64,000 nt of DNA from Macrostomum lignano (GCA_002269645.1 NIVC01000583.1:372001-436000), one strand, 5' to 3'; shown: positions 1-64,000, counted from the first letter of the stretch. Made by a program: numbers and translations. Notes: a model not told the origin generated them from the sequence alone.

Positions 1-139
1 TTCCAGATTAGTATCTGAACTAAATTTTAAAATGGAATTATACTAATTAACTTCGTCTTTTCAAACAATTTTTTACGACACTATAAAATGCCTCTAACAT
101 TTTTTACCTTAATCTAGACATTACTGGCCAACCCCAACC

Positions 140-545
140 TTGACGATGTTTGCACTCGCCTCTGACCAACCCCCACTACCTCAATGTACACACTCGGCTC
201 TGACCAATACCCCCACCCCAATGTACACACTCGCCTCTGACTAACCCCCACCCCAATGTACACACTCGCCTCTAACCAATCCCCACCACCCCAATGTACA
301 CACTGGCCTCTGACCAATCCCCACCACCCCAATGTACACACTGGCCTCTGACCAATCCCCACCACCCCAATGTACACACTGGCCTCTGACCAATCCCCAC
401 CACCCCAATGTACGCACTGGCCTCTGACCAATCCCCACCACCCCAATGTACACACTGGCCTCTGACCAATCCCCACCACCCCAATGTACACACTGGCCTC
501 TGACCAATACCCTACATCCCAATGTACACACTGGCCTCTGACCAG
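140..545. repeat. 38-bp minisatellite (CCCCAATGTACACACTGGCCTCTGACCAATCCCCACCA), about 10 copies
   Basis: Period 38 counted directly (cactggcctc at 301 and 339); the flanking copies are degenerate. Confidence 0.95.
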
Positions 546-1359
546 TAACTAATACAGTCTGTACAAACGCAAAGCTGATATTTATTACAATCAATTTCTC
601 ACTAATTTTTTTCAACTATTTTATAAGCTAATTAATGTATTCGGCTGCAACGCGGATTGACAGATTCTCGCAGTGTTAAATCATTTCATTTATATGTTTT
701 TGTCATTAGGTATTCACATTCGATTGATGGTTTTTGTTATTACACAATAATGGTAATTACTTAATTATTCAATTTTTGGGTGAACTCGTACGCTTAAATA
801 TAAATTATTATTACCTGAATGTTATTTTCCACTTTCCAATTGCACACACGTTTTAAAGGATAATCCAAATTCAAACTTAATGTGTCTTTCTTTTCTATTC
901 TTGTCTTAATAGTCTATGTTTATTACTACTGCAGAACTACTATGAGTATTAGTAAAGGAATTTTTAAGTGTTGGGAATTTCAATTATTTAACGGTCTGTC
1001 CTCTATTTAGTTGAACCAGAATCAAATCAATATTATTTGCTAAACATTAGGTAAAAATTTCAATGACTTAGATTGGCTGTCAAGAAATGCGACTGTGGTC
1101 TGCTTTTCTTGACAATTTTTTTATTACAATAAATGTTTTGACAGAGCTGTGTAACTTTTGTCATTCTCCGCGACACTTTAAAAATTGATGAAAAACAGAT
1201 ATTTTCGCGTTTAGAAAAGTCTCCGACTGTCTTCTTCTAGCCTCGTATATTTTAATTGGTATTCGCAGGACGGCTGGGGGCACCCTGGTGGCAGCGCCTT
1301 CGGCGACATCGGTCCCACAGTCAGCGCAGAAGGCAATTCTAGGAAGGAAGACATTTTAC

Positions 1360-2183
1360 AATCCCGGGATCCTGGACAAAAAATTGACCCAATCCCGGGA
1401 TCCCGGGCCAATCCCGGGATTGAACAAACAAATTTACGGGAAGCTTTCCCATTGTCCACAAAACAATTTCTCAACCAATTTGAGCATCATTTGGGTTTCT
1501 ACTTTCTATTTCTAGCTTATACGAGTAGAACTGCATTGATAAAATAGTTGAAGTTACATGTAGTTGTTAGTTGTACATACATACTAAACTACACCCTCTC
1601 CCCTCGGATTAGGACCGTATACGCTGCGCTGGTGCCTCTCTCTGCCCCCAACACAGACCACCTCACACGCACACACACACACACACAGAGACTCAGACTC
1701 AGAACCCAGTCCGCACCCCACCCCCCATTTTTCCCTTTCCCTTCCTTAGCTGCGCCTGCGCACTGCGGCGGGGCCCGGGCCAGTGGGCCCAGTGTCCAGG
1801 CCATCGCCACTTAGACAGCTAGAGTCTAGACTAGAGTCAGACCCCTTAGTCTAGTGACTAGTAAGCCTAGCTAGTGCTTGATACAGTTGATTGATAGTCC
1901 TACTGTCCTTCATTCCCTTCCTTATGAAGCACTAAGAATCGTACACTAAGCACTAAGCACTTAAGCACTAAGAAGCACCCCTATAGAATCGTACATGTCA
2001 TTCTATAACTTCATTCTCAGGATGCAAAATCCTCTCAAAACTGTTAAGTGCTAATTGCAAGACGAAAAATATTCACTTCTGCAAAGTGTAAATTCCAATC
2101 CCGTGTTTACCGGGATCCCGGACCCCTAATCCCGGGATCCCGAACACTAACAAAAAGCCGGGATCCCGGGATTGGGACCCCTA
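1360..2183. repeat. Two clusters of palindromic CCCGGGATCCCGGG motifs (1360-1420 and 2095-2183); possibly the arms of an old MITE
   Basis: AATCCCGGGATCC(CGGG) recurs about 3 times in each cluster. No matching terminal pair or TSD was found. Confidence 0.4.
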
Positions 2184-4299
2184 CTGAGCGCATGCAAGCG
2201 CGCCAAATGCTGTCCCTAGATGAAGTTCTGTTTACTCATTCTTGGCAGATCTGTTCTTACTTAAATTTCTTAGCAGATCTGTGAATTTTGGTTAACACAT
2301 TCTTAACAGATCTTTTCTTACTTAAATCTCTTAGCAGATCTGTATCTGCTTTTGTCTTACAAGATCTTACAAATCTTTGCAAGCCATTTTTTATTGTTTG
2401 GTACGTAGAAAACATTCGTGATTTTTAGAAAATACTTATTAGGTAAAGAGAAAACAAAATTTCCAACTGTATATCAGAAAAAAGACTTTCGTATATTTTC
2501 ACATTTCTCTGCTGGATCTTGTCAGATCAGTTCTTGCAGATCTGTACAGACCAGTTTTGAAAAGTGTCTGAATTGTTTTTTTCCACAAAATATTTAACAT
2601 TATAGTAATTACGTTTTTTTAATGATTTGTATTTATTTTAGTTGTTCTTCTGGCAGCCAACAGTAAATGAATTTGTTTAAATATTCTTTCCGCAGTTCTG
2701 AACATAGTGGACCCTTATAGTTTGAATTCTCGCTCTTGCAATTTATCCATCCATCTCAGTTCTTTCTTTTGACTTAGCCGAATACGTAATTTTTAATTCC
2801 TTAAATTGTTTGTTGTTTCATAGTCTAGTATCACTATTTTTTACTTTTTTAGCCATAATAACTTTTTTGATTGAGTATAGCATGGCTTTAAATAAAGAGC
2901 AGATTGCGTCATCAATTAAAAAAATTTGACATAATTGACAGACTGACTATAAAATGTATGCTATATATATATCTATATAATATATATATCTAGGCTTGTC
3001 TCCTACTCCCAGGCCTATAAGTATGAGTAGGCCTAGGCCTATGACTTTGTTCTATGCTTTAATAGAAACAGAATGCATGTCTAGACCTAGTGATGTTGTC
3101 CATTAATAATTCATTAATCCATTAATAATTCAGAAATTCAGTTTAGTTACATACATAGATCAGTATTTTTTGTATTTTTTTGCATTTCATTATATTATAT
3201 TTATATATACATACCTAGTTCTAGCCCCTAGGCTAGGGCTAGGCTAGTTCTAGTGACCTAGCTAGTAAGTAAATCTTAATTAAATAGGTCTATTCTGTTT
3301 TTGTTTGTTTTATTTGTTTTTATTTGCTTATCTAGATTTATAAATAGGTAGACTGACATATCTGTAAAACTTGGTTTTAATCCCTCCTTGATTTTAAACA
3401 CTTAGGTTAAGAGTATAATGTCTATTTTTAGTAAATAGTGTTATAACTAGGCTTATCATTTTAATTTTAAAATAAAATAGGCCCTACTCTACTAAAAATT
3501 GTAATTGCTATATAGGGTATAGTTTTTATGAATAAAAATTAAACCTGGATGCTTAAATATAGGCTTATGGTTGTTAGAAAGTTATCTTAAGCCTTGATCT
3601 ACTATTTGAAGAATGTAGATAGGCATAGCAAAATCTAAAAGTATTTATACTAGATAGGCCTAGATGAATAATATGAGAAATATAGAATAGAAGAAAACAG
3701 GTCTAAATTTAATTAGACCAAAGAAATTTTACAAAAGTTATTACTCTGACTATATAAAAACATAACAACAATATTTGTTTTATATTTTAGTTATTTTGAA
3801 TTGAATATTAATGTTTAAAATCCTAGAACTTTATTACAATTTTCCCTTTCATTGCAGCTACTTTACATGGTCAATATGGCATCGCTACTTATGGGTTCCA
3901 AGCTTGTCTTTATACCAAGTGGCAAAGTGGCAAGCATCCTATGATTGCTAAAAGAAAAATGAAGCCAGCCTAAAGTAAAAATGCAACATGATAAAGAGCC
4001 CTAAAGTATTACTAAGAGCTCTTAATAGACCTACTTTTATTGATAACAAAGTAAGCTTTCTAGCAATATTGACTTCATACATGCGCAACCTCCAAAATTT
4101 GGTCGGCCGTGCGACTTAGTTTTAACAAAAATGCGACGTAGTTTTCGGCCAAAAATGCGACTTACATGAAAAAAACCTGAAAGCAAAATTAACGCAACTT
4201 TGGGTAAACGGCAGGAGTAACTATAACTGTCTTTATTAAGGCAAAATGCTTCGTCAGCTACTTAATACTACTTTGGTATTTATTTGGGTGGGCATTTTT

Positions 4300-4362
4300 G
4301 CAACTTACCTTGGTTGGCCGCCAAATCAGTCGTCCATATCGGCCAACTATTGTGCATGTATG
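4300..4362. repeat. Internal degenerate copy of the hAT right end, defining a MITE-like unit at 4076-4362
   Basis: CAACTTACCTTGGTTGGCCGCCAAATCAGTCGTCC...ACTATTGTGCATGTATG closely matches 10582-10651 (CGACTTACTTGGTTGGCCGCCAAATCGGTCGGCC...ACTGTTGCGCATGTATG). Confidence 0.9.
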
Positions 4363-4806
4363 GTTTTGACTCTTGTCATTCCTAATCGTATTTGTACCCC
4401 ATGTGGCACTAGAACAGTACACTTGACACGGAGTGTTTTAGGCATGATTGTACAGTGTAAGGTTGCAAAAGTGGGGAGTGGCAGAGATACATATGTATAT
4501 ATAGCTGTATGAGTATGATGGCACAAGCTAAGGCTAAGTCAATGCATGCAGCGATAAAAGCAGTCTGTAAAGCCAAATAGTGAAAGTTAACCTTAACTTA
4601 TAGCACCTTGGCAGCCTATGCTGTCTGCCTGCATCTGATACGAGCATATAACTAAACTACCAAGGCAATTGGTTGTATTTACACTTACTTTCTGTACATG
4701 AATTGGTAAAGGTAAGGGCTTTTAAATGTTTTATTTATATAGTAATACTCATAAATCAATTTTATTTTATCACCAAAATCATATACTCGACTTAATCTTT
4801 CACAGA

Positions 4807-7800
4807 ATGATGTACAGCCTTAGTTGTCTTTGCCTACTGATTCTAAGTGGCATCCTAGCTATCAATGGTATTCTAGCTGAGAGTGAGTGCTCAATTGTTA
4901 TAAATGAGTTAAATACTGATGAGCCTAATATTGGATCTCAAGAATTTTCAGAGTTCATTGAGCTGAAGAAAGTTTGTTCCACAACTGCAATGCTATTAGG
5001 ATCAGTGCCAGTGAGACTCCGTGATTTTCTTCTGATTGGAGTTCAAGAATATAGCGGCGATTTTAGACGACCTGTGGTTTCATTTTCTGCTGACTTCTAT
5101 CGGTTCTCGGGCTTCAAAACGGACAGCAGTTTCTTTGTTATTGCATCAAAAGAGAAGCAGGAAGCAGCAGATATGTTTTTTACCGATACATCTATTGGGT
5201 ATCAGGGAAAAACTAGACATGGGCTGCCAAGTTCCGCTCCTAGTGGATCATCGCAGTCATCCATCATTGATTTTTTCAAGTCTGCTAGTAAGACAATTCC
5301 AACAGAACCAAATGCATTAAAGAATGGGAATGGTAAAAGTGCTATGGCCATTATTCTCTTGTATCAACGAGACTTTTCTAGATCAGAATCGGACAGTTCA
5401 AGTTCCACAACTGCCAGTAGCATTGGAAAACTGCGACTAGCTAAAATGCATGCAACACAAAGAAGACCTGTTTATGAAGATAAAATTATCATTGATAACT
5501 CATTAGCTGAAATTATTAGGAACAATGTGCATGACATGATCATCTATGCACGAAGTACACAAAATAACAGGTGCACATTTTTTTAGTCCATTTATCGTAG
5601 GCTAAGAGACAAGCCCAACTACATCTTAAAGCCAGCAAGAGAATGGGATGAACTTGGTCATGAGGACTATTCAATAAACCGGTGCCCTGAATCCAGCAGT
5701 GAGTTACGAAAGCCTTTGCTTTTTACAAGGTGGAAACTTGGACAGTTGACTCCAGGTAGAGAAAATGACTGCTCAGGTGCTCATTGGATTTTAGAGGACA
5801 ATATTGAAGCCATCATAAATACACCTTCAAGAGAAGCAGGTACATTGGCAGACTCAGCATTAGCATCTGCTTCATCAGCAACAGAAAGAATCGAAATGCG
5901 ACTAGCTCCTGCTCCAGCTCCATGTTCTGAAAGCTCACACCGTAGTGAATTGGCCAGGTCCTATGAATTTTCAGAGCAAATAGCAGCTAATCGAGATCAT
6001 GCTGTTCAAACTGCTGCTGCAGAAACTTCAAATTTTTGCTCTGCTGCAAATGTACAGGAAAGAAGAGAGTTGTTGGAGAATGACCAGCAAACAAGCAAAC
6101 TACAAGTGGAAATTATTAGGCAAGTAAATATTCAAAGACAATCAACGAAACGATCACTTTGCCAAAGTCCTATTGTTGATTTAGATTCGAGCGACTCAAG
6201 GGGTTCAGGTGATGTTGAAATAGTACAAGTAAATACTGCAGAAGCAGGGCCATCGCAAAAAAAAATACCATGCATAAGCACATCTGCAGACGCATGTCTA
6301 GCCACTTCAGCATCAAAGCCCTCGTCTTCCTCTATGATGGGCGAAAATATTGAAGTTTTCCCTAAAAAGGACTGGGAGGATACATCTGGTTTTCGAGAGG
6401 AGTGGTTACATTCTTTGGAGATGCACCAGTCACAGTAAGTAAATGGAAACTGACGAACTGTAAATTAATGTATAGTGTATTGTGTATTGCACTTATTAGC
6501 ATATTGCTTTTAGATACTCACAAATAGTCCAAATCCCAAAATATTCTCTAATTTGACCATTGCAGATCATTTTCAAGAAAATTTGTGTCACAAGAAATGA
6601 AGACATGGTTTCAATATGTTCAAAACACCGAAGATCTATCAAGATCTGGAATACAATGTCGGATCTGCAGAAAATTTTTGAATGCACATAAGAAAAAGGA
6701 GACAAATCTAGAGAGCCAACGTAAGTTAACTTTTGCAACAGAACAAGGCTACATTCCCAAAGGTCATGCAAAAGATAGCGTACGAAGAAAACTACAGGAA
6801 CATTCATCAAATACACTTCAGTGACGCCATAAAGTGGATGAAGGAAAAACATACTTCAGTTCTTGCAAAGCAACTCAAACAGATGAATGAGGCCGCTAGA
6901 CTAGCTAAAACTAAACGAGATGAAATAACAGCCCAAGTTTTGACAACAGTTTATGCCGAAGTCAAATCTAATATTCCATTCAGTGCTCATCCAAATATGA
7001 TTGATTTACAAGTAAAAAATGGGTTGGATATGGGGAGCCATCATAAGCATCGCAAAAGTGCCGCAGCAATGGTGGAATCAATCAGTAATACAATGCATCG
7101 GACATTTGTGAATTACATTAAAAGTGCTGACAATCTTCCGATTTCTATTGTACTAGATACAACGTCTGATATTCATTCAAACAGCTACGTCATGATATAC
7201 TTCAGAGTTCTTGAAAACAGCCAACATTTGATGTTTTTTATCGGTTTAAACGTCTGACTGAAGTAGAGACTGGACGAAGCATTTATGAACTTCTCATCCG
7301 TTTATTTTCGGATGACAAGCTAGAAGATGAAATCAAACGAAGGCTATTGGGGGTGACAACTGATGGTGCATCCGTAATGACAGGAAGTCGAGTGGGATTA
7401 ATAAGTCAACTGAGGCCTTGGGCTAGCAAACAATTTTTTCAGCACCATTGTGCAGCGCATAAGTTAGAACTTTCAATCTATCATGCCTTTGAAATCTTCC
7501 CATTTATGCAACATCTCGATAAGAATATAAATTCTCTACACAAATTTTATATGAGCCACGCTGTTAAACGTAAGGCATCTTTGGCACAAACTTCGGAAGC
7601 ACTCAACTTGGTTTTCTATGAATTAAAAAGAATATATCGCATCAGGTGGGTTGCATCGGAAGTGTCTGCTCTTGATGTGATTCGAAAGTCGTACTACTTG
7701 CTTCTGACAAATTTAGAAAATATCAAATCACCTTCCTCAGGCTTTGATGACGAAAGTAAAGCAACTGCCTCTGGATTATTGAAAACATTGCAAAATGTCC

Positions 7801-8588
7801 GGTATTATTCATTACATCTATTTCTCATGGACATTCTAAAATTACTGGAATTTGAGTCCTTGCAGTTTCAAAGAGCCAAGGGTACATTTATTGGCTTGCA
7901 AGAACGCCACACTAACCTTATCCATTCACTAGAAACCTTAAAAACGAACAATGGTCCTCGCATTGTGGACTTTTTGGCTTCCTGCAAGTGTCGTCGAGTT
8001 TTGGGAACTGCAGATGGATATCCGCAGCTGGAATACCATTCAGGATGTCACACAAGAGACCTATCTTATTCTAACTTTGCTTGTCCTTCCGGCCCTGGAA
8101 GCAGCGATCCAACAGAGAGGTTTGAGTTGAAGCAACCAGGTTCTGCTGCAGACAGATCTCTAAGAAATAGATTATTTGATGCTAGTGGACGTGGCAGTGT
8201 TGTTGACATGGGAGCTTATCCAGCACTGGATGAGATTCGCAGTCGAATCATTGATAGCATAATTGATCAGCTGCGTAATTATTTTCCTGAGGATGACTAC
8301 TCAATATTTAATGTGCTCAACCCAGTGTTATTGCCTAATGCTGAAACATTACATACTGTCTTTACATACAGTTCGAGAATCATACCTCTTGCTAGACGGT
8401 TTGGAATGGAAGATGACAGCTCTGAATCTGAAACAGAGGACCATCTTTCTGATTCAGACTCTAGAGATGCAGATGCTTCAGAACGCGCTACAGAAAGGAC
8501 AATCTCTGGTCAGACTACAGTTCTTCTAAGTTCATATATAAGACCGTTAGAATCTTGCAGTTTTAATTTGCTAATTAAATATTATTAA
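4807..8588 (+). pseudogene. Disrupted gene: signal peptide + lamin-tail-like (LTD) domain + S/A-rich linker + Zn finger + ZNF862/KIAA1586-type hAT transposase, lacking its C-terminus; join 4807..6434, 6566..8588 (about 1,200 aa reconstructed)
   Basis: N-terminus MMYSLSCLCLLILSGILAINGILA. LTD-like motifs IVINELN..EFIELK, NGNGKSAMAIILLY, SINRCP, LTPGRENDC. The frame is preserved across an in-frame TAG at 5584-5586. Intron GTAAGT(6435)...CTAAT..TTGCAG(6565) restores the frame. Transposase motifs: CRIC..EH, LDTTSD, TDGASVMTG, HCAAHKLEL, IRW. Frameshifts near 6820, 7220 and 7308. No C-terminal catalytic E or dimerisation domain is seen before the satellite. Confidence 0.8.
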
Positions 8589-8786
8589 AAGTATGATTTG
8601 CAATTGTAATAGGGCTGAAAAATTACTGCTTATAAGTTATTCTATCCCTATTTCTATTCCTTAGCCATTTCTGGCTTCGTAATTCTTAATTTTTCAAATT
8701 GATGCGTTAATGCACACGTAGCCTACACCCTAGTAAGTGATACATTAAATTCATCCTAAACTAATCCTATCCTAATAATCCTAAAG

Positions 8787-10440
8787 ATGCTCTGCGACTT
8801 AACTCAGTCCTGCTGCGACTTACCTCGGCCCTGCTGCGACTTACTCGGTCCTGCTGCGACTTAGCTCGCCCTCAGTGCGACTTAGCTCTCGCTCGGTGCG
8901 ACTTAGCTCGCCCTCGGTGCGACTTAGCTCGCCCTCGGTGCGACTTAGCTCGGTCCTGCTGCGACTTAGTGCGACTTAGCTCTCGCTCGGTGCGACTTAT
9001 TTTGCCCTCGGTGCGACTTAGCTCGGTCCTGCTGCGACTTAGCTCGCCCTCGGTGCGACTTAGCTCTCGCTCGGTGCGACTTAGCTCGCCCTCGGTGCGA
9101 CTTAGCTCGGTCCTGCTGCGACTTAGTGCGACTTAGCTCGGTCCTGCTGCGACTTAGTGCGACTTAGCTCTCGCTCGGTGCGACTTAGCTCGCCCTCGGT
9201 GCGACTTAGCTCGGTCCTGCTGCGACTTAGTGCGACTTAGCTCTCGCTCGGTGCGACTTAGTTCGCCCTCGGTGCGACTTAGCTCGGTCCTGCTGCGACT
9301 TAGTGCGACTTAGCTCTCGCTCGGTGCGACTTATTTTGCCCTCGGTGCGACTTAGCTCGCCCTTAGTGCGACTTAGCTCGGTCCTGCTGCGACATAGCTC
9401 GCCCTCAGTGCGACTTAGCTCTCGCTCGGTGCGACTTAGTTCGCCCTCGGTGCAACTTAGCTCGGTCCTGCTGCAACTTAGCTCGCCCTCGGTGCGACTT
9501 AGCTTGGTCCTGCTGCGACTTAGTGCGACTTAGCTCTCGCTCGGTGCGACTTAGTTCGCCCTCGGTGCGACTTAGCTCGGTCCTGCTGCGACTTAGCTCG
9601 CCCTCAGTGCGACTTAGCTCTCGCTCGGTGCGACTTAGTTCGCCCTCGGTGCGACTTAGCTCGGTCCTGCTGCAACTTAGCTCGCCCTCGGTGCGACTTA
9701 GCTTGGTCCTGCTGCGACTTAGTGCGACTTAGCTCTCGCTCGGTGCGACTTAGTTCGCCCTCGGTGCGACTTAGCTCGGTCCTGCTGCGACTTAGCTCGC
9801 CCTCGGTGCGACTTAGCTCGGTCCTGCTGCGACTTAGTGCGACTTAGCTCTCGCTCGGTGCGACTTATTTTGCCCTCGGTGCGACTTAGCTCGCCCTCGG
9901 TGCGACTTAGCTCTCGCTCGGTGCGACTTAGTTCGCCCTCGGTGCGACTTAGCTCGGTCCTGCTGCGACTTAGCTCGCCCTCAGTGCGACTTAGCTCTCG
10001 CTCGGTGCGACTTAGTTCGCCCTCGGTGCGACTTAGCTCGGTCCTGCTGCAACTTAGCTCGCCCTCGGTGCGACTTAGCTTGGTCCTGCTGCGACTTAGT
10101 GCGACTTAGCTCTCGCTCGGTGCGACTTAGTTCGCCCTCGGTGCGACTTAGCTCGGTCCTGCTGCGACTTAGCTCGCCCTCGGTGCGACTTAGCTCGGTC
10201 CTGCTGCGACTTAGTGCGACTTAGCTCTCGCTCGGTGCGACTTATTTTGCCCTCGGTGCGACTTAGCTCGCCCTCGGTGCGACTTAGCTCTCGCTCGGTG
10301 CGACTTAGTTCGCCCTCGGTGCGACTTAGCTCGGTCCTGCTGCGACTTAGCTTGCCCTCGGTGCGACTTAGCTCGGTCCTGCTGCGACTTAGCTTGCCCT
10401 CGGTGCGACTTAGCTTGCCCTCGGTGCGACTTACCTTGTC
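8787..10440. repeat. 21-bp minisatellite family (GCGACTTAG + CTCGCCCTCGGT / CTCGGTCCTGCT / CTCTCGCTCGGT) with 10-bp variants, inside the hAT right arm
   Basis: Unit read directly. The core GCGACTTA is also found in the element's left subterminal region (4110-4150) and near the right end (10581). Confidence 0.95.
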
Positions 10441-11809
10441 TTCAGTGCTGCAACTTACAGCACTTACAACTCTTTTTGTGTTTTTCTCTTTCTCTTTGCT
10501 CCCTTTTTCTCATTTTTTCCTTTTCCTTTCCCCTTTTTCGTCTTTTGTTTTTTCGTTTTTTTTGGCGGTTAATCAATTTTGCGACTTACTTGGTTGGCCG
10601 CCAAATCGGTCGGCCGGATCGGCCGACTCGGCCGACTGTTGCGCATGTATGATTGACTTTAAAATCTTTCAGTACTGGACTCTTTCAGTTTCAATTATTT
10701 GCAAACCAATTTAATTGTAACATTGTAGTAAAAGATGCACCTGGTTTTTTAAAATGTTTCTGCTTCTATTTTTTAGTTTCTAAAAGTATTGCTCACCCTA
10801 ATTTCATTAGTCCATTGTACCATTAGTATTTTTTCTATTGAGTGTGTGCTTAACTTTTGTTTTGAAGTTGACTTATTTTTTGCTTGTGCTATTTCCCTTG
10901 TGCATACAAGTTTTATTTCATGAGCATATATGTGTATTTGTTTACATTTTCACAAATAAATATGTCTACTTTATTTTGATTGTTCAATGACATTTGCTTT
11001 TGTTCTGGCAGCTTACTAGCACAATACTAAAAGTGCAGAATCTAATAAGAAAGTCCTGTCATAACTCGTGTTCTTTATTGGAATTAAATTAGTGCATTGG
11101 GTTTTATAAATGGATTACTAAACAGATCTGGGAAGATTTGATAAGACGGACAATGCATTCAATTGGTAAAGCTTAATACATCTTACAAGATCTGCCCAGA
11201 TCTCCTAAGATCTGCTCGTGCAGACCGTGCAAGATCTTCCTGCAGATCTTGTAAGTTCTGCCTATATATTTTAATAGTGCAGATCTGTTACGTTCTTGCA
11301 AGAACGTAGCGAGAAGCTCCAGACAGATCTGCTAAGAAATGGCATGACGATTTCATCTAGGGGTACGCAGGCATGCAGTCACACACGCTCACACAGGGTG
11401 TGCAGCGGCCCTTTGACTTCTAATCGTCACATGGGTGTGAATAGCCAAGCGCACGGAGTTGGAAAGGGCCGGTTCAGAGGAAAAAGCTTTATCAAAAAAG
11501 CCAATAAGCCAATCCGTCAGATAGGTGCTAAGTAAAGGTCGGAATGGTTTGCTTGCTGAGTGAACTTTTGGTGCAACCGCTAATCAAAGGCGACAATTGA
11601 AAAAATAGTTGCGCCTATTTCGAGTATTTCTCTGACCCCTGACAAATATGTTCGTACATGTAAAGACAAAATGAAGACATTACGGAGATAGGAGGTTTTC
11701 ATTTTTTCAGCACAAAAATTGTTATTGCTTTTCATAAAAAGGAGACCCAAAGTTCACTCTATCTATCCTATATAAAAAACAAAAACAAAAAACAAAATGA
11801 AAATCTTGT

Positions 11810-12200
11810 TTTTCTATTTTTCTATTTTATCTACTTTTTCTATTTTATCTATTTTATCTATTTTATATATTTTTTCTATTTTATCTATTTTATCTATTTT
11901 TTCTATTTTATCTATTTTATCTATTTTTTCTATTTTATCTATTTTATCTATTTTATCTATTTTATATGTTTTTTCTATTTTTTCTATTTTATCTATTTTA
12001 TCTATTTTATCTATTTTATCTATTTTATCTATTTTATCTATTTTATCTATTTTATCTATTTTTCTATTTTATCTATTTTATCTATTTTATCTATTTTATC
12101 TATTTTTTCTATTTTATATATTTTTTCTATTTTTTCTATTTCATCTATTTTTTCTATTTTATCTATTTTATCTATTTTATCTATTTTATCTATTTTATCT
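11810..12200. repeat. 9-bp AT-rich tandem repeat (TCTATTTTA)n
   Basis: Read directly. Confidence 0.95.
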
Positions 12201-12289
12201 ACTGTATCATCCTTAGCTAATGACTGCGCAACAGAAATGTATAACAAATTTATGCCATTTTTATGATTTTCAGGTCCTGGACATTAACG

Positions 12290-12490
12290 TAGTATATAAC
12301 ATTATCATCGAATCCTAATTCTATCAACGAAAAGCTCTATGAATATAAAAGATATGAGCATTTGGTCTGCCTCCTATCAAAAGCAATAACATTTTTTGTG
12401 CTAAAAATGAAAACCTCGTAATGTATTTTTTCGGAAAAACCGGCCTCCTAAACTTTTCCAAGAAACATAGTTTCCCGTCCTTCTACTTGC
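12290..12490 (+). repeat. Dispersed repeat, similar to 42720-42965
   Basis: Shared segments TTTGG(G)TCTGCCTCC.ATCAAA, ATGAAA(A/G)CCTCG..TAATGTATT and GGCCTCCTAAA.TTTTCCAAGAAAC.TAG.TT.CCC occur in the same order at both loci. Confidence 0.7.
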
Positions 12491-12610
12491 GCAGTCCTTG
12501 GGCAGGCATGTACACACTCCGTGCCACGGAGATTGGTTTGGTTCAACCATGGTAACTGCAGAGCTCAAAAATAGGATCAACAGTGTTTTGTCTAAAACAC
12601 TAACTGTCAA

Positions 12611-12699
12611 TCACAATGTTTCAATCAGCTGTGTGTACAGCGACAGCAGACAGTCCGCCTGCTCCGTGGCCGGAGGAGGCGGTGTTGGCGGCTGCGGCT

Positions 12700-12730
<31 letters not shown>

Positions 12731-13291
12731 CGGTACCACAACCAGGCTGTCCTCTCCGCCGGAATCCAGCCTCCAGTAGACTCCGCCATCATCGGCCTTT
12801 CTGGCGACGCTCTTGGCTCTGTCCGACTCTTTGTTGTCACCGCCGCCGTCGTCGTCTTGGTCGCTTCGCTCGCTCTTGTCGTCGATGATGTCGACTACGC
12901 CAGGCTGCTGCTGCATGGCAAGCCGCCGTACCTGCCAGGCCGGGGACATGCCGTCCGTTCTGCCCAGCTGTCCGGCCTGCCGCTGCCGGCGCTCCAGGCG
13001 CTCCTGTTGAATCTCCAGCTGCCGCTGCTGACGGAGCTGCTGGGCCCGGCTGAGCCTCTGGCCGGCGTGGCGACACTTGCGCACTTGACGCGACGCCAGG
13101 AGGAGAATCGACACCGTCAGCACGGCCAGGAAGGCGCCAGTGCCGACCGAGGCGACTGTCTTGGCCAGGTTGCTGTAGTCGCTGTCGCTTTCGCTGATGC
13201 CCACCTGCTCTTTGCTGTTGCTGTTGATGATGCTGACGGCGGTTGATTGTTGACTGGCGTTGCTAGGGTGCATTCTGGTTCGGCCTGTCAT
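12611..13291 (-). CDS. Orphan single-pass membrane protein-like ORF (226 aa) with Q-, D- and P-rich cytoplasmic tail
   Basis: GC-rich island with host-like codon use. Hydrophobic segment VGTGAFLAVLTVSILLLAS is followed by basic RQVRKCRH. No recognisable family. Confidence 0.5.
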
Positions 13292-13394
13292 TGTTCGGCA
13301 TTACGTTTCTGATCTTGATCTTCTGCTGCTGATCTTGTTTTTGATCCACAGCTCTAGTCATGTGACTGCCTGTCTGCGTCCCATTTTTATGATC

Positions 13395-13970
13395 TCACCT
13401 GTCCCCTGTCTATGATCCCCACCTGTCCCCCTGTCTATGATCCCCACCTGTCCCCCTGTCTATGATCCCCACCTGTCCCCCTGTCTATGATCCCCACCTT
13501 TCCCCTGTCTATGATCTCTACCTGTCCTTTGTCTTTGATTCCCACCTGTCTATGATCCCCACCTGTCTATGAACCCCACCTGTCCTCTGTTTTTGATCCC
13601 CTCCTGTCTATGATCCCCTCCTGTCCCCCTGTCTATGATCCTCACCTGTCTATGATCACCTCCTGTCCCCTGTCTATGATCCCCTCCTGTCCCCCTGTCT
13701 ATGATCCCCTCCTGTCCGCCTGTCTATGATCCTCACCTGTCTATGATCCCCTCCTGTCCCCTGTCTATGATCCTCACCTGTATATGATCCCCTCCTGTCA
13801 CCTTTCTATGATCACCTCCTGTCCCCTGTCTATGATCCCCTCCTGTCCTCTGTTTTTGATCCCCTCCTGTCTATGATCCCCTCATGTCCCCTGTCTATGA
13901 TTCCCTCATGTCCCCTGTCTATGATTCCCTCCTGTCCCCTGTCTATGATCCCCTCCTGTCCCCTGTCAAA
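13395..13970. repeat. 24-25-bp minisatellite (CTGTCTATGATCCCCTCCTGTCCCC) with 18-bp variants
   Basis: Read directly. Confidence 0.9.
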
Positions 13971-14988
13971 TACACCTCTTGTCTTATGCTAATGATCCTG
14001 CTGTGTAATGAATAAGCCAGCCAGTCTGCAAGTTTGTAGGCAAAACTCTCAAGCTCTCAAACTCACCGCGCTCTCACTTATATATCATATATTGTACTGC
14101 GATCGATAACTAACAGGTGTTCATCGACTGTACACACAATTAAGCACTCATAGAGTAGTGACACAACAGATCCCACAGAGAATCACCCCGCAGCCCACCA
14201 AAGTTGGAGAGCTGAAATTATTGATGCTAAACACATATAATTGCAGCTTGACCTCACCAGCTTACAGAAACAGCAGACAGCCGAATTTTTAGCTTCCTTG
14301 ATTGTGACCGCAACCGAGTGCCCAGCTATTGTTGGATGAAGCAGTAAGGAAGGCAATCCTGGGCGGGACCTTCCGAGCATTTAGCATTTAACATAAGGCG
14401 TCTTCAGCGTATCTGCATGTGCTTTTTAAGCATGGCTTCCTCCTTTATTTTCGCCAGTGCGCCAGCGGCCCGATCCTCTTCCGACCAATTAGAATCGGGT
14501 AAGATGATTCTTTCAATACGAGCTACTCGATTTAATTGGCCAATAATTAGTCTCTGCACTTTCGTAGTTTCAGAACGTAGAAAACCTGTTTATTTATGAA
14601 ACAGTGTATTTCACGGACAACTTGAGCAGAATAACGCTTCCTATGAGTTTTAATGCCTGCTGCCTTTGCTCTGTGCGTAATACGAGCATTGTATATTTAG
14701 CATGAAAAAGATAATATAGCATTTCCCGGTCAATTTGGTCCTAGAATCACTCAATTTAATTCGCAATAGAGAATTCCAATTCATTCCGCCGTCACTAGAG
14801 ATATGTCTATGGCCAAATATGCTGTTTTGTTCCACTCAATTTAATCCGGGGGGGGCACTAATTTCGCGTATTTATTTTAAAAGCTCTTACTTTTAAAGAA
14901 AAGAGATTGTACCATGACCTTTGTGCCCGCTGGGCACTTATTCTTGCCTTTTAATGCCATAGACTACATTTAAGCCGGCTTGCAGGAG

Positions 14989-15708
14989 TCAAACTTACTT
15001 TAATGCAAATTAGCGGGCAGTAAATGACATTTAACGCCCGATTGTCTATGTCAAACTTACTTTAATGCAAATTAGCGGGCAGTTAATGATATTTAACGCC
15101 CGATTGTCTATGTCAAACTTACTTTAATGCAAATTAGCGGGCAGTAAATGACATTTAACGCCCGATTGTCTATGTCAAACTTACTTTAATGCAAATTAGC
15201 GGGCAGTAAATGACATTTAACGCCCGATTGTCTATGTCAAACTTACTTTAATGCAAATTAGCGGGCAGTTAATGATATTTAACGCCCGATTGTCTATGTC
15301 AAACTTACTTTAATGCAAATTAGCGGGCAGTAAATGACATTTAACGCCCGATTGTCTATGTCAAACTTACTTTAATGCAAATTAGCGGGCAGTTAATGAC
15401 ATTTAACGCCCGATTGTCTATGTCAAACTTACTTTAATGCAAATTAGCGGGCAGTTAATGACATTTAACGCCCGATTGTCTATGTCAAACTTACTTTAAT
15501 GCAAATTAGCGGGCAGTTAATGATATTTAACGCCCGATTGTCTATGTCAAACTTACTTTAATGCAAATTAGCGGGCAGTTAATGACATTTAACGCCCGAT
15601 TGTCTATGTCAAACTTACTTTAATGCAAATTAGCGGGCAGTTAATGACATTTAACGCCCGATTGTCTATGTCAAACTTACTTTAATGCAAATTAGCGGGC
15701 AGTTAATG
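14989..15708. repeat. 62-bp highly homogeneous tandem repeat, about 11.6 copies
   Basis: Unit TCAAACTTACTTTAATGCAAATTAGCGGGCAGTTAATGACATTTAACGCCCGATTGTCTATG; period 62 counted; no spacers. Confidence 0.95.
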
Positions 15709-16603
15709 TCATTAACCACAACCAGCTCTGAGCCTGAGGCAACTCTGCCCATTCCCCAGTCTCCTGAGCACATACAAGCGAGGCAAGGACGCTGGCACGC
15801 ACTCATACACACAGGGTGTACAGCAGCCCTTTGACTTTCTAATCGTCACACACTAACACTACCTTATACTATAGTCTATGGTCTAGAAAGATAACAGCAC
15901 GCATTATCGGTAGAGCAGCTCTGAGTGGGGTAGTCTATGGCCATAGACTATTTTCAATGAAAAACCAGAGTAGACAAATGTCATGTCGACCTCATGAGAA
16001 GAAAGAGATTGATGTGGATACAATGGAACTCTTCTTGCTTATGGTATAGCTCCGAGTGATGTTTGTGTTTGGACACTAAGGAAATAGCTAGAACATTTTA
16101 ATAATACACTGAAACTTTGACATACGCTTTGGTACCCACCCTCTCACCTATCGAACTCATTCATCCTCATCAAGTCTGAAAAATAAATAGGCATATCATT
16201 GAAACTCTGAGATGGCAAGCTTGACTGAGTAGGTGGGTGTGATATCTGCTTCCAGTCCGAATGCAGGGGCAGCCAGCAACGCCCTGGAAATGAAATTTTG
16301 CCGATATCTCGTATTCAACAGCTTTACTGCACCTGTTTACTGCACCCATTTTTGCAGGAGTCGTAAACAGCATTCTTCTTGTTTATGGTGCAATTGCTTG
16401 TTAGCTAGCTGTGTAGTTGTTTTCTATGAAACTTGATACCAAAACAACTGTTACATTTGATTATACTAAGCAGAGATACATGAAAGTTAGAAAATTTTGA
16501 CAATAAAAAGTCCACTTGGCTACTTACAGAGGTAGTTTTTCGGCGACATAAATTACATGGCTGTATATTGGCAAAATACACTGCTACAGATCCTTACTCT
16601 GCT

Positions 16604-16845
<242 letters not shown>

Positions 16846-16949
16846 AGGTGGTAATAAGGAGCATTATTGGAATGGGAAAACATAGCAAAGAAAAGATATA
16901 GTAAGCGGAGAAGGATGAAGTGGAAGAAAAAATATCGGAAAACAGTGCG

Positions 16950-18065
16950 AGAAACAGACCGGAGAGTAGAGAGGGGAAGAGGAAAGAGGAAGGGAAGAGT
17001 GGAGAGAAAGGAAAGAGGGGAGAGAGGAAAGAGGGGAGAGAAGGAAAGAGGGGAGAGAGAGGAAAGAGGGGAAAGGAGGAAAGAGGGGAGAGAGAGGAAA
17101 GAGGGAAGAGGAAGGGAAGAGGGGAGGGAGAGGAAAGAGGGGAAAGAGAGGAAAGAGGGGAGAGAGAGGAAAGAGGGGAAAGGAGGAAAGAGGGGAGAGA
17201 GAGGAAAGAGGGAAGAGGAAGGGAAGAGGGGAGGGAGAGGAAAGAGGGGAAAGAGAGGAAAGAGGGGAGAGAGAGGAAAGAGGGGAGAGAGAGGAAAGAG
17301 GGGAGAGAGAGGAAAGAGGGGAGAGAGAGGAAAGAGGGGAGAGAGAGGAAAGAGGGAAGAGGAAGGGAAGAGGGGAGAGAGAGAGGAAAGAGGGGAGAGA
17401 GAGGAAAGAGGGGAGAGAGAGGAAAGAGGGGAGAGGAAGGGAAGAGGGGAGAGAGAGAGAGAGAGAGGAAAGAGGGGAGAGAGAGGAAAGAGGGGAGATT
17501 AGGAAAGAGGGGAGAGAGAGGAAAGAGGGGAGAGGAAGGGAAGAGGGGAGAGAGAGGAAAGAGGGGAGAGGAAGGGAAGAGGGGAGAGAGAGGAAAGAGG
17601 GGAGAGGAAGGGAAGAGGGGAGGGAGAGGAAAGAGGGGAGAGAGAGGAAAGAGGGGAGAGGAAGGGAAGAGGGGAGAGAGAGGAAAGAGGGGAGAGGAAG
17701 GGAAGAGGGGAGAGAGAGAGAGGAAAGAGGGGAGAGAGAGAAAAGAGGGGAGATGAGGAAAGAGGGGAGAGAAAGGAAAGAGGGGAGAGGAAGGGAAGAG
17801 GGGAGAGAGAGGAAAGAGGGGAGAGGAAGGGAAGAGGGGAGAGAGAGGAAAGAGGGGAGAGGAAGGGAAGAGGGGAGAGAGAGGAAAGAGGGGAGAGGAA
17901 GGGAAGAGAGGATAGAGAGGAAAGAGGGGAGAGGAAGGGAAGAGGGGAGAGAGAGAAAAGAGGGGAGAGGAAGGGAAGAGGGGAGAGAGAGGAAAGAGGG
18001 GAGAGAAAGGAAAGAGGGGAGAAAGAGGAAAGAGGGGAGAGAGAGGGAGAGAGAGAGAGAGAGAG
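16950..18065. repeat. Polypurine compound repeat (GAGGAAAGAGGGGA / GAGGAAGGGAA), forming the tail of the Penelope-like element
   Basis: Nearly pure A/G on the + strand; abuts the pLTR copy at 18066. Confidence 0.9.
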
Positions 18066-18140
18066 GAGGGCGCCTCCAATCTCGGGCACTGACACGGTAG
18101 AAAGTCAGAGAGGACTGAAAAAAGTCAATTTAAATTGAGT

Positions 18141-18177
18141 AGCCGATATTTCGAAATTAAATTTCTTCGTCAGGGCT
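18141..18177 (-). ncRNA. Minimal type I hammerhead ribozyme (PLE-type), copy 1
   Basis: Minus strand reads AGCC-CUGACGA-A-GAAAU(UUA)AUUUC-GAAA-UAUC-GGCU: intact core, stem I AGCC/GGCU, palindromic stem III (AUAU), AUC cleavage triplet. Confidence 0.85.
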
Positions 18178-18593
18178 GTAAGCGAGTGAAGTTTATTTGG
18201 CCCGAATTGCCGTCAATATATAAAGGCGATATCGCCAGGGAGAGACGATCGATAAATTGATGTGCTCAAGCACTTAAAACAGTACGCATGGTCAGTACAT
18301 TAAAACGAGTCCGAGACTATGAGAAAAGCGGGGGGTGGCTAAAACTGTACAAGTGGGCCTAGACGACCTTTAAGTGTAGAATAAAAATTGTAAAAATAAA
18401 TGGCAAAATAAATAGGTAAGGTAAATAAAAAAATTTATTAAATGCTCAGAGCAAAAAATGCAGGTGCACCGTACACAGTGTCAGAAAAATGAATAAAATG
18501 CAGAAAATATATCATCTGAATAAATCAAAATAAAGTCAATGAAAAAATCACAGAGGGGAAAAAAGCAGTAAAAGAGCCTTTGTACAGCTGATC

Positions 18594-19563
18594 TCAATTG
18601 GCAGAAGCTGGTTCGAGCTGGCTGTGGCAGAGTAGATCCCGAAGGCTCCTCCCTTTAGTGAAGGCCGGCAGTACAGGGGCATCGCAGTGCTGTGCCACGC
18701 CGTCCCTCACCTTGGCAACCAGGGTGTCTGACCCAGCGCAGTGCGGCACAGTCAGTGGGATCGCCGGATTATGCAGCACCCCGGCCAGCTCGTTGGCGCC
18801 ATGTGGGACCAGAGTTTTCAGGACCGCGATGAGTTTGGCCTCCTGGCGTTGACGTCGTTCATTGGCCTTGGGTCCAAAGCCGTCTCGCGTCCACACTCCG
18901 GTGAAGGCAAAGTCCTCGAGACTATGGCCATCGTTGCTGAAGTGGCGGGCCACCGGAGTGTCGCGTGCGTGCCTGATGTCGCCGACGTGCGCTAGCATGC
19001 GGGCCCGGATGCTGTTGACCGTCTCGCCGACGTAGACCGTGCAGCTGCAGCGGCGGCAGAACACCGTGTAGACGGCGTTGACCGAGTTGCAGTCGATCCT
19101 CTGGCTGATGGTGATCTTGACGGTCGTGGACGCGGATCCCGGGCAGACGGAGGTGAATCTGGCGTGCGCCTGGCAGCACTTGCACAGCCGGGCCGGGTTG
19201 CACGGCAGGAAGCCGAACTCCCACCGCCTTGTCGGGTAGAAACCCAGCTCCGCCAGCACCTCGTATTTGATATTGCGTAGAAAACGCCTGTTATAGCCCT
19301 GGTGCTGCACCAGATTCGACAGCAGCTCGGTGCAGGCCGCGTCGAAGTCGACCATCCGGGAGCACCTGCGAGCGTATCTGATGAGCTGGGACTTGACCAC
19401 ACCCTTGAACGTCCACCTCGGATGAAATGAGTCGCGGTGGATAAGAGCTCGGCTGTCCGTGGGCTTGAAGAAGACTCTAGTCGCCAGACGCTTGGAGTCC
19501 CCCTCGCGGTCCCAGAAGACGGTGGTGTCCAGGAAGTTGACCTCGGTGCTGCTGTAGCAACCC
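18594..19563 (-). pseudogene. PLE ORF remnant: RT C-terminus/thumb (VNFLDTTV..RVFFKPTD..HP) + GIY-YIG endonuclease
   Basis: ORF 18594..19400 contains CNSVNAVYTVFC..C..VYVGET...R...H...PVARHF..GH....EAKLI..LKT..PHGAN. The upstream FLDT/FKPT motifs join via a frameshift near 19500. Confidence 0.9.
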
Positions 19564-19564
19564 T

Positions 19565-19660
19565 CAGGAAGGGAAGAGGGGAGGGAGAGGAAAGAGGGGA
19601 GATAAAGGAAAGAGGGGAGAAAGAGGAAAGAGGGGAGAGAGAGAGAGAGAGAGAGAGAGA

Positions 19661-19735
<75 letters not shown>

Positions 19736-19743
19736 GAGAGAGA
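19565..19743. repeat. (GA)n / polypurine tract following pLTR copy 2
   Basis: Read directly. Confidence 0.9.
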
Positions 19744-19814
19744 GGAGGGCGCCTCCAATCTCAGGCACGGACGCGGTACATGTAAAAAGGACAAACAAGT
19801 CAAGTTGATTTAAG

Positions 19815-19855
19815 TTGCCGATATTTCGAATTAGGTAAATTCTTCGTCAGGGCAA
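19815..19855 (-). ncRNA. Minimal type I hammerhead ribozyme (PLE-type), copy 2
   Basis: Minus strand reads UUGCC-CUGACGA-A-GAAUU(UACCU)AAUUC-GAAA-UAUC-GGCAA. Stems I and II differ from copy 1 but keep base pairing. Confidence 0.85.
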
Positions 19856-19856
19856 G

Positions 19857-20640
<784 letters not shown>

Positions 20641-20704
20641 AGTAACTTGATTATCATTAAAATGCATTAACAGTAAGGAATCAATAAGAAAGAGATGATA
20701 ATAA

Positions 20705-22949
20705 TGATGTAACCACGCTCTGGTCGCGGGATAGGGCATGGGAACTTTTTTCGAAAGTGCCTCCTATCCCGTGCACCCTCTGCACAGAGCTGTCGAGACT
20801 CGGCCAGGTCTCCGACCGGGCCTGGAGACTCCCGCTCTGCTGCACCCCTCCTGCTGCCTTGGTCCCGTCTCTCCTGCCGCCACACCTGCCTTTCCGGAGC
20901 CCCTACCCCTTTCTGTACCTCCCCCTCTACCCTATCTCTTCTGTTCCCGCCCTATTCTTCCTGTACTTTCTCTACCTCCTCCTTTTTTTGTCTCCCTCTG
21001 CACTCTTTTCCTGCGCTGTCCCCTCTTTCCCTGTGTCTACTTACAGTACTTTGTGTGCTCACCGTCTCCCCATCCCCTCTCAAACTCCCAAACGGTGACG
21101 CAAGTCGTGTGACCCCTTCTCCCCCTCGGTGACTCATCGATGACTCATCCCCCTCGGTGACTCATCGATGACTCATCCCCCTCTCTTGCGCAACCTTTTC
21201 TCACGCTATTGTTCTCCTTCCCAAATTTCTCATGTGACACCCACCCCACCTCCGCTTCTATTGTTCTCGTTTTTGCTTCTTTTGTTCTCTCGACCCCCAC
21301 CAATTATCACATTTTCTCCGATTTTCTCTTTCTTTTGTTCTCGTTTTCGCACCTAATTATCACCTTTTCTCCAATGTTTACTTTTCCATTGTTCTCAGTT
21401 TTCCCCAATTATCCCCGATTTCCAATTCCTTTGTTCTCGACCCCAGCCCTATTGTTCTCAATGTTTGCTTGCGCAACACTTTCGCGACCACCCGCTGCGC
21501 CAATTATCCCCCACCCCACCTCCGGATTGCGCAATTTCCCGATTTCTCATGTTGCTATGCCGGTCTCATGCTTCTCATCATGACTCATTCTGACGTCATT
21601 CTGCCGGCAGCCAATCAGAGAGAGGGAGCCATGGTAACGACCTTGAGGAGGCGGCTGTGAGGTCTATAAAAGGAAGCGATTTCGGCATGAGAATGCTCAA
21701 CTGAGTTTATCTCTGTTCCTCTCCTCGTCCTTCTTTGGACTTGCTGTCAGATTGAGTTCTGACCCATTCGTCTATAAGACGAATCCCTGCCGGCCCGCGG
21801 TCTGTTACCGCCAAGTTATCCTTAGCTCCCCAAGTGAGCTCGCCTATCGGCCAGCGGTCTGATACCGCCCAGCATCATCAGCATCGCCTGATCTACATCA
21901 GCGCCTCGTCGCTCCAGCGCATCGCCGCTTCACCGTCTGCCTGACTGCAGCCTACAGCCGCCCTCGGTCACTCCGTCTCTCTCACTCTCTGTGCAGCTGC
22001 CGGTAAGTTCCTGCTACTAATTTGTGCTCTAATTGCCTTTGCTTATCCGGGGTTTGCCTATTTTCCATTGTCTGATTAGAGAGCTGAGCCAATTGTGATA
22101 CCGTATCTTTTGCTGTATTTTACTCAATAGTGAAGCCGCCTAATTGCCTGCTTATTTGCCTAAGGGCCTAATTATTAACTATTAACTAACTTCATCATTA
22201 TTCAATCTTTCACCATCATTTCACTCATGGCTTGCTAAGCCTTTCTCCCGGGGTGGCAAAGCATAAGGAAGTTTGGGTAAGCTAATGGCCTCTCCCCGTG
22301 CACAGCCCGCCTGTGAGTGCGTGCTGCGGGGCCGCGTGTGCGTGCAGTAGAGGGATTAGCGAGTCTTGGCACAGAATGGCAGTAGGAAGGTTGCAACCCC
22401 ATGCTAACGCGTCCCTTCGCCCTGAGCAATCTAAACTGTAGACAGTACATGTTCGCCTCATACTACTCTTAGTAATCAAAGTCGCAAGTCAGCCTCGCTC
22501 ACAGCCACAAAGGATCCCCTGCTGAGAAATCCTCCAGGATTGAGCCCAGAGTTCCCGATCATGCCCCAAGCAGAGTCCCTGTACTCGGCTGCATGCGTCT
22601 CCCCTGTTAGCCTAAATCCCCTGGTAACCAATCCAGGCGGGGCTCTAGCCTCGAGAGGTCTGGTAGAAAGATCCAGGTGCGCCAGGTCACATAGAGTGGT
22701 GGCAGCCACTCGGTCATACCATGACCGAGTGACCAACTATTGCACCTTGGCTACAGGTGGGGTCCATGTGGGTCCTTGGCCCTCTGGTCACGAAGCGCTA
22801 CCAAAGCTACTAATCATGTGGGCGGGACAGTCTGGTGCTGGAGGTCCGTCAGGTCATTGCCCGGTCATAGGCAGCCTACGGTCATTGCCCCCTCTAGCCA
22901 TGCGTTCGTCTCTCTACGGAGCGGACAGGCGACAAGGGCGGTTACATCA
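20705..22949 (+). mobile_element. Solo LTR (2,245 bp)
   Basis: 10-bp inverted termini TGATGTAACC / GGTTACATCA; 4-bp TSD ATAA (20701-20704, 22950-22953); central Pol II promoter cluster. No internal direct repeat or coding remnant was recognised. Confidence 0.8.
21130..21671 (+). promoter_or_regulatory. LTR U3-like promoter: five AP-1 sites, CRE, CCAAT box and TATA box
   Basis: TGACTCA at 21130, 21141, 21158, 21169 and 21581; TGACGTCA at 21591; CCAAT at 21611; TATAAAA at 21665; downstream splice donor G|GTAAGT at 22003. Confidence 0.65.
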
Positions 22950-23864
22950 ATAAAAAATAAAAAAGCCCTGACAATGTGCCAATTGGACGAAATGCATGAG
23001 CAAAAATTGATAAATGAATCAATAACTAAAAAGGAAATAGGCAAGAGAAGCGACAGAAAAAGGAAGAGAGGAAGAGAAAAGCGAGAGAAAGTGAGGAAAA
23101 GGCGAAGACAGAGGGAAAACAGAGAAGGAAAGGGTGAATATGTAATCTACAAGCTCGTACAAGGTAGTGTTGGAAAAATGTTTTAGCGATGAAGGAGGCG
23201 GAAAGCTTGAGAGAAATTCAAGTGCCGGACTCGAAGCCGCAGCTGCTCGCTGAGGGGGTGCTTAAACAGATGATAAAATTTCCTCTCAGACTCGTCTCAA
23301 AATCGATACTCGTATTTTAGCCTTGCGTGTGTAGCCATAGGCCGCAATTGAAAGCATTGAATTGAAGCTTGAAGATAGCGAAGGCAAGGCCTATATAGAA
23401 ACCAAGCGGGACTTGATGCCTCTCCATTTGGTCTTCCCCAGAACTGCAAACACGCTACACTCCGAGACGCTGACATGCCTCAGATGGTGACAGCAGCCGC
23501 TCTGAATCCCCTCTCGCTCTGATCCCTGCCTGCCAGCTTCTCCCACCCCTGTCCCCACACACATCTCCCATTGCTATTCAGCTTGAAGAGGAGAGAGCGG
23601 CGGCTGGCTTGCCTTGAGTCGGCAGCTCAACTGGTCCATGTGCAGCCGTTGCGTGCGCTCGGGCCCTGTGGTTGGTTAGTACAGGCCTATGCGGGGATAG
23701 AGAGAGTCAGAGTAAGGTCAAAATGGGAAATTACCGCCTAGCGCTCTGGCCTCGCTCTCGTTCTCTCCTTCCTTCCTCTCTTTTTCAGCTGTCTCAAAGC
23801 AGATTGAAGGCTACGGAAAATACTCGATAGCAGCATCGAAGCCAGCAGGGAATCTCCCCCGCCC

Positions 23865-25181
23865 ATGTCTGCCTATCCGGACGACGAAGCCGCCGCCAGG
23901 AGCATCAGGCTGGTGCGGCTGTCCTGGAACTGCTCCAAGGATCCCGCTGAACCCTCAGCCAGGATCTCCGTGTCAGCCGCCGTGTACACCGCCGCGCTGA
24001 TGTCGCTGAGCCTCGTCAACGTCGGCTTCAACGCTGCCGCCCTGCGACTTCTCCCTCGGGTGATGCCACGCAGGAACCCGGCGCTTCGCCTGTTGAGCAG
24101 CCTGTCTGTGGCGGAGATCGCCTTCAACGGCTGCCAGCTGTGCTACCAGGCGCTGGTGTACACCTACGGCCAGCGGCGGCAGCAGTTCGTCAGCCAGCTA
24201 GCCGGCCTGCTCACCTGCTCTGCCATGCAGGCTCTGCTGCTGCTGCACCAGACTGCTCACCGGGTCCGCAACTGGACGATTGTGCTGGTGGGCTGGTGCA
24301 GGTTCGGCCGCCTGATCCGCTGCTGGGGCCGCGGCGGCGGCAGCGGCGGCAGCGGAGTTTCGGACAGCTGGGCGACCAGCTATGGAGCGATGCTGCTCAA
24401 CTTCGTCCTCTGTCTGGCGTTTAGCATCCCGAAGCTGTTTGAGTACAACGCCATCGTGTGCGTGAGCAGCCTCCGACTCAGCCAGGAGACCACCTGGCTG
24501 ACTGACTGGCCCGCCTACCGCATCGGCTACACCTACATTGCCGGCTACCTCAGCTCCACCGTCGGGCCCGTGGCCCTGCTCACCGGCCTGCACTGCGCCA
24601 TCCTGGGCGGCCTCGTGCGCGATCGGCGCTGCCGGCGGCGCGACGGTGATGACAATGCGCAGCTTGAAGAGCCCGGCGTAACTGCCGCGGCCGTCCCGGC
24701 ACCGATAATGGCTTCGCCGAGGCACGCGGACCTGCTGATCGCCGCACTGGTGGCCACCTTCTGCCTGTGCGAGCTGCCCGCATTCGTAGCCGCCCTGTTC
24801 TACCTGAACGACTCAAACTGGCGGCTCTCGTATCACCTGGTCCACCTGGCCCACCTGGGCACGGCCATCGACTCAACGCTCAACCTGCTGATCTACACGT
24901 TCCCGTACCGGCGGGCGGCTCGTTACTGGCGGCATCGGCGGGAGCGGCGGCAGGTGCGTCGCGGCCTCGTAGAGCTGCAGATGGCCGCCCCAGTCGGGCG
25001 GCGGCGGCGTCGGCATCGGAGAAACCGGCCATCATTACCGGCGAACGACAACAACGACGGCGACGGCGAGGCGAAGTCTGAGAATGACTTCGGCGACTCG
25101 CCGACGCGCGGCTTCACGACTGTCGGACGGTCGCACAGCCAGAACTGCAGTCGGGGCGCCGCCTACGCAAACCCGGAGTGA
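23865..25181 (+). CDS. Class A (rhodopsin-like) GPCR, peptide receptor type (FMRFamide/sex-peptide-receptor-like), 438 aa, single coding exon
   Basis: Seven hydrophobic segments. Divergent motifs: TM1 VGFN, TM2 LSVAE, TM3 CRF, TM4 FSIP, TM5 GPVALL, TM6 FCLCELP, TM7 DSTLNLLIY. Strong acceptor TTTTTCAG at 23788 precedes the ATG. Confidence 0.9.
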   Translation: MSAYPDDEAAARSIRLVRLSWNCSKDPAEPSARISVSAAVYTAALMSLSLVNVGFNAAALRLLPRVMPRRNPALRLLSSLSVAEIAFNGCQLCYQALVYTYGQRRQQFVSQLAGLLTCSAMQALLLLHQTAHRVRNWTIVLVGWCRFGRLIRCWGRGGGSGGSGVSDSWATSYGAMLLNFVLCLAFSIPKLFEYNAIVCVSSLRLSQETTWLTDWPAYRIGYTYIAGYLSSTVGPVALLTGLHCAILGGLVRDRRCRRRDGDDNAQLEEPGVTAAAVPAPIMASPRHADLLIAALVATFCLCELPAFVAALFYLNDSNWRLSYHLVHLAHLGTAIDSTLNLLIYTFPYRRAARYWRHRRERRQVRRGLVELQMAAPVGRRRRRHRRNRPSLPANDNNDGDGEAKSENDFGDSPTRGFTTVGRSHSQNCSRGAAYANPE

Positions 25182-25434
25182 ACTGACTGACCCCATATGG
25201 ATTTCAGCCGCTTCGTGATTTGCTTTAAGTCAGGCAATCCGACTGTACTTTCTCATCGTCTCCGTGTCTCCCCTTCCTCAATTAAGTTTCAATACTACCC
25301 CTGAGTGTTCGCTTCTAGCTCAGTGATTTCTTGTACTAATCCTTGTAGAGCTATGCGGAGCTTTTTGCTGTATTGCTGCTGTGGTCTTCTCGTCTGCCTG
25401 TTGCTAATATTAATGTCTGCAACAAATATTAATG

Positions 25435-25881
<447 letters not shown>

Positions 25882-26758
25882 TTTAGTTTCTGTCGAATGT
25901 CTGTCAGCCTGTGCAACAGTCAAATTTCATCACAGCAAGAGTTCAATGCGGGACTAACTGAGCAAACCTGCACATTCACGGTAATTGAACTGGAAAGAAT
26001 CGCGTGCACAGTGATTTTAACAAATTATTTACCTGCTGTGTGTTTTGCCAATCTCGCATAAATTATCCCAATTAGCAAAGCCTTGAGTCCGAAAGCTCAA
26101 CAGCAGCGGTTTCACCGATTGCATCCGCTGAAATGCCAGCAGGTGCAGTAAAATTTCCGTTCTGTCTACCTGAGCCGAACCCTGTAAGGACACCCAGAAA
26201 ATTATACTGTGACCGAAGTGCAAATCTGTGAATGAAGCACAGTAAACATGTTTGATAAATATCATATCTGAATAATTAGCCAGATAGATACAGACTGTTT
26301 ATCCAGATATATAGACTGTTATCCAGCTTAAAAAAACTGTTTATCCAGATACAGACCAGACTATCTAAGCCGAACTGATTACTCAGTTCAAGCCAAGAAA
26401 GAAGACCGTGATTAATCACGCCCTGGCTGAGTCTTCGGTCAAAGTATCATTGCTGAGAGCGGCAGAAGGAAGCGAATCAAATTCTGTGTGAAGCGGGTAA
26501 GTTCTGAGACTTAGCTCGTACAGATGCTCATGCATGCCAAAGACTTCGAATTCCAAACTATATCCTTCGAAGGTATTCTATAAGCATTCTCGCTCTTTTT
26601 TATACACTGAAGCTGCTTATCGGGACCTTTGAACTTAAAACTAAAAGATTTCATTGCGATATCACTGTAAAGGTTTGTCTCTCTGAATTCTGCGTCTCGT
26701 GTGAAAGGACATCAGGCATTCTTCCTTAAAACCAATGTATTTTTGACGCCCACTAGAT

Positions 26759-27066
26759 AAAGACTGTTTAGCCAGATAGATAGAGACTGTTTATCCAGAT
26801 ACATAGAGACTGTTTATCCAGATAGATAGAGACTGTTTATCCAGATAGATAGAGACTGTTTATCCAGATAGATAGAGACTGTTTATCCAGATAGATAGAG
26901 ACTGTTTATCCAGATAGATAGAGACTGTTTATCCAGATAGATAGAGACTGTTTATCCAGATACATAGAGACTGTTTATCCAGATAGATAGAGACTGTTTA
27001 TCCAGATAGATAGAGACTGTTTATCCAGATACATAGAGACTGTTTATCCAGGTAGATAGAGACTGT
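26759..27066. repeat. 23-bp tandem repeat (TAGATAGAGACTGTTTATCCAGA); degenerate copies also at 26280-26355
   Basis: Read directly. Confidence 0.93.
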
Positions 27067-28109
27067 TTTTAACACGCGACCCATTACTTGCATTAACTTT
27101 CTCATCCACTGGACAGCCGGCCACTGACCCTCTACTGACTTCTCTCAGCTTCCTCAGCCTAACGGCAGACGCCGTGATTTCAACGGAAACTGCTCAATGC
27201 AGCGATCTCACAAGGCCCGGATAAAAGGGAAATTGGGAAGCAGCTTCAAATTTCCCTTGCAATTTTTTTGTTGTTAATTTCCTTTTCAGACGAATCGCAG
27301 CGGCGGCAGAAGCTGATGAGGTAATTTTATTTGAATCGCTGGGTTAAGTGGGGCCTGGCCTGGTTTCGAAGGCTCATCATTGGGAGAATCTCGTACAGTA
27401 CGCAGTTATTGTTTTGTGCTTTGTTTCCTTTATTCACAGCTTCAGTGGCAGCTGCCACACACATTGTTAGTAATCAATTTACCCCAGTTAAACTTCAAGT
27501 TTAGCAACATTTTTGAAATAATTGCTGTGCTTTCAAGGGTCGCCAGCACCAAGGGGCGCCAGCACCAAGGGGCTCCAAGGAACAAGCTAGCACCCAAGGC
27601 ACAGAGTATTTGATGTGCGAGTACATGCCTAACACGGTTAGGGGCCTTTCAACCATATTCTATTGTTGTTATTATACAGTAGTACATGTATATAAACAGC
27701 AACAATAACTGCAATCACTTGAAATAATACTGGTAAATCGATTTGACCACGATATTTCCAATAAAGATTCGGCAACACTCGTAAACACATATATAATCTG
27801 TTTTCAGCACATTTAATTTCAATAAATAAAATGTTATAATAAAAGTTAAAACACTGACTTTAAAACAGACTTTGAAGCCAAAACAGCAAAGAAAAAATTG
27901 ACGCAGACAGAGATTACAGTTGAAGTGAATTATCCTCGCCCAGCTGCAACAAAAGATAAGGAAGCAGGACCGACGGATATTAATCAAATCAGCGAATTAG
28001 CTGTGCGAGGCTGTTTAAAAATAGATAACATATAAGATGATTAAGCCTGATCGAATCTGCTTGCTTAGTTGGGCAATCTCACGGCATCTGCTAATTGAAC
28101 AGAAGTGGG

Positions 28110-28402
28110 CGCTGGCATGGAGTGGGATTGGCGTGGAGCGGGGTTGGCGTGGAGAGGGGTTGACGTGGAGTAGGGGTTGGCGTGGAGTGGGAGTTAGGGG
28201 GTTGGCGTGGAGTGGGAGTTAGGGGGTTGGCGTGGAGCGGGGGTTGGTGTGGAGTGGGGGTTGGCGTGGAATGGGGTTGGTGGGAAATGGGGGTTTGGCG
28301 TGGAGGGGGATTGGCGTGGAGGGGGGTAGCGTGGTGTGGGGGTTGGCGTGGTATGGTGTTGGCGAGGAATGGGGGTTGGCGTGGAGTGGGGGTTGGCGTG
28401 GA
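28110..28402. repeat. G-rich repeat of about 17 bp (GGGGTTGGCGTGGAG)
   Basis: Read directly. Confidence 0.85.
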
Positions 28403-29903
28403 GCGAAGAAACGCAAACTCAGAAAGTTAAACAGCAGTAAACAGTAGCCAGAATAACTAATTTCAACTAAAAAAAAGGGGCGGCCGGCCATTAAGTCAAA
28501 TATTTGGCCAGTGTTGGCGAAGGTGAGAAAAGAAGATCAACAGTGAAATAACGAATCTAATTAGCATATAATTTTATAAGCTTTACAAAAGACTTGGTCA
28601 AAAGAAAGCAAGAAAAACCTAAAACTTTCAAAGCGTATTTTCAACAGCTCATAGTTTATCGAAAATTCTATTTAAACTGAACTGAACACATATAATGAAG
28701 AATTAAATTCCTTGCGAAGTTAATATTCCAAGCTAATCAAATAGTCCACTAAGGGTTCGAGGCTTAAGAAAGTCAAAGGAAACGGATGAAGCGGATTAGG
28801 ACTGAGATAAGCTTAAATAAGAGAACGACAACTCTTGCCAAACAAATCAACTCACAGTTGAGTTCAATTTCAATAAATTAGCTCTCGTATTTCCATACAA
28901 ATTCCAAATAAGGAAGGTCAGCTGCTTTGAAGAAAAAATATGAAACGGGAAAAATGAAATAAGAAAAAATACACGCCTACGCACTTCTGTTAATACTGTA
29001 AGTCAGCCGCGCACAGACAAAAAAGCCTTCGAATTTTAAAATAGGCGGGCGCTGACATCCCAGCAGGGCTTCAAGGACAAATTGGCGCTAGCGAAGCGGA
29101 GAAACTACACAGTTGATAAACAGGGATAGGAAAATCCTGACTCCAAAAAATCACAGATTAAACAGAAGACGAAATAGCTAAGCAAGTTAAAAAGCGGATA
29201 ATTCAATAATGACAAAATACGGAAATAACGTTTTAATAAACATTTTAACAGTTCAAAGCCCAATGCCTTTAAACAAAAGAACTTAGCAGAAAAACTGTTA
29301 ATACTCAAGTACTCGCGTACTCAAGTAGTCAGGCTGCTTACGCACTCAACTTCTCAGAATCGAGATACGAGAACCCTTTACGAATTAAAAGTACTTTTAC
29401 AAACCAAGATAACATAAAAATTGTTCCGATTTTGTACCAAATTTGATAACAAACCTTCTGTCAAAAAGTGCATCGGGTTTCCACTTCAATAATGCCAAGG
29501 AGATGTAGCATGCTGTTACTGGTGACTAGAATATAAAGTTTATGAACTGGTCATAATATCTTGAGCTTTGCAAAAGTTTTTAGGACACCTCATGCGGGAT
29601 TCTTAAAAAAATCTCTTAATGAGAAATAATATATCTACTATATTATTATACTATACGAGTCTATCAGTGTGAAAATTATTAAAATAGGTTACGGGCAACT
29701 ATAGTAAAAGTTAATTTGCGATTAGTAAATCTTCGATAGTTAAAAAAGATTTCCCTATAAGCTATTTCTTACAAACTCACGTAAATTCAAACGAACTGCA
29801 TTAGCGATTAATGAACGAAATTCAACACCCAACTCAATAATAAACTGCTCAAAATTGTGCTTCGCTGCAAAAAAATCATATTTAAAAAAAAACTCGATTT
29901 CAT

Positions 29904-29999
29904 TCAAAGTAGCGAACACTTGGACTTTTTCTTCTTTGTGTCCCGCCTCAGGACGTCTGCGGTTCGTCGATTGATCAGCCGGACCAAGTCCAGGAAGCT
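29904..29999 (-). CDS. Rap1: Rap1 exon 3 (SFLDLVRLINRRTADVLRRDTKKKKSKCSLL*)
   Basis: CAG acceptor at 30000-30002, phase 0; polybasic tract plus CAAX motif CSLL. Confidence 0.9.
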   Translation of the reverse strand, partial: SFLDLVRLINRRTADVLRRDTKKKKSKCSLL

Positions 30000-30029
30000 C
30001 TGTGATTTGTTTTTTAAATGCAGCTTTTC

Positions 30030-30500
30030 ATTGCTGAGATGTCGAGGCTTACGGGTGGAATTGCTGAGATGTCAAGGCTTGCTGGGGGAATTGCTGAGAT
30101 GTCGAGGCTTACGGGTGGAATTGCTGAGATGTCAAGGCTTGCTGGGGGAATTGCTGAGATGTCGAGGCTTGCTGGGGGAATTGCTGAGATGTCAAAGGCT
30201 TGCTGGGGGAATTGCTGAGATGTCGAGGCCTGCTGGGGGAATTGCTGAGATGTCAAAGGCTTGCTGGGGGAATTGCTGGGATGTCAAAGACTTGCTGGGG
30301 GAATTGCTGAGATGTCGAGGCTTGCTGGGGGAATTGCTGAGATGTCGAGGCTTGCTGGGGGAATTGCTGAGATGTCAAAGGCTTGCTGGGGGAATTGCTG
30401 AGATGTCGAGGCTTGCTGGGGGAATTTCTTGAGCTGTCAAGGCTTGCTGGGGGAATTGCTGGGATGTCAAGGCTGACGGGGGGAATTGCTGAGATGTCAA
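30030..30500. repeat. 30-31-bp minisatellite (ATTGCTGAGATGTCGAGGCTTGCTGGGGGA) in Rap1 intron 2
   Basis: Read directly. Confidence 0.93.
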
Positions 30501-30707
30501 GGCAAATAGATTCACATTAAATGTTTTTGTCCCTTGCTTATTGGGTGCCCCGAAGGGGGGCAGTAGATTGCTATTTTTAAAATTAAATGTGCAACTATGG
30601 AATAATTGATGCTAAAAAGCTACTTAAAGTAGGCATTTAAACATTTTATCCGTATAAAATGAAGCTGTACCTTAAAAACAGTGCTCTTGTGGCAGAAGAT
30701 TACTTAC

Positions 30708-30848
30708 ATCCTCAACGTTTAGCTTAGCTTTGGCCGACGTCTCCAGAAAGGAGCAATTCCACTGGTGCGCCAGGCTCTGGCCCTGCTCTCGACTGACCGT
30801 GCGCTCGTCATCCAGGTCGCACTTGTTGCCAATCAGAATGATTGGCAC
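30708..30848 (-). CDS. Rap1: Rap1 exon 2 ([47 protein letters not shown])
   Basis: G4 NKCD and G5 ETSAK motifs; CAG acceptor and GTAAGT donor, both phase 0. Confidence 0.95.
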
Positions 30849-30939
30849 CTGCGGAGAAAGTGCGCAAATTCTGAGGTTTAAATATGAGCGTGATTGATTG
30901 ACAACTTATCGAAATGAAGCTTCTCGATTCTTGCTAGGG

Positions 30940-31266
30940 TAATAATAATAGAAAAAAAAAATTTTGATTACGCCTGCCCTAATGGGAAGATGTGCAACCG
31001 ACAGCTCAGCCGCAGCTATTGTGCGGCGCATCTGAAGGCTGCGTACGGCTGTTCAATCCAAGCACTGGGGGGTCGCCACACACAGCCTCAATTACCCCAG
31101 CTAATGCTGGCACCCATTTTACAGCTGGGTGAACTGAAGCAATGCAGAGTTAAAATGTCTGCTTCAGGACACAAATTGTTCTCCAGGTGGGCCGAGAATC
31201 GAACCACCGACCTTTCAGTTGTGAGCCCAACTTTCTATTCACTATTCACTAGGCTACAAACCCCTC
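30940..31266 (-). mobile_element. tRNA-derived SINE with CORE-like central domain, in Rap1 intron 1
   Basis: Minus strand: A-box-like TAGCCTAGTG, B-box GGTTCGATTC (31196-31205), then GTGTCCTGAAGCAGACATTTTAACTCTGCATTGCTTCAGTTCACCCAGCTGTAAAATGGG (resembles the MIR/CORE domain), and a (TTA)n-like tail. Confidence 0.65.
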
Positions 31267-31339
31267 TCTAACTATCAAGGTTGGAAGGCTTAGAAGAATT
31301 GAAGAATAGTCGGAAGATTTTTGGAAGGCAGGACTGAGG

Positions 31340-32430
31340 GCCACTCATTTTGGCGCCACAGGCACTCATTTTGGCGCTGCATACACTCATTTTAGCGCCA
31401 CAGGCACTCATTTTGGCGCCGCAGGCACTCATTTTGGCGCTGCATGCACTCACTTTGGCGCCACAGGCACTCATTTTTGGCGCCGCAGGCACTCATTTTG
31501 GCGCCACAGGCACTCATTTTGGCGCTGCAGGCACTCATTTTAGCGCCGCAGGCACTCATTTTGGCGCTGCATACACTCATTTGGGCGCTGCAGGCACTCA
31601 TTTTAGCGCCACAGGCACTCATTTTGGCGCTGCAGGCACTCATTTTGGCGCTGCATGCACTCATTTTGGCGCCACAGGCACTCATTTTGGCGCCACAGGC
31701 ACTCATTTTGGCGCCACAGGCACTCATTTTGGCGCCGCATGCACTCATTTTGGCGCCACAGGGACTCATTTTGGCGCTACAGACACTCACTTTGGCGCCA
31801 CAGACTCTCATTTTGGCGCCACAGACACTCACTTTGGCGCCGCAGACACACATTTTGGCCCCACGGACACTCACTTTGGCGCCACAGGGACTCATTTTGG
31901 CGCCACAGGCACTCATTTTGGCGCCACAGGCACTCATTTTGGCGCCACAGGCACTCATTTTGGCGCCACAGGCACTCATTTTGGCGCCGCATGCACTCAC
32001 TTTGGCGCCACAGGGACTCATTTTGGCGCTACAGACACTCACTTTGGCGCCACAGACTCTCATTTTGGCGCCACAGACACTCACTTTGGCGCCGCAGACA
32101 CACATTTTGGCCCCACGGACACTCACTTTGGCGCCACAGGGACTCATTTTGGCGCCACGGACACTCACTTTGGCGCCACAGGGACTCATTTTGGCGCCAC
32201 AGGCACTCATTTTGGCGCCGCAGACACTCATTTTGGCGCCACAGGCACTCATTTTGGCGCCGCAGACACTCATTTTGGCGCCACGGACACTCATTTTGGC
32301 GCCACAGACACTCATTTTGGCGCTGCATGCACTCACTTTGGCGCCGCAGGAACTCATTTTGGCGCCACGGACATTCATTTTGGCGCCACAGACACTCATT
32401 TTGGCGCCACAGACACTCATTTTGGCACCG
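31340..32430. repeat. 21-bp minisatellite (TTTGGCGCCACAGGCACTCAT) in Rap1 intron 1
   Basis: Read directly; about 50 copies. Confidence 0.95.
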
Positions 32431-32869
32431 AAAGCTATACTTTGTCGCCCTGAAGCAAAATTATTGATTTCCATAACGGGTCCCCAATGGCAACGCCCCT
32501 GAAGAGGGGGGCGGCACTGGGCCGGAAATGCTAATAGAAAAGAGCGCTAATCGAAAATTGTTATTCTTTCATCCTACGCAACCAGCAGCCAGCTCGGCCA
32601 CCCACTTAACTTCGTCCACTGTCCTGCCAGCTACCCGGATAAGGAACTGGGGAAAATGGAGAGAAAAATACGGGATGCGTGGGAAGCAATCACTGCGACC
32701 CGCCCGCTTATGCTGGAGAAAACTGTAAAGGGGGGGCGGATAGGGCGTTTGGGAATTCTGCTGCACCCAGTGAGTCGACAAGCGTCAGAGAAAAAATCAG
32801 AAGTTAAAAGTTTCTTGAAGTACAGATAATTTGTTTTAGTGCCAGTCAATAGCTACACTATAAAGGCCT

Positions 32870-33198
32870 CATTGGCTAATTGAATGATTAATGCGATGTC
32901 CGGAGAGGGCTGGAAGGGCAATGAAGATTTAGCGGAGGGAATGAATGGTGAGGCAGGTTGAATTGGGGTGAAGGAAAGTACGGGTAAAGAAGCCTGTCTG
33001 AAGAAGTCCGAAAGGAAGCCACACATGCCTTGGATGTCGTCAAAGGGAAAGTGGCGACAGCCGACCCCGCAGACAGGTAATGGACAAACAGCCCACAACC
33101 CCCAAATTGATGTGGCCGAGCCTTGCGGAATCGAGCCCGGGACGTTTTGACGGAGTAGACACAGAAAGTTGGATGCACTACCGCACCGCTACTCAGCC
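32870..33198 (-). mobile_element. Second, different tRNA-derived SINE-like sequence
   Basis: Minus strand head GGCTGAGTAGCGGTGCGGTAGTGC...GTCCCGGGCTCGATTCC (B-box-like at 33127-33137). The 3' boundary is uncertain. Confidence 0.45.
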
Positions 33199-33508
33199 CT
33201 TTAGAGACTCATTAACGATAATTAACTCATCAACTCTGTAGCAATCAGCAGCATAATTGCCGATATGTATCGAAAAAAACTTTATCAAGAAATCATTCTA
33301 TAAAATTTGGAGAATCTTAATGCAGGCCCCGCTTATGAAAACTTAAATAGAATGATTTCACGGACACATGAAAGAGATCACTCCACGTCGGAATTTGAAC
33401 TGCAGGTGCTAATCAAATTCTTTTAGTTTACCAGCTACTAGGTAACATAAAAGAGTGGGCATAGGTAGCTCATGTTTTGAAACCAGCTAGAATACAAGTG
33501 ATGCTCAC

Positions 33509-33832
33509 ATCGTCAGAGTCTTTAACTCGTAAAATCTGATCCCGAAGCTCGTGCAGATCATTGAACGAAGCCTGTGACGTGATGGAATACACCAGCAGGA
33601 AGCCCTGGCCGTTTTTCATGTACAGATCTCGCATAGCAGTGAACTGCTCCGTGCCAGCCGTGTCCAAGATCTCTAGCATGCACTGGTTATTGTCCACCTC
33701 GATCTGCTTGCGATACGAGTCTTCAATTGTTGGGTCATATTTCTCAACAAAGATGCCTTGGACAAACTGGACAGTGAGGGCAGACTTGCCAACACCGCCA
33801 GAGCCGAGGACGACAAGCTTGTATTCCCGCAT
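33509..33832 (-). CDS. Rap1: Rap1 exon 1 (108 aa); full CDS join(33832..33509, 30848..30708, 29999..29904) = 186 aa Ras-related protein Rap1
   Basis: [43 protein letters not shown]...DTAGTEQF matches Rap1, including the diagnostic T61. GTGAGC donor at 33508. Confidence 0.97.
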
Positions 33833-34965
33833 GGCTCAAAAATTATTACACTGAGTTTGGTTATATATCTGAGGGTATGGATAAGATTTTAAACTATAAT
33901 CAGCTTATAAAGAAATATAGATTAACAAGGAAATATCTAAGTAAGACATTAGACATAATAGTATCCATTAAATACAATTCTAAATTTTGGCAAATGCAAT
34001 TTTATAATTTGTGTACTAATCATTAGGCATTTTAGGCTCAAAACTAGATTTTAAACCTGCATGTAGCATTATAGCTCATATACATAAAGAATTAAGTTGA
34101 CTATAAATTTTTACTAATAGGCGTAATAAGTCAACAATTATTTTATATTGAGACTAAATATTATAATAGAGAACTATTAATAATAAATAACAAAAGTGAC
34201 ATAAACCAAAAATAACAAAGCAAAAAAGCAAAGGTAAGTTAAAAAGATTTATAAACTAATAATTTTTTAAATCCAGGTATGCTGCACTAGATGTTCTTTC
34301 TTATTCATACATTTAAAGAATAAAGTACATATTAACATTCAGCAAATTAATCTAGACAAATGTATTTAGATAAAAATAATAAGAGGCGCTGAAAACATTA
34401 ATTATGAATAAAGAAGTGATGGATAACAAAGTATAAAATTAAGTTCTTTAGTGGGCTTAGTGGTCACTTGTGTGTTCAGGCTGCCAAGCTGCCATCTATT
34501 TAATGACTATGACACTTATTAGGACTACAGCCTACTACAGACAGTTGAGAGTCAGAGACAGGCTATTGCTATACACTGACAGTCTGATACATCAGTGTCA
34601 GATACTCATTGAAATTAAATATAAAATACTGCTACACATATTTGTTTCAAATGTAACTTGGCAGAGTAATATTAATAAGTAGCTACCAAAATGAAATCTA
34701 TTGAATGAAGTGAGCCTATGTTTAATTTCCATCTCGGCCTCGGATGGATCTTCTGATACGATCGGGACCGCGATAAACACGTTTTTAAGCAAATTAAAAA
34801 ACTGTAGTGAAGCCGCACGTAATTTAACAATTTTTTTTCTGAATGTCTGTACTAAAAAAATATCTAGCGTATAGTACCAGCTTAAAAAAAAGATAGAGTT
34901 TAGTTGTGCAACTTGCGATAACTATTAATCGTAAATAAATCCTTAAAATCTTATCTTTGGGAACC

Positions 34966-34974
<9 letters not shown>

Positions 34975-35022
<48 letters not shown>

Positions 35023-35420
35023 CCAATGTACTAATTCATTGACTGAATTTATTGATTAACTAACTGATTGATTTATTGATTAATTGACTGGCTGACTTTG
35101 ATTGATCTTCTGATTGAAAGATTAATAAATAAATTGATTGATGATTGATCGATCAATTGACTGACTGATTGATTGATTGATTGATTGATGATTGGTCGAT
35201 CAAATGACTGACTGATTGATTGATTGATTGACTGACTGGTTGATTTATTGATTGATAGATAAATGAAGTGATTGGTAGATAGACTGATTGATTGAAGATT
35301 GATTGATTGATTGGTTAGTTGTTTGTTGATTGGTTGATTGATTGATAATTAAATCAGTTGATTGATCGATTGACTGATTAATTAATTCATCGATTGATTA
35401 ATTGATTGATAAATAGATGA

Positions 35421-35503
<83 letters not shown>

Positions 35504-35522
35504 AATAGATGAATTGATTGAT
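34975..35522. repeat. (GATT)n microsatellite with degenerate middle
   Basis: Read directly. Confidence 0.95.
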
Positions 35523-35573
35523 TGATATGTCAACCACTCCAAATGCATCAACTCATTAACTGTGCCATTACAG

Positions 35574-36335
35574 ATGCAGTACAGCAGCAGTAGCAATCAG
35601 CTAAAAATCATTGGCGCAGGTGTACTGAGAACAGGAACTGTAAGCACGGCAGCAGCACTGTCACATCTATTGTCAGGCAAATGCTATCACTTGCAATTAC
35701 TGCCAAATGATAAAATGAATGCCACATTATCGATTTGGCTGAAAGCTTGCAAACGCGGCAAGCTGCTGCGCGAAGAAGCTGAAGCCATCTATTCAGGCTA
35801 CACAACTGCATTCGCATCGCCAACTTACGCATTCTACAAAGATCTCATACAATTGTATCCCGAGGCGAAAGTTGTGCTCACGCTTCGCGATCCTCAGGTT
35901 TGGGCCAAAAGCTGGAGAGCAACTGGATTTGTTGCTTTGCGCTGCATGCATGATGCTGAGCCTCTTGTGAGATGGTGGCTGCATCTGGACACTTTTGAGC
36001 AAGTGCTGATGTATGCTCAAGGCTTGCAGTTTGGTGACGACTTCCTTGAAATCGACGACGAGGAATTGGCTCGGAGATTCGAAGCGAGGAATGAGTCGGT
36101 TCACAGATCAGTTCCACCTGAACGGTTGCTGGAGTTCCATTGCTCGGACGGTTGGGAACCTCTGTGCAAGTTCCTGGGAGTTGGTGTGCCTGACTGTGAG
36201 TTCCCCAGACTCAATGATGCCCAGGAATATCATGAATTCTTGGCAAAGATTGGAGTTGCCAATAATTTGTGCAAATGTGCTTATGTTGTGGTGGTGGTTT
36301 TTGTGGCTGTTTTATGTTGCCTATTGATTTATTGA
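35574..36335 (+). CDS. P-loop sulfotransferase (Sulfotransfer_4-type; similar to the schistosome SmSULT-OR family) with C-terminal hydrophobic tail
   Basis: KIIGAGVLRTGT (5'-PAPS loop), KCYH, FYKDLIQLYPEAKVVLTLRD, VPPERLLEF..DGWEPLCKFLGVGVPD.EFPRLN; C-terminal YVVVVVFVAVLCCLLIY; ATG at 35574. Confidence 0.9.
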   Translation: MQYSSSSNQLKIIGAGVLRTGTVSTAAALSHLLSGKCYHLQLLPNDKMNATLSIWLKACKRGKLLREEAEAIYSGYTTAFASPTYAFYKDLIQLYPEAKVVLTLRDPQVWAKSWRATGFVALRCMHDAEPLVRWWLHLDTFEQVLMYAQGLQFGDDFLEIDDEELARRFEARNESVHRSVPPERLLEFHCSDGWEPLCKFLGVGVPDCEFPRLNDAQEYHEFLAKIGVANNLCKCAYVVVVVFVAVLCCLLIY

Positions 36336-37098
36336 TCGATTTATTGGTTGGTTTTCGATCCAAGTAATCATTGATGGTGATTCGGAGATTAAGAAATTCA
36401 GGTTGCAATAATATCATGGAGCAGACCTATCTGATGAAGTACATGTATGATATCATAGCTAATAGCCTTACTAAGTCTTTAAAAAGTCAGAGTAATGTAT
36501 TACAGAGTGTAACATTATTGAACAAAAAAAACGTATTTGTGTTTTATGTCAATTCGCATCACAGTGTATTTTAGTTGATTTATCTATAAATACATGAATT
36601 TTAATAACTTTAAAATCGTATGTCGAATTAACAATAAAATTCAATTGCAAACAACTTCAATTTTTCACTGGGGACTTAGGGAACGTGTCAATTTAAGGAA
36701 ATGAAAATGGAATTTCAATGACGAAATCATGGCGTACGCCGAGACTGTGCGTGACCCAATAAAGATTCAGATTGAGTGACACCGAGTTCCCTAATAATGT
36801 GACAGAGTCAATCCAGCTTGTGCAGTGACAATTGCTAGCTCTTACATTCTACGAGTACATTCAAGTCAGCTGGCAATTCTTCCTGCTGCTGATGTGATGC
36901 AGTGATTTCAAATGAAAGGTTTGCAATTGAATTTTCCTCTTTTGCGAACGTCTTAAGAAATTTCTTTGCAAAACTTTTGAATTGCCGTTGACATTCCTCG
37001 CTTTTAGAATGTGATCAATCACGTCTGCTCCTTGTCTGCGATTTGAATTTAAATTATTTATCATTTGATTTTTTAGTCTTTCTTATATGGAACATTTA

Positions 37099-37292
37099 GG
37101 GCCGTATGCAGAAAGCCTAGTCCAGACTAGCTAGTCCGGACTTGGGTAGTTCAGTCTATAGTCTATGGTCTAGCTACCCTAGTTCTGTCTATAGTAGACT
37201 GGTCTAACTTTGTGTTTCTGCATACCAAATCCAAGTCCAGACTAGCTTTTCAAGACCGGACCACCCTAGACAGAGCTTTCTGCATACGGCCC
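37099..37292. mobile_element. PIF/Harbinger-type MITE (194 bp)
   Basis: Perfect 18-bp TIR GGGCCGTATGCAGAAAGC; TTA TSD at 37096-37098 and 37293-37295. Confidence 0.93.
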
Positions 37293-37449
37293 TTATGGTC
37301 AGATTTTTAATAGATTTTACATTGATTTTTTTTTAGCTAAATACGGTTTGAATTTAATTTTGAATTATGCAAAATTGGTTGGTTCAGTTTGTATAGTTGA
37401 CGTGTTGTCTTATTTCTCACGAGGTGTTGTGTTGCAGTGTGACTTTATG

Positions 37450-37752
37450 TGATGTAATCTGATGTTGTTGCGTATATATTGTTAAAAATGAATGATCGAG
37501 GTGATCACTCAGGAATAGCCATAAAGTGCTAGCGTGAATGATGCTTGCGAGTGATATTTATATGTTGCTGCTGTGAGTATTCTTCGAGATGTAAACTCGG
37601 CAGAAAGCTAGGTTTGAGCTACATGTACATTAGTCCTAGAAAACACAGTGGCTAAAGACAAGCGAGATATTATATATATACTTGATTCATGCAGTGTACT
37701 AACATGCGAGCTAGCGAACTGATGTTATAATTTACATCACCACCCCCTCCCT
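37450..37752 (-). mobile_element. 3' LTR (37450-37739) and polypurine tract (37740-37752) of a decayed Gypsy element
   Basis: Termini TGATGTAA / TTACATCA; minus-strand PPT AGGGAGGGGGTGG directly precedes the LTR. Confidence 0.75.
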
Positions 37753-37854
37753 AAATTGAGGGTTGAAAAACAAAGGATAAAAGTAATGCAGATTTAACCA
37801 TAAAGTATACTGTTCGATTGCAAACTGGACAACAAAAAGTCATGCGGTCTCCGA

Positions 37855-38872
37855 TGATGTGTTCCTTATTACCCGAATTTCGGTAATCAAAGAACAATCA
37901 CTTCTAGCTCTTTAGCTAGGCAACCCAGTAATCGAATGAAGGTATTCAATTACCTTTAATCCGGATTCGTAGATCTCGTCCTTGAGTAGTTCTCAACTGT
38001 AGATCTCTCAGTAGATCTCGTAGACTTCTAGACGTCTTCAGGTGTCGATCAGGTCCGAGTTTCCTTTTTCTCTCCTGTAGAAGTAGTTCTGGCCGGAATC
38101 TGTCGTTCGGACCAATAGGAAGCTTCCAAATTAACAATGGGTACGCTGCGCCAAACTGCGGTTTAATATAAGCCTACTCCTTCTAGCATTGCCTCTTCGC
38201 ACTCTAGGAATAGCTCCGGAGACCACTGATAGTCTTCTAAGATCTATCAGGGGCAGTCCTTCTGGAGACTGCAACCAGTGGAGTCTAAACAGACTCAAGA
38301 GTCTCAACAGACTCAACTAGACTCAAGTCACACTTAGACTTGAGCGAGACGTCTTAACTAACAGGCGCAAATGAGTAAGGCTTACCGCAAGAACTCGACC
38401 GAGTCTTGAGTTTCTGTAGGAAGTCTGCTGCAGAGCTTCCTCTTCGGAGCTTTCTCTCTCGGAGAATTGTTGGCTCCGGGTCCATTCCGGACCACTTGTA
38501 TTTATAGGCAAATGGACCCCCATGAAGTCACGTGGGTCCAACTCTTCAACTGTCAAAAAGGTCACGGTTTGGTTGCTGTCAAACATGGCAGGTTAGAAAG
38601 TTACTCCATTGGTTTAGTGTAAAAACGCATGATTGGTTATCGCATTCGAGTTATTTTTAGTTACATTTGATTGGTTCACGTGCGTACGGCTGAATGATGC
38701 ATCTCTCCTGGGGTTTAAGTTTGACAAGTGCAGGTTACACGTGATTGGGTGATTTCTAAATTTAGCATGCTCGAGGTCTCTCTCTTCCTATTGGTTAGTC
38801 AGAATATACGTATAGTTCAAAGCATACTTTTATACATGCTCTTCAATTTACTACTAGGCAAGTAGTACATCA
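37855..38872 (-). mobile_element. Solo LTR (about 1.0 kb) inserted at the 3' end of the Gypsy integrase
   Basis: Termini TGATGT / ACATCA; minus-strand TATA box (plus TATTTATAG at 38499-38507); five CCAAT boxes (plus ATTGG at about 38608, 38632, 38670, 38744, 38790). The TSD is only partly matched. Confidence 0.65.
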
Positions 38873-40904
38873 GCCAATTTTGCGATTTTCGCGGGAGGTA
38901 GAATACTCTACACCGAGTCGTCTCAGGGATCGACGAGACGATGCCAAGCAGCCTTCGGCTCGTCCAGGTCTGCAAGCTTCGATCGTTGGCTGCGGCCGCC
39001 TGCGCATGAATGCCTTCAGCCCGTGGTTGTGCAGCATCGAGCTCCGCCTTCTGCCGGCGGGCTTGGAGGTTCGGTAGTTGACGGGTACCATCGAGCTTCT
39101 TGAAGACGCATGGTAGGGCCCCAGATGGAGCGCCTTGGACTCGCCTTTCCGCACCGCGCCGGGTTGCTGAGTTTCACCAGCTGGCCGACCTGGAACGGAA
39201 TCAAATAAGTGCTGGTGCCTGTCGTAATCCTACCTAGCTGTTTCCGCGAACGCTGAGGTTGACAGCTGCTAGGCGCTGCCACACGAGATACATATGTATG
39301 CAATCCAGTGTGTAGTGAGCGTTATAGCTACATGTACATGTAGCATGCCCGTGATGGCGCGTCCCTCGCTGGTGCATGGCGGACAGACTGAGCTCGGCAG
39401 GAACCCAAAGGTCGCGCCTGTGCAAGCACACTGCATACAGTACATGTACACGTATGGTAATTGGTTGGTTTTGCTGTGCACCGACGAGTTGTACAATGTA
39501 CGCCCAGATGAGATACGGCAACAGAAAGCCCCGCCCTCTTTGTGCTGCTCCATGGCCGCCAGCATGTCGACTGATGTTCGGTTGAACCGCTTGACCACTG
39601 GGTTGCCGCTTAGATGGAACAGGTTGTCTTGTCTTGCGAATATCGAGCAGTTGGCACAGATCCTGGAAGACTTCAATCCACTTTCAAATTGATGATGATC
39701 GACCTTGGTCGGAATTGATTATTTCAGGCGAAGAACCACACTGCGCAGCAAATTGCCTCAGCCACCTTGCGAGCCTCGATGATTTGTCACCACCGTCGCC
39801 TCGGCCCACTTTGAGACCATGTCGGTGAAGCAGATTTTGAGCTTGATTGAAGCTAGCCTCGGTCGTAGGCAAGGGGCCCCTTAGCGTCCACCTGTTCCAT
39901 CTCACACGGAACTGATGGTACGGCGTTGTCCTGCAGGTGGTGCCCTCTGGTGCTGATGTGGCACGTTACCGACGCTGACAAACTTTGCAGCTGTTTACCC
40001 AGTGCTGAACATCATCCTTCAGGCCGGGTCACCAGCAGCCACTGTTGAAAACTCTGGCCAGTGTCCTGTCGGGTCGAGGTGTCCGCTCGCCGGATCATCG
40101 TGCAGAAACCTCGATCAGAAGCTCCTGGCGGAGCTGAAACGGAATGATTGACAGGCTGGCCGCTCCTTCTAATTATGACGTCCTCGCCTAGGTCCAGCTT
40201 CTCTGCCCTTAGCATGTTCTCTGCATCCTCTGCAGCATTTGCCTCGGCGGGACTTCTGTCCGATGGAGTAGCCGAATTGTGCCGCTGCCCGCACCGGTCG
40301 TCAGCCTGCGCCTCACTGATAACGTCGTCCGACCAGACAGGTGGCAGCCAGTCACGGCTGCTCGGCTTAGCAAATCTGCCACTACGTTCTCATGATCGGG
40401 TCTGAAGAGCAGCTTAAAGTTAACCCCTTGCAGTTACGTAATCCACCTGTATGGCGAATTGGCCTTGTAATGGCTCGTGGTCGCTGAAAGGCGAGAAGTA
40501 TAAGTTTCGGAAGTGCTTAATTGCCTAAACCATTACAAAAAGCTATTCCGCTTTGACATTAACTATTCAGGACTACTAGCGACGCGTATGCTGCGGGAAA
40601 TTCAACGCCCTAGTGCAGCTGGCTGAGGACGCATGCGATGGCCACGCCGCTGCTGTCACAGCACAGGCAGAATCCCTTGGAGAGAGTCCGGCAGCTTCAG
40701 CACTGGAGGCGCCGAGAGCGCTGACTTCAGCTTCTGTAGCACTTCGCACTCCGTTTTCCACTGACGTCGAAACTGCCGCCCCTTCTGAGTCGTCTGATGA
40801 AGCGGATTTGTGATGCTTGAGCGGAGTTGGGATGGACTGGATGGCGCTGTTGCTTTTGTCCTGAGTGGGCTGAATCCCCTCGGCAGTGATTTTGTGCCCC
40901 CAGG

Positions 40905-41920
40905 TGTAGTGAGCCGCTAGTTTAGTGTTATGGCGTCCCCCTTTGTCAGAGTTGCCCTTGCCCTCGCCCTCGTCCTGGGTGCTGTCTGCCGCTGGTCAGC
41001 TTCCCGCCTCCCTCCTTTTGGCTGTCTGTTGCTGCTCCCTTCCCTCCTTCTGCCCGTGTTGCCCTTCGTTTCTCAGCCCTCAGCTTCTCTGCTGTGGGCT
41101 GTCCTTGTTTCGTCAGTCTCTGTTTCCCCTGTCATGTGAGCCAGTCACATGACAGGCCTTGCTTTGTGGAGTCTTAAAGTGCAGTAAACATGTTTACTGC
41201 ACTCGCTGGCCCTGTTTACCTGGAGAGTCACATGCTTTCGGTCCCCTCCCTTCTCTAAGGAGAGGAGTGACTCATGTTGCTAAAAATAGCAACTGAGTCA
41301 CAGCCATGTGCACTCTGCCGGGGGACCCTCAAGTGACGTCAGTTCTAAAAATAGAACAAGTCACGAGGTCTTCCGCGCGCTAGTACCCTGCCCGAGACTC
41401 TCAAGTGACGTCAGTTCTAAAAATAGAACAAGTCACGAGGTCTTGTGCGCGGGTGTTTTCCGGCTATAAATAGGACCCCTCTCCCCCTTGTTTCCGTCAA
41501 GGAGCTGCTAGTTTTCTGACTTAGTCTGTTGTTCCCCGAGTTCTAAGTTCCTGAGCTCCCGAGACTGAGTGTCCGAACGTCTGTGTGCGTTAAGTTCTCT
41601 TCTATTGGTCTGTCTGAGACCCTACTAAAGCAAACCCCAAGCCTACGAGAGGCTAACTCAGCCCTCCCATCCACCAACCAAGCCCGGCAGGTGCTGCTGA
41701 CGAGACGCCTTGTACGTTGAACTGCAAATCTGCACCCGGTGCTGAGTTCGTTGACTTCGTTATTTCGTTCCGACGGGAAGCTCACCTCACCGAGGGCCGA
41801 GACCTGAAGGAACTGGTGGCAGCACTACCTACGCTACTAAGAGTTAAGAAGGCTTCCGAGTGAGAAGACGGAGAGCCCAAATCACTGTGCTAGACAGCAG
41901 GAGAAGCAACAGGTACAACA
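40905..41920 (+). mobile_element. Solo LTR (1,016 bp) inserted into the Gypsy RT in opposite orientation
   Basis: TGTAGT...ACAACA termini; 4-bp TSD CAGG (40901-40904, 41921-41924). Removing it rejoins the RT motif EY(L)GHKIT. TATAAATA at 41465. Confidence 0.88.
41268..41472 (+). promoter_or_regulatory. LTR enhancer/promoter: AP-1/MEF2/AP-1 palindrome, two CRE-MEF2 modules and TATA box
   Basis: TGACTCA at 41268, CTAAAAATAG at 41280, TGAGTCA at 41294; TGACGTCA + CTAAAAATAG at 41334/41345 and 41406/41417; TATA at 41465. Confidence 0.65.
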
Positions 41921-43664
41921 CAGGGTATTCTCTCATATTGAAAGGAGAAGCAGCTCAATTGCGCTTGTTCAGCTTGAGGCCCGTCGACTGCAGTCTTTCG
42001 AGGACGGCCGGTTCCAAGTAGGTTTGGGCGTGTTTTTCTAACGTCTGGCTGAACCGAATCAGATTGTTCCATATACGTGAGCACTTTAGTCAAGTTCAGA
42101 CCGGCCACATCGTTAGGTCATATCAGTAGCTGCTGAAAGGTCGCTGGAGCTTTACAGAGACTCAAATCCAAGCTTCCTAGCTGTACTGCACCACGCCCTG
42201 CGTAAAGTAAGAATGCTGTTTTCTCTGGATCCTGCTGTTCGCGTAGCTAGACCTGGAGGAACCCTTTGGCAGAGATTGAGGGTGCTGCACCAACTCATCC
42301 CGTGAGTGCATCAAGAGTCCAGAGCATCAGACAAAAGGAGGGGCAGACAGAAGAGGCAATTAACCGATATGATATATCAAGGTCGCTGAAAGGAACTGGC
42401 GCTGGAGTTTTACTTTCTGTTCGGCGCCACACTGCATGGAGGACTTTCAAGTTTTGTGGCGCCTGCATGATTAGGATGAAGTAGTGTGAGGATTATGTGT
42501 GACAGCAAAAGTCATTAGGGAGATAGTATGGGAAACACGATCGATATTATCATATGTCTATTAAAGGCATGCTTGCAAGGTCCTTTAAAATTAAAGGAAC
42601 CGGTGCACTGGAATTTTACTTTCGGATTAGTCCAGTTTTGTATCAACTGGTTTGCATTTACTGCCTATGTCAAAGTCATCTGGACTTTTCGTATATTTAT
42701 TGAAAACACAGAAAATCAACATAATATCCTAATTTCCTAAACAAAGAGCTCGATCTATATGAGTACCTATCAATAGCTACTAGAGCTAAAAGAAAGCAAA
42801 GACATATCAAAATATGAAATTTGGGTCTGCCTCCAATCAAATGCAAAAACAATTTTTTGCTGAAGGAAATGAAAGCCTCGATTAATTCTCCGTAATGTAT
42901 TGTATTTTTCGGTCGGCCTCCTAAAATTTTCCAAGAAACGTAGGTTGCCCCCTCCTTGTACTTGAACAAATCTGGGCGATTACTGGCGTAAATGTAGTAT
43001 TACGATACTGCATTTTATTTTTTCGTATGGCATTTTCTTAGTGGCGCTATGAGAAATTCAATAACAATTATTAGTTTACTGCTCAAAGCTTCGCACCTTT
43101 TAAAATCATTTAGTTCTTCTTCGTATGATCTGCCAACTGTTTGAACTCTGTCTGGCCAAATTTTTCTTTTTTATTGACTAAAAGTGATTTTGTGGAAAGC
43201 TCATTTGTTTGTAAAGAAAAAATGAAATTGTGCATAAATATTAATATAGGCCTAAGCATATATAAAAATATTAAATCTACTAATATTATAGATCTAGTTA
43301 CATTGTAGCCAGGCTTATGGGATGGATAGGCCTATGGCTATGGGAAGTTATAGGCCCTAGATAGCCAGCCAGATAGGCCTATCTATAAGACTAGCTAGAG
43401 GTTCTTTAACAAAACATGGATGGTTGAATGTATATGATTACAGAATTGCCTATTTGGAATATCTACTTTCATTTGAAACTTAATAACTAAGACTCAAGAC
43501 TTAAAGAAGACTTGAAACAAGAATAAAAATGTTTTTTTGCAAATGAAAAACTTTGTAATGCAATTTGAATTTTGGCTTTGGCTAATAATAGGCCTAAGAT
43601 TTATTAAAATAAATAAAGCATTGTTTTTAGGCCTAGGCCTACTAAAATATAGATATTATATTAA

Positions 43665-44548
43665 AGTGTTGGGCACCATTAATAACTAATTAACTTTCAA
43701 GTTTCAAATAAACAAGTTAGGCCTACTTCTTTAATCTTTAGTTTTACTATGTATATCTTTTTATGTTTACTTTTAATGGTATTAGGCCCTACATGCAAGT
43801 TATTTTAATTATTTTCTATTATTTTCTTAGCCTGTAAATCATTTAGATGACCTCTGTGTTTCACTAAAAAGGTGGGAAATCAAAGACAGTGCATTATAAA
43901 GTCTGTTTTGGAAAAAAATTGCAAGATTTCTATTTTTTCTATGTTAACTTTAATGGATTAACACTTATTAATGATTATCAGAATATCAGTTAACTTTTAG
44001 TTAACTTAGGCTAATGAAACTAAGAGTTAATAAGTTAAGATTTTTTGTTTTAGTGCTAACACTTTTGCCATTAATGGAAGTTAAGATTTTCAATAATAAA
44101 ATACAAATTGGAAAGTTGTTTCAGTAGCATTAGTAGGCGTAGCAAAGTTACGAAAGATTGGGAAAGAAATAAATGAAAGCATTGATACTCATTGCACACA
44201 AGCAATTAAGTTTACAATTTTAATTCATTTTAAAGTTGTTATATTTGCATGATCATCATTATAAACAAAGAGATTAATTAGACATCTAGGTAAAGTCAAA
44301 TATATTCACAATGTTGTAACTTCTTGTCAGACTTATATTTTTGTTCTTTCTTTGCATCTTTGGTTATTGACATTGTCATTCACATTAATGATGAATTTGT
44401 CATTAACTCACAAAATTAATGTAAATTTATTAACCTATTAGTACAAAAAAATCTTAACAGTAATCCATTAATGTTAATGAAAAATCTTAACCCTTATTAA
44501 TGCTTATTAATGGATTAACACTTATTAATGGACTGGTGCCCAATACTG
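43665..44548. mobile_element. Possible hAT-like MITE within an AT-rich tract
   Basis: Inverted ends AGTGTTGGGCACCA / TGGTGCCCAATACTG and internal TTAAC/GTTAA-rich repeats. No clean 8-bp TSD. Confidence 0.45.
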
Positions 44549-45134
44549 ATTAAATATTATAATAATATTGCTATGATAGATATAGGCCTAGTTAGGCCTA
44601 TTGGTATAAAAAAATTGGTTATGGTTAAACTCTTTAGTGCATTAAAATCTTCTTTGTTATTTAATTAAGCTATTTATCTTTAAAATGTAAAGCTTAAATA
44701 AAATTTTAATAGCACAATTTGTCTATTTGATAGGTTTTTTATTGTTCTTACTTGGGCTTATAGAGTTTCATATTATAAATGTAGGTTTATTTATTTTGTA
44801 TATATATAGTGAGATTATTTTAAAATACTAGAACTTATATGTCAATTTTATATTTATGTTAATTTAAGCAGAAAGATATCTGCTTGCTATTACAAATGAT
44901 CACATTTTTATAATATAATTTTAATGTAAAATTGTTTTTTCATGCTATCTAGCCAGTACTCTAAGGCCTATATGCATATAATCAAAAATGGATTTGGAAA
45001 ATGTGGAAATGCAACCTGATTTAGATATTGTTAATACCAATGATCCAGTCTCTTCTAATAAAGAAAACATTGTAAGTGCATTAATATGCTTTTATTATTT
45101 TATGCATGCAAATTACATTAGATCATACTAAAGC

Positions 45135-46500
45135 AAGTGCAGTGTGAATGAGTCTGATGCAGCTGGGTATTTGCAGTGTGAATGACTGATGTGGCTAGGT
45201 GCAGTGTGAATGACTGATGTGGCTGGGTGCAGTGTGAATAAGTCTAATGCAGCTGGGTGCAGTGTGAATGAGTCTGATGCAGCTGGGTGCAGTGTGAATG
45301 AGTCTGATGAAGCTAGGTGCAGTGTGAATGAGTCTGATGCAGCTGGGTGCTGCGTGAATGAGTCTGAGTGAAGCTGGGTGCAGTGTGAATGAGTCTGATG
45401 CAGCTAGGTGCAGTGTGAATGAGTCTGATGCAGCTGGGTGCAGTGTGAATGAGTCTGAAGAAGCTGGGTGCAGTGTGAATGAGTCTGATGCAGCTCGGTG
45501 CAGTGTGAATGAGTCTGATGCAGCTCGGTGCTGCGTGAATGAGTCTGAGTGAAGCTGGGTGCTGCATGAATGATTCCAGATGAGTGAAGCTGGGTGCAGT
45601 GTGAATGAGTCTAATGCAGCTGGGTGCAGTGTGAATGAGTCTGATGCAGCTGGGTGCAGTGTGAATGAGTCTGATGAAGCTAGGTGCAGTGTGAATGAGT
45701 CTGATGCAGCTCGGTGCAGTGTGAATGAGTCTGATGCAGCTGGGTGCTGCGTGAATGAGTCTGAGTGAAGCTGGGTGCAGTGTGAATGAGTCTGATGCAG
45801 CTTGGTGCTGCGTGAATGAGTCTGAGTGAAGCTGGGTGCAGTGTGAATGAGTCTGAGTGAAGCTGGGTGCAGTGTGAATGAGTCTGAGTGAAGCTGGGTG
45901 CAGTGTGAATGAGTCTGATGAAGCTAGGTGCAGTGTGAATGAGTCTGATGCAGCTGGGTGCAGTGTGAATGAGTCTGATGCAGCTGGGTGCTGCGTGAAT
46001 GAGTCTGAGTGAAGCTGGGTGCAGTGTGAATGAGTCTGATGCAGCTGGGTATTTGCAGTGTGAATGACTGATGTGGCTAGGTGCAGTGTGAATGACTGAT
46101 GTGGCTGGGTGCAGTGTGAATAAGTCTAATGCAGCTGGGTGCAGTGTGAATGAGTCTGATGCAGCTGGGTGCAGTGTGAATGAGTCTGATGAAGCTAGGT
46201 GCAGTGTGAATGAGTCTGATGCAGCTGGGTGCTGCGTGAATGAGTCTGAGTGAAGCTGGGTGCAGTGTGAATGAGTCTGATGCAGCTAGGTGCAGTGTGA
46301 ATGAGTCTGATGCAGCTGGGTGCAGTGTGAATGAGTCTGAAGAAGCTGGGTGCAGTGTGAATGAGTCTGAGTGAAGCTGGGTGCAGTGTGAATGAGTCTG
46401 ATGCAGCTGGGTGCAGTGTGAATGAGTCTGAGTGAAGCTGGGTGCAGTGTGAATGAGTCTGAGTGAAGCTGGGTGCAGCGTGAATGAGTCTGAGTGAAGC
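45135..46500. repeat. 30/31-bp minisatellite (GCAGTGTGAATGAGTCTGATGCAGCTGGGT) with 882-bp higher-order duplication
   Basis: Unit read directly; the rare variant GGGTATTTGCAG occurs at 45168 and 46050. Confidence 0.95.
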
Positions 46501-46603
46501 TTATAGTTCTACCCTGGCCGCAGAAAACCTCATTAGCAACTGGGCGCTGTTTAACGCAGTCAGAAACAACGAAACGATCCCACCGCATATTTTAATTATT
46601 TAG

Positions 46604-46921
46604 CCTAGCAACGAGTCGCATGCTCCAGCTGAGCCCGAGGTCTCCGAGGCGCCACCAGAGCCCTCTCTGCCGGCCATGATAACTATTGAACCTCCGTCGC
46701 CTAGCATAGTCGAGATGAGCGACAATCCGCTGCATGCAGAAGCCAACAGCACCAAGTCGGAGTCGGTGACCGAGGCGGCCGAAAATGCCCTCGCGGCGGC
46801 GTCGTCAACGCCGACTTTGACTGTACGCGAGCGGGTGCGCGAGTTCACTAGCCGAGCTGGCGGCGGCGACCAGCCCGATGGGAACAGCCTGTCTAGCAGT
46901 CACAGCAGCATTCGGGGCGCC
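46604..46921 (+). CDS. SOWAH-like ankyrin-repeat gene, exon A (low-complexity S/E/A-rich; may have upstream exons or start at ATG 46676)
   Basis: TTTAG acceptor at 46603, GTAAGC donor at 46922, phase 0, compatible with exon B. Confidence 0.7.
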
Positions 46922-47034
46922 GTAAGCGACCTTGTCTGAATTACTACCTTTCGCTTCCCGCTTTTAAAGCCTAGTTATTTGAAATGGGCCATTAGAACCC
47001 CGTGTTCCTTTCAAGTCCTCCCCTAGTGGTTCTA

Positions 47035-47650
47035 CCACATATTCTATTCAATTCTACCGTCAGTGTCTCTTTGATCTATTCAATTCCACCGCCAGTTTCT
47101 CTTTTTGATGTATTCAATTCCACCGCCAGTGTCTCTTTGATCTATTCAATTCTACCGCCAGTGTCTCTTTGATCTATTCAATTCTACCGCCAGTGTCTCT
47201 TTGATCTATTCAATTCTATTGCCAGTGTCTCTTTGATCTATAATTCTACCGCCAGTGTCTCTTTGATCTATTCAATTCTACCGCCAGTGTCTCTTTGATC
47301 TATTCAATTCCACCACCAGTGTCTCTTTTTGATCTATTCAATTCTACCGCCAGTGTCTCTTTGATCTATTCAATTCCACCGCCAGTGTCTCTTTTTGATC
47401 TATTCAATTCCACCGCCAGTGTCTCTTTGATCTATTCAATTCCACCGCCAGTGTCTCTTTGATCTATTCAATTCTATTGCCAGTGTCTCTTTGATCTATA
47501 ATTCTACCGCCAGTGTCTCTTTGATCTATTCAACTCTACCGCCAGTGTCTCTTTGATCTATTCAATTCCACCGTCAGTGTCTCTTTTTGATCTATTCAAT
47601 TCCACCGCCAGTGTCTCTTTAATCTATTTAATTTTACCGACAGTGTCTCT
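47035..47650. repeat. 32-bp intronic minisatellite (GTGTCTCTTTGATCTATTCAATTCTACCGCCA)
   Basis: Period 32 counted. Confidence 0.93.
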
Positions 47651-48274
47651 GATCTACACTGTATTTCCTCTAGCTATTTTATTTCAAATTTCCCTATCAG
47701 AATCGTATTAATTTTAATCCGCTTCGCAAACTCAGCGCATATGGTCGAGTAATGACATAATTTATGAGGCACCGGCACGAGCTTCAGCTACAAAGCTAAT
47801 TGTAAGTTCGCGGCGCTCTGCCAGGCCAAACAGTGTATCAACCCCTTATACAGTTAATATTGAATAGTCAGTAAATTAGAAAATAATTTTGTCGATAAAA
47901 GGTGTTGACGGTCATGTCATGGTGATATGAGAAAAATATGTCGGACAGTGTAACGCTGCGATGGTCTGTAACGACCCTAAGACGTTTTTTGACCCCAACC
48001 ATAAATCTAGCGCGTTTTTTATCGGGCAATTCGTACTGCAGACTCATTACTTTGATCAATACATTAAGTAAAGTTTCAAAAATCGGTTTCGCTCCTAATT
48101 CATTAACTGTAAAATCGTATATGCGCTACTATGTGCCAATATTGATTTGTTGCCTCTGTGCAAATAGTTTTCTTTGCGTACAGCTAATTTGAAATTTGCA
48201 TTAACTGCAATCTACTGAAGACCAGCTCAATTTCCTAATTAGTGCAATAAAATCATCCCAGGCAAACACTTCGA

Positions 48275-48800
48275 GATTCTCCCCAAGGAAATCCCTTAAG
48301 ATTCTCCCCAAGGAAATCCCTTAAGATTCTCCCCAAGGAAGTCCCTTGAGAATTTCCCTAAGGAAACCCCTTGAGAATCTCTCCAAGGAAACGCCTTAGG
48401 AATCTCCCCAAGGAAACCCCTTGAGAATCTCCCCAAGGAAACCCCTTGAGAATCTTCCCAGGGAAACCCCTTGAGTATCTCCCCAAGGAAACCCCTTGAG
48501 AATCTTCCCAGGGAAACCCCTTAAGAATCTCTCCAAGGAAACCCCTTAGGAATCTCCCCAAAGAAACCCCTTAGGAATCTCCCCAAGGAAACCTCTTAGG
48601 AATCTCCCCAAGGAAGCCCCTTGAGAATCTCCTCAAGGAAACCCCTTGAGAATCTCCCCAAGGAAACCTCTTAAGAATCTTCCCAGGGAAACCCCTTAAG
48701 AATCTTCCCAGGGAAACCCCTTAAGAATCTCCCCCAAGGAAACCCATTGAAAATCTTCCTAGGGAAACCCCTTAAGAATCTCCCCCAAAGAAACCCTCAA
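48275..48800. repeat. 25-bp intronic minisatellite (GAGAATCTCCCCAAGGAAACCCCTT)
   Basis: Period 25 counted. Confidence 0.93.
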
Positions 48801-48844
48801 ACTGGTTATTAAAACAGCTCTTACAAAAACTTCCGCGCCCTCAG

Positions 48845-49087
48845 TTCGAGAAGGACGACAAAGAGTGGATTCTGGCAGCCAGCGCGGCGGACATCAACGC
48901 AATGCGCAAGATGCTGGCCACCGTTGGCGGATCAACCGGCAGCGGCGGCAACTCCTGCAAGCGGATGGTGAATTATCGATTCCCGTTCAATGGCTTCACG
49001 GCGTTGCACTTTGCCGCTAAACTCGACAATACGAGGTGCTGCCAGTTCCTGCTGAAAAACGGGGCCGATCCAGATGCCAAGACTTAT
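48845..49087 (+). CDS. SOWAH-like ankyrin gene, exon B (FEKDDKEWILAAS...GFTALHFAAKLDNTRCCQFLLKNGADPDAKTY)
   Basis: Canonical ankyrin TALH motif; CAG acceptor at 48844, GTGAGC donor at 49088. Confidence 0.9.
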
Positions 49088-49119
49088 GTGAGCTCATTGG
49101 TTATCTGGTCTGCTCTGCA

Positions 49120-51945
49120 TATCCCCTCTCGTGTCTGTTATACCCCCTCTACTGTCTGTTCTATCCCCTCTCGTATCTATTCTATCCCCCTCGTGTTTAT
49201 TCTATTCCCTCTAGTGTCTATTCTATTCCCCTCGTGTCTATTATATTCCCCCTCGTGTCTATTCTATTCCCTCTAGTGTCGATTCTATTCCCTCTAGTGT
49301 CTATTCTATTCCCTCTAGTGTCTATTCTATTCCCTCTAGTGTCTTTTCTATCCCCTCTCGTATCTATTCTACCCCCCTCGTGTCTATTCTATTCCCTCTA
49401 GTGTCTATTCTATCCCCTCTCGTATCTATTCTATCCCCTCTCGTATCGATTCTATCCCCCTCGTGTCTATTCTATTCCCTCTAGTGTCTATTCTATTCCC
49501 TCTTGTATCTATTCTATCCCTCTCGTATCTATTCTATACCCCTCGTGTCTATTATATCCCCTCTAGTGTCTATTCTATTCCCTCTAGTGTCTATTCTATC
49601 CCCTCTCGTGTCTATTCTATACCCCTCGTGTCTATTCTATCCCCTCGTGTCTATTCTATTCCCTCTAGTGTCTATTCTATTCCCTCTACTAGTGTCTATT
49701 CTATCCCGTCTCGTGTCTATTCTATCCCCCTCGTGTCTATTCTATTCCCATTCTATTCCCTCTCGTGTCTATTCTATCTCCTCTCGTATCTATTCTACGA
49801 GTATCCCCCTCGTGTCTATTCTATTCCCTCTAGTGTCTATTCTATCCCCTCGTGTCTATTCTATCCCCTCTCGTATCGATTCTATCCCCCTCGTGTCTAT
49901 TCTATTCCCTCTAGTGTCTATTCTATTCCCTCTTGTATCTATTCTATCCCTCTCGTATCTATTCTATACCCCTCGTGTCTATTATATCCCCTCTAGTGTC
50001 TATTCTATTCCCTCTAGTGTCTATTCTATCCCCTCTCGTGTCTATTCTATACCCCTCGTGTCTATTCTATCCCCTCGTGTCTATTATATCCCCTCTCGTA
50101 TCTATTCTATCCCCCTCGTGTCTATTATATCCCCTCTAGTGTCTATTCTATCCCCTCTAGTGTCTATTCTATCCCCTCTAGTGTCTATTCTATCCCCTCT
50201 CGTATCTATTATATCCCCCTCGTGTCTATTCTATTCCCTCTAGTGTCTATTCTATCCCCTCTCGTGTCTATTCTATACCCCTCGTGTCTATTCTATTCCC
50301 TCTAGTGTCTATTCTATTCCCCTCGTGTCTATTATATTCCCCCCTCGTGTCTATTCTATTCCCTCTAGTGTCGATTCTATTCCCTCTAGTGTCTATTCTA
50401 TTCCCTCTAGTGTCTATTCTATTCCCTCTAGTGTCTTTTCTATCCCCTCTCGTATCTATTCTACCCCCTCGTGTCTATTCTATTCCCTCTAGTGTCTATT
50501 CTATCCCCTCTCGTATCTATTCTATCCCCTCTCGTATCGATTCTATCCCCCTCGTGTCTATTCTATTCCCTCTAGTGTCTATTCTATTCCCTCTTGTATC
50601 TATTCTATCCCTCTCGTATCTATTCTATACCCCTCGTGTCTATTATATCCCCTCTAGTGTCTATTCTATTCCCTCTAGTGTCTATTCTATCCCCTCTCGT
50701 GTCTATTCTATACCCCTCGTGTCTATTCTATCCCCTCGTGTCTATTCTATTCCCTCTAGTGTCTATTCTATTCCCTCTACTAGTGTCTATTCTATCCCGT
50801 CTCGTGTCTATTCTATCCCCCTCGTGTCTATTCTATTCCCATTCTATTCCCTCTCGTGTCTATTCTATCTCCTCTCGTATCTATTCTACGAGTATCCCCC
50901 CTCGTGTCTATTCTATCCCCTCGTGTCTATTCTATCCCCTCTCGTGTCTATTCTATCCCCTCTCGTATCGATTCTATCCCCCTCGTGTCTATTCTATTCC
51001 CTCTAGTGTCTATTCTATTCCCTCTTGTATCTATTCTATCCCTCTCGTATCTATTCTATACCCCTCGTGTCTATTATATCCCCTCTAGTGTCTATTCTAT
51101 TCCCTCTAGTGTCTATTCTATCCCCTCTCGTGTCTATTCTATACCCCTCGTGTCTATTCTATCCCCTCGTGTCTATTATATCCCCTCTCGTATCTATTCT
51201 ATCCCCCTCGTGTCTATTATATCCCCTCTAGTGTCTATTCTATCCCCTCTCGTATCTATTATATCCCCCTCGTGTCTATTCTATTCCCTCTAGTGTCTAT
51301 TCTATCCCCTCTCGTGTCTATTCTATACCCTTCGTGTCTATTCTATCCCCTCGTGTCTATTATATCCCCTCTAGTGTCTATTCTATTCCCTCTAGTGTCT
51401 ATTCTATTCCCTCTTGTATCTATTCTATCCCTCTCGTATCTATTCTATACCCCTCGTGTCTATTATATCCCCTCTAGTGTCTATTCTATTCCCTCTAGTG
51501 TCTATTCTATCCCCTCTCGTGTCTATTCTATACCCCTCGTGTCTATTCTATCCCCTCGTGTCTATTATATCCCCTCTCGTATCTATTCTATCCCCCTCGT
51601 GTCTATTATATCCCCTCTAGTGTCTATTCTATCCCCTCTAGTGTCTATTCTACCCCCCTCGTGTCTATTCTATTCCCTCTAGTGTCTATTCTATCCCCTC
51701 TCGTGTCTATTCTATCCCCTCGTGTCTATTATATCCCCTCTCGTATCTATTCTATCCCCCTCGTGTCTATTATATCCCCTCTAGTGTCTATTCTATCCCC
51801 TCTAGTGTCTATTCTACCCCCTCGTGTCTATTCTATTCCCTCTAGTGTCTATTCTATCCCCTCTCGTGTCTATTCTATACCCCTCGTGTCTATTCTATCC
51901 CCTCGTGTCTATTATATCCCCTCTAGTGTCTATTCTTTCCTCTCT
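49120..51945. repeat. Intronic minisatellite of about 21 bp (CTCGTGTCTATTCTATCCCCT), 2.8 kb, with 1,091-bp higher-order duplication
   Basis: Unit read directly; the marker CTACGAGTATCCCC occurs at about 49796 and 50887. Confidence 0.95.
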
Positions 51946-52008
51946 GTTCTTTATTTCTATCCTTTACTCGTCAATTCTGCATCTATCCACATTTATGCCC
52001 CTCTTCAG

Positions 52009-52084
52009 GCGGGCCAGACGCCTCTGCACTTGGCCTATTTACAAGAATGTCGGAAAGCTGTGGAACTTCTGCTAAAGCAGCCAT
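52009..52084 (+). CDS. SOWAH-like ankyrin gene, exon C (AGQTPLHLAYLQECRKAVELLLKQP)
   Basis: TPLH ankyrin motif; TTCAG acceptor, GTAAGT donor (phase 1). Confidence 0.9.
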
Positions 52085-52119
52085 GTAAGTTAATTTAAAG
52101 TTTTGCATGGGGAGAATGG

Positions 52120-52460
52120 AGACACTGAGATAGATGGGAGGTAGACAGTGGGGAGATGGGAGGTAGACAGTGAGAAGATGGGAGGTAGAAAGTGAGGAGA
52201 TTGAAGGTAGACAGTGAGGAGATGGGAGGTAGACAGTGAGATGGGAGGTAGACAGTGAGGAGATGAGAGGTAGACAGTGAGGAGATTGAAGGTAGACAGT
52301 GAGGAGATGGGAGGTAGACAGTGGGGAGATAGGAGGTAGACAGTGAGGAGATGGGAGCTAGACAGTGTGGAGATGGGAGGTAGACAGGAGATGATGAGAG
52401 GTAGACAGTGAGGAGATGGGAGGTAGACAGTGAGGAGATGGGAGGTAGACAGTGATTGGG
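52120..52460. repeat. 22-bp intronic minisatellite (GAGGAGATGGGAGGTAGACAGT)
   Basis: Period 22 counted. Confidence 0.9.
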
Positions 52461-52586
52461 GTTGAGAGATAGGCAGGTTAAGGATAAATTAGAAGTACCG
52501 TAGATAGGGATAAGCAGTGTGAGAGGATATAGGAGTCGGGATTTCCGTGATGGCAGCTCAACGCCCCTCCCCCTCTTCCCTGCCAG

Positions 52587-53146
52587 GCCGAGCGTCGCAC
52601 ACGCCTGACTACTCCGGCAAGCTCCCGCACGAGCTGACCCGCAATCGCGAGGCATTCTCGGACATTCTGTGTAAGCTACCGCCCGCCCCAGGCAGCGGAG
52701 GCTCCCAGTCCCAATGCCTGCTGCTCGACCCCTCCCTGGCCGCCTCCCTCGCCGCCGCCTCCGCCGCCGCCTCCTCGTTGACTGCGGCCAATCGTCGGGG
52801 TAGCTTAGTGTCCAGTTTTGGCGGCGGCGGCGGCGGCGGCGGCAACGGGCCACAGCGGTGGCTGTCGCAGGCCAATCAGCTGATCTATCAGTCCATGCGC
52901 CGGCGGCAGTCTAACTTTAACCAAGCCGCCAGCCTTTCCAGTCATAAGAATCATGGCAATTCGAATAATGTTGGCAGCGCATTGAGCATTGTTCACCTCA
53001 CTGGTATTAGCGAGTCGGCTTCTGTGCAGCCGGACTCCGCTACTGGAGTTGCTGGCTTTGATGCCGAACAGCAGCTGCCCTCCAGGCTGATGCTGCGCCG
53101 CCACAGCTGCTCAGAGTTGTGCACGGAGCATTCTCATGAGCAGTAG
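52587..53146 (+). CDS. SOWAH-like ankyrin gene, terminal exon D (CRASHTPDYSGKLPHEL...*)
   Basis: The phase-1 acceptor CCAG at 52586 restores the frame. The DYSGK.P motif after the ankyrin repeats resembles the SOWAH family (from recalled family motifs). Confidence 0.8.
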
Positions 53147-53329
53147 CTTTAGCTCCGGGTTAGAGATTCGATGAGCAGATATATGGATTGTGAGAATAGA
53201 TACATAAATTGAGAGAATAGAAAGATAAACTGGAAGAATAGATGGACTGAGAAAATTGAGAGATAAACTGAGGGAAAGGATATTGAGAGAATAGATAAAT
53301 AAACTGAAAAAAAATAGATATAAACTGGG

Positions 53330-55200
53330 AGAATAGAGAGATAAACTGGGAGAATAGAGAGATAAACTGGGAGAATAGAGAGATAAACTGGGAGAATAGA
53401 GAGATAAACTGGGAGAATAGAGAGATAAACTGGGAGAATAGAGATAAACTGGGAGAATAGAGAGATAAACTGGGAGAATAGAGAGATAAACTGGGAGAAT
53501 AGAGAGATAAACTGGGAGAATAGAGAGATAAACTGGGAGAATAGAGAGATAAACTGGGAGAATAGAGAGATAAACTGGGAGAATAGAGATAAACTGGGAG
53601 AATAGAGAGATAAACTGGGAGAATAGAGAGATAAACTGGGAGAATAGAGAGATAAACTGGGAGAATAGAGAGATAAACTGGGAGAATAGAGAGATAAACT
53701 GGGAGAATAGAGATAAACTGGGAGAATACGGAGATAAACTGGGAGAATAGAGAGATAAACTGGGAGAATACGGAGATAAACTGGGAGAATAGAGAGATAA
53801 ACTGGGAGAATACGGAGATAAACTGGGAGAATAGAGAGATAAACTGGGAGAATAGAGAGATAAACTGGGAGAATAGAGAGATAAACTGGGAGAATAGAGA
53901 GATAAACTGGGAGAATACGGAGATAAACTGGGAGAATAGAGATAAACTGGGAGAATACGGAGATAAACTGGGAGAATAGAGAGATAAACTGGGAGAATAG
54001 GGATATAAACTGGGAGAATACGGAGATAAACTGGGAGAATAGAGAGATATACTGGGAGAATAGAGATAAACTGGGAGAATGCGGAGATAAACTGGGAGAA
54101 TAGAGAGATAAACTGGGAGAATAGAGATAAACTGGGAGAATACGGAGATAAACTGGGAGAATAGAGATAAACTGGGAGAATACGGAGATAAACTGGGAGA
54201 ATAGAGAGATAAACTGGGAGAATAGGGAGATAAACTGGGAGAATACGGAGATAAACGGAGAATAGAGAGATAAACTGGGAGAATAGAGATAAACTGGGAG
54301 AATACGGAGATAAACTGGGAGAATAGAGAGATAAACTGGGAGAATAGGGAGATAAACTGGGAGAATAGAGAGATAAACTGGGAGAATAGAGAGATAAACT
54401 GGGAGAATAGAGATAAACTGGGAGAATACGGAGATAAACTGGGAGAATAGAGATAAACTGGGAGAATAGAGAGATAAACTGGGAGAATAGAGATAAACTG
54501 GGAGAATACGGAGATAAACTGGGAGAATAGAGATAAACTGGGAGAATACGGAGATAAACTGGGAGAATAGAGAGATAAACTGGGAGAATAGAGATAAACT
54601 GGGAGAATACGGAGATAAACTGGGAGAATAGAGAGATAAACTGGGAGAATACGGAGATAAACTGGGAGAATAGAGAGATAAACTGGGAGAATAGGGAGAT
54701 AAACTGGGAGAATACGGAGATAAACTGGGAGAATAGAGAGATAAACTGGGAGAATAGAGATAAACTGGGAGAATACGGAGATAAACTGGGAGAATAGAGA
54801 TAAACTGGGAGAATACGGAGATAAACTGGGAGAATAGAGAGATAAACTGGGAGAATAGGGAGATAAACTGGGAGAATACGGAGATAAACTGGGAGAATAC
54901 GGAGATAAACTGGGAGAATAGAGAGATAAACTGGGAGAATATGGAGATAAACTGGGAGAATACGGAGATAAACTGGGAGAATAGAGAGATAAACTGGGAG
55001 AATAGGGAGATAAACTGGGAGAATACGGAGATAAACTGGGAGAATACGGAGATAAACTGGGAGAATAGAGAGATAAACTGGGAGAATATGGAGATAAACT
55101 GGGAGAATACGGAGATAAACTGGGAGAATAGAGAGATAAACTGGGAGAATATGGAGATAAACTGGGAGAATACGGAGATAAACTGGGAGAATAGAGAAAT
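53330..55200. repeat. 21-bp (19-bp variant) minisatellite (ATAAACTGGGAGAATAGAGAG / ...TACGGAG)
   Basis: Period 21 counted. Confidence 0.95.
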
Positions 55201-55874
55201 TAAGAGAATAGAGAAGAACTGAAAGAACATATAAATAACTGAAGGAAAGGAGAGAGATAACCTGAGAATAGAGAATAGCGAAGGCACAGTGAACTGGATC
55301 ATTTTAAAGCTTATCTAGTCAACTCATAATGCACAATATTTTATGTATAATTTTTCATCTGCCTACTGGTAACTTATAACTGTGAAAAGCTACTTTTATT
55401 TTTCATTATAGTGAATTTTTGTAAAATCAAATCGACCAAAAAATCTCAACTGTTTTAAATCGCTAGTTAAAATTTGTTTTAACCGTTTCAATCTCTTATC
55501 TGATTCCCAAATCTTCCCAACTGCGCCAATTATTACCCAACAACAACTATTCGGAAATCTGGGATCTGGAAAAACACACGTTGACAAAGTAACCACTAAG
55601 CAGGTAAAATCTTACTTAAATAGCTCGTATTACTACACACCTATCAATTTCCTTTGTTTCTTTATTAGCCTTTGTCACGTCTGTTTGGATTGCGGCTTTG
55701 AGTGTACTTGCAGCAGATCTTCTGCTGTTGTCCTGCATTTTGTTGTGCACTCCCGCCTGCTTATGGCACCAGGGTTTTCACGTATCCGCTCTAGTTTTTT
55801 GAAAACTTAAGTAGTTTTCTTTTTATCTTACTGAGGGACATTTCATGTGAGTTATTGCACTACTACCTTAAGGC

Positions 55875-58800
55875 TACTGCTTAGATTACGGTGAGCTTTT
55901 GAGGCTACAGGTTAGATTAGAGAGAGATTTTAAGGCTACAGGTTAGATCAGGGTGAGATTTTAAGGCTACAGGTTAGATCAGGGTGAGATTTTAAGGCTA
56001 CAGGTTAGATCAGGGTGAGATTTTAAGGCTACAGGTTAGATTAGAGAGAGATTTTAAGGCTACAGGTTAGATCAGGGTGAGATTTTAAGGCTACAGGTTA
56101 GATTAGAGAGAGATTTTAAGGCTACAGGTTAGATCAGGGTGAGATTTTAAGGCTACAGGTTAGATTAGAGAGAGATTTTAAGGCTACAGGTTAGATCAGG
56201 GTGAGATTTTAAGGCTACAGGTTAGATCAGGGTGAGATTTTAAGGCTACAGGTTAGATCAGGGTGAGATTTTAAGGCTACAGGTTAGATTAGAGAGAGAT
56301 TTTAAGGCTACAGGTTAGATCAGGGTGAGATTTTAAGGCTACAGGTTAGATTAGAGAGAGATTTTAAGGCTACAGGTTAGATCAGGGTGAGATTTTAAGG
56401 CTACAGGTTAGATCAGGGTGAGATTTTAAGGCTACAGGTTAGATCAGGGTGAGATTTTAAGGCTACAGGTTAGATTAGAGAGAGATTTTAAGGCTACAGG
56501 TTAGATCAGGGTGAGATTTTAAGGCTACAGGTTAGATTAGAGAGAGATTTTAAGGCTACAGGTTAGATCAGGGTGAGATTTTAAGGCTACAGGTTAGATT
56601 AGAGAGAGATTTTAAGGCTACAGGTTAGATCAGGGTGAGATTTTAAGGCTACAGGTTAGATCAGGGTGAGATTTTAAGGCTACAGGTTAGATCAGGGTGA
56701 GATTTTAAGGCTACAGGTTAGATTAGAGAGAGATTTTAAGGCTACAGGTTAGATCAGGGTGAGATTTTAAGGCTACAGGTTAGATCAGGGTGAGATTTTA
56801 AGGCTACAGGTTAGATCAGGGTGAGATTTTAAGGCTACAGGTTAGATCAGGGTGAGATTTTAAGGCTACAGGTTAGATTAGAGAGAGATTTTAAGGCTAC
56901 AGGTTAGATCAGGGTGAGATTTTAAGGCTACAGGTTAGATTAGAGAGAGATTTTAAGGCTACAGGTTAGATTAGAGAGAGATTTTAAGGCTACAGGTTAG
57001 ATCAGGGTGAGATTTTAAGGCTACAGGTTAGATTAGAGAGAGATTTTAAGGCTACAGGTTAGATCAGGGTGAGATTTTAAGGCTACAGGTTAGATTAGAG
57101 AGAGATTTTAAGGCTACAGGTTAGATCAGGGTGAGATTTTAAGGCTACAGGTTAGATTAGAGAGAGATTTTAAGGCTACAGGTTAGATCAGGGTGAGATT
57201 TTAAGGCTACAGGTTAGATTAGAGAGAGATTTTAAGGCTACAGGTTAGATCAGGGTGAGATTTTAAGGCTACAGGTTAGATCAGGGTGAGATTTTAAGGC
57301 TACAGGTTAGATCAGGGTGAGATTTTAAGGCTACAGGTTAGATTAGAGAGAGATTTTAAGGCTACGGGTTAGATCAGGGTGAGATTTAAAGGCTACAGGT
57401 TAGATCAGGGTGAGATTTTAAGGCTACAGGTTAGATCAGGGTGAGATTTTAAGGCTACAGGTTAGATTAGAGAGAGATTTTAAGGCTACAGGTTAGATCA
57501 GGGTGAGATTTAAAGGCTACAGGTTAGATCAGGGTGAGATTTTAAGGCTACAGGTTAGATCAGGGTGAGATTTTAAGGCTACAGGTTAGATCAGGGTGAG
57601 ATTTTAAGGCTACAGGTTAGATCAGGGTGAGATTTTAAGGCTACAGGTTAGATCAGGGTGAGATTTAAAGGCTACAGGTTAGATCAGGGTGAGATTTTAA
57701 GGCTACAGGTTAGAAAGATTGAGATTTTGAGGCTACAGGTTAGATCAGGGTGAGATTTTGATGCTACAGGTTAGGTTAGAGAGAGATTTTAAGGCTACAG
57801 GTTAGATCAGGGTGAGATTTTAAGGCTACAGGTTAGATTAGAGAGAGATTTTAAGGCTACAGGTTAGATCAGGGTGAGATTTTAAGGCTACAGGTTAGAT
57901 TAGAGAGAGATTTTAAGGCTACAGGTTAGATCAGGGTGAGATTTTAAGGCTACAGGTTAGATTAGAGAGAGATTTTAAGGCTACAGGTTAGATCAGGGTG
58001 AGATTTTAAGGCTACAGGTTAGATTAGAGAGAGATTTTAAGGCTACAGGTTAGATCAGGGTGAGATTTTAAGGCTACAGGTTAGATTAGAGAGAGATTTT
58101 AAGGCTACAGGTTAGATCAGGGTGAGATTTTAAGGCTACAGGTTAGATCAGGGTGAGATTTTAAGGCTACAGGTTAGATTAGAGAGAGATTTTAAGGCTA
58201 CAGGTTAGATCAGGGTGAGATTTTAAGGCTACAGGTTAGATTAGAGAGAGATTTTAAGGCTACAGGTTAGATTAGAGAGAGATTTTAAGGCTACAGGTTA
58301 GATCAGGGTGAGATTTTAAGGCTACAGGTTAGATTAGAGAGAGATTTTAAGGCTACAGGTTAGATCAGGGTGAGATTTTAAGGCTACAGGTTAGATTAGA
58401 GAGAGATTTTAAGGCTACAGGTTAGATCAGGGTGAGATTTTAAGGCTACAGGTTAGATTAGAGAGAGATTTTAAGGCTACAGGTTAGATCAGGGTGAGAT
58501 TTTAAGGCTACAGGTTAGATTAGAGAGAGATTTTAAGGCTACAGGTTAGATCAGGGTGAGATTTTAAGGCTACAGGTTAGATCAGGGTGAGATTTTAAGG
58601 CTACAGGTTAGATCAGGGTGAGATTTTAAGGCTACAGGTTAGATTAGAGAGAGATTTTAAGGCTACGGGTTAGATCAGGGTGAGATTTAAAGGCTACAGG
58701 TTAGATCAGGGTGAGATTTTAAGGCTACAGGTTAGATCAGGGTGAGATTTTAAGGCTACAGGTTAGATTAGAGAGAGATTTTAAGGCTACAGGTTAGATC

Positions 58801-59280
58801 AGGGTGAGATTTAAAGGCTACAGGTTAGATCAGGGTGAGATTTTAAGGCTACAGGTTAGATCAGGGTGAGATTTTAAGGCTACAGGTTAGATCAGGGTGA
58901 GATTTTAAGGCTACAGGTTAGATCAGGGTGAGATTTTAAGGCTACAGGTTAGATCAGGGTGAGATTTAAAGGCTACAGGTTAGATCAGGGTGAGATTTTA
59001 AGGCTACAGGTTAGAAAGATTGAGATTTTGAGGCTACAGGTTAGATCAGGGTGAGATTTTGATGCTACAGGTTAGGTTAGAGAGAGATTTTAAGGCTACA
59101 GGTTAGATCAGGGTGAGATTTTAAGGCTACAGGTTAGATTAGAGAGAGATTTTAAGGCTACAGGTTAGATCAGGGTGAGATTTTGAGGCTACAGGTTAGG
59201 TTAGGGTGAGATTTTAAGGCTACAGGTTAGATCAGGGTGAGATTTTGAGGCTACAGGTTAGGTTAGGGTGAGATTTTCGG
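55875..59280. repeat. 31-bp satellite, about 110 copies, two unit types (GAGATTTTAAGGCTACAGGTTAGA + TCAGGGT or TTAGAGA), with 1,301-bp higher-order duplication
   Basis: Period 31 counted; the rare variant TAGAAAGATTGAG occurs at 57714 and 59015. Confidence 0.96.
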
Positions 59281-59559
59281 GCAAAAGGTTTGTTGGGTGA
59301 GATATTTCAAGGCTGTTTCTTCAGTTAAGCTCACTGATACAAAGTTTTCTCTCCTTGGGGTGATTTATTAAATTTTATTCAAACCGTTAAGTACATCAGA
59401 CGGGGCACTCGCCGTTGTCGTAGTCTCAGTGACTTGGTGGTCAAATTCTACGTACTGCATGCCTTTCTCCCTCTGTGTAGCCTGTCGCTTCTGCATTTGG
59501 TGTTCGCTTGCTTATCATTTTTCCTCATATTGTATTAGCATTTTATGGGGAGGCTAGCG

Positions 59560-61130
59560 ACAGCCAGTTGAGGACATTAGGGGAGGGTAGCGACAGACAG
59601 CTGAGGACATTAGGGGAGGGTAGCGACAGCCAGTTGAGGACATTAGGGGAGGGTAGCGACAGACAGCTGAGGACATTAGGGGAGGGTAGCGACAGCCAGT
59701 TGAGGACATTAGGGGAGGGTAGTGACAGACAGCTGAGGACATTAGGGGAGGGTAGCGACAGACGGCTGAGGACATTAGGGGAGGGTAGCGACAGACGGCT
59801 GAGGACATTGGGGGAGGGTAGCGACAGACAGCTGAAGACATTAGGGGAGGGTAGTGACAGACAGCTGAGGACATTAGATGTTAGTGACAGCCAGTTGAGG
59901 ACTTTAGGGGAGGGTAGTGACAAACAGCTGAGGACATTGGGGGAGGGTAGCGACAGACGGCTGAGGACATTAGGGGAGGGTAGCGACAGACAGCTGAGGA
60001 CATTAGGGGAGGGTAGCGACAGACAGCTGAGGACATTAGGGGAGGGTAGCGACAGACAGCTGAGGACATTAGGGGAGGGTAGCGACAGACAGCTGAGGAC
60101 ATTAGGGGAGGGTAGCGACAGCCAGTTGAGGACATTAGGGGAGGGTAGCGACAGCCAGTTGAGGACATTAGGGGAGGGTAGCGACAGACAGCTGAGGACA
60201 TTAGGGGAGGGTAGCGACAGCCAGTTGAGGACATTAGGGGAGGGTAGCGACAGACAGCTGAGGACATTAGGGGAGGGTAGCGACAGCCAGTTGAGGACAT
60301 TAGGGGAGGGTAGTGACAGACAGCTGAGGACATTAGGGGAGGGTAGCGACAGACGGCTGAGGACATTAGGGGAGGGTAGCGACAGACGGCTGAGGACATT
60401 AGGGGAGGGTAGCGACAGACGGCTGAGGACATTGGGGGAGGGTAGCGACAGACAGCTGAAGACATTAGGGGAGGGTAGTGACAGACAGCTGAGGACATTA
60501 GATGTTAGTGACAGCCAGTTGAGGACTTTAGGGGAGGGTAGTGAAAAACAGCTGAGGACATTGGCGGAGGGTAGCGACAGACGGCTGAGGACATTAGGGG
60601 AGGGTAGCGACAGACAGCTGAGGACATTAGGGGAGGGTAGCGACAGACAGCTGAGGACATTAGGGGAGGGTAGCGACAGACAGCTGAGGACAGTAGGGGA
60701 GGGTAGCGACAGACAGCTGAGGACATTAGGGGAAGGTAGCGACAGACAGCTGAGGACATTAGGGGAGGGTAGCGACAGACAGCTGAGGACATTAGGGGAG
60801 GGTAGCGACAGACAGCTGAGGACATCAGGGGAAGGTAGCGACAGACAGCTGAGGACATCAGGGGAAGGTAGCGACAGACAGCTGAGGACATCAGGGGAAG
60901 GTAGCGACAGACAGTTGAGGACATTAGGGGAGGGTAGCGACAGACAGTTGAGGACATTAGGGGAGGGTAGCGACAGACAGCTGAGGACATTAGGGGAGGG
61001 TAGCGACAGACAGCTGAGGACATTAGGGGAGGGTAGCGACAGACAGCTGAGGACATTAGGGGAGGGTAGTGACAGCCAGTTGAGGACAATGGGGGAGGGT
61101 AGTGACAGACGGTTGAGGACATTGGGGGAC
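59560..61130. repeat. 33-bp minisatellite (GGACATTAGGGGAGGGTAGCGACAGACAGCTGA) with 624-bp higher-order duplication
   Basis: Period 33 counted; the deletion variant TTAGATGTTAGTG occurs at 59876 and 60500. Confidence 0.95.
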
Positions 61131-61371
61131 TGTGAGTCATGTTTCCCACTATCATATGGTCAACCCCCTGCTAAAATTTTCCTTAGTAAGAGCTTACTAA
61201 CCTGTACAGTATCGCGCTGTAATAGGTACTTTTACTCTGTGCACGTTGTACTATTTTGTGTTTAAACTTTTATCAAAGCTCATTTTCATTGCGGATAGTG
61301 TGTGTAACACATTGACTATTTCCTGCTCTGCTTCCCCATCTCTGCCAGCAGACAAAAGCACCGCACCGGCC

Positions 61372-61584
61372 ATGGAGAAGCGCGGCTCATTCCTTGGCGA
61401 GCTGCCAAGCAATCGGTCTTATCGAGGCGACGACGGCGGCAGCTTCCACGGCGCTATCGCCGGCGGCGGCGGAGGCGGCGGCGCGGCGGCTCTGAGCTCC
61501 TCCTGGCTGTCTGGCGTCCGTGCCTCCTTCCGCGGCAAGTCAGGCAGCCAGCCGAAGCTCTCGCATCAGACTGGGCGGGTGGCG
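61372..61584 (+). CDS. Probable coding exon of an unknown gene (MEKRGSFLGELPSNRSYRGDDGGSF...TGRVA)
   Basis: GCCATGG start context, GC-rich host-like composition, strong GTGAGT donor at 61585 (phase 0). Confidence 0.55.
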
Positions 61585-61724
61585 GTGAGTGACCAGTGGC
61601 TGAAAGTGCGAGTCTGGATGCAGAACTGTAAAACCTCATCTGTCATACGAGATGCGGGGTTGTAAAACTCTCCTGTCGTTCGTATGTGAAATTGTAAATA
61701 CCTCTATCTGTCCCAGCTCTACAC

Positions 61725-62070
61725 CTGTAAAAGCCTCTATTAATCCTGTAGAAGTCTCTATCAATCCTGTAGAAGTCTCTATCAGTAATGTAGAAGTCTC
61801 TATCAGTCATGTAGTAGCCTCTATCAATCTTGTAGAAGCTCCATCAGTCCTGTAGTAGTCTTTATCAGTCCTGTAGAAGTCTATCAATCCTGTAGAAGTC
61901 TCTATCAATCCTGTAGAAGTCTCTATCAATCCTGTAGAAGTCTCTATCAATCCTGTAGAAGCCTCCATCAATCCTGTAGAAGCCTCCATCAATCCTGTAA
62001 AAGCCTCCATCAATCCTGTAAAAGCCTCCATCAATCCCGTAGAAGCCCCTATCAATCCTGTAGAAGCCTC
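61725..62070. repeat. 21-bp intronic minisatellite (CCTGTAGAAGTCTCTATCAAT)
   Basis: Read directly. Confidence 0.88.
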
Positions 62071-63055
62071 TATCCAACGAAGCGCTAACTCGCACATGTG
62101 CACAAACAATATTAAGGCTCTACTGTCGGCATTGAACAAGTTCAGCGACTAAAAGCAACTGATTAATTTGATTGGTTGGTTTGGGTTTGAGTCAAATGAT
62201 TAGGCATTAAGTGAGTCATTGTTTGTTGAAATTGGTAAGCATATTTTATGCAGTGCCTAAAGTGCAAACATTGCTACATACGGAGAATAGACGCCGCAAT
62301 ATGAGCTCTACCTGTCAGTGCTTTGCTTGCATGCCCCTCGTATACCTGGAATCCCTGCTAAACAATATCAGATGAACTGGCTATATGACCCGTCTAAATA
62401 CAGTACGCGATGTGCTTTAATTATTTCAGTCAATTCGGATTAAGGGCGACTGAAAACCTTGCGCATCACTCCATGCTGCTGCAATTCACACAGCACAGGC
62501 AGTAACCATGACAAGCATAAGCGCAATATAGAGTTTCTCAATTAGTTGAGCAGTTTTTTTAGCATTAAAACAAACACTTTGAAATTAATTATAACAAATT
62601 ATTGCTGTGTTCTTTTATTACTCCACTGTTTAAATCGGAGTTTTAAAAAAAGTTTGGCGAGTAATATAATCACTGATTGATGAAAACATGACAATGATTG
62701 ATGAAATCATGACACAAACAATAAATACTGCTTGCTTATATCGCTTGCTCTAATAAGTTTAAGATATTGCAATAATTAATTTAACGCGTGCCAAATTTAG
62801 TATTTAAGATTAACGCCTTTTGTTCTAATTAATTGTGTATTCAATAATTCCCTTCTACTTTGTGTTTTTATATTGTCAATTATAAATTCATGCTTAAGTG
62901 TCTAATAACTACACCAGGTACTTGGTGTAAAGTGGAGAGAATATAAGGTCACTGCTTAATTAGGTCACTCCGTGAAAATTATGTTAAGCTATGAATTGGT
63001 TATTTAACGACCTAGGGTCTAACTTATGTACATTAACTCCTACCCTAATCACGAA

Positions 63056-63762
63056 ACACGTGCTTGTCACGGGATTCTCTCCCCATAGCCATGATGGCAA
63101 ACAGATCAGGTGCTTGTCACGTGATTCTCTCTCCGTATAGCCATGATAGGAAACAGATCAGGTGCTTGTCACGTGATTCTCTCCCCATAGCCATGATAGG
63201 AAACAGATCACGTGCTTGTCACGTGATTCTCTTCCCATAGCCATGATAGGAAGCAGATCACTTGCTTGTCACGTGATACTCTCCCATAGCCATGATAGGA
63301 AGCAGATCACTTGCTTGTCACGTGATACTCTCCCATAGCCATGATAGGAAGCAGATCACTTGCTTGTCACGTGATACTCTCCCATAGCCATGATAGGAAG
63401 CAGATCACTTGCTTGTCACGTGATACTCTCCCATAGCCATGATAGGAAGCAGATCACTTGCTTGTCACGTGATACTCTCCCATAGCCATGATAGGAAGCA
63501 GATCACTTGCTTGTCACGTGATACTCTCCCATAGCCATGATAGGAAGCAGATCACTTGCTTGTCACGTGATACTCTCCCATAGCCATGATAGGAAGCAGA
63601 TCACTTGCTTGTCACGTGATACTCTCCCATAGCCATGATAGGAAGCAGATCACTTGCTTGTCACGTGATACTCTCCCATAGCCATGATAGGAAGCAGATC
63701 ACTTGCTTGTCACGTGATACTCTCCCATATAACCATGATAGGAAACAGATCACGTGCTTGTC
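63056..63762. repeat. 49-bp intronic tandem repeat (TGCTTGTCACGTGATACTCTCCCATAGCCATGATAGGAAGCAGATCACT), about 14 copies
   Basis: Period 49 counted; no spacers. Confidence 0.95.
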
Positions 63763-63861
63763 GCAAACATTTTCTGAAAACTTTTTCTGACCAAATTCAG
63801 AGATACCGATATGTAGAGTAACGTGCTGTACAGTGCTCAACCTCCCTATCTGGCCCCGCAG

Positions 63862-64000
63862 TCTTCGCCCGCTGCTGCCACCATCGCTGCGGCGACAATC
63901 CTTCTGACCAGATCCAAGCGCACTCATTCCACTACTCATCAGCAACAGCCGCCGCCACCGCCACCCGGCCAGCTCGGCGGCAGCATTCTAGACAGGCTAG
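63862..64000 (+). CDS. Probable next exon of the 61372 gene (SSPAAATIAAATILLTRSKRTHSTTHQQQPPPPPPGQLGGSILDRL...), running off the window
   Basis: CCCCGCAG acceptor at 63861; the phase-0 frame stays open to the window end. Confidence 0.5.

Follow-up and report, generated by a model that had tools for sequence, protein, structure and literature searches.

Transposases of the hAT superfamily are nuclear enzymes that normally start with a DNA-binding zinc finger. The Buster/FAM200-ZBED5/ZNF862/KIAA1586-type hATs (PF27073, DUF4371, Dimer_Tnp_hAT) share with the element described here 8-bp TSDs and short TIRs, a zinc finger ahead of a probable RNase-H-like DDE core with CxxH and RW blocks, and a C-terminal hAT dimerisation domain. 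Proteins of this type start at the zinc-finger region, and the leader and module that distinguish the present element are absent from all nine compared (P0006-P0014); they fall outside the module-bearing clade. Hermes, the structural reference for hATs (PDB 2BW3, 4D1Q, 6DWW), has an N-terminal BED finger without leader or beta-sandwich module. Its similarity to the present proteins is very weak: it is the best PDB sequence match of the intact relative P0005 (E 0.05), through the C-terminal motif only, and the alignment includes LSIPxSxAxxERxFS with the third catalytic residue.

The element was found in Macrostomum lignano, a laboratory flatworm that is amenable to transgenesis. Its transposase begins with a hydrophobic leader and a conserved module that precede the zinc finger, and the clade of hAT transposons with this layout is apparently undescribed; literature searches for LTD together with hAT, and for signal peptide together with hAT transposase, found nothing relevant.

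The element and its copies

The window, a stretch of 64,000 nucleotides (GCA_002269645.1 NIVC01000583.1:372001-436000), holds a hAT element of 6,576 bp at 4076-10651 (Table 1). An earlier note on this DNA had proposed a hAT element with TIRs and a TSD, and the element has both features of the superfamily, perfect 14-bp TIRs and 8-bp TSDs; the span 4807-8588 given there for the element covers its coding part only. The TIR pattern occurs three times in the window (0.19 expected by chance). Three other copies are present elsewhere in the M. lignano genome (L005, L006, and L010). The 14-bp TIR is identical in all four copies, and the 8-bp TSDs differ from copy to copy (ATTGACTT in the window, CTTGGGTT in L005, AATTTAAA in L006, and TAACATCC in L010). 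The window copy is 98.5% identical to L005. Around the intronless ORFs of two further loci (L008 and L009), a search for TIRs and TSDs gave nothing convincing.

Table 1. Features of the hAT element, in window coordinates.
Feature	Position	Strand	Evidence or remark
Left TSD ATTGACTT	4068..4075		identical 8-mer directly outside TIRs at 10652-10659
Left TIR CATACATGCGCAAC	4076..4089	+	perfect reverse complement at 10638-10651
Left-end unit, equivalent to a whole same-family MITE	4076..4362		degenerate inner TIR 4349-4362
Non-coding stretch before the leader, presumed promoter and 5' UTR	4363..4806	+	promoter function putative
Signal-peptide-like hydrophobic leader MMYSLSCLCLLILSGILAINGILA, 24 aa	4807..4878	+	translation
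Conserved N-terminal module, ~310 aa	4879..5805	+	184 homologues, AlphaFold, dN/dS, conserved residues
Low-complexity linker	5806..6434	+	alignment; ends in conserved KDWEDTSGFREEWL motif, 6367-6408
Intron, GTAAGT...TTGCAG, GT-AG, phase 2	6435..6565	+	conserved in L001, L004
Exon 2, zinc finger and probable RNase-H-like hAT core	6566..8513	+	homology to P0003, P0004
504-bp deletion junction	8513..8514		BLAST breakpoints; relative to L005 11519-12022
Internal minisatellite, 21/42-bp units on TGCGACTTA, 79 copies	8792..10433	+	TRF
Right subterminal region and right TIR (10638-10651)	10434..10651		aligns to L005, L006, L010 right ends
Right TSD ATTGACTT	10652..10659		repeats left TSD

Within the left-end unit, subterminal repeats (TGCGACTTA/TGCGACGTA) occur at 4110, 4133, and 4156, and the inner TIR has two mismatches. 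The unit is 89.5% identical (276 nt) to a free-standing 297-bp MITE of the family at 11122-11418 of L010, flanked by a separate TSD, TCCAGAAA. That 4076-4362 is simply a MITE nested in the element was considered and rejected; the flanks ATTGACTT and GTTTTGAC do not make a TSD. The upstream non-coding region is 85-87% identical to the homologous locus L001, and the alignment that spans the coding exon is 92% identical. All 82 matches to TGCGACTTA in the window (0.37 expected) lie within the element and on the plus strand, and the minisatellite array built on this unit is shorter in L005 and L006.

Coding region and the joining of module to transposase

The earlier reading of the coding region, a hydrophobic leader and a set of motifs in one frame, then a single GT-AG intron followed by a zinc finger and a hAT core, agrees with what is found. 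The leader (4807-4878) and the motifs IVINELN, EFIELK, NGNGKSAMAIILLY, SINRCP, and TPGREN (4879-5772) lie in a single frame, with one in-frame TAG at 5584-5586 interrupting the module. The KDWEDTSGFREEWL motif of the linker is colinear with uninterrupted ORFs of relatives, and the linker also holds a degenerate basic patch, PSQKKIPC (6250-6273). The intron (6435-6565) has the same donor motif and phase in L001 and L004. Exon 2, which shares 98% identity with P0003 of M. lignano and 69% with P0004, encodes the zinc finger (about 6597-6835, with IQCRICRKF at 6651-6677) and hAT core blocks that were recognised by eye: VLDTTSD (7150-7170; D), VTTDGASVM (7353-7379; D), HCAAHKLEL (7446-7472; CxxH), and RIRW (7638-7649; RW). 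One stop had been reported earlier and is present, but instead of three frameshifts there are two, -2 nt at 6819 and -1 nt at 7234, both in exon 2 and placed by comparison with L005. The stop and the 1-nt frameshift adjoin T homopolymers, and the 2-nt loss is within a CACA repeat.

The 504-bp deletion takes the last ~145 codons, with the hAT dimerisation domain and the catalytic-E motif, so that a "repaired" protein made from the window copy alone is C-terminally truncated. In Pfam searches, the raw window ORFs gave only zf-BED (E 0.064), and the repaired window protein had no match in the Pfam copy searched. With a stop, two frameshifts, and a C-terminal deletion, the window copy has lost its coding capacity and is decayed and non-autonomous; part of this decay could be assembly error. 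It would be movable only in trans, by the transposase of intact copies with the identical 14-bp TIRs and the TGCGACTTA subterminal repeats, presumably by ordinary hAT cut-and-paste with 8-bp TSDs.

The assignment of the transposase to the ZNF862/KIAA1586 type, made in the earlier note, is supported, the type being ZNF862/KIAA1586/FAM200-ZBED5: PF27073 is precomputed on P0003, P0004, and P0184, and the named relatives are 24-30% identical. The hAT dimerisation domain (PF05699), deleted in the window copy, is recognised at the level of the family, at residues 546-595 of P0003 (27 bits, cut-off 21.4) and in P0005 (32.9 bits), and DUF4371 is sub-threshold on P0005. At the catalytic-E position P0178 and P0184 have E and P0003 has K.

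As judged from gene models and reading frames, leader, module, and transposase are one protein, and splicing in the window subfamily is extrapolated from a sister subfamily of ~70% identity. In this sister subfamily, copy L010 is intact and annotated as encoding one protein of 1,313 aa (P0184; PAA51197.1), with a 104-nt phase-2 GT-AG intron at the homologous site; the gene model comes from a transcriptome that was built from RNA-seq with guidance by the genome (PMC5730564). One ORF of L007 spans leader through zinc finger, full ORFs without intron occur in L009 (P0055, 1,111 aa) and L008 (P0087, 1,133 aa), and in distant relatives the whole protein is a single uninterrupted ORF of 1,000-1,250 aa. 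The alignment at the junction of exons 1 and 2 is colinear with the uninterrupted ORFs of relatives. A conserved motif makes up the final 25 residues of exon 1, and colinearity is kept from there into the zinc-finger region. The joining of leader and module to the transposase in one frame, as claimed earlier, is thus seen in the P0184 model and in the ORFs of L007, L008, and L009. Separate transcripts for the two parts, or other copies without the module, would have spoken against it; the transcript evidence, one RNA-seq-based gene model in the sister copy only, favours fusion, and the other copies favour the fused architecture as well. In intact copies such as P0184 the order of parts is very probably leader, ~310-aa module, ~200-aa disordered linker, zinc finger, DDE core, and dimerisation domain.

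It is improbable that the element instead makes two products, exon 1 alone giving a secreted protein of ~540 aa and the transposase being translated separately from the ATG at 6597. Intron retention would put an in-frame TAA inside GTAAGT, the second product could arise, e.g., by trans-splicing at the AG acceptor, and the module would be a co-transcribed partner and not a transposase domain. In the window as in L001 and L004, the end of the exon-1 ORF does coincide exactly with the donor, and an ATG lies 10 codons past the acceptor; moreover, many mRNAs of M. lignano are trans-spliced and polycistronic precursors exist (PMC5730564). Several gene models of the species begin with MKTWFQY (P0004, P0178, and P0171), but such starts may mark the longest remaining ORF where exon 1 is broken. 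The RNA-seq-based model of P0184 joins the exons, the single ORF of relatives spans the site without an intron, and the conserved end of exon 1 runs on into the zinc-finger region, all of which argue for a single protein.

Ancestry, selection and fold of the module

A profile search for the module found 184 homologues; a third homologue search, with a diverse alignment as query, returned six proteins, none of them named. When eight long homologues (1,011-1,249 aa) were scanned against Pfam, six had Dimer_Tnp_hAT at the C-terminus, and the transposase-core profile matches all module-bearing long proteins. The pairing of module and transposase reaches down to ~25% identity among long homologues. 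Module-bearing transposases form one NJ clade, apart from the ZNF862/KIAA1586-like ones. Comparison of the window with L001 gave dN/dS values of 0.21 (exon 1) and 0.19 (module), i.e., the N-terminal part, for which the earlier note had proposed this measurement, is under purifying selection; an intact ORF of 522 aa is kept at 53% identity.

At the level of sequence comparison, the module is an ancestral and selected part of the transposase in a distinct hAT clade, and neither cargo nor a recent capture. The two explanations offered earlier, a secreted cargo protein sharing a transcript with the transposase or a captured extracellular gene, are not supported, the module being ancestral and selected across the whole clade. 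A one-off capture (transduplication) of a host gene for a secreted protein, or a domesticated host gene, is hardly credible. Such an event might account for the homology of L001 to the window, which ends exactly upstream of 4363, and for L006, which is without module residues 1-248; the gap of L006, however, is a 5' internal deletion within intact TIRs. A hAT transposase accompanies the module in every long homologue, four loci have TIRs and distinct TSDs, and inactivating lesions are independent between copies, as expected for transposon copies.

An AlphaFold model of the module, built on a 41-sequence alignment, is a beta-sandwich (pLDDT 84.6, pTM 0.87); P0001 modelled with a 2-sequence alignment gave pLDDT 32. 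Foldseek searches of the module model against PDB and BFVD gave no significant match. The best PDB structure matches are antibody V domains (E 0.016, TM 0.2-0.4), and no lamin chain is among the best 50. Comparison of the human lamin A tail with the module profile by hhalign gave a probability of 0.2, which is not significant, and a search of PDB sequences with the profile of the module alignment gave chance matches only.

The first strands of the lamin tail domain (LTD; PF00932; PDB 1IFR, 1IVT, 2LLL, 3UMN) resemble the INE...EFIEL...L.gY.L motifs of the module, which is about three times longer. This domain is also the only recurrent Pfam match, in 2/41 and 8/71 members (best E 0.0011). The gathering threshold was not reached; for example, one match scored 13.3 bits, with a cut-off of 34.3, over model positions 9-44 of 109. 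The window protein had no Pfam LTD match, nor had P0001 or the family consensus, for which Pfam gave HobA below cut-off. Hence the LTD-like character proposed in the earlier note persists as recurrent sub-threshold matches, but the scores are far below cut-off and the Ig-like lamin-tail fold is not recovered. A bacterial-type LTD fold is possible; we know of no solved structure of that type, and none was apparent among the PDB matches. The label "lamin-tail-like" is weakly supported, and the module is a cysteine-paired domain of ~300 aa that is absent from Pfam.

Leader, cysteines and the fate of the protein

Leaders of the family conserve hydrophobicity and not sequence. In 60 of 70 homologues (86%) the Kyte-Doolittle mean over 10 residues is 1.8 or more, compared with 5.8% of background windows, and in 64% it is 2.5 or more, compared with 0.2%. 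Basic n-regions and small residues ahead of the mature Cys are common. About 14% of homologues (e.g., P0148, P0117, and P0087) are without a hydrophobic leader. By this hydrophobicity heuristic, the leader would be similar to a secretory signal peptide.

Seven residues of the module are conserved (E9, E27, D218, C231, C268, N295, and C297), with C231, C268, and C297 at 95-100%. Cysteines C3 and C32 appear and disappear as a pair (both in 46 homologues, neither in 20, and one in 8; Fisher 1.4e-10, kinship ignored). As the conserved cysteines are single and far apart and one pair co-varies, they point to disulfides rather than a nuclear zinc site. Beyond the module, the linker of intact copies has a basic KKKR/RKRK patch. 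It reads RKRP, KKKRV, or ERKRP in P0001, P0002, and P0184, and many family members have such a patch in their linker. It is suggestive of an NLS, although basic triplets are frequent by chance and proprotein-convertase sites would fit as well.

The preferred reading combines these features in a mechanism in which the leader would be a working ER signal and the module, within the secretory pathway, would fold with disulfides. The protein would then have an ER signal in competition with a nuclear one and thus a dual fate, and nuclear transposition would be limited to the fraction that escapes translocation or initiates downstream. Leader and module would thereby serve as a throttle, or as a targeting device, that is built into the protein. 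A fully translocated protein would be unable to act on nuclear DNA, which counts against a dual fate, and to our knowledge there is no precedent for a transposase entering the ER. The dual-fate mechanism, taken by itself, is tentative and falls somewhat short of an even chance; the account as a whole, anatomy together with dual fate, is given slightly better than even odds.

A less likely explanation, though one to be weighed, is that the leader is unused as an ER signal, or is part of the fold, and that the module is a nuclear accessory domain, i.e., an LTD-like beta-sandwich that would bind DNA, chromatin, or the nuclear periphery and serve in targeting or assembly of the transpososome. PF00932 as the sole recurrent Pfam family would fit this, as would the NLS-like patch, zinc finger, and DDE core that follow in the same ORF, and the absence of the hydrophobic leader in some members; the invariant E9, E27, D218, and N295 could make a ligand or metal site. 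However, hydrophobicity kept in 86% of leaders without sequence conservation is the behaviour of functional signal peptides, the cysteines resemble disulfides and not a zinc site, and the resemblance to LTD is confined to 13 of the 34.3 bits needed, with no lamin among the best 50 PDB matches and hhalign at 0.2.

The dual-fate mechanism and this nuclear alternative bear on an entire clade, in which 184 detectable members have, ahead of the zinc finger, a leader of the secretion type followed by a cysteine-paired domain of ~300 aa, and which includes an apparently intact, transcribed copy in M. lignano (L010). If the leader works, the question is how and why a transposase passes through the ER or is diverted into it, and self-limitation, nuclear-envelope targeting, and intercellular spread are possible answers. 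If it does not, the module counts as a new accessory domain in DNA transposases, with a target that is worth finding. Transgenesis in M. lignano and the intact copy (L010, PAA51197.1) make experiments feasible.

A further possibility, which is unlikely, is that a cleavable signal peptide does send the transposases of this clade, a widespread one among eukaryotic hATs, into the secretory pathway. The disulfide-bonded domain would then act beyond the cytosol, perhaps in spread between cells, from soma to germline, or horizontally, or in the handling of extracellular DNA, and the layout would be an inheritance from bacterial extracellular nucleases such as Xds or a case of convergence with them. 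No sequence homology to bacterial proteins was detected among the 184 profile matches, for a minority of which the source organism is established. In Xds of Vibrio cholerae, the signal peptide is directly followed by an LTD, and an unstructured linker then leads to a domain that binds nucleic acid and a catalytic domain that cleaves DNA (PMC6746945). Its LTD is a genuine Pfam LTD, followed by an OB fold and an EEP nuclease, whereas in the hAT protein the N-terminal domain is at best remotely LTD-like and the enzyme is a DDE transposase; the order of the parts is the same in Xds and in the module-bearing transposase.

Element limits, family copies and gene structure

The TIRs and TSD claimed for this hAT element in the earlier note were located (see table), and since they mark its ends, the whole element spans 4076-10651 (6,576 bp); the span of 4807-8588 given in that note holds for the coding part only. 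The TIR pattern is matched three times in the window (chance expectation 0.19). Three more M. lignano copies (GCA_002269645.1), L005, L006 and L010, have the identical TIR at both ends and each its own perfect 8-bp duplication. The mobility of the family is hAT cut-and-paste, and intact, transcribed helper copies exist.

Window positions 4076-4362, the left end in the window/L005 subfamily, are a complete MITE unit of the same hAT family, 89.5% identical in reverse orientation to the free 297-bp MITE of L010, with a degenerate inner TIR at 4349-4362; homology of the related locus L001 to the window begins exactly at 4363. This arrangement suggests that the subfamily gained a new left terminus from a MITE upstream of the gene. 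The window has 82 copies of TGCGACTTA, every one inside the element and on the + strand, three near its ends and 79 in an internal array. The array differs in length between copies: 1.6 kb in the window, some 0.5 kb in L005 and some 0.7 kb in L006. By analogy with other hAT elements, these repeats are putative subterminal transposase-binding sites.

Coordinates of the element, its family copies and other features (window positions unless a locus is named)
Feature	Position	Strand	Remarks
Left TIR CATACATGCGCAAC	4076-4089		perfect, 14 bp
Right TIR, reverse complement of CATACATGCGCAAC	10638-10651
TSD 8-mer ATTGACTT	4068-4075 and 10652-10659		same 8-mer directly outside each TIR
Exon 1	4807-6434		leader, module and linker
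Leader MMYSLSCLCLLILSGILAINGILA	4807-4878
Conserved module	4879-5805		holds every motif listed in the earlier note
Low-complexity linker of exon 1			ends in KDWEDTSGFREEWL
Intron	6435-6565		GTAAGT...TTGCAG, phase 2
Zn finger IQCRICRKF	6651-6677		exon 2
hAT blocks VLDTTSD, VTTDGASVM, HCAAHKLEL, RIRW			exon 2
Minisatellite of subterminal motif TGCGACTTA	8792-10433	+	79/82 window copies
Copy L005	7117-13011		TSD CTTGGGTT; identity to window 98.5%
Copy L006	8079-13323		TSD AATTTAAA; identity to window about 71%
Copy L010	4539-10902		TSD TAACATCC
Family MITE, 297 bp	L010 11122-11418		TSD TCCAGAAA
Sulfotransferase ORF, 257 aa, intact	35562-36335	+	PF17784, E 5.5e-53
ORF, 438 aa	23865-25181	+	several hydrophobic segments
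ORF, 268 aa	18594-19400	-	Cys-rich
Tandem repeats	153-544, 11809-12201, 13398-13967, 14988-15713, 16605-18067, 19861-20642, 25433-25881
Tandem repeats, continued	30030-32426, 45137-47650, 49120-51945, 53187-55197, 55868-61129, 63057-63762

The DNA is eukaryotic, and its best protein matches are M. lignano P0003, of L005 (98% identity), and P0004 (69%). The hAT dimerisation domain scores 27 bits in P0003 (Pfam cut-off 21.4), and PF27073 (FAM200-ZBED5 RNase-H-like) is recorded for P0003, P0004 and P0184, the protein of L010. Named relatives, at 24-30% identity, are ZNF862-like, KIAA1586-like and C17orf113-like. Hermes transposase is the top, weak, PDB sequence match of the intact relative P0005, in an alignment that includes the motif with the third catalytic residue.

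Against L005, the window copy has four lesions: a TAG at 5584-5586 in place of the Glu of other lineages, two nucleotides missing at 6819 within a CACA repeat, one missing at 7234 within a T run, and a 504-bp deletion at 8513/8514, which takes out the final ~145 codons, among them those for the dimerisation domain and the catalytic-E motif. The one stop reported earlier stands, the three frameshifts become two (6819 and 7234), and the C-terminal truncation had been missed. As every small lesion sits at a homopolymer or a dinucleotide repeat, these may be assembly errors; for the 504-bp deletion such an error is improbable. The window copy could be mobile only in trans. L005 has other lesions (39-bp and 1-nt deletions in the module, and a 2-nt insertion). 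At the catalytic-E position, defined by alignment with the catalytic Glu of Hermes, its annotated P0003 has Lys (SSAEAKRGFS), and P0178 and P0184 have Glu (SSAEAERGFS); the Lys looks like a copy-specific inactivating change.

Elsewhere in the window, the sulfotransferase ORF presumably represents a host gene, whole or as a single exon. The other two ORFs have no Pfam match; by eye, the 438-aa ORF resembles a multi-pass membrane protein and the 268-aa ORF a GIY-YIG-type nuclease of a retroelement. Tandem repeats and minisatellites (units 4-62 bp) make up a large share of the window and account for many spurious long ORFs.

Fusion and ancestry of the N-terminal module

The N-terminal part is truly fused to the transposase, as the earlier note had proposed, on three independent lines of evidence: an annotated protein, uninterrupted ORFs of relatives and a conserved splice donor. 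PAA51197.1 (P0184), found by cluster look-up, is an annotated M. lignano protein of 1,313 aa with, in order, the leader (…MMLILLFNNCLAQ, then ECSIVINELN…), module, linker, Zn finger, DDE core and an intact dimerisation domain. In L010 its gene is split by just one intron (GT-AG, 104 nt, phase 2), at a position homologous to that of the window intron, and the annotation derives from a genome-guided RNA-seq transcriptome (PMC5730564). Among distant relatives, P0055 (L009; 1,111 aa) and P0087 (L008; 1,133 aa) are encoded by intronless ORFs, L007 runs from leader to Zn finger in one uninterrupted ORF, and the spliced product of the window is colinear with them across the junction. The splice donor motif and phase are conserved in the related loci L001 (92% identical) and L004 (53% amino-acid identity). 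Two products, a secreted exon-1 protein and a separately translated transposase, are possible in M. lignano, but as a general explanation this is contradicted by the intronless relatives; the fused architecture is confirmed as real and general. In L007, the remaining transposase follows the leader-module-Zn-finger ORF only after about 1.1 kb (2020-3148); this stretch is a nested insertion or else an intron whose GTCTGT donor is weak.

Run against 1.84 billion representatives, a profile built from P0001 and P0002 found 184 proteins homologous to the module (E of 1e-3 or better), about 17 of them 1,000-1,250 aa long with the module N-terminal. Dimer_Tnp_hAT lies at the C-terminus in six of eight long homologues (Pfam scan), and all long homologues score better with a transposase-core profile than most module-less relatives. 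Module-bearing transposases form one clade of a rough midpoint-rooted NJ tree and the module-less ZNF862/KIAA1586-like proteins the other. Comparison of the window with L001 gives a dN/dS of 0.21 over exon 1 and of 0.19 over the module, the part earlier taken for an LTD (dS 0.11); at 53% identity, an ORF of 522 aa is still intact. Cargo or a captured gene, the two readings offered earlier, are rejected on the 184 homologues, the hAT-fused long members, the single clade of module-bearing transposases and the dN/dS. The module belongs to the ancestral make-up of the transposase in this clade and is under selection.

Module fold, putative secretory and nuclear signals

The lamin-tail likeness (LTD, PF00932) seen earlier in the module found weak support, in sub-threshold matches at its N-terminus. 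When members were scanned singly, LTD was the only family matched by more than two (2/41 and 8/71), with a best E of 0.0011 and about 13 bits against a cut-off of 34.3, and the matches were confined to model positions 9-44, the INE...EFIEL...L.gY.L strands. Neither the window protein nor P0001 nor the family consensus had a Pfam match. AlphaFold with a 41-sequence alignment gave a confident, mostly beta model with a few helices (pLDDT 84.6, pTM 0.87), for which Foldseek found no significant match in PDB or BFVD, the lamin tail being absent from the top 50; hhalign of module and lamin A tail was not significant. We know of no solved bacterial-type LTD structure, and the module may or may not have such a fold. 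It is classed here as remotely LTD-like at the N-terminus and as unassigned over the rest, and the LTD label is weak. Its conserved residues are E9, E27, D218, N295, C231, C268 and C297 (P0001 module numbering).

Across homologues the leader keeps its hydrophobic character and not its sequence. In 60 of 70 homologues with a 12-60-residue leader, the Kyte-Doolittle mean over 10 residues is 1.8 or higher, against 5.8% of background windows (30 residues, elsewhere in the same proteins); at a mean of at least 2.5 the figures are 64% and 0.2%. Typical leaders (MASRFFVFLFAFVALLLCFYA, MDLVQIVILLLICISGTSA) end a few residues ahead of the first conserved Cys. The first two module cysteines are both present in 46 homologues, both absent in 20 and single in 8 (Fisher 1.4e-10, treating homologues as independent of phylogeny); in the AlphaFold strand order one opens strand A and the other closes strand B, and they would look like a candidate disulfide pair.

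A basic patch recurs in the linker of many members (PKKKRV, PAPKKRKC, NRRKRKI), and the Zn finger and DDE core come after it; examples are window 6250-6273, 'SPKKKRVC' of P0002 and 'PAPKKRKC' of P0139. Such a patch would fit equally a proprotein-convertase (furin-type) site or a monopartite nuclear localisation signal, and which of these it is matters directly for what becomes of the protein. Basic patch, Zn finger and DDE core are sensible only in the nucleus, and secretory and nuclear signals within one transposase form an unexplained contradiction. The reading favoured, tentatively and at somewhat less than even chance, is a dual fate: the leader would engage the ER, the module would fold oxidatively, and the nucleus would be reached only by protein escaping translocation or starting downstream, whereby leader and module would direct the transposase or throttle it. 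In the main rival reading, held somewhat less likely, the leader does not serve the ER and the module would be an LTD-like accessory domain acting in the nucleus. With an intact copy at hand, the system is experimentally tractable.

Relation to known systems

The element is of a known kind with a new transposase architecture. A literature search, which did not extend to Repbase and Dfam, found no paper reporting a signal peptide or an LTD in a hAT transposase. The closest enzymes are hAT transposases of the Buster/ZBED5/ZNF862 type, themselves without leader or module. The closest architecture, as a parallel of layout and not as demonstrated homology, is found in extracellular nucleases of bacteria, for example Xds of V. 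cholerae, in which a signal peptide is followed by an LTD from residue 30, an unstructured linker, an OB fold and the nuclease (PMC6746945).
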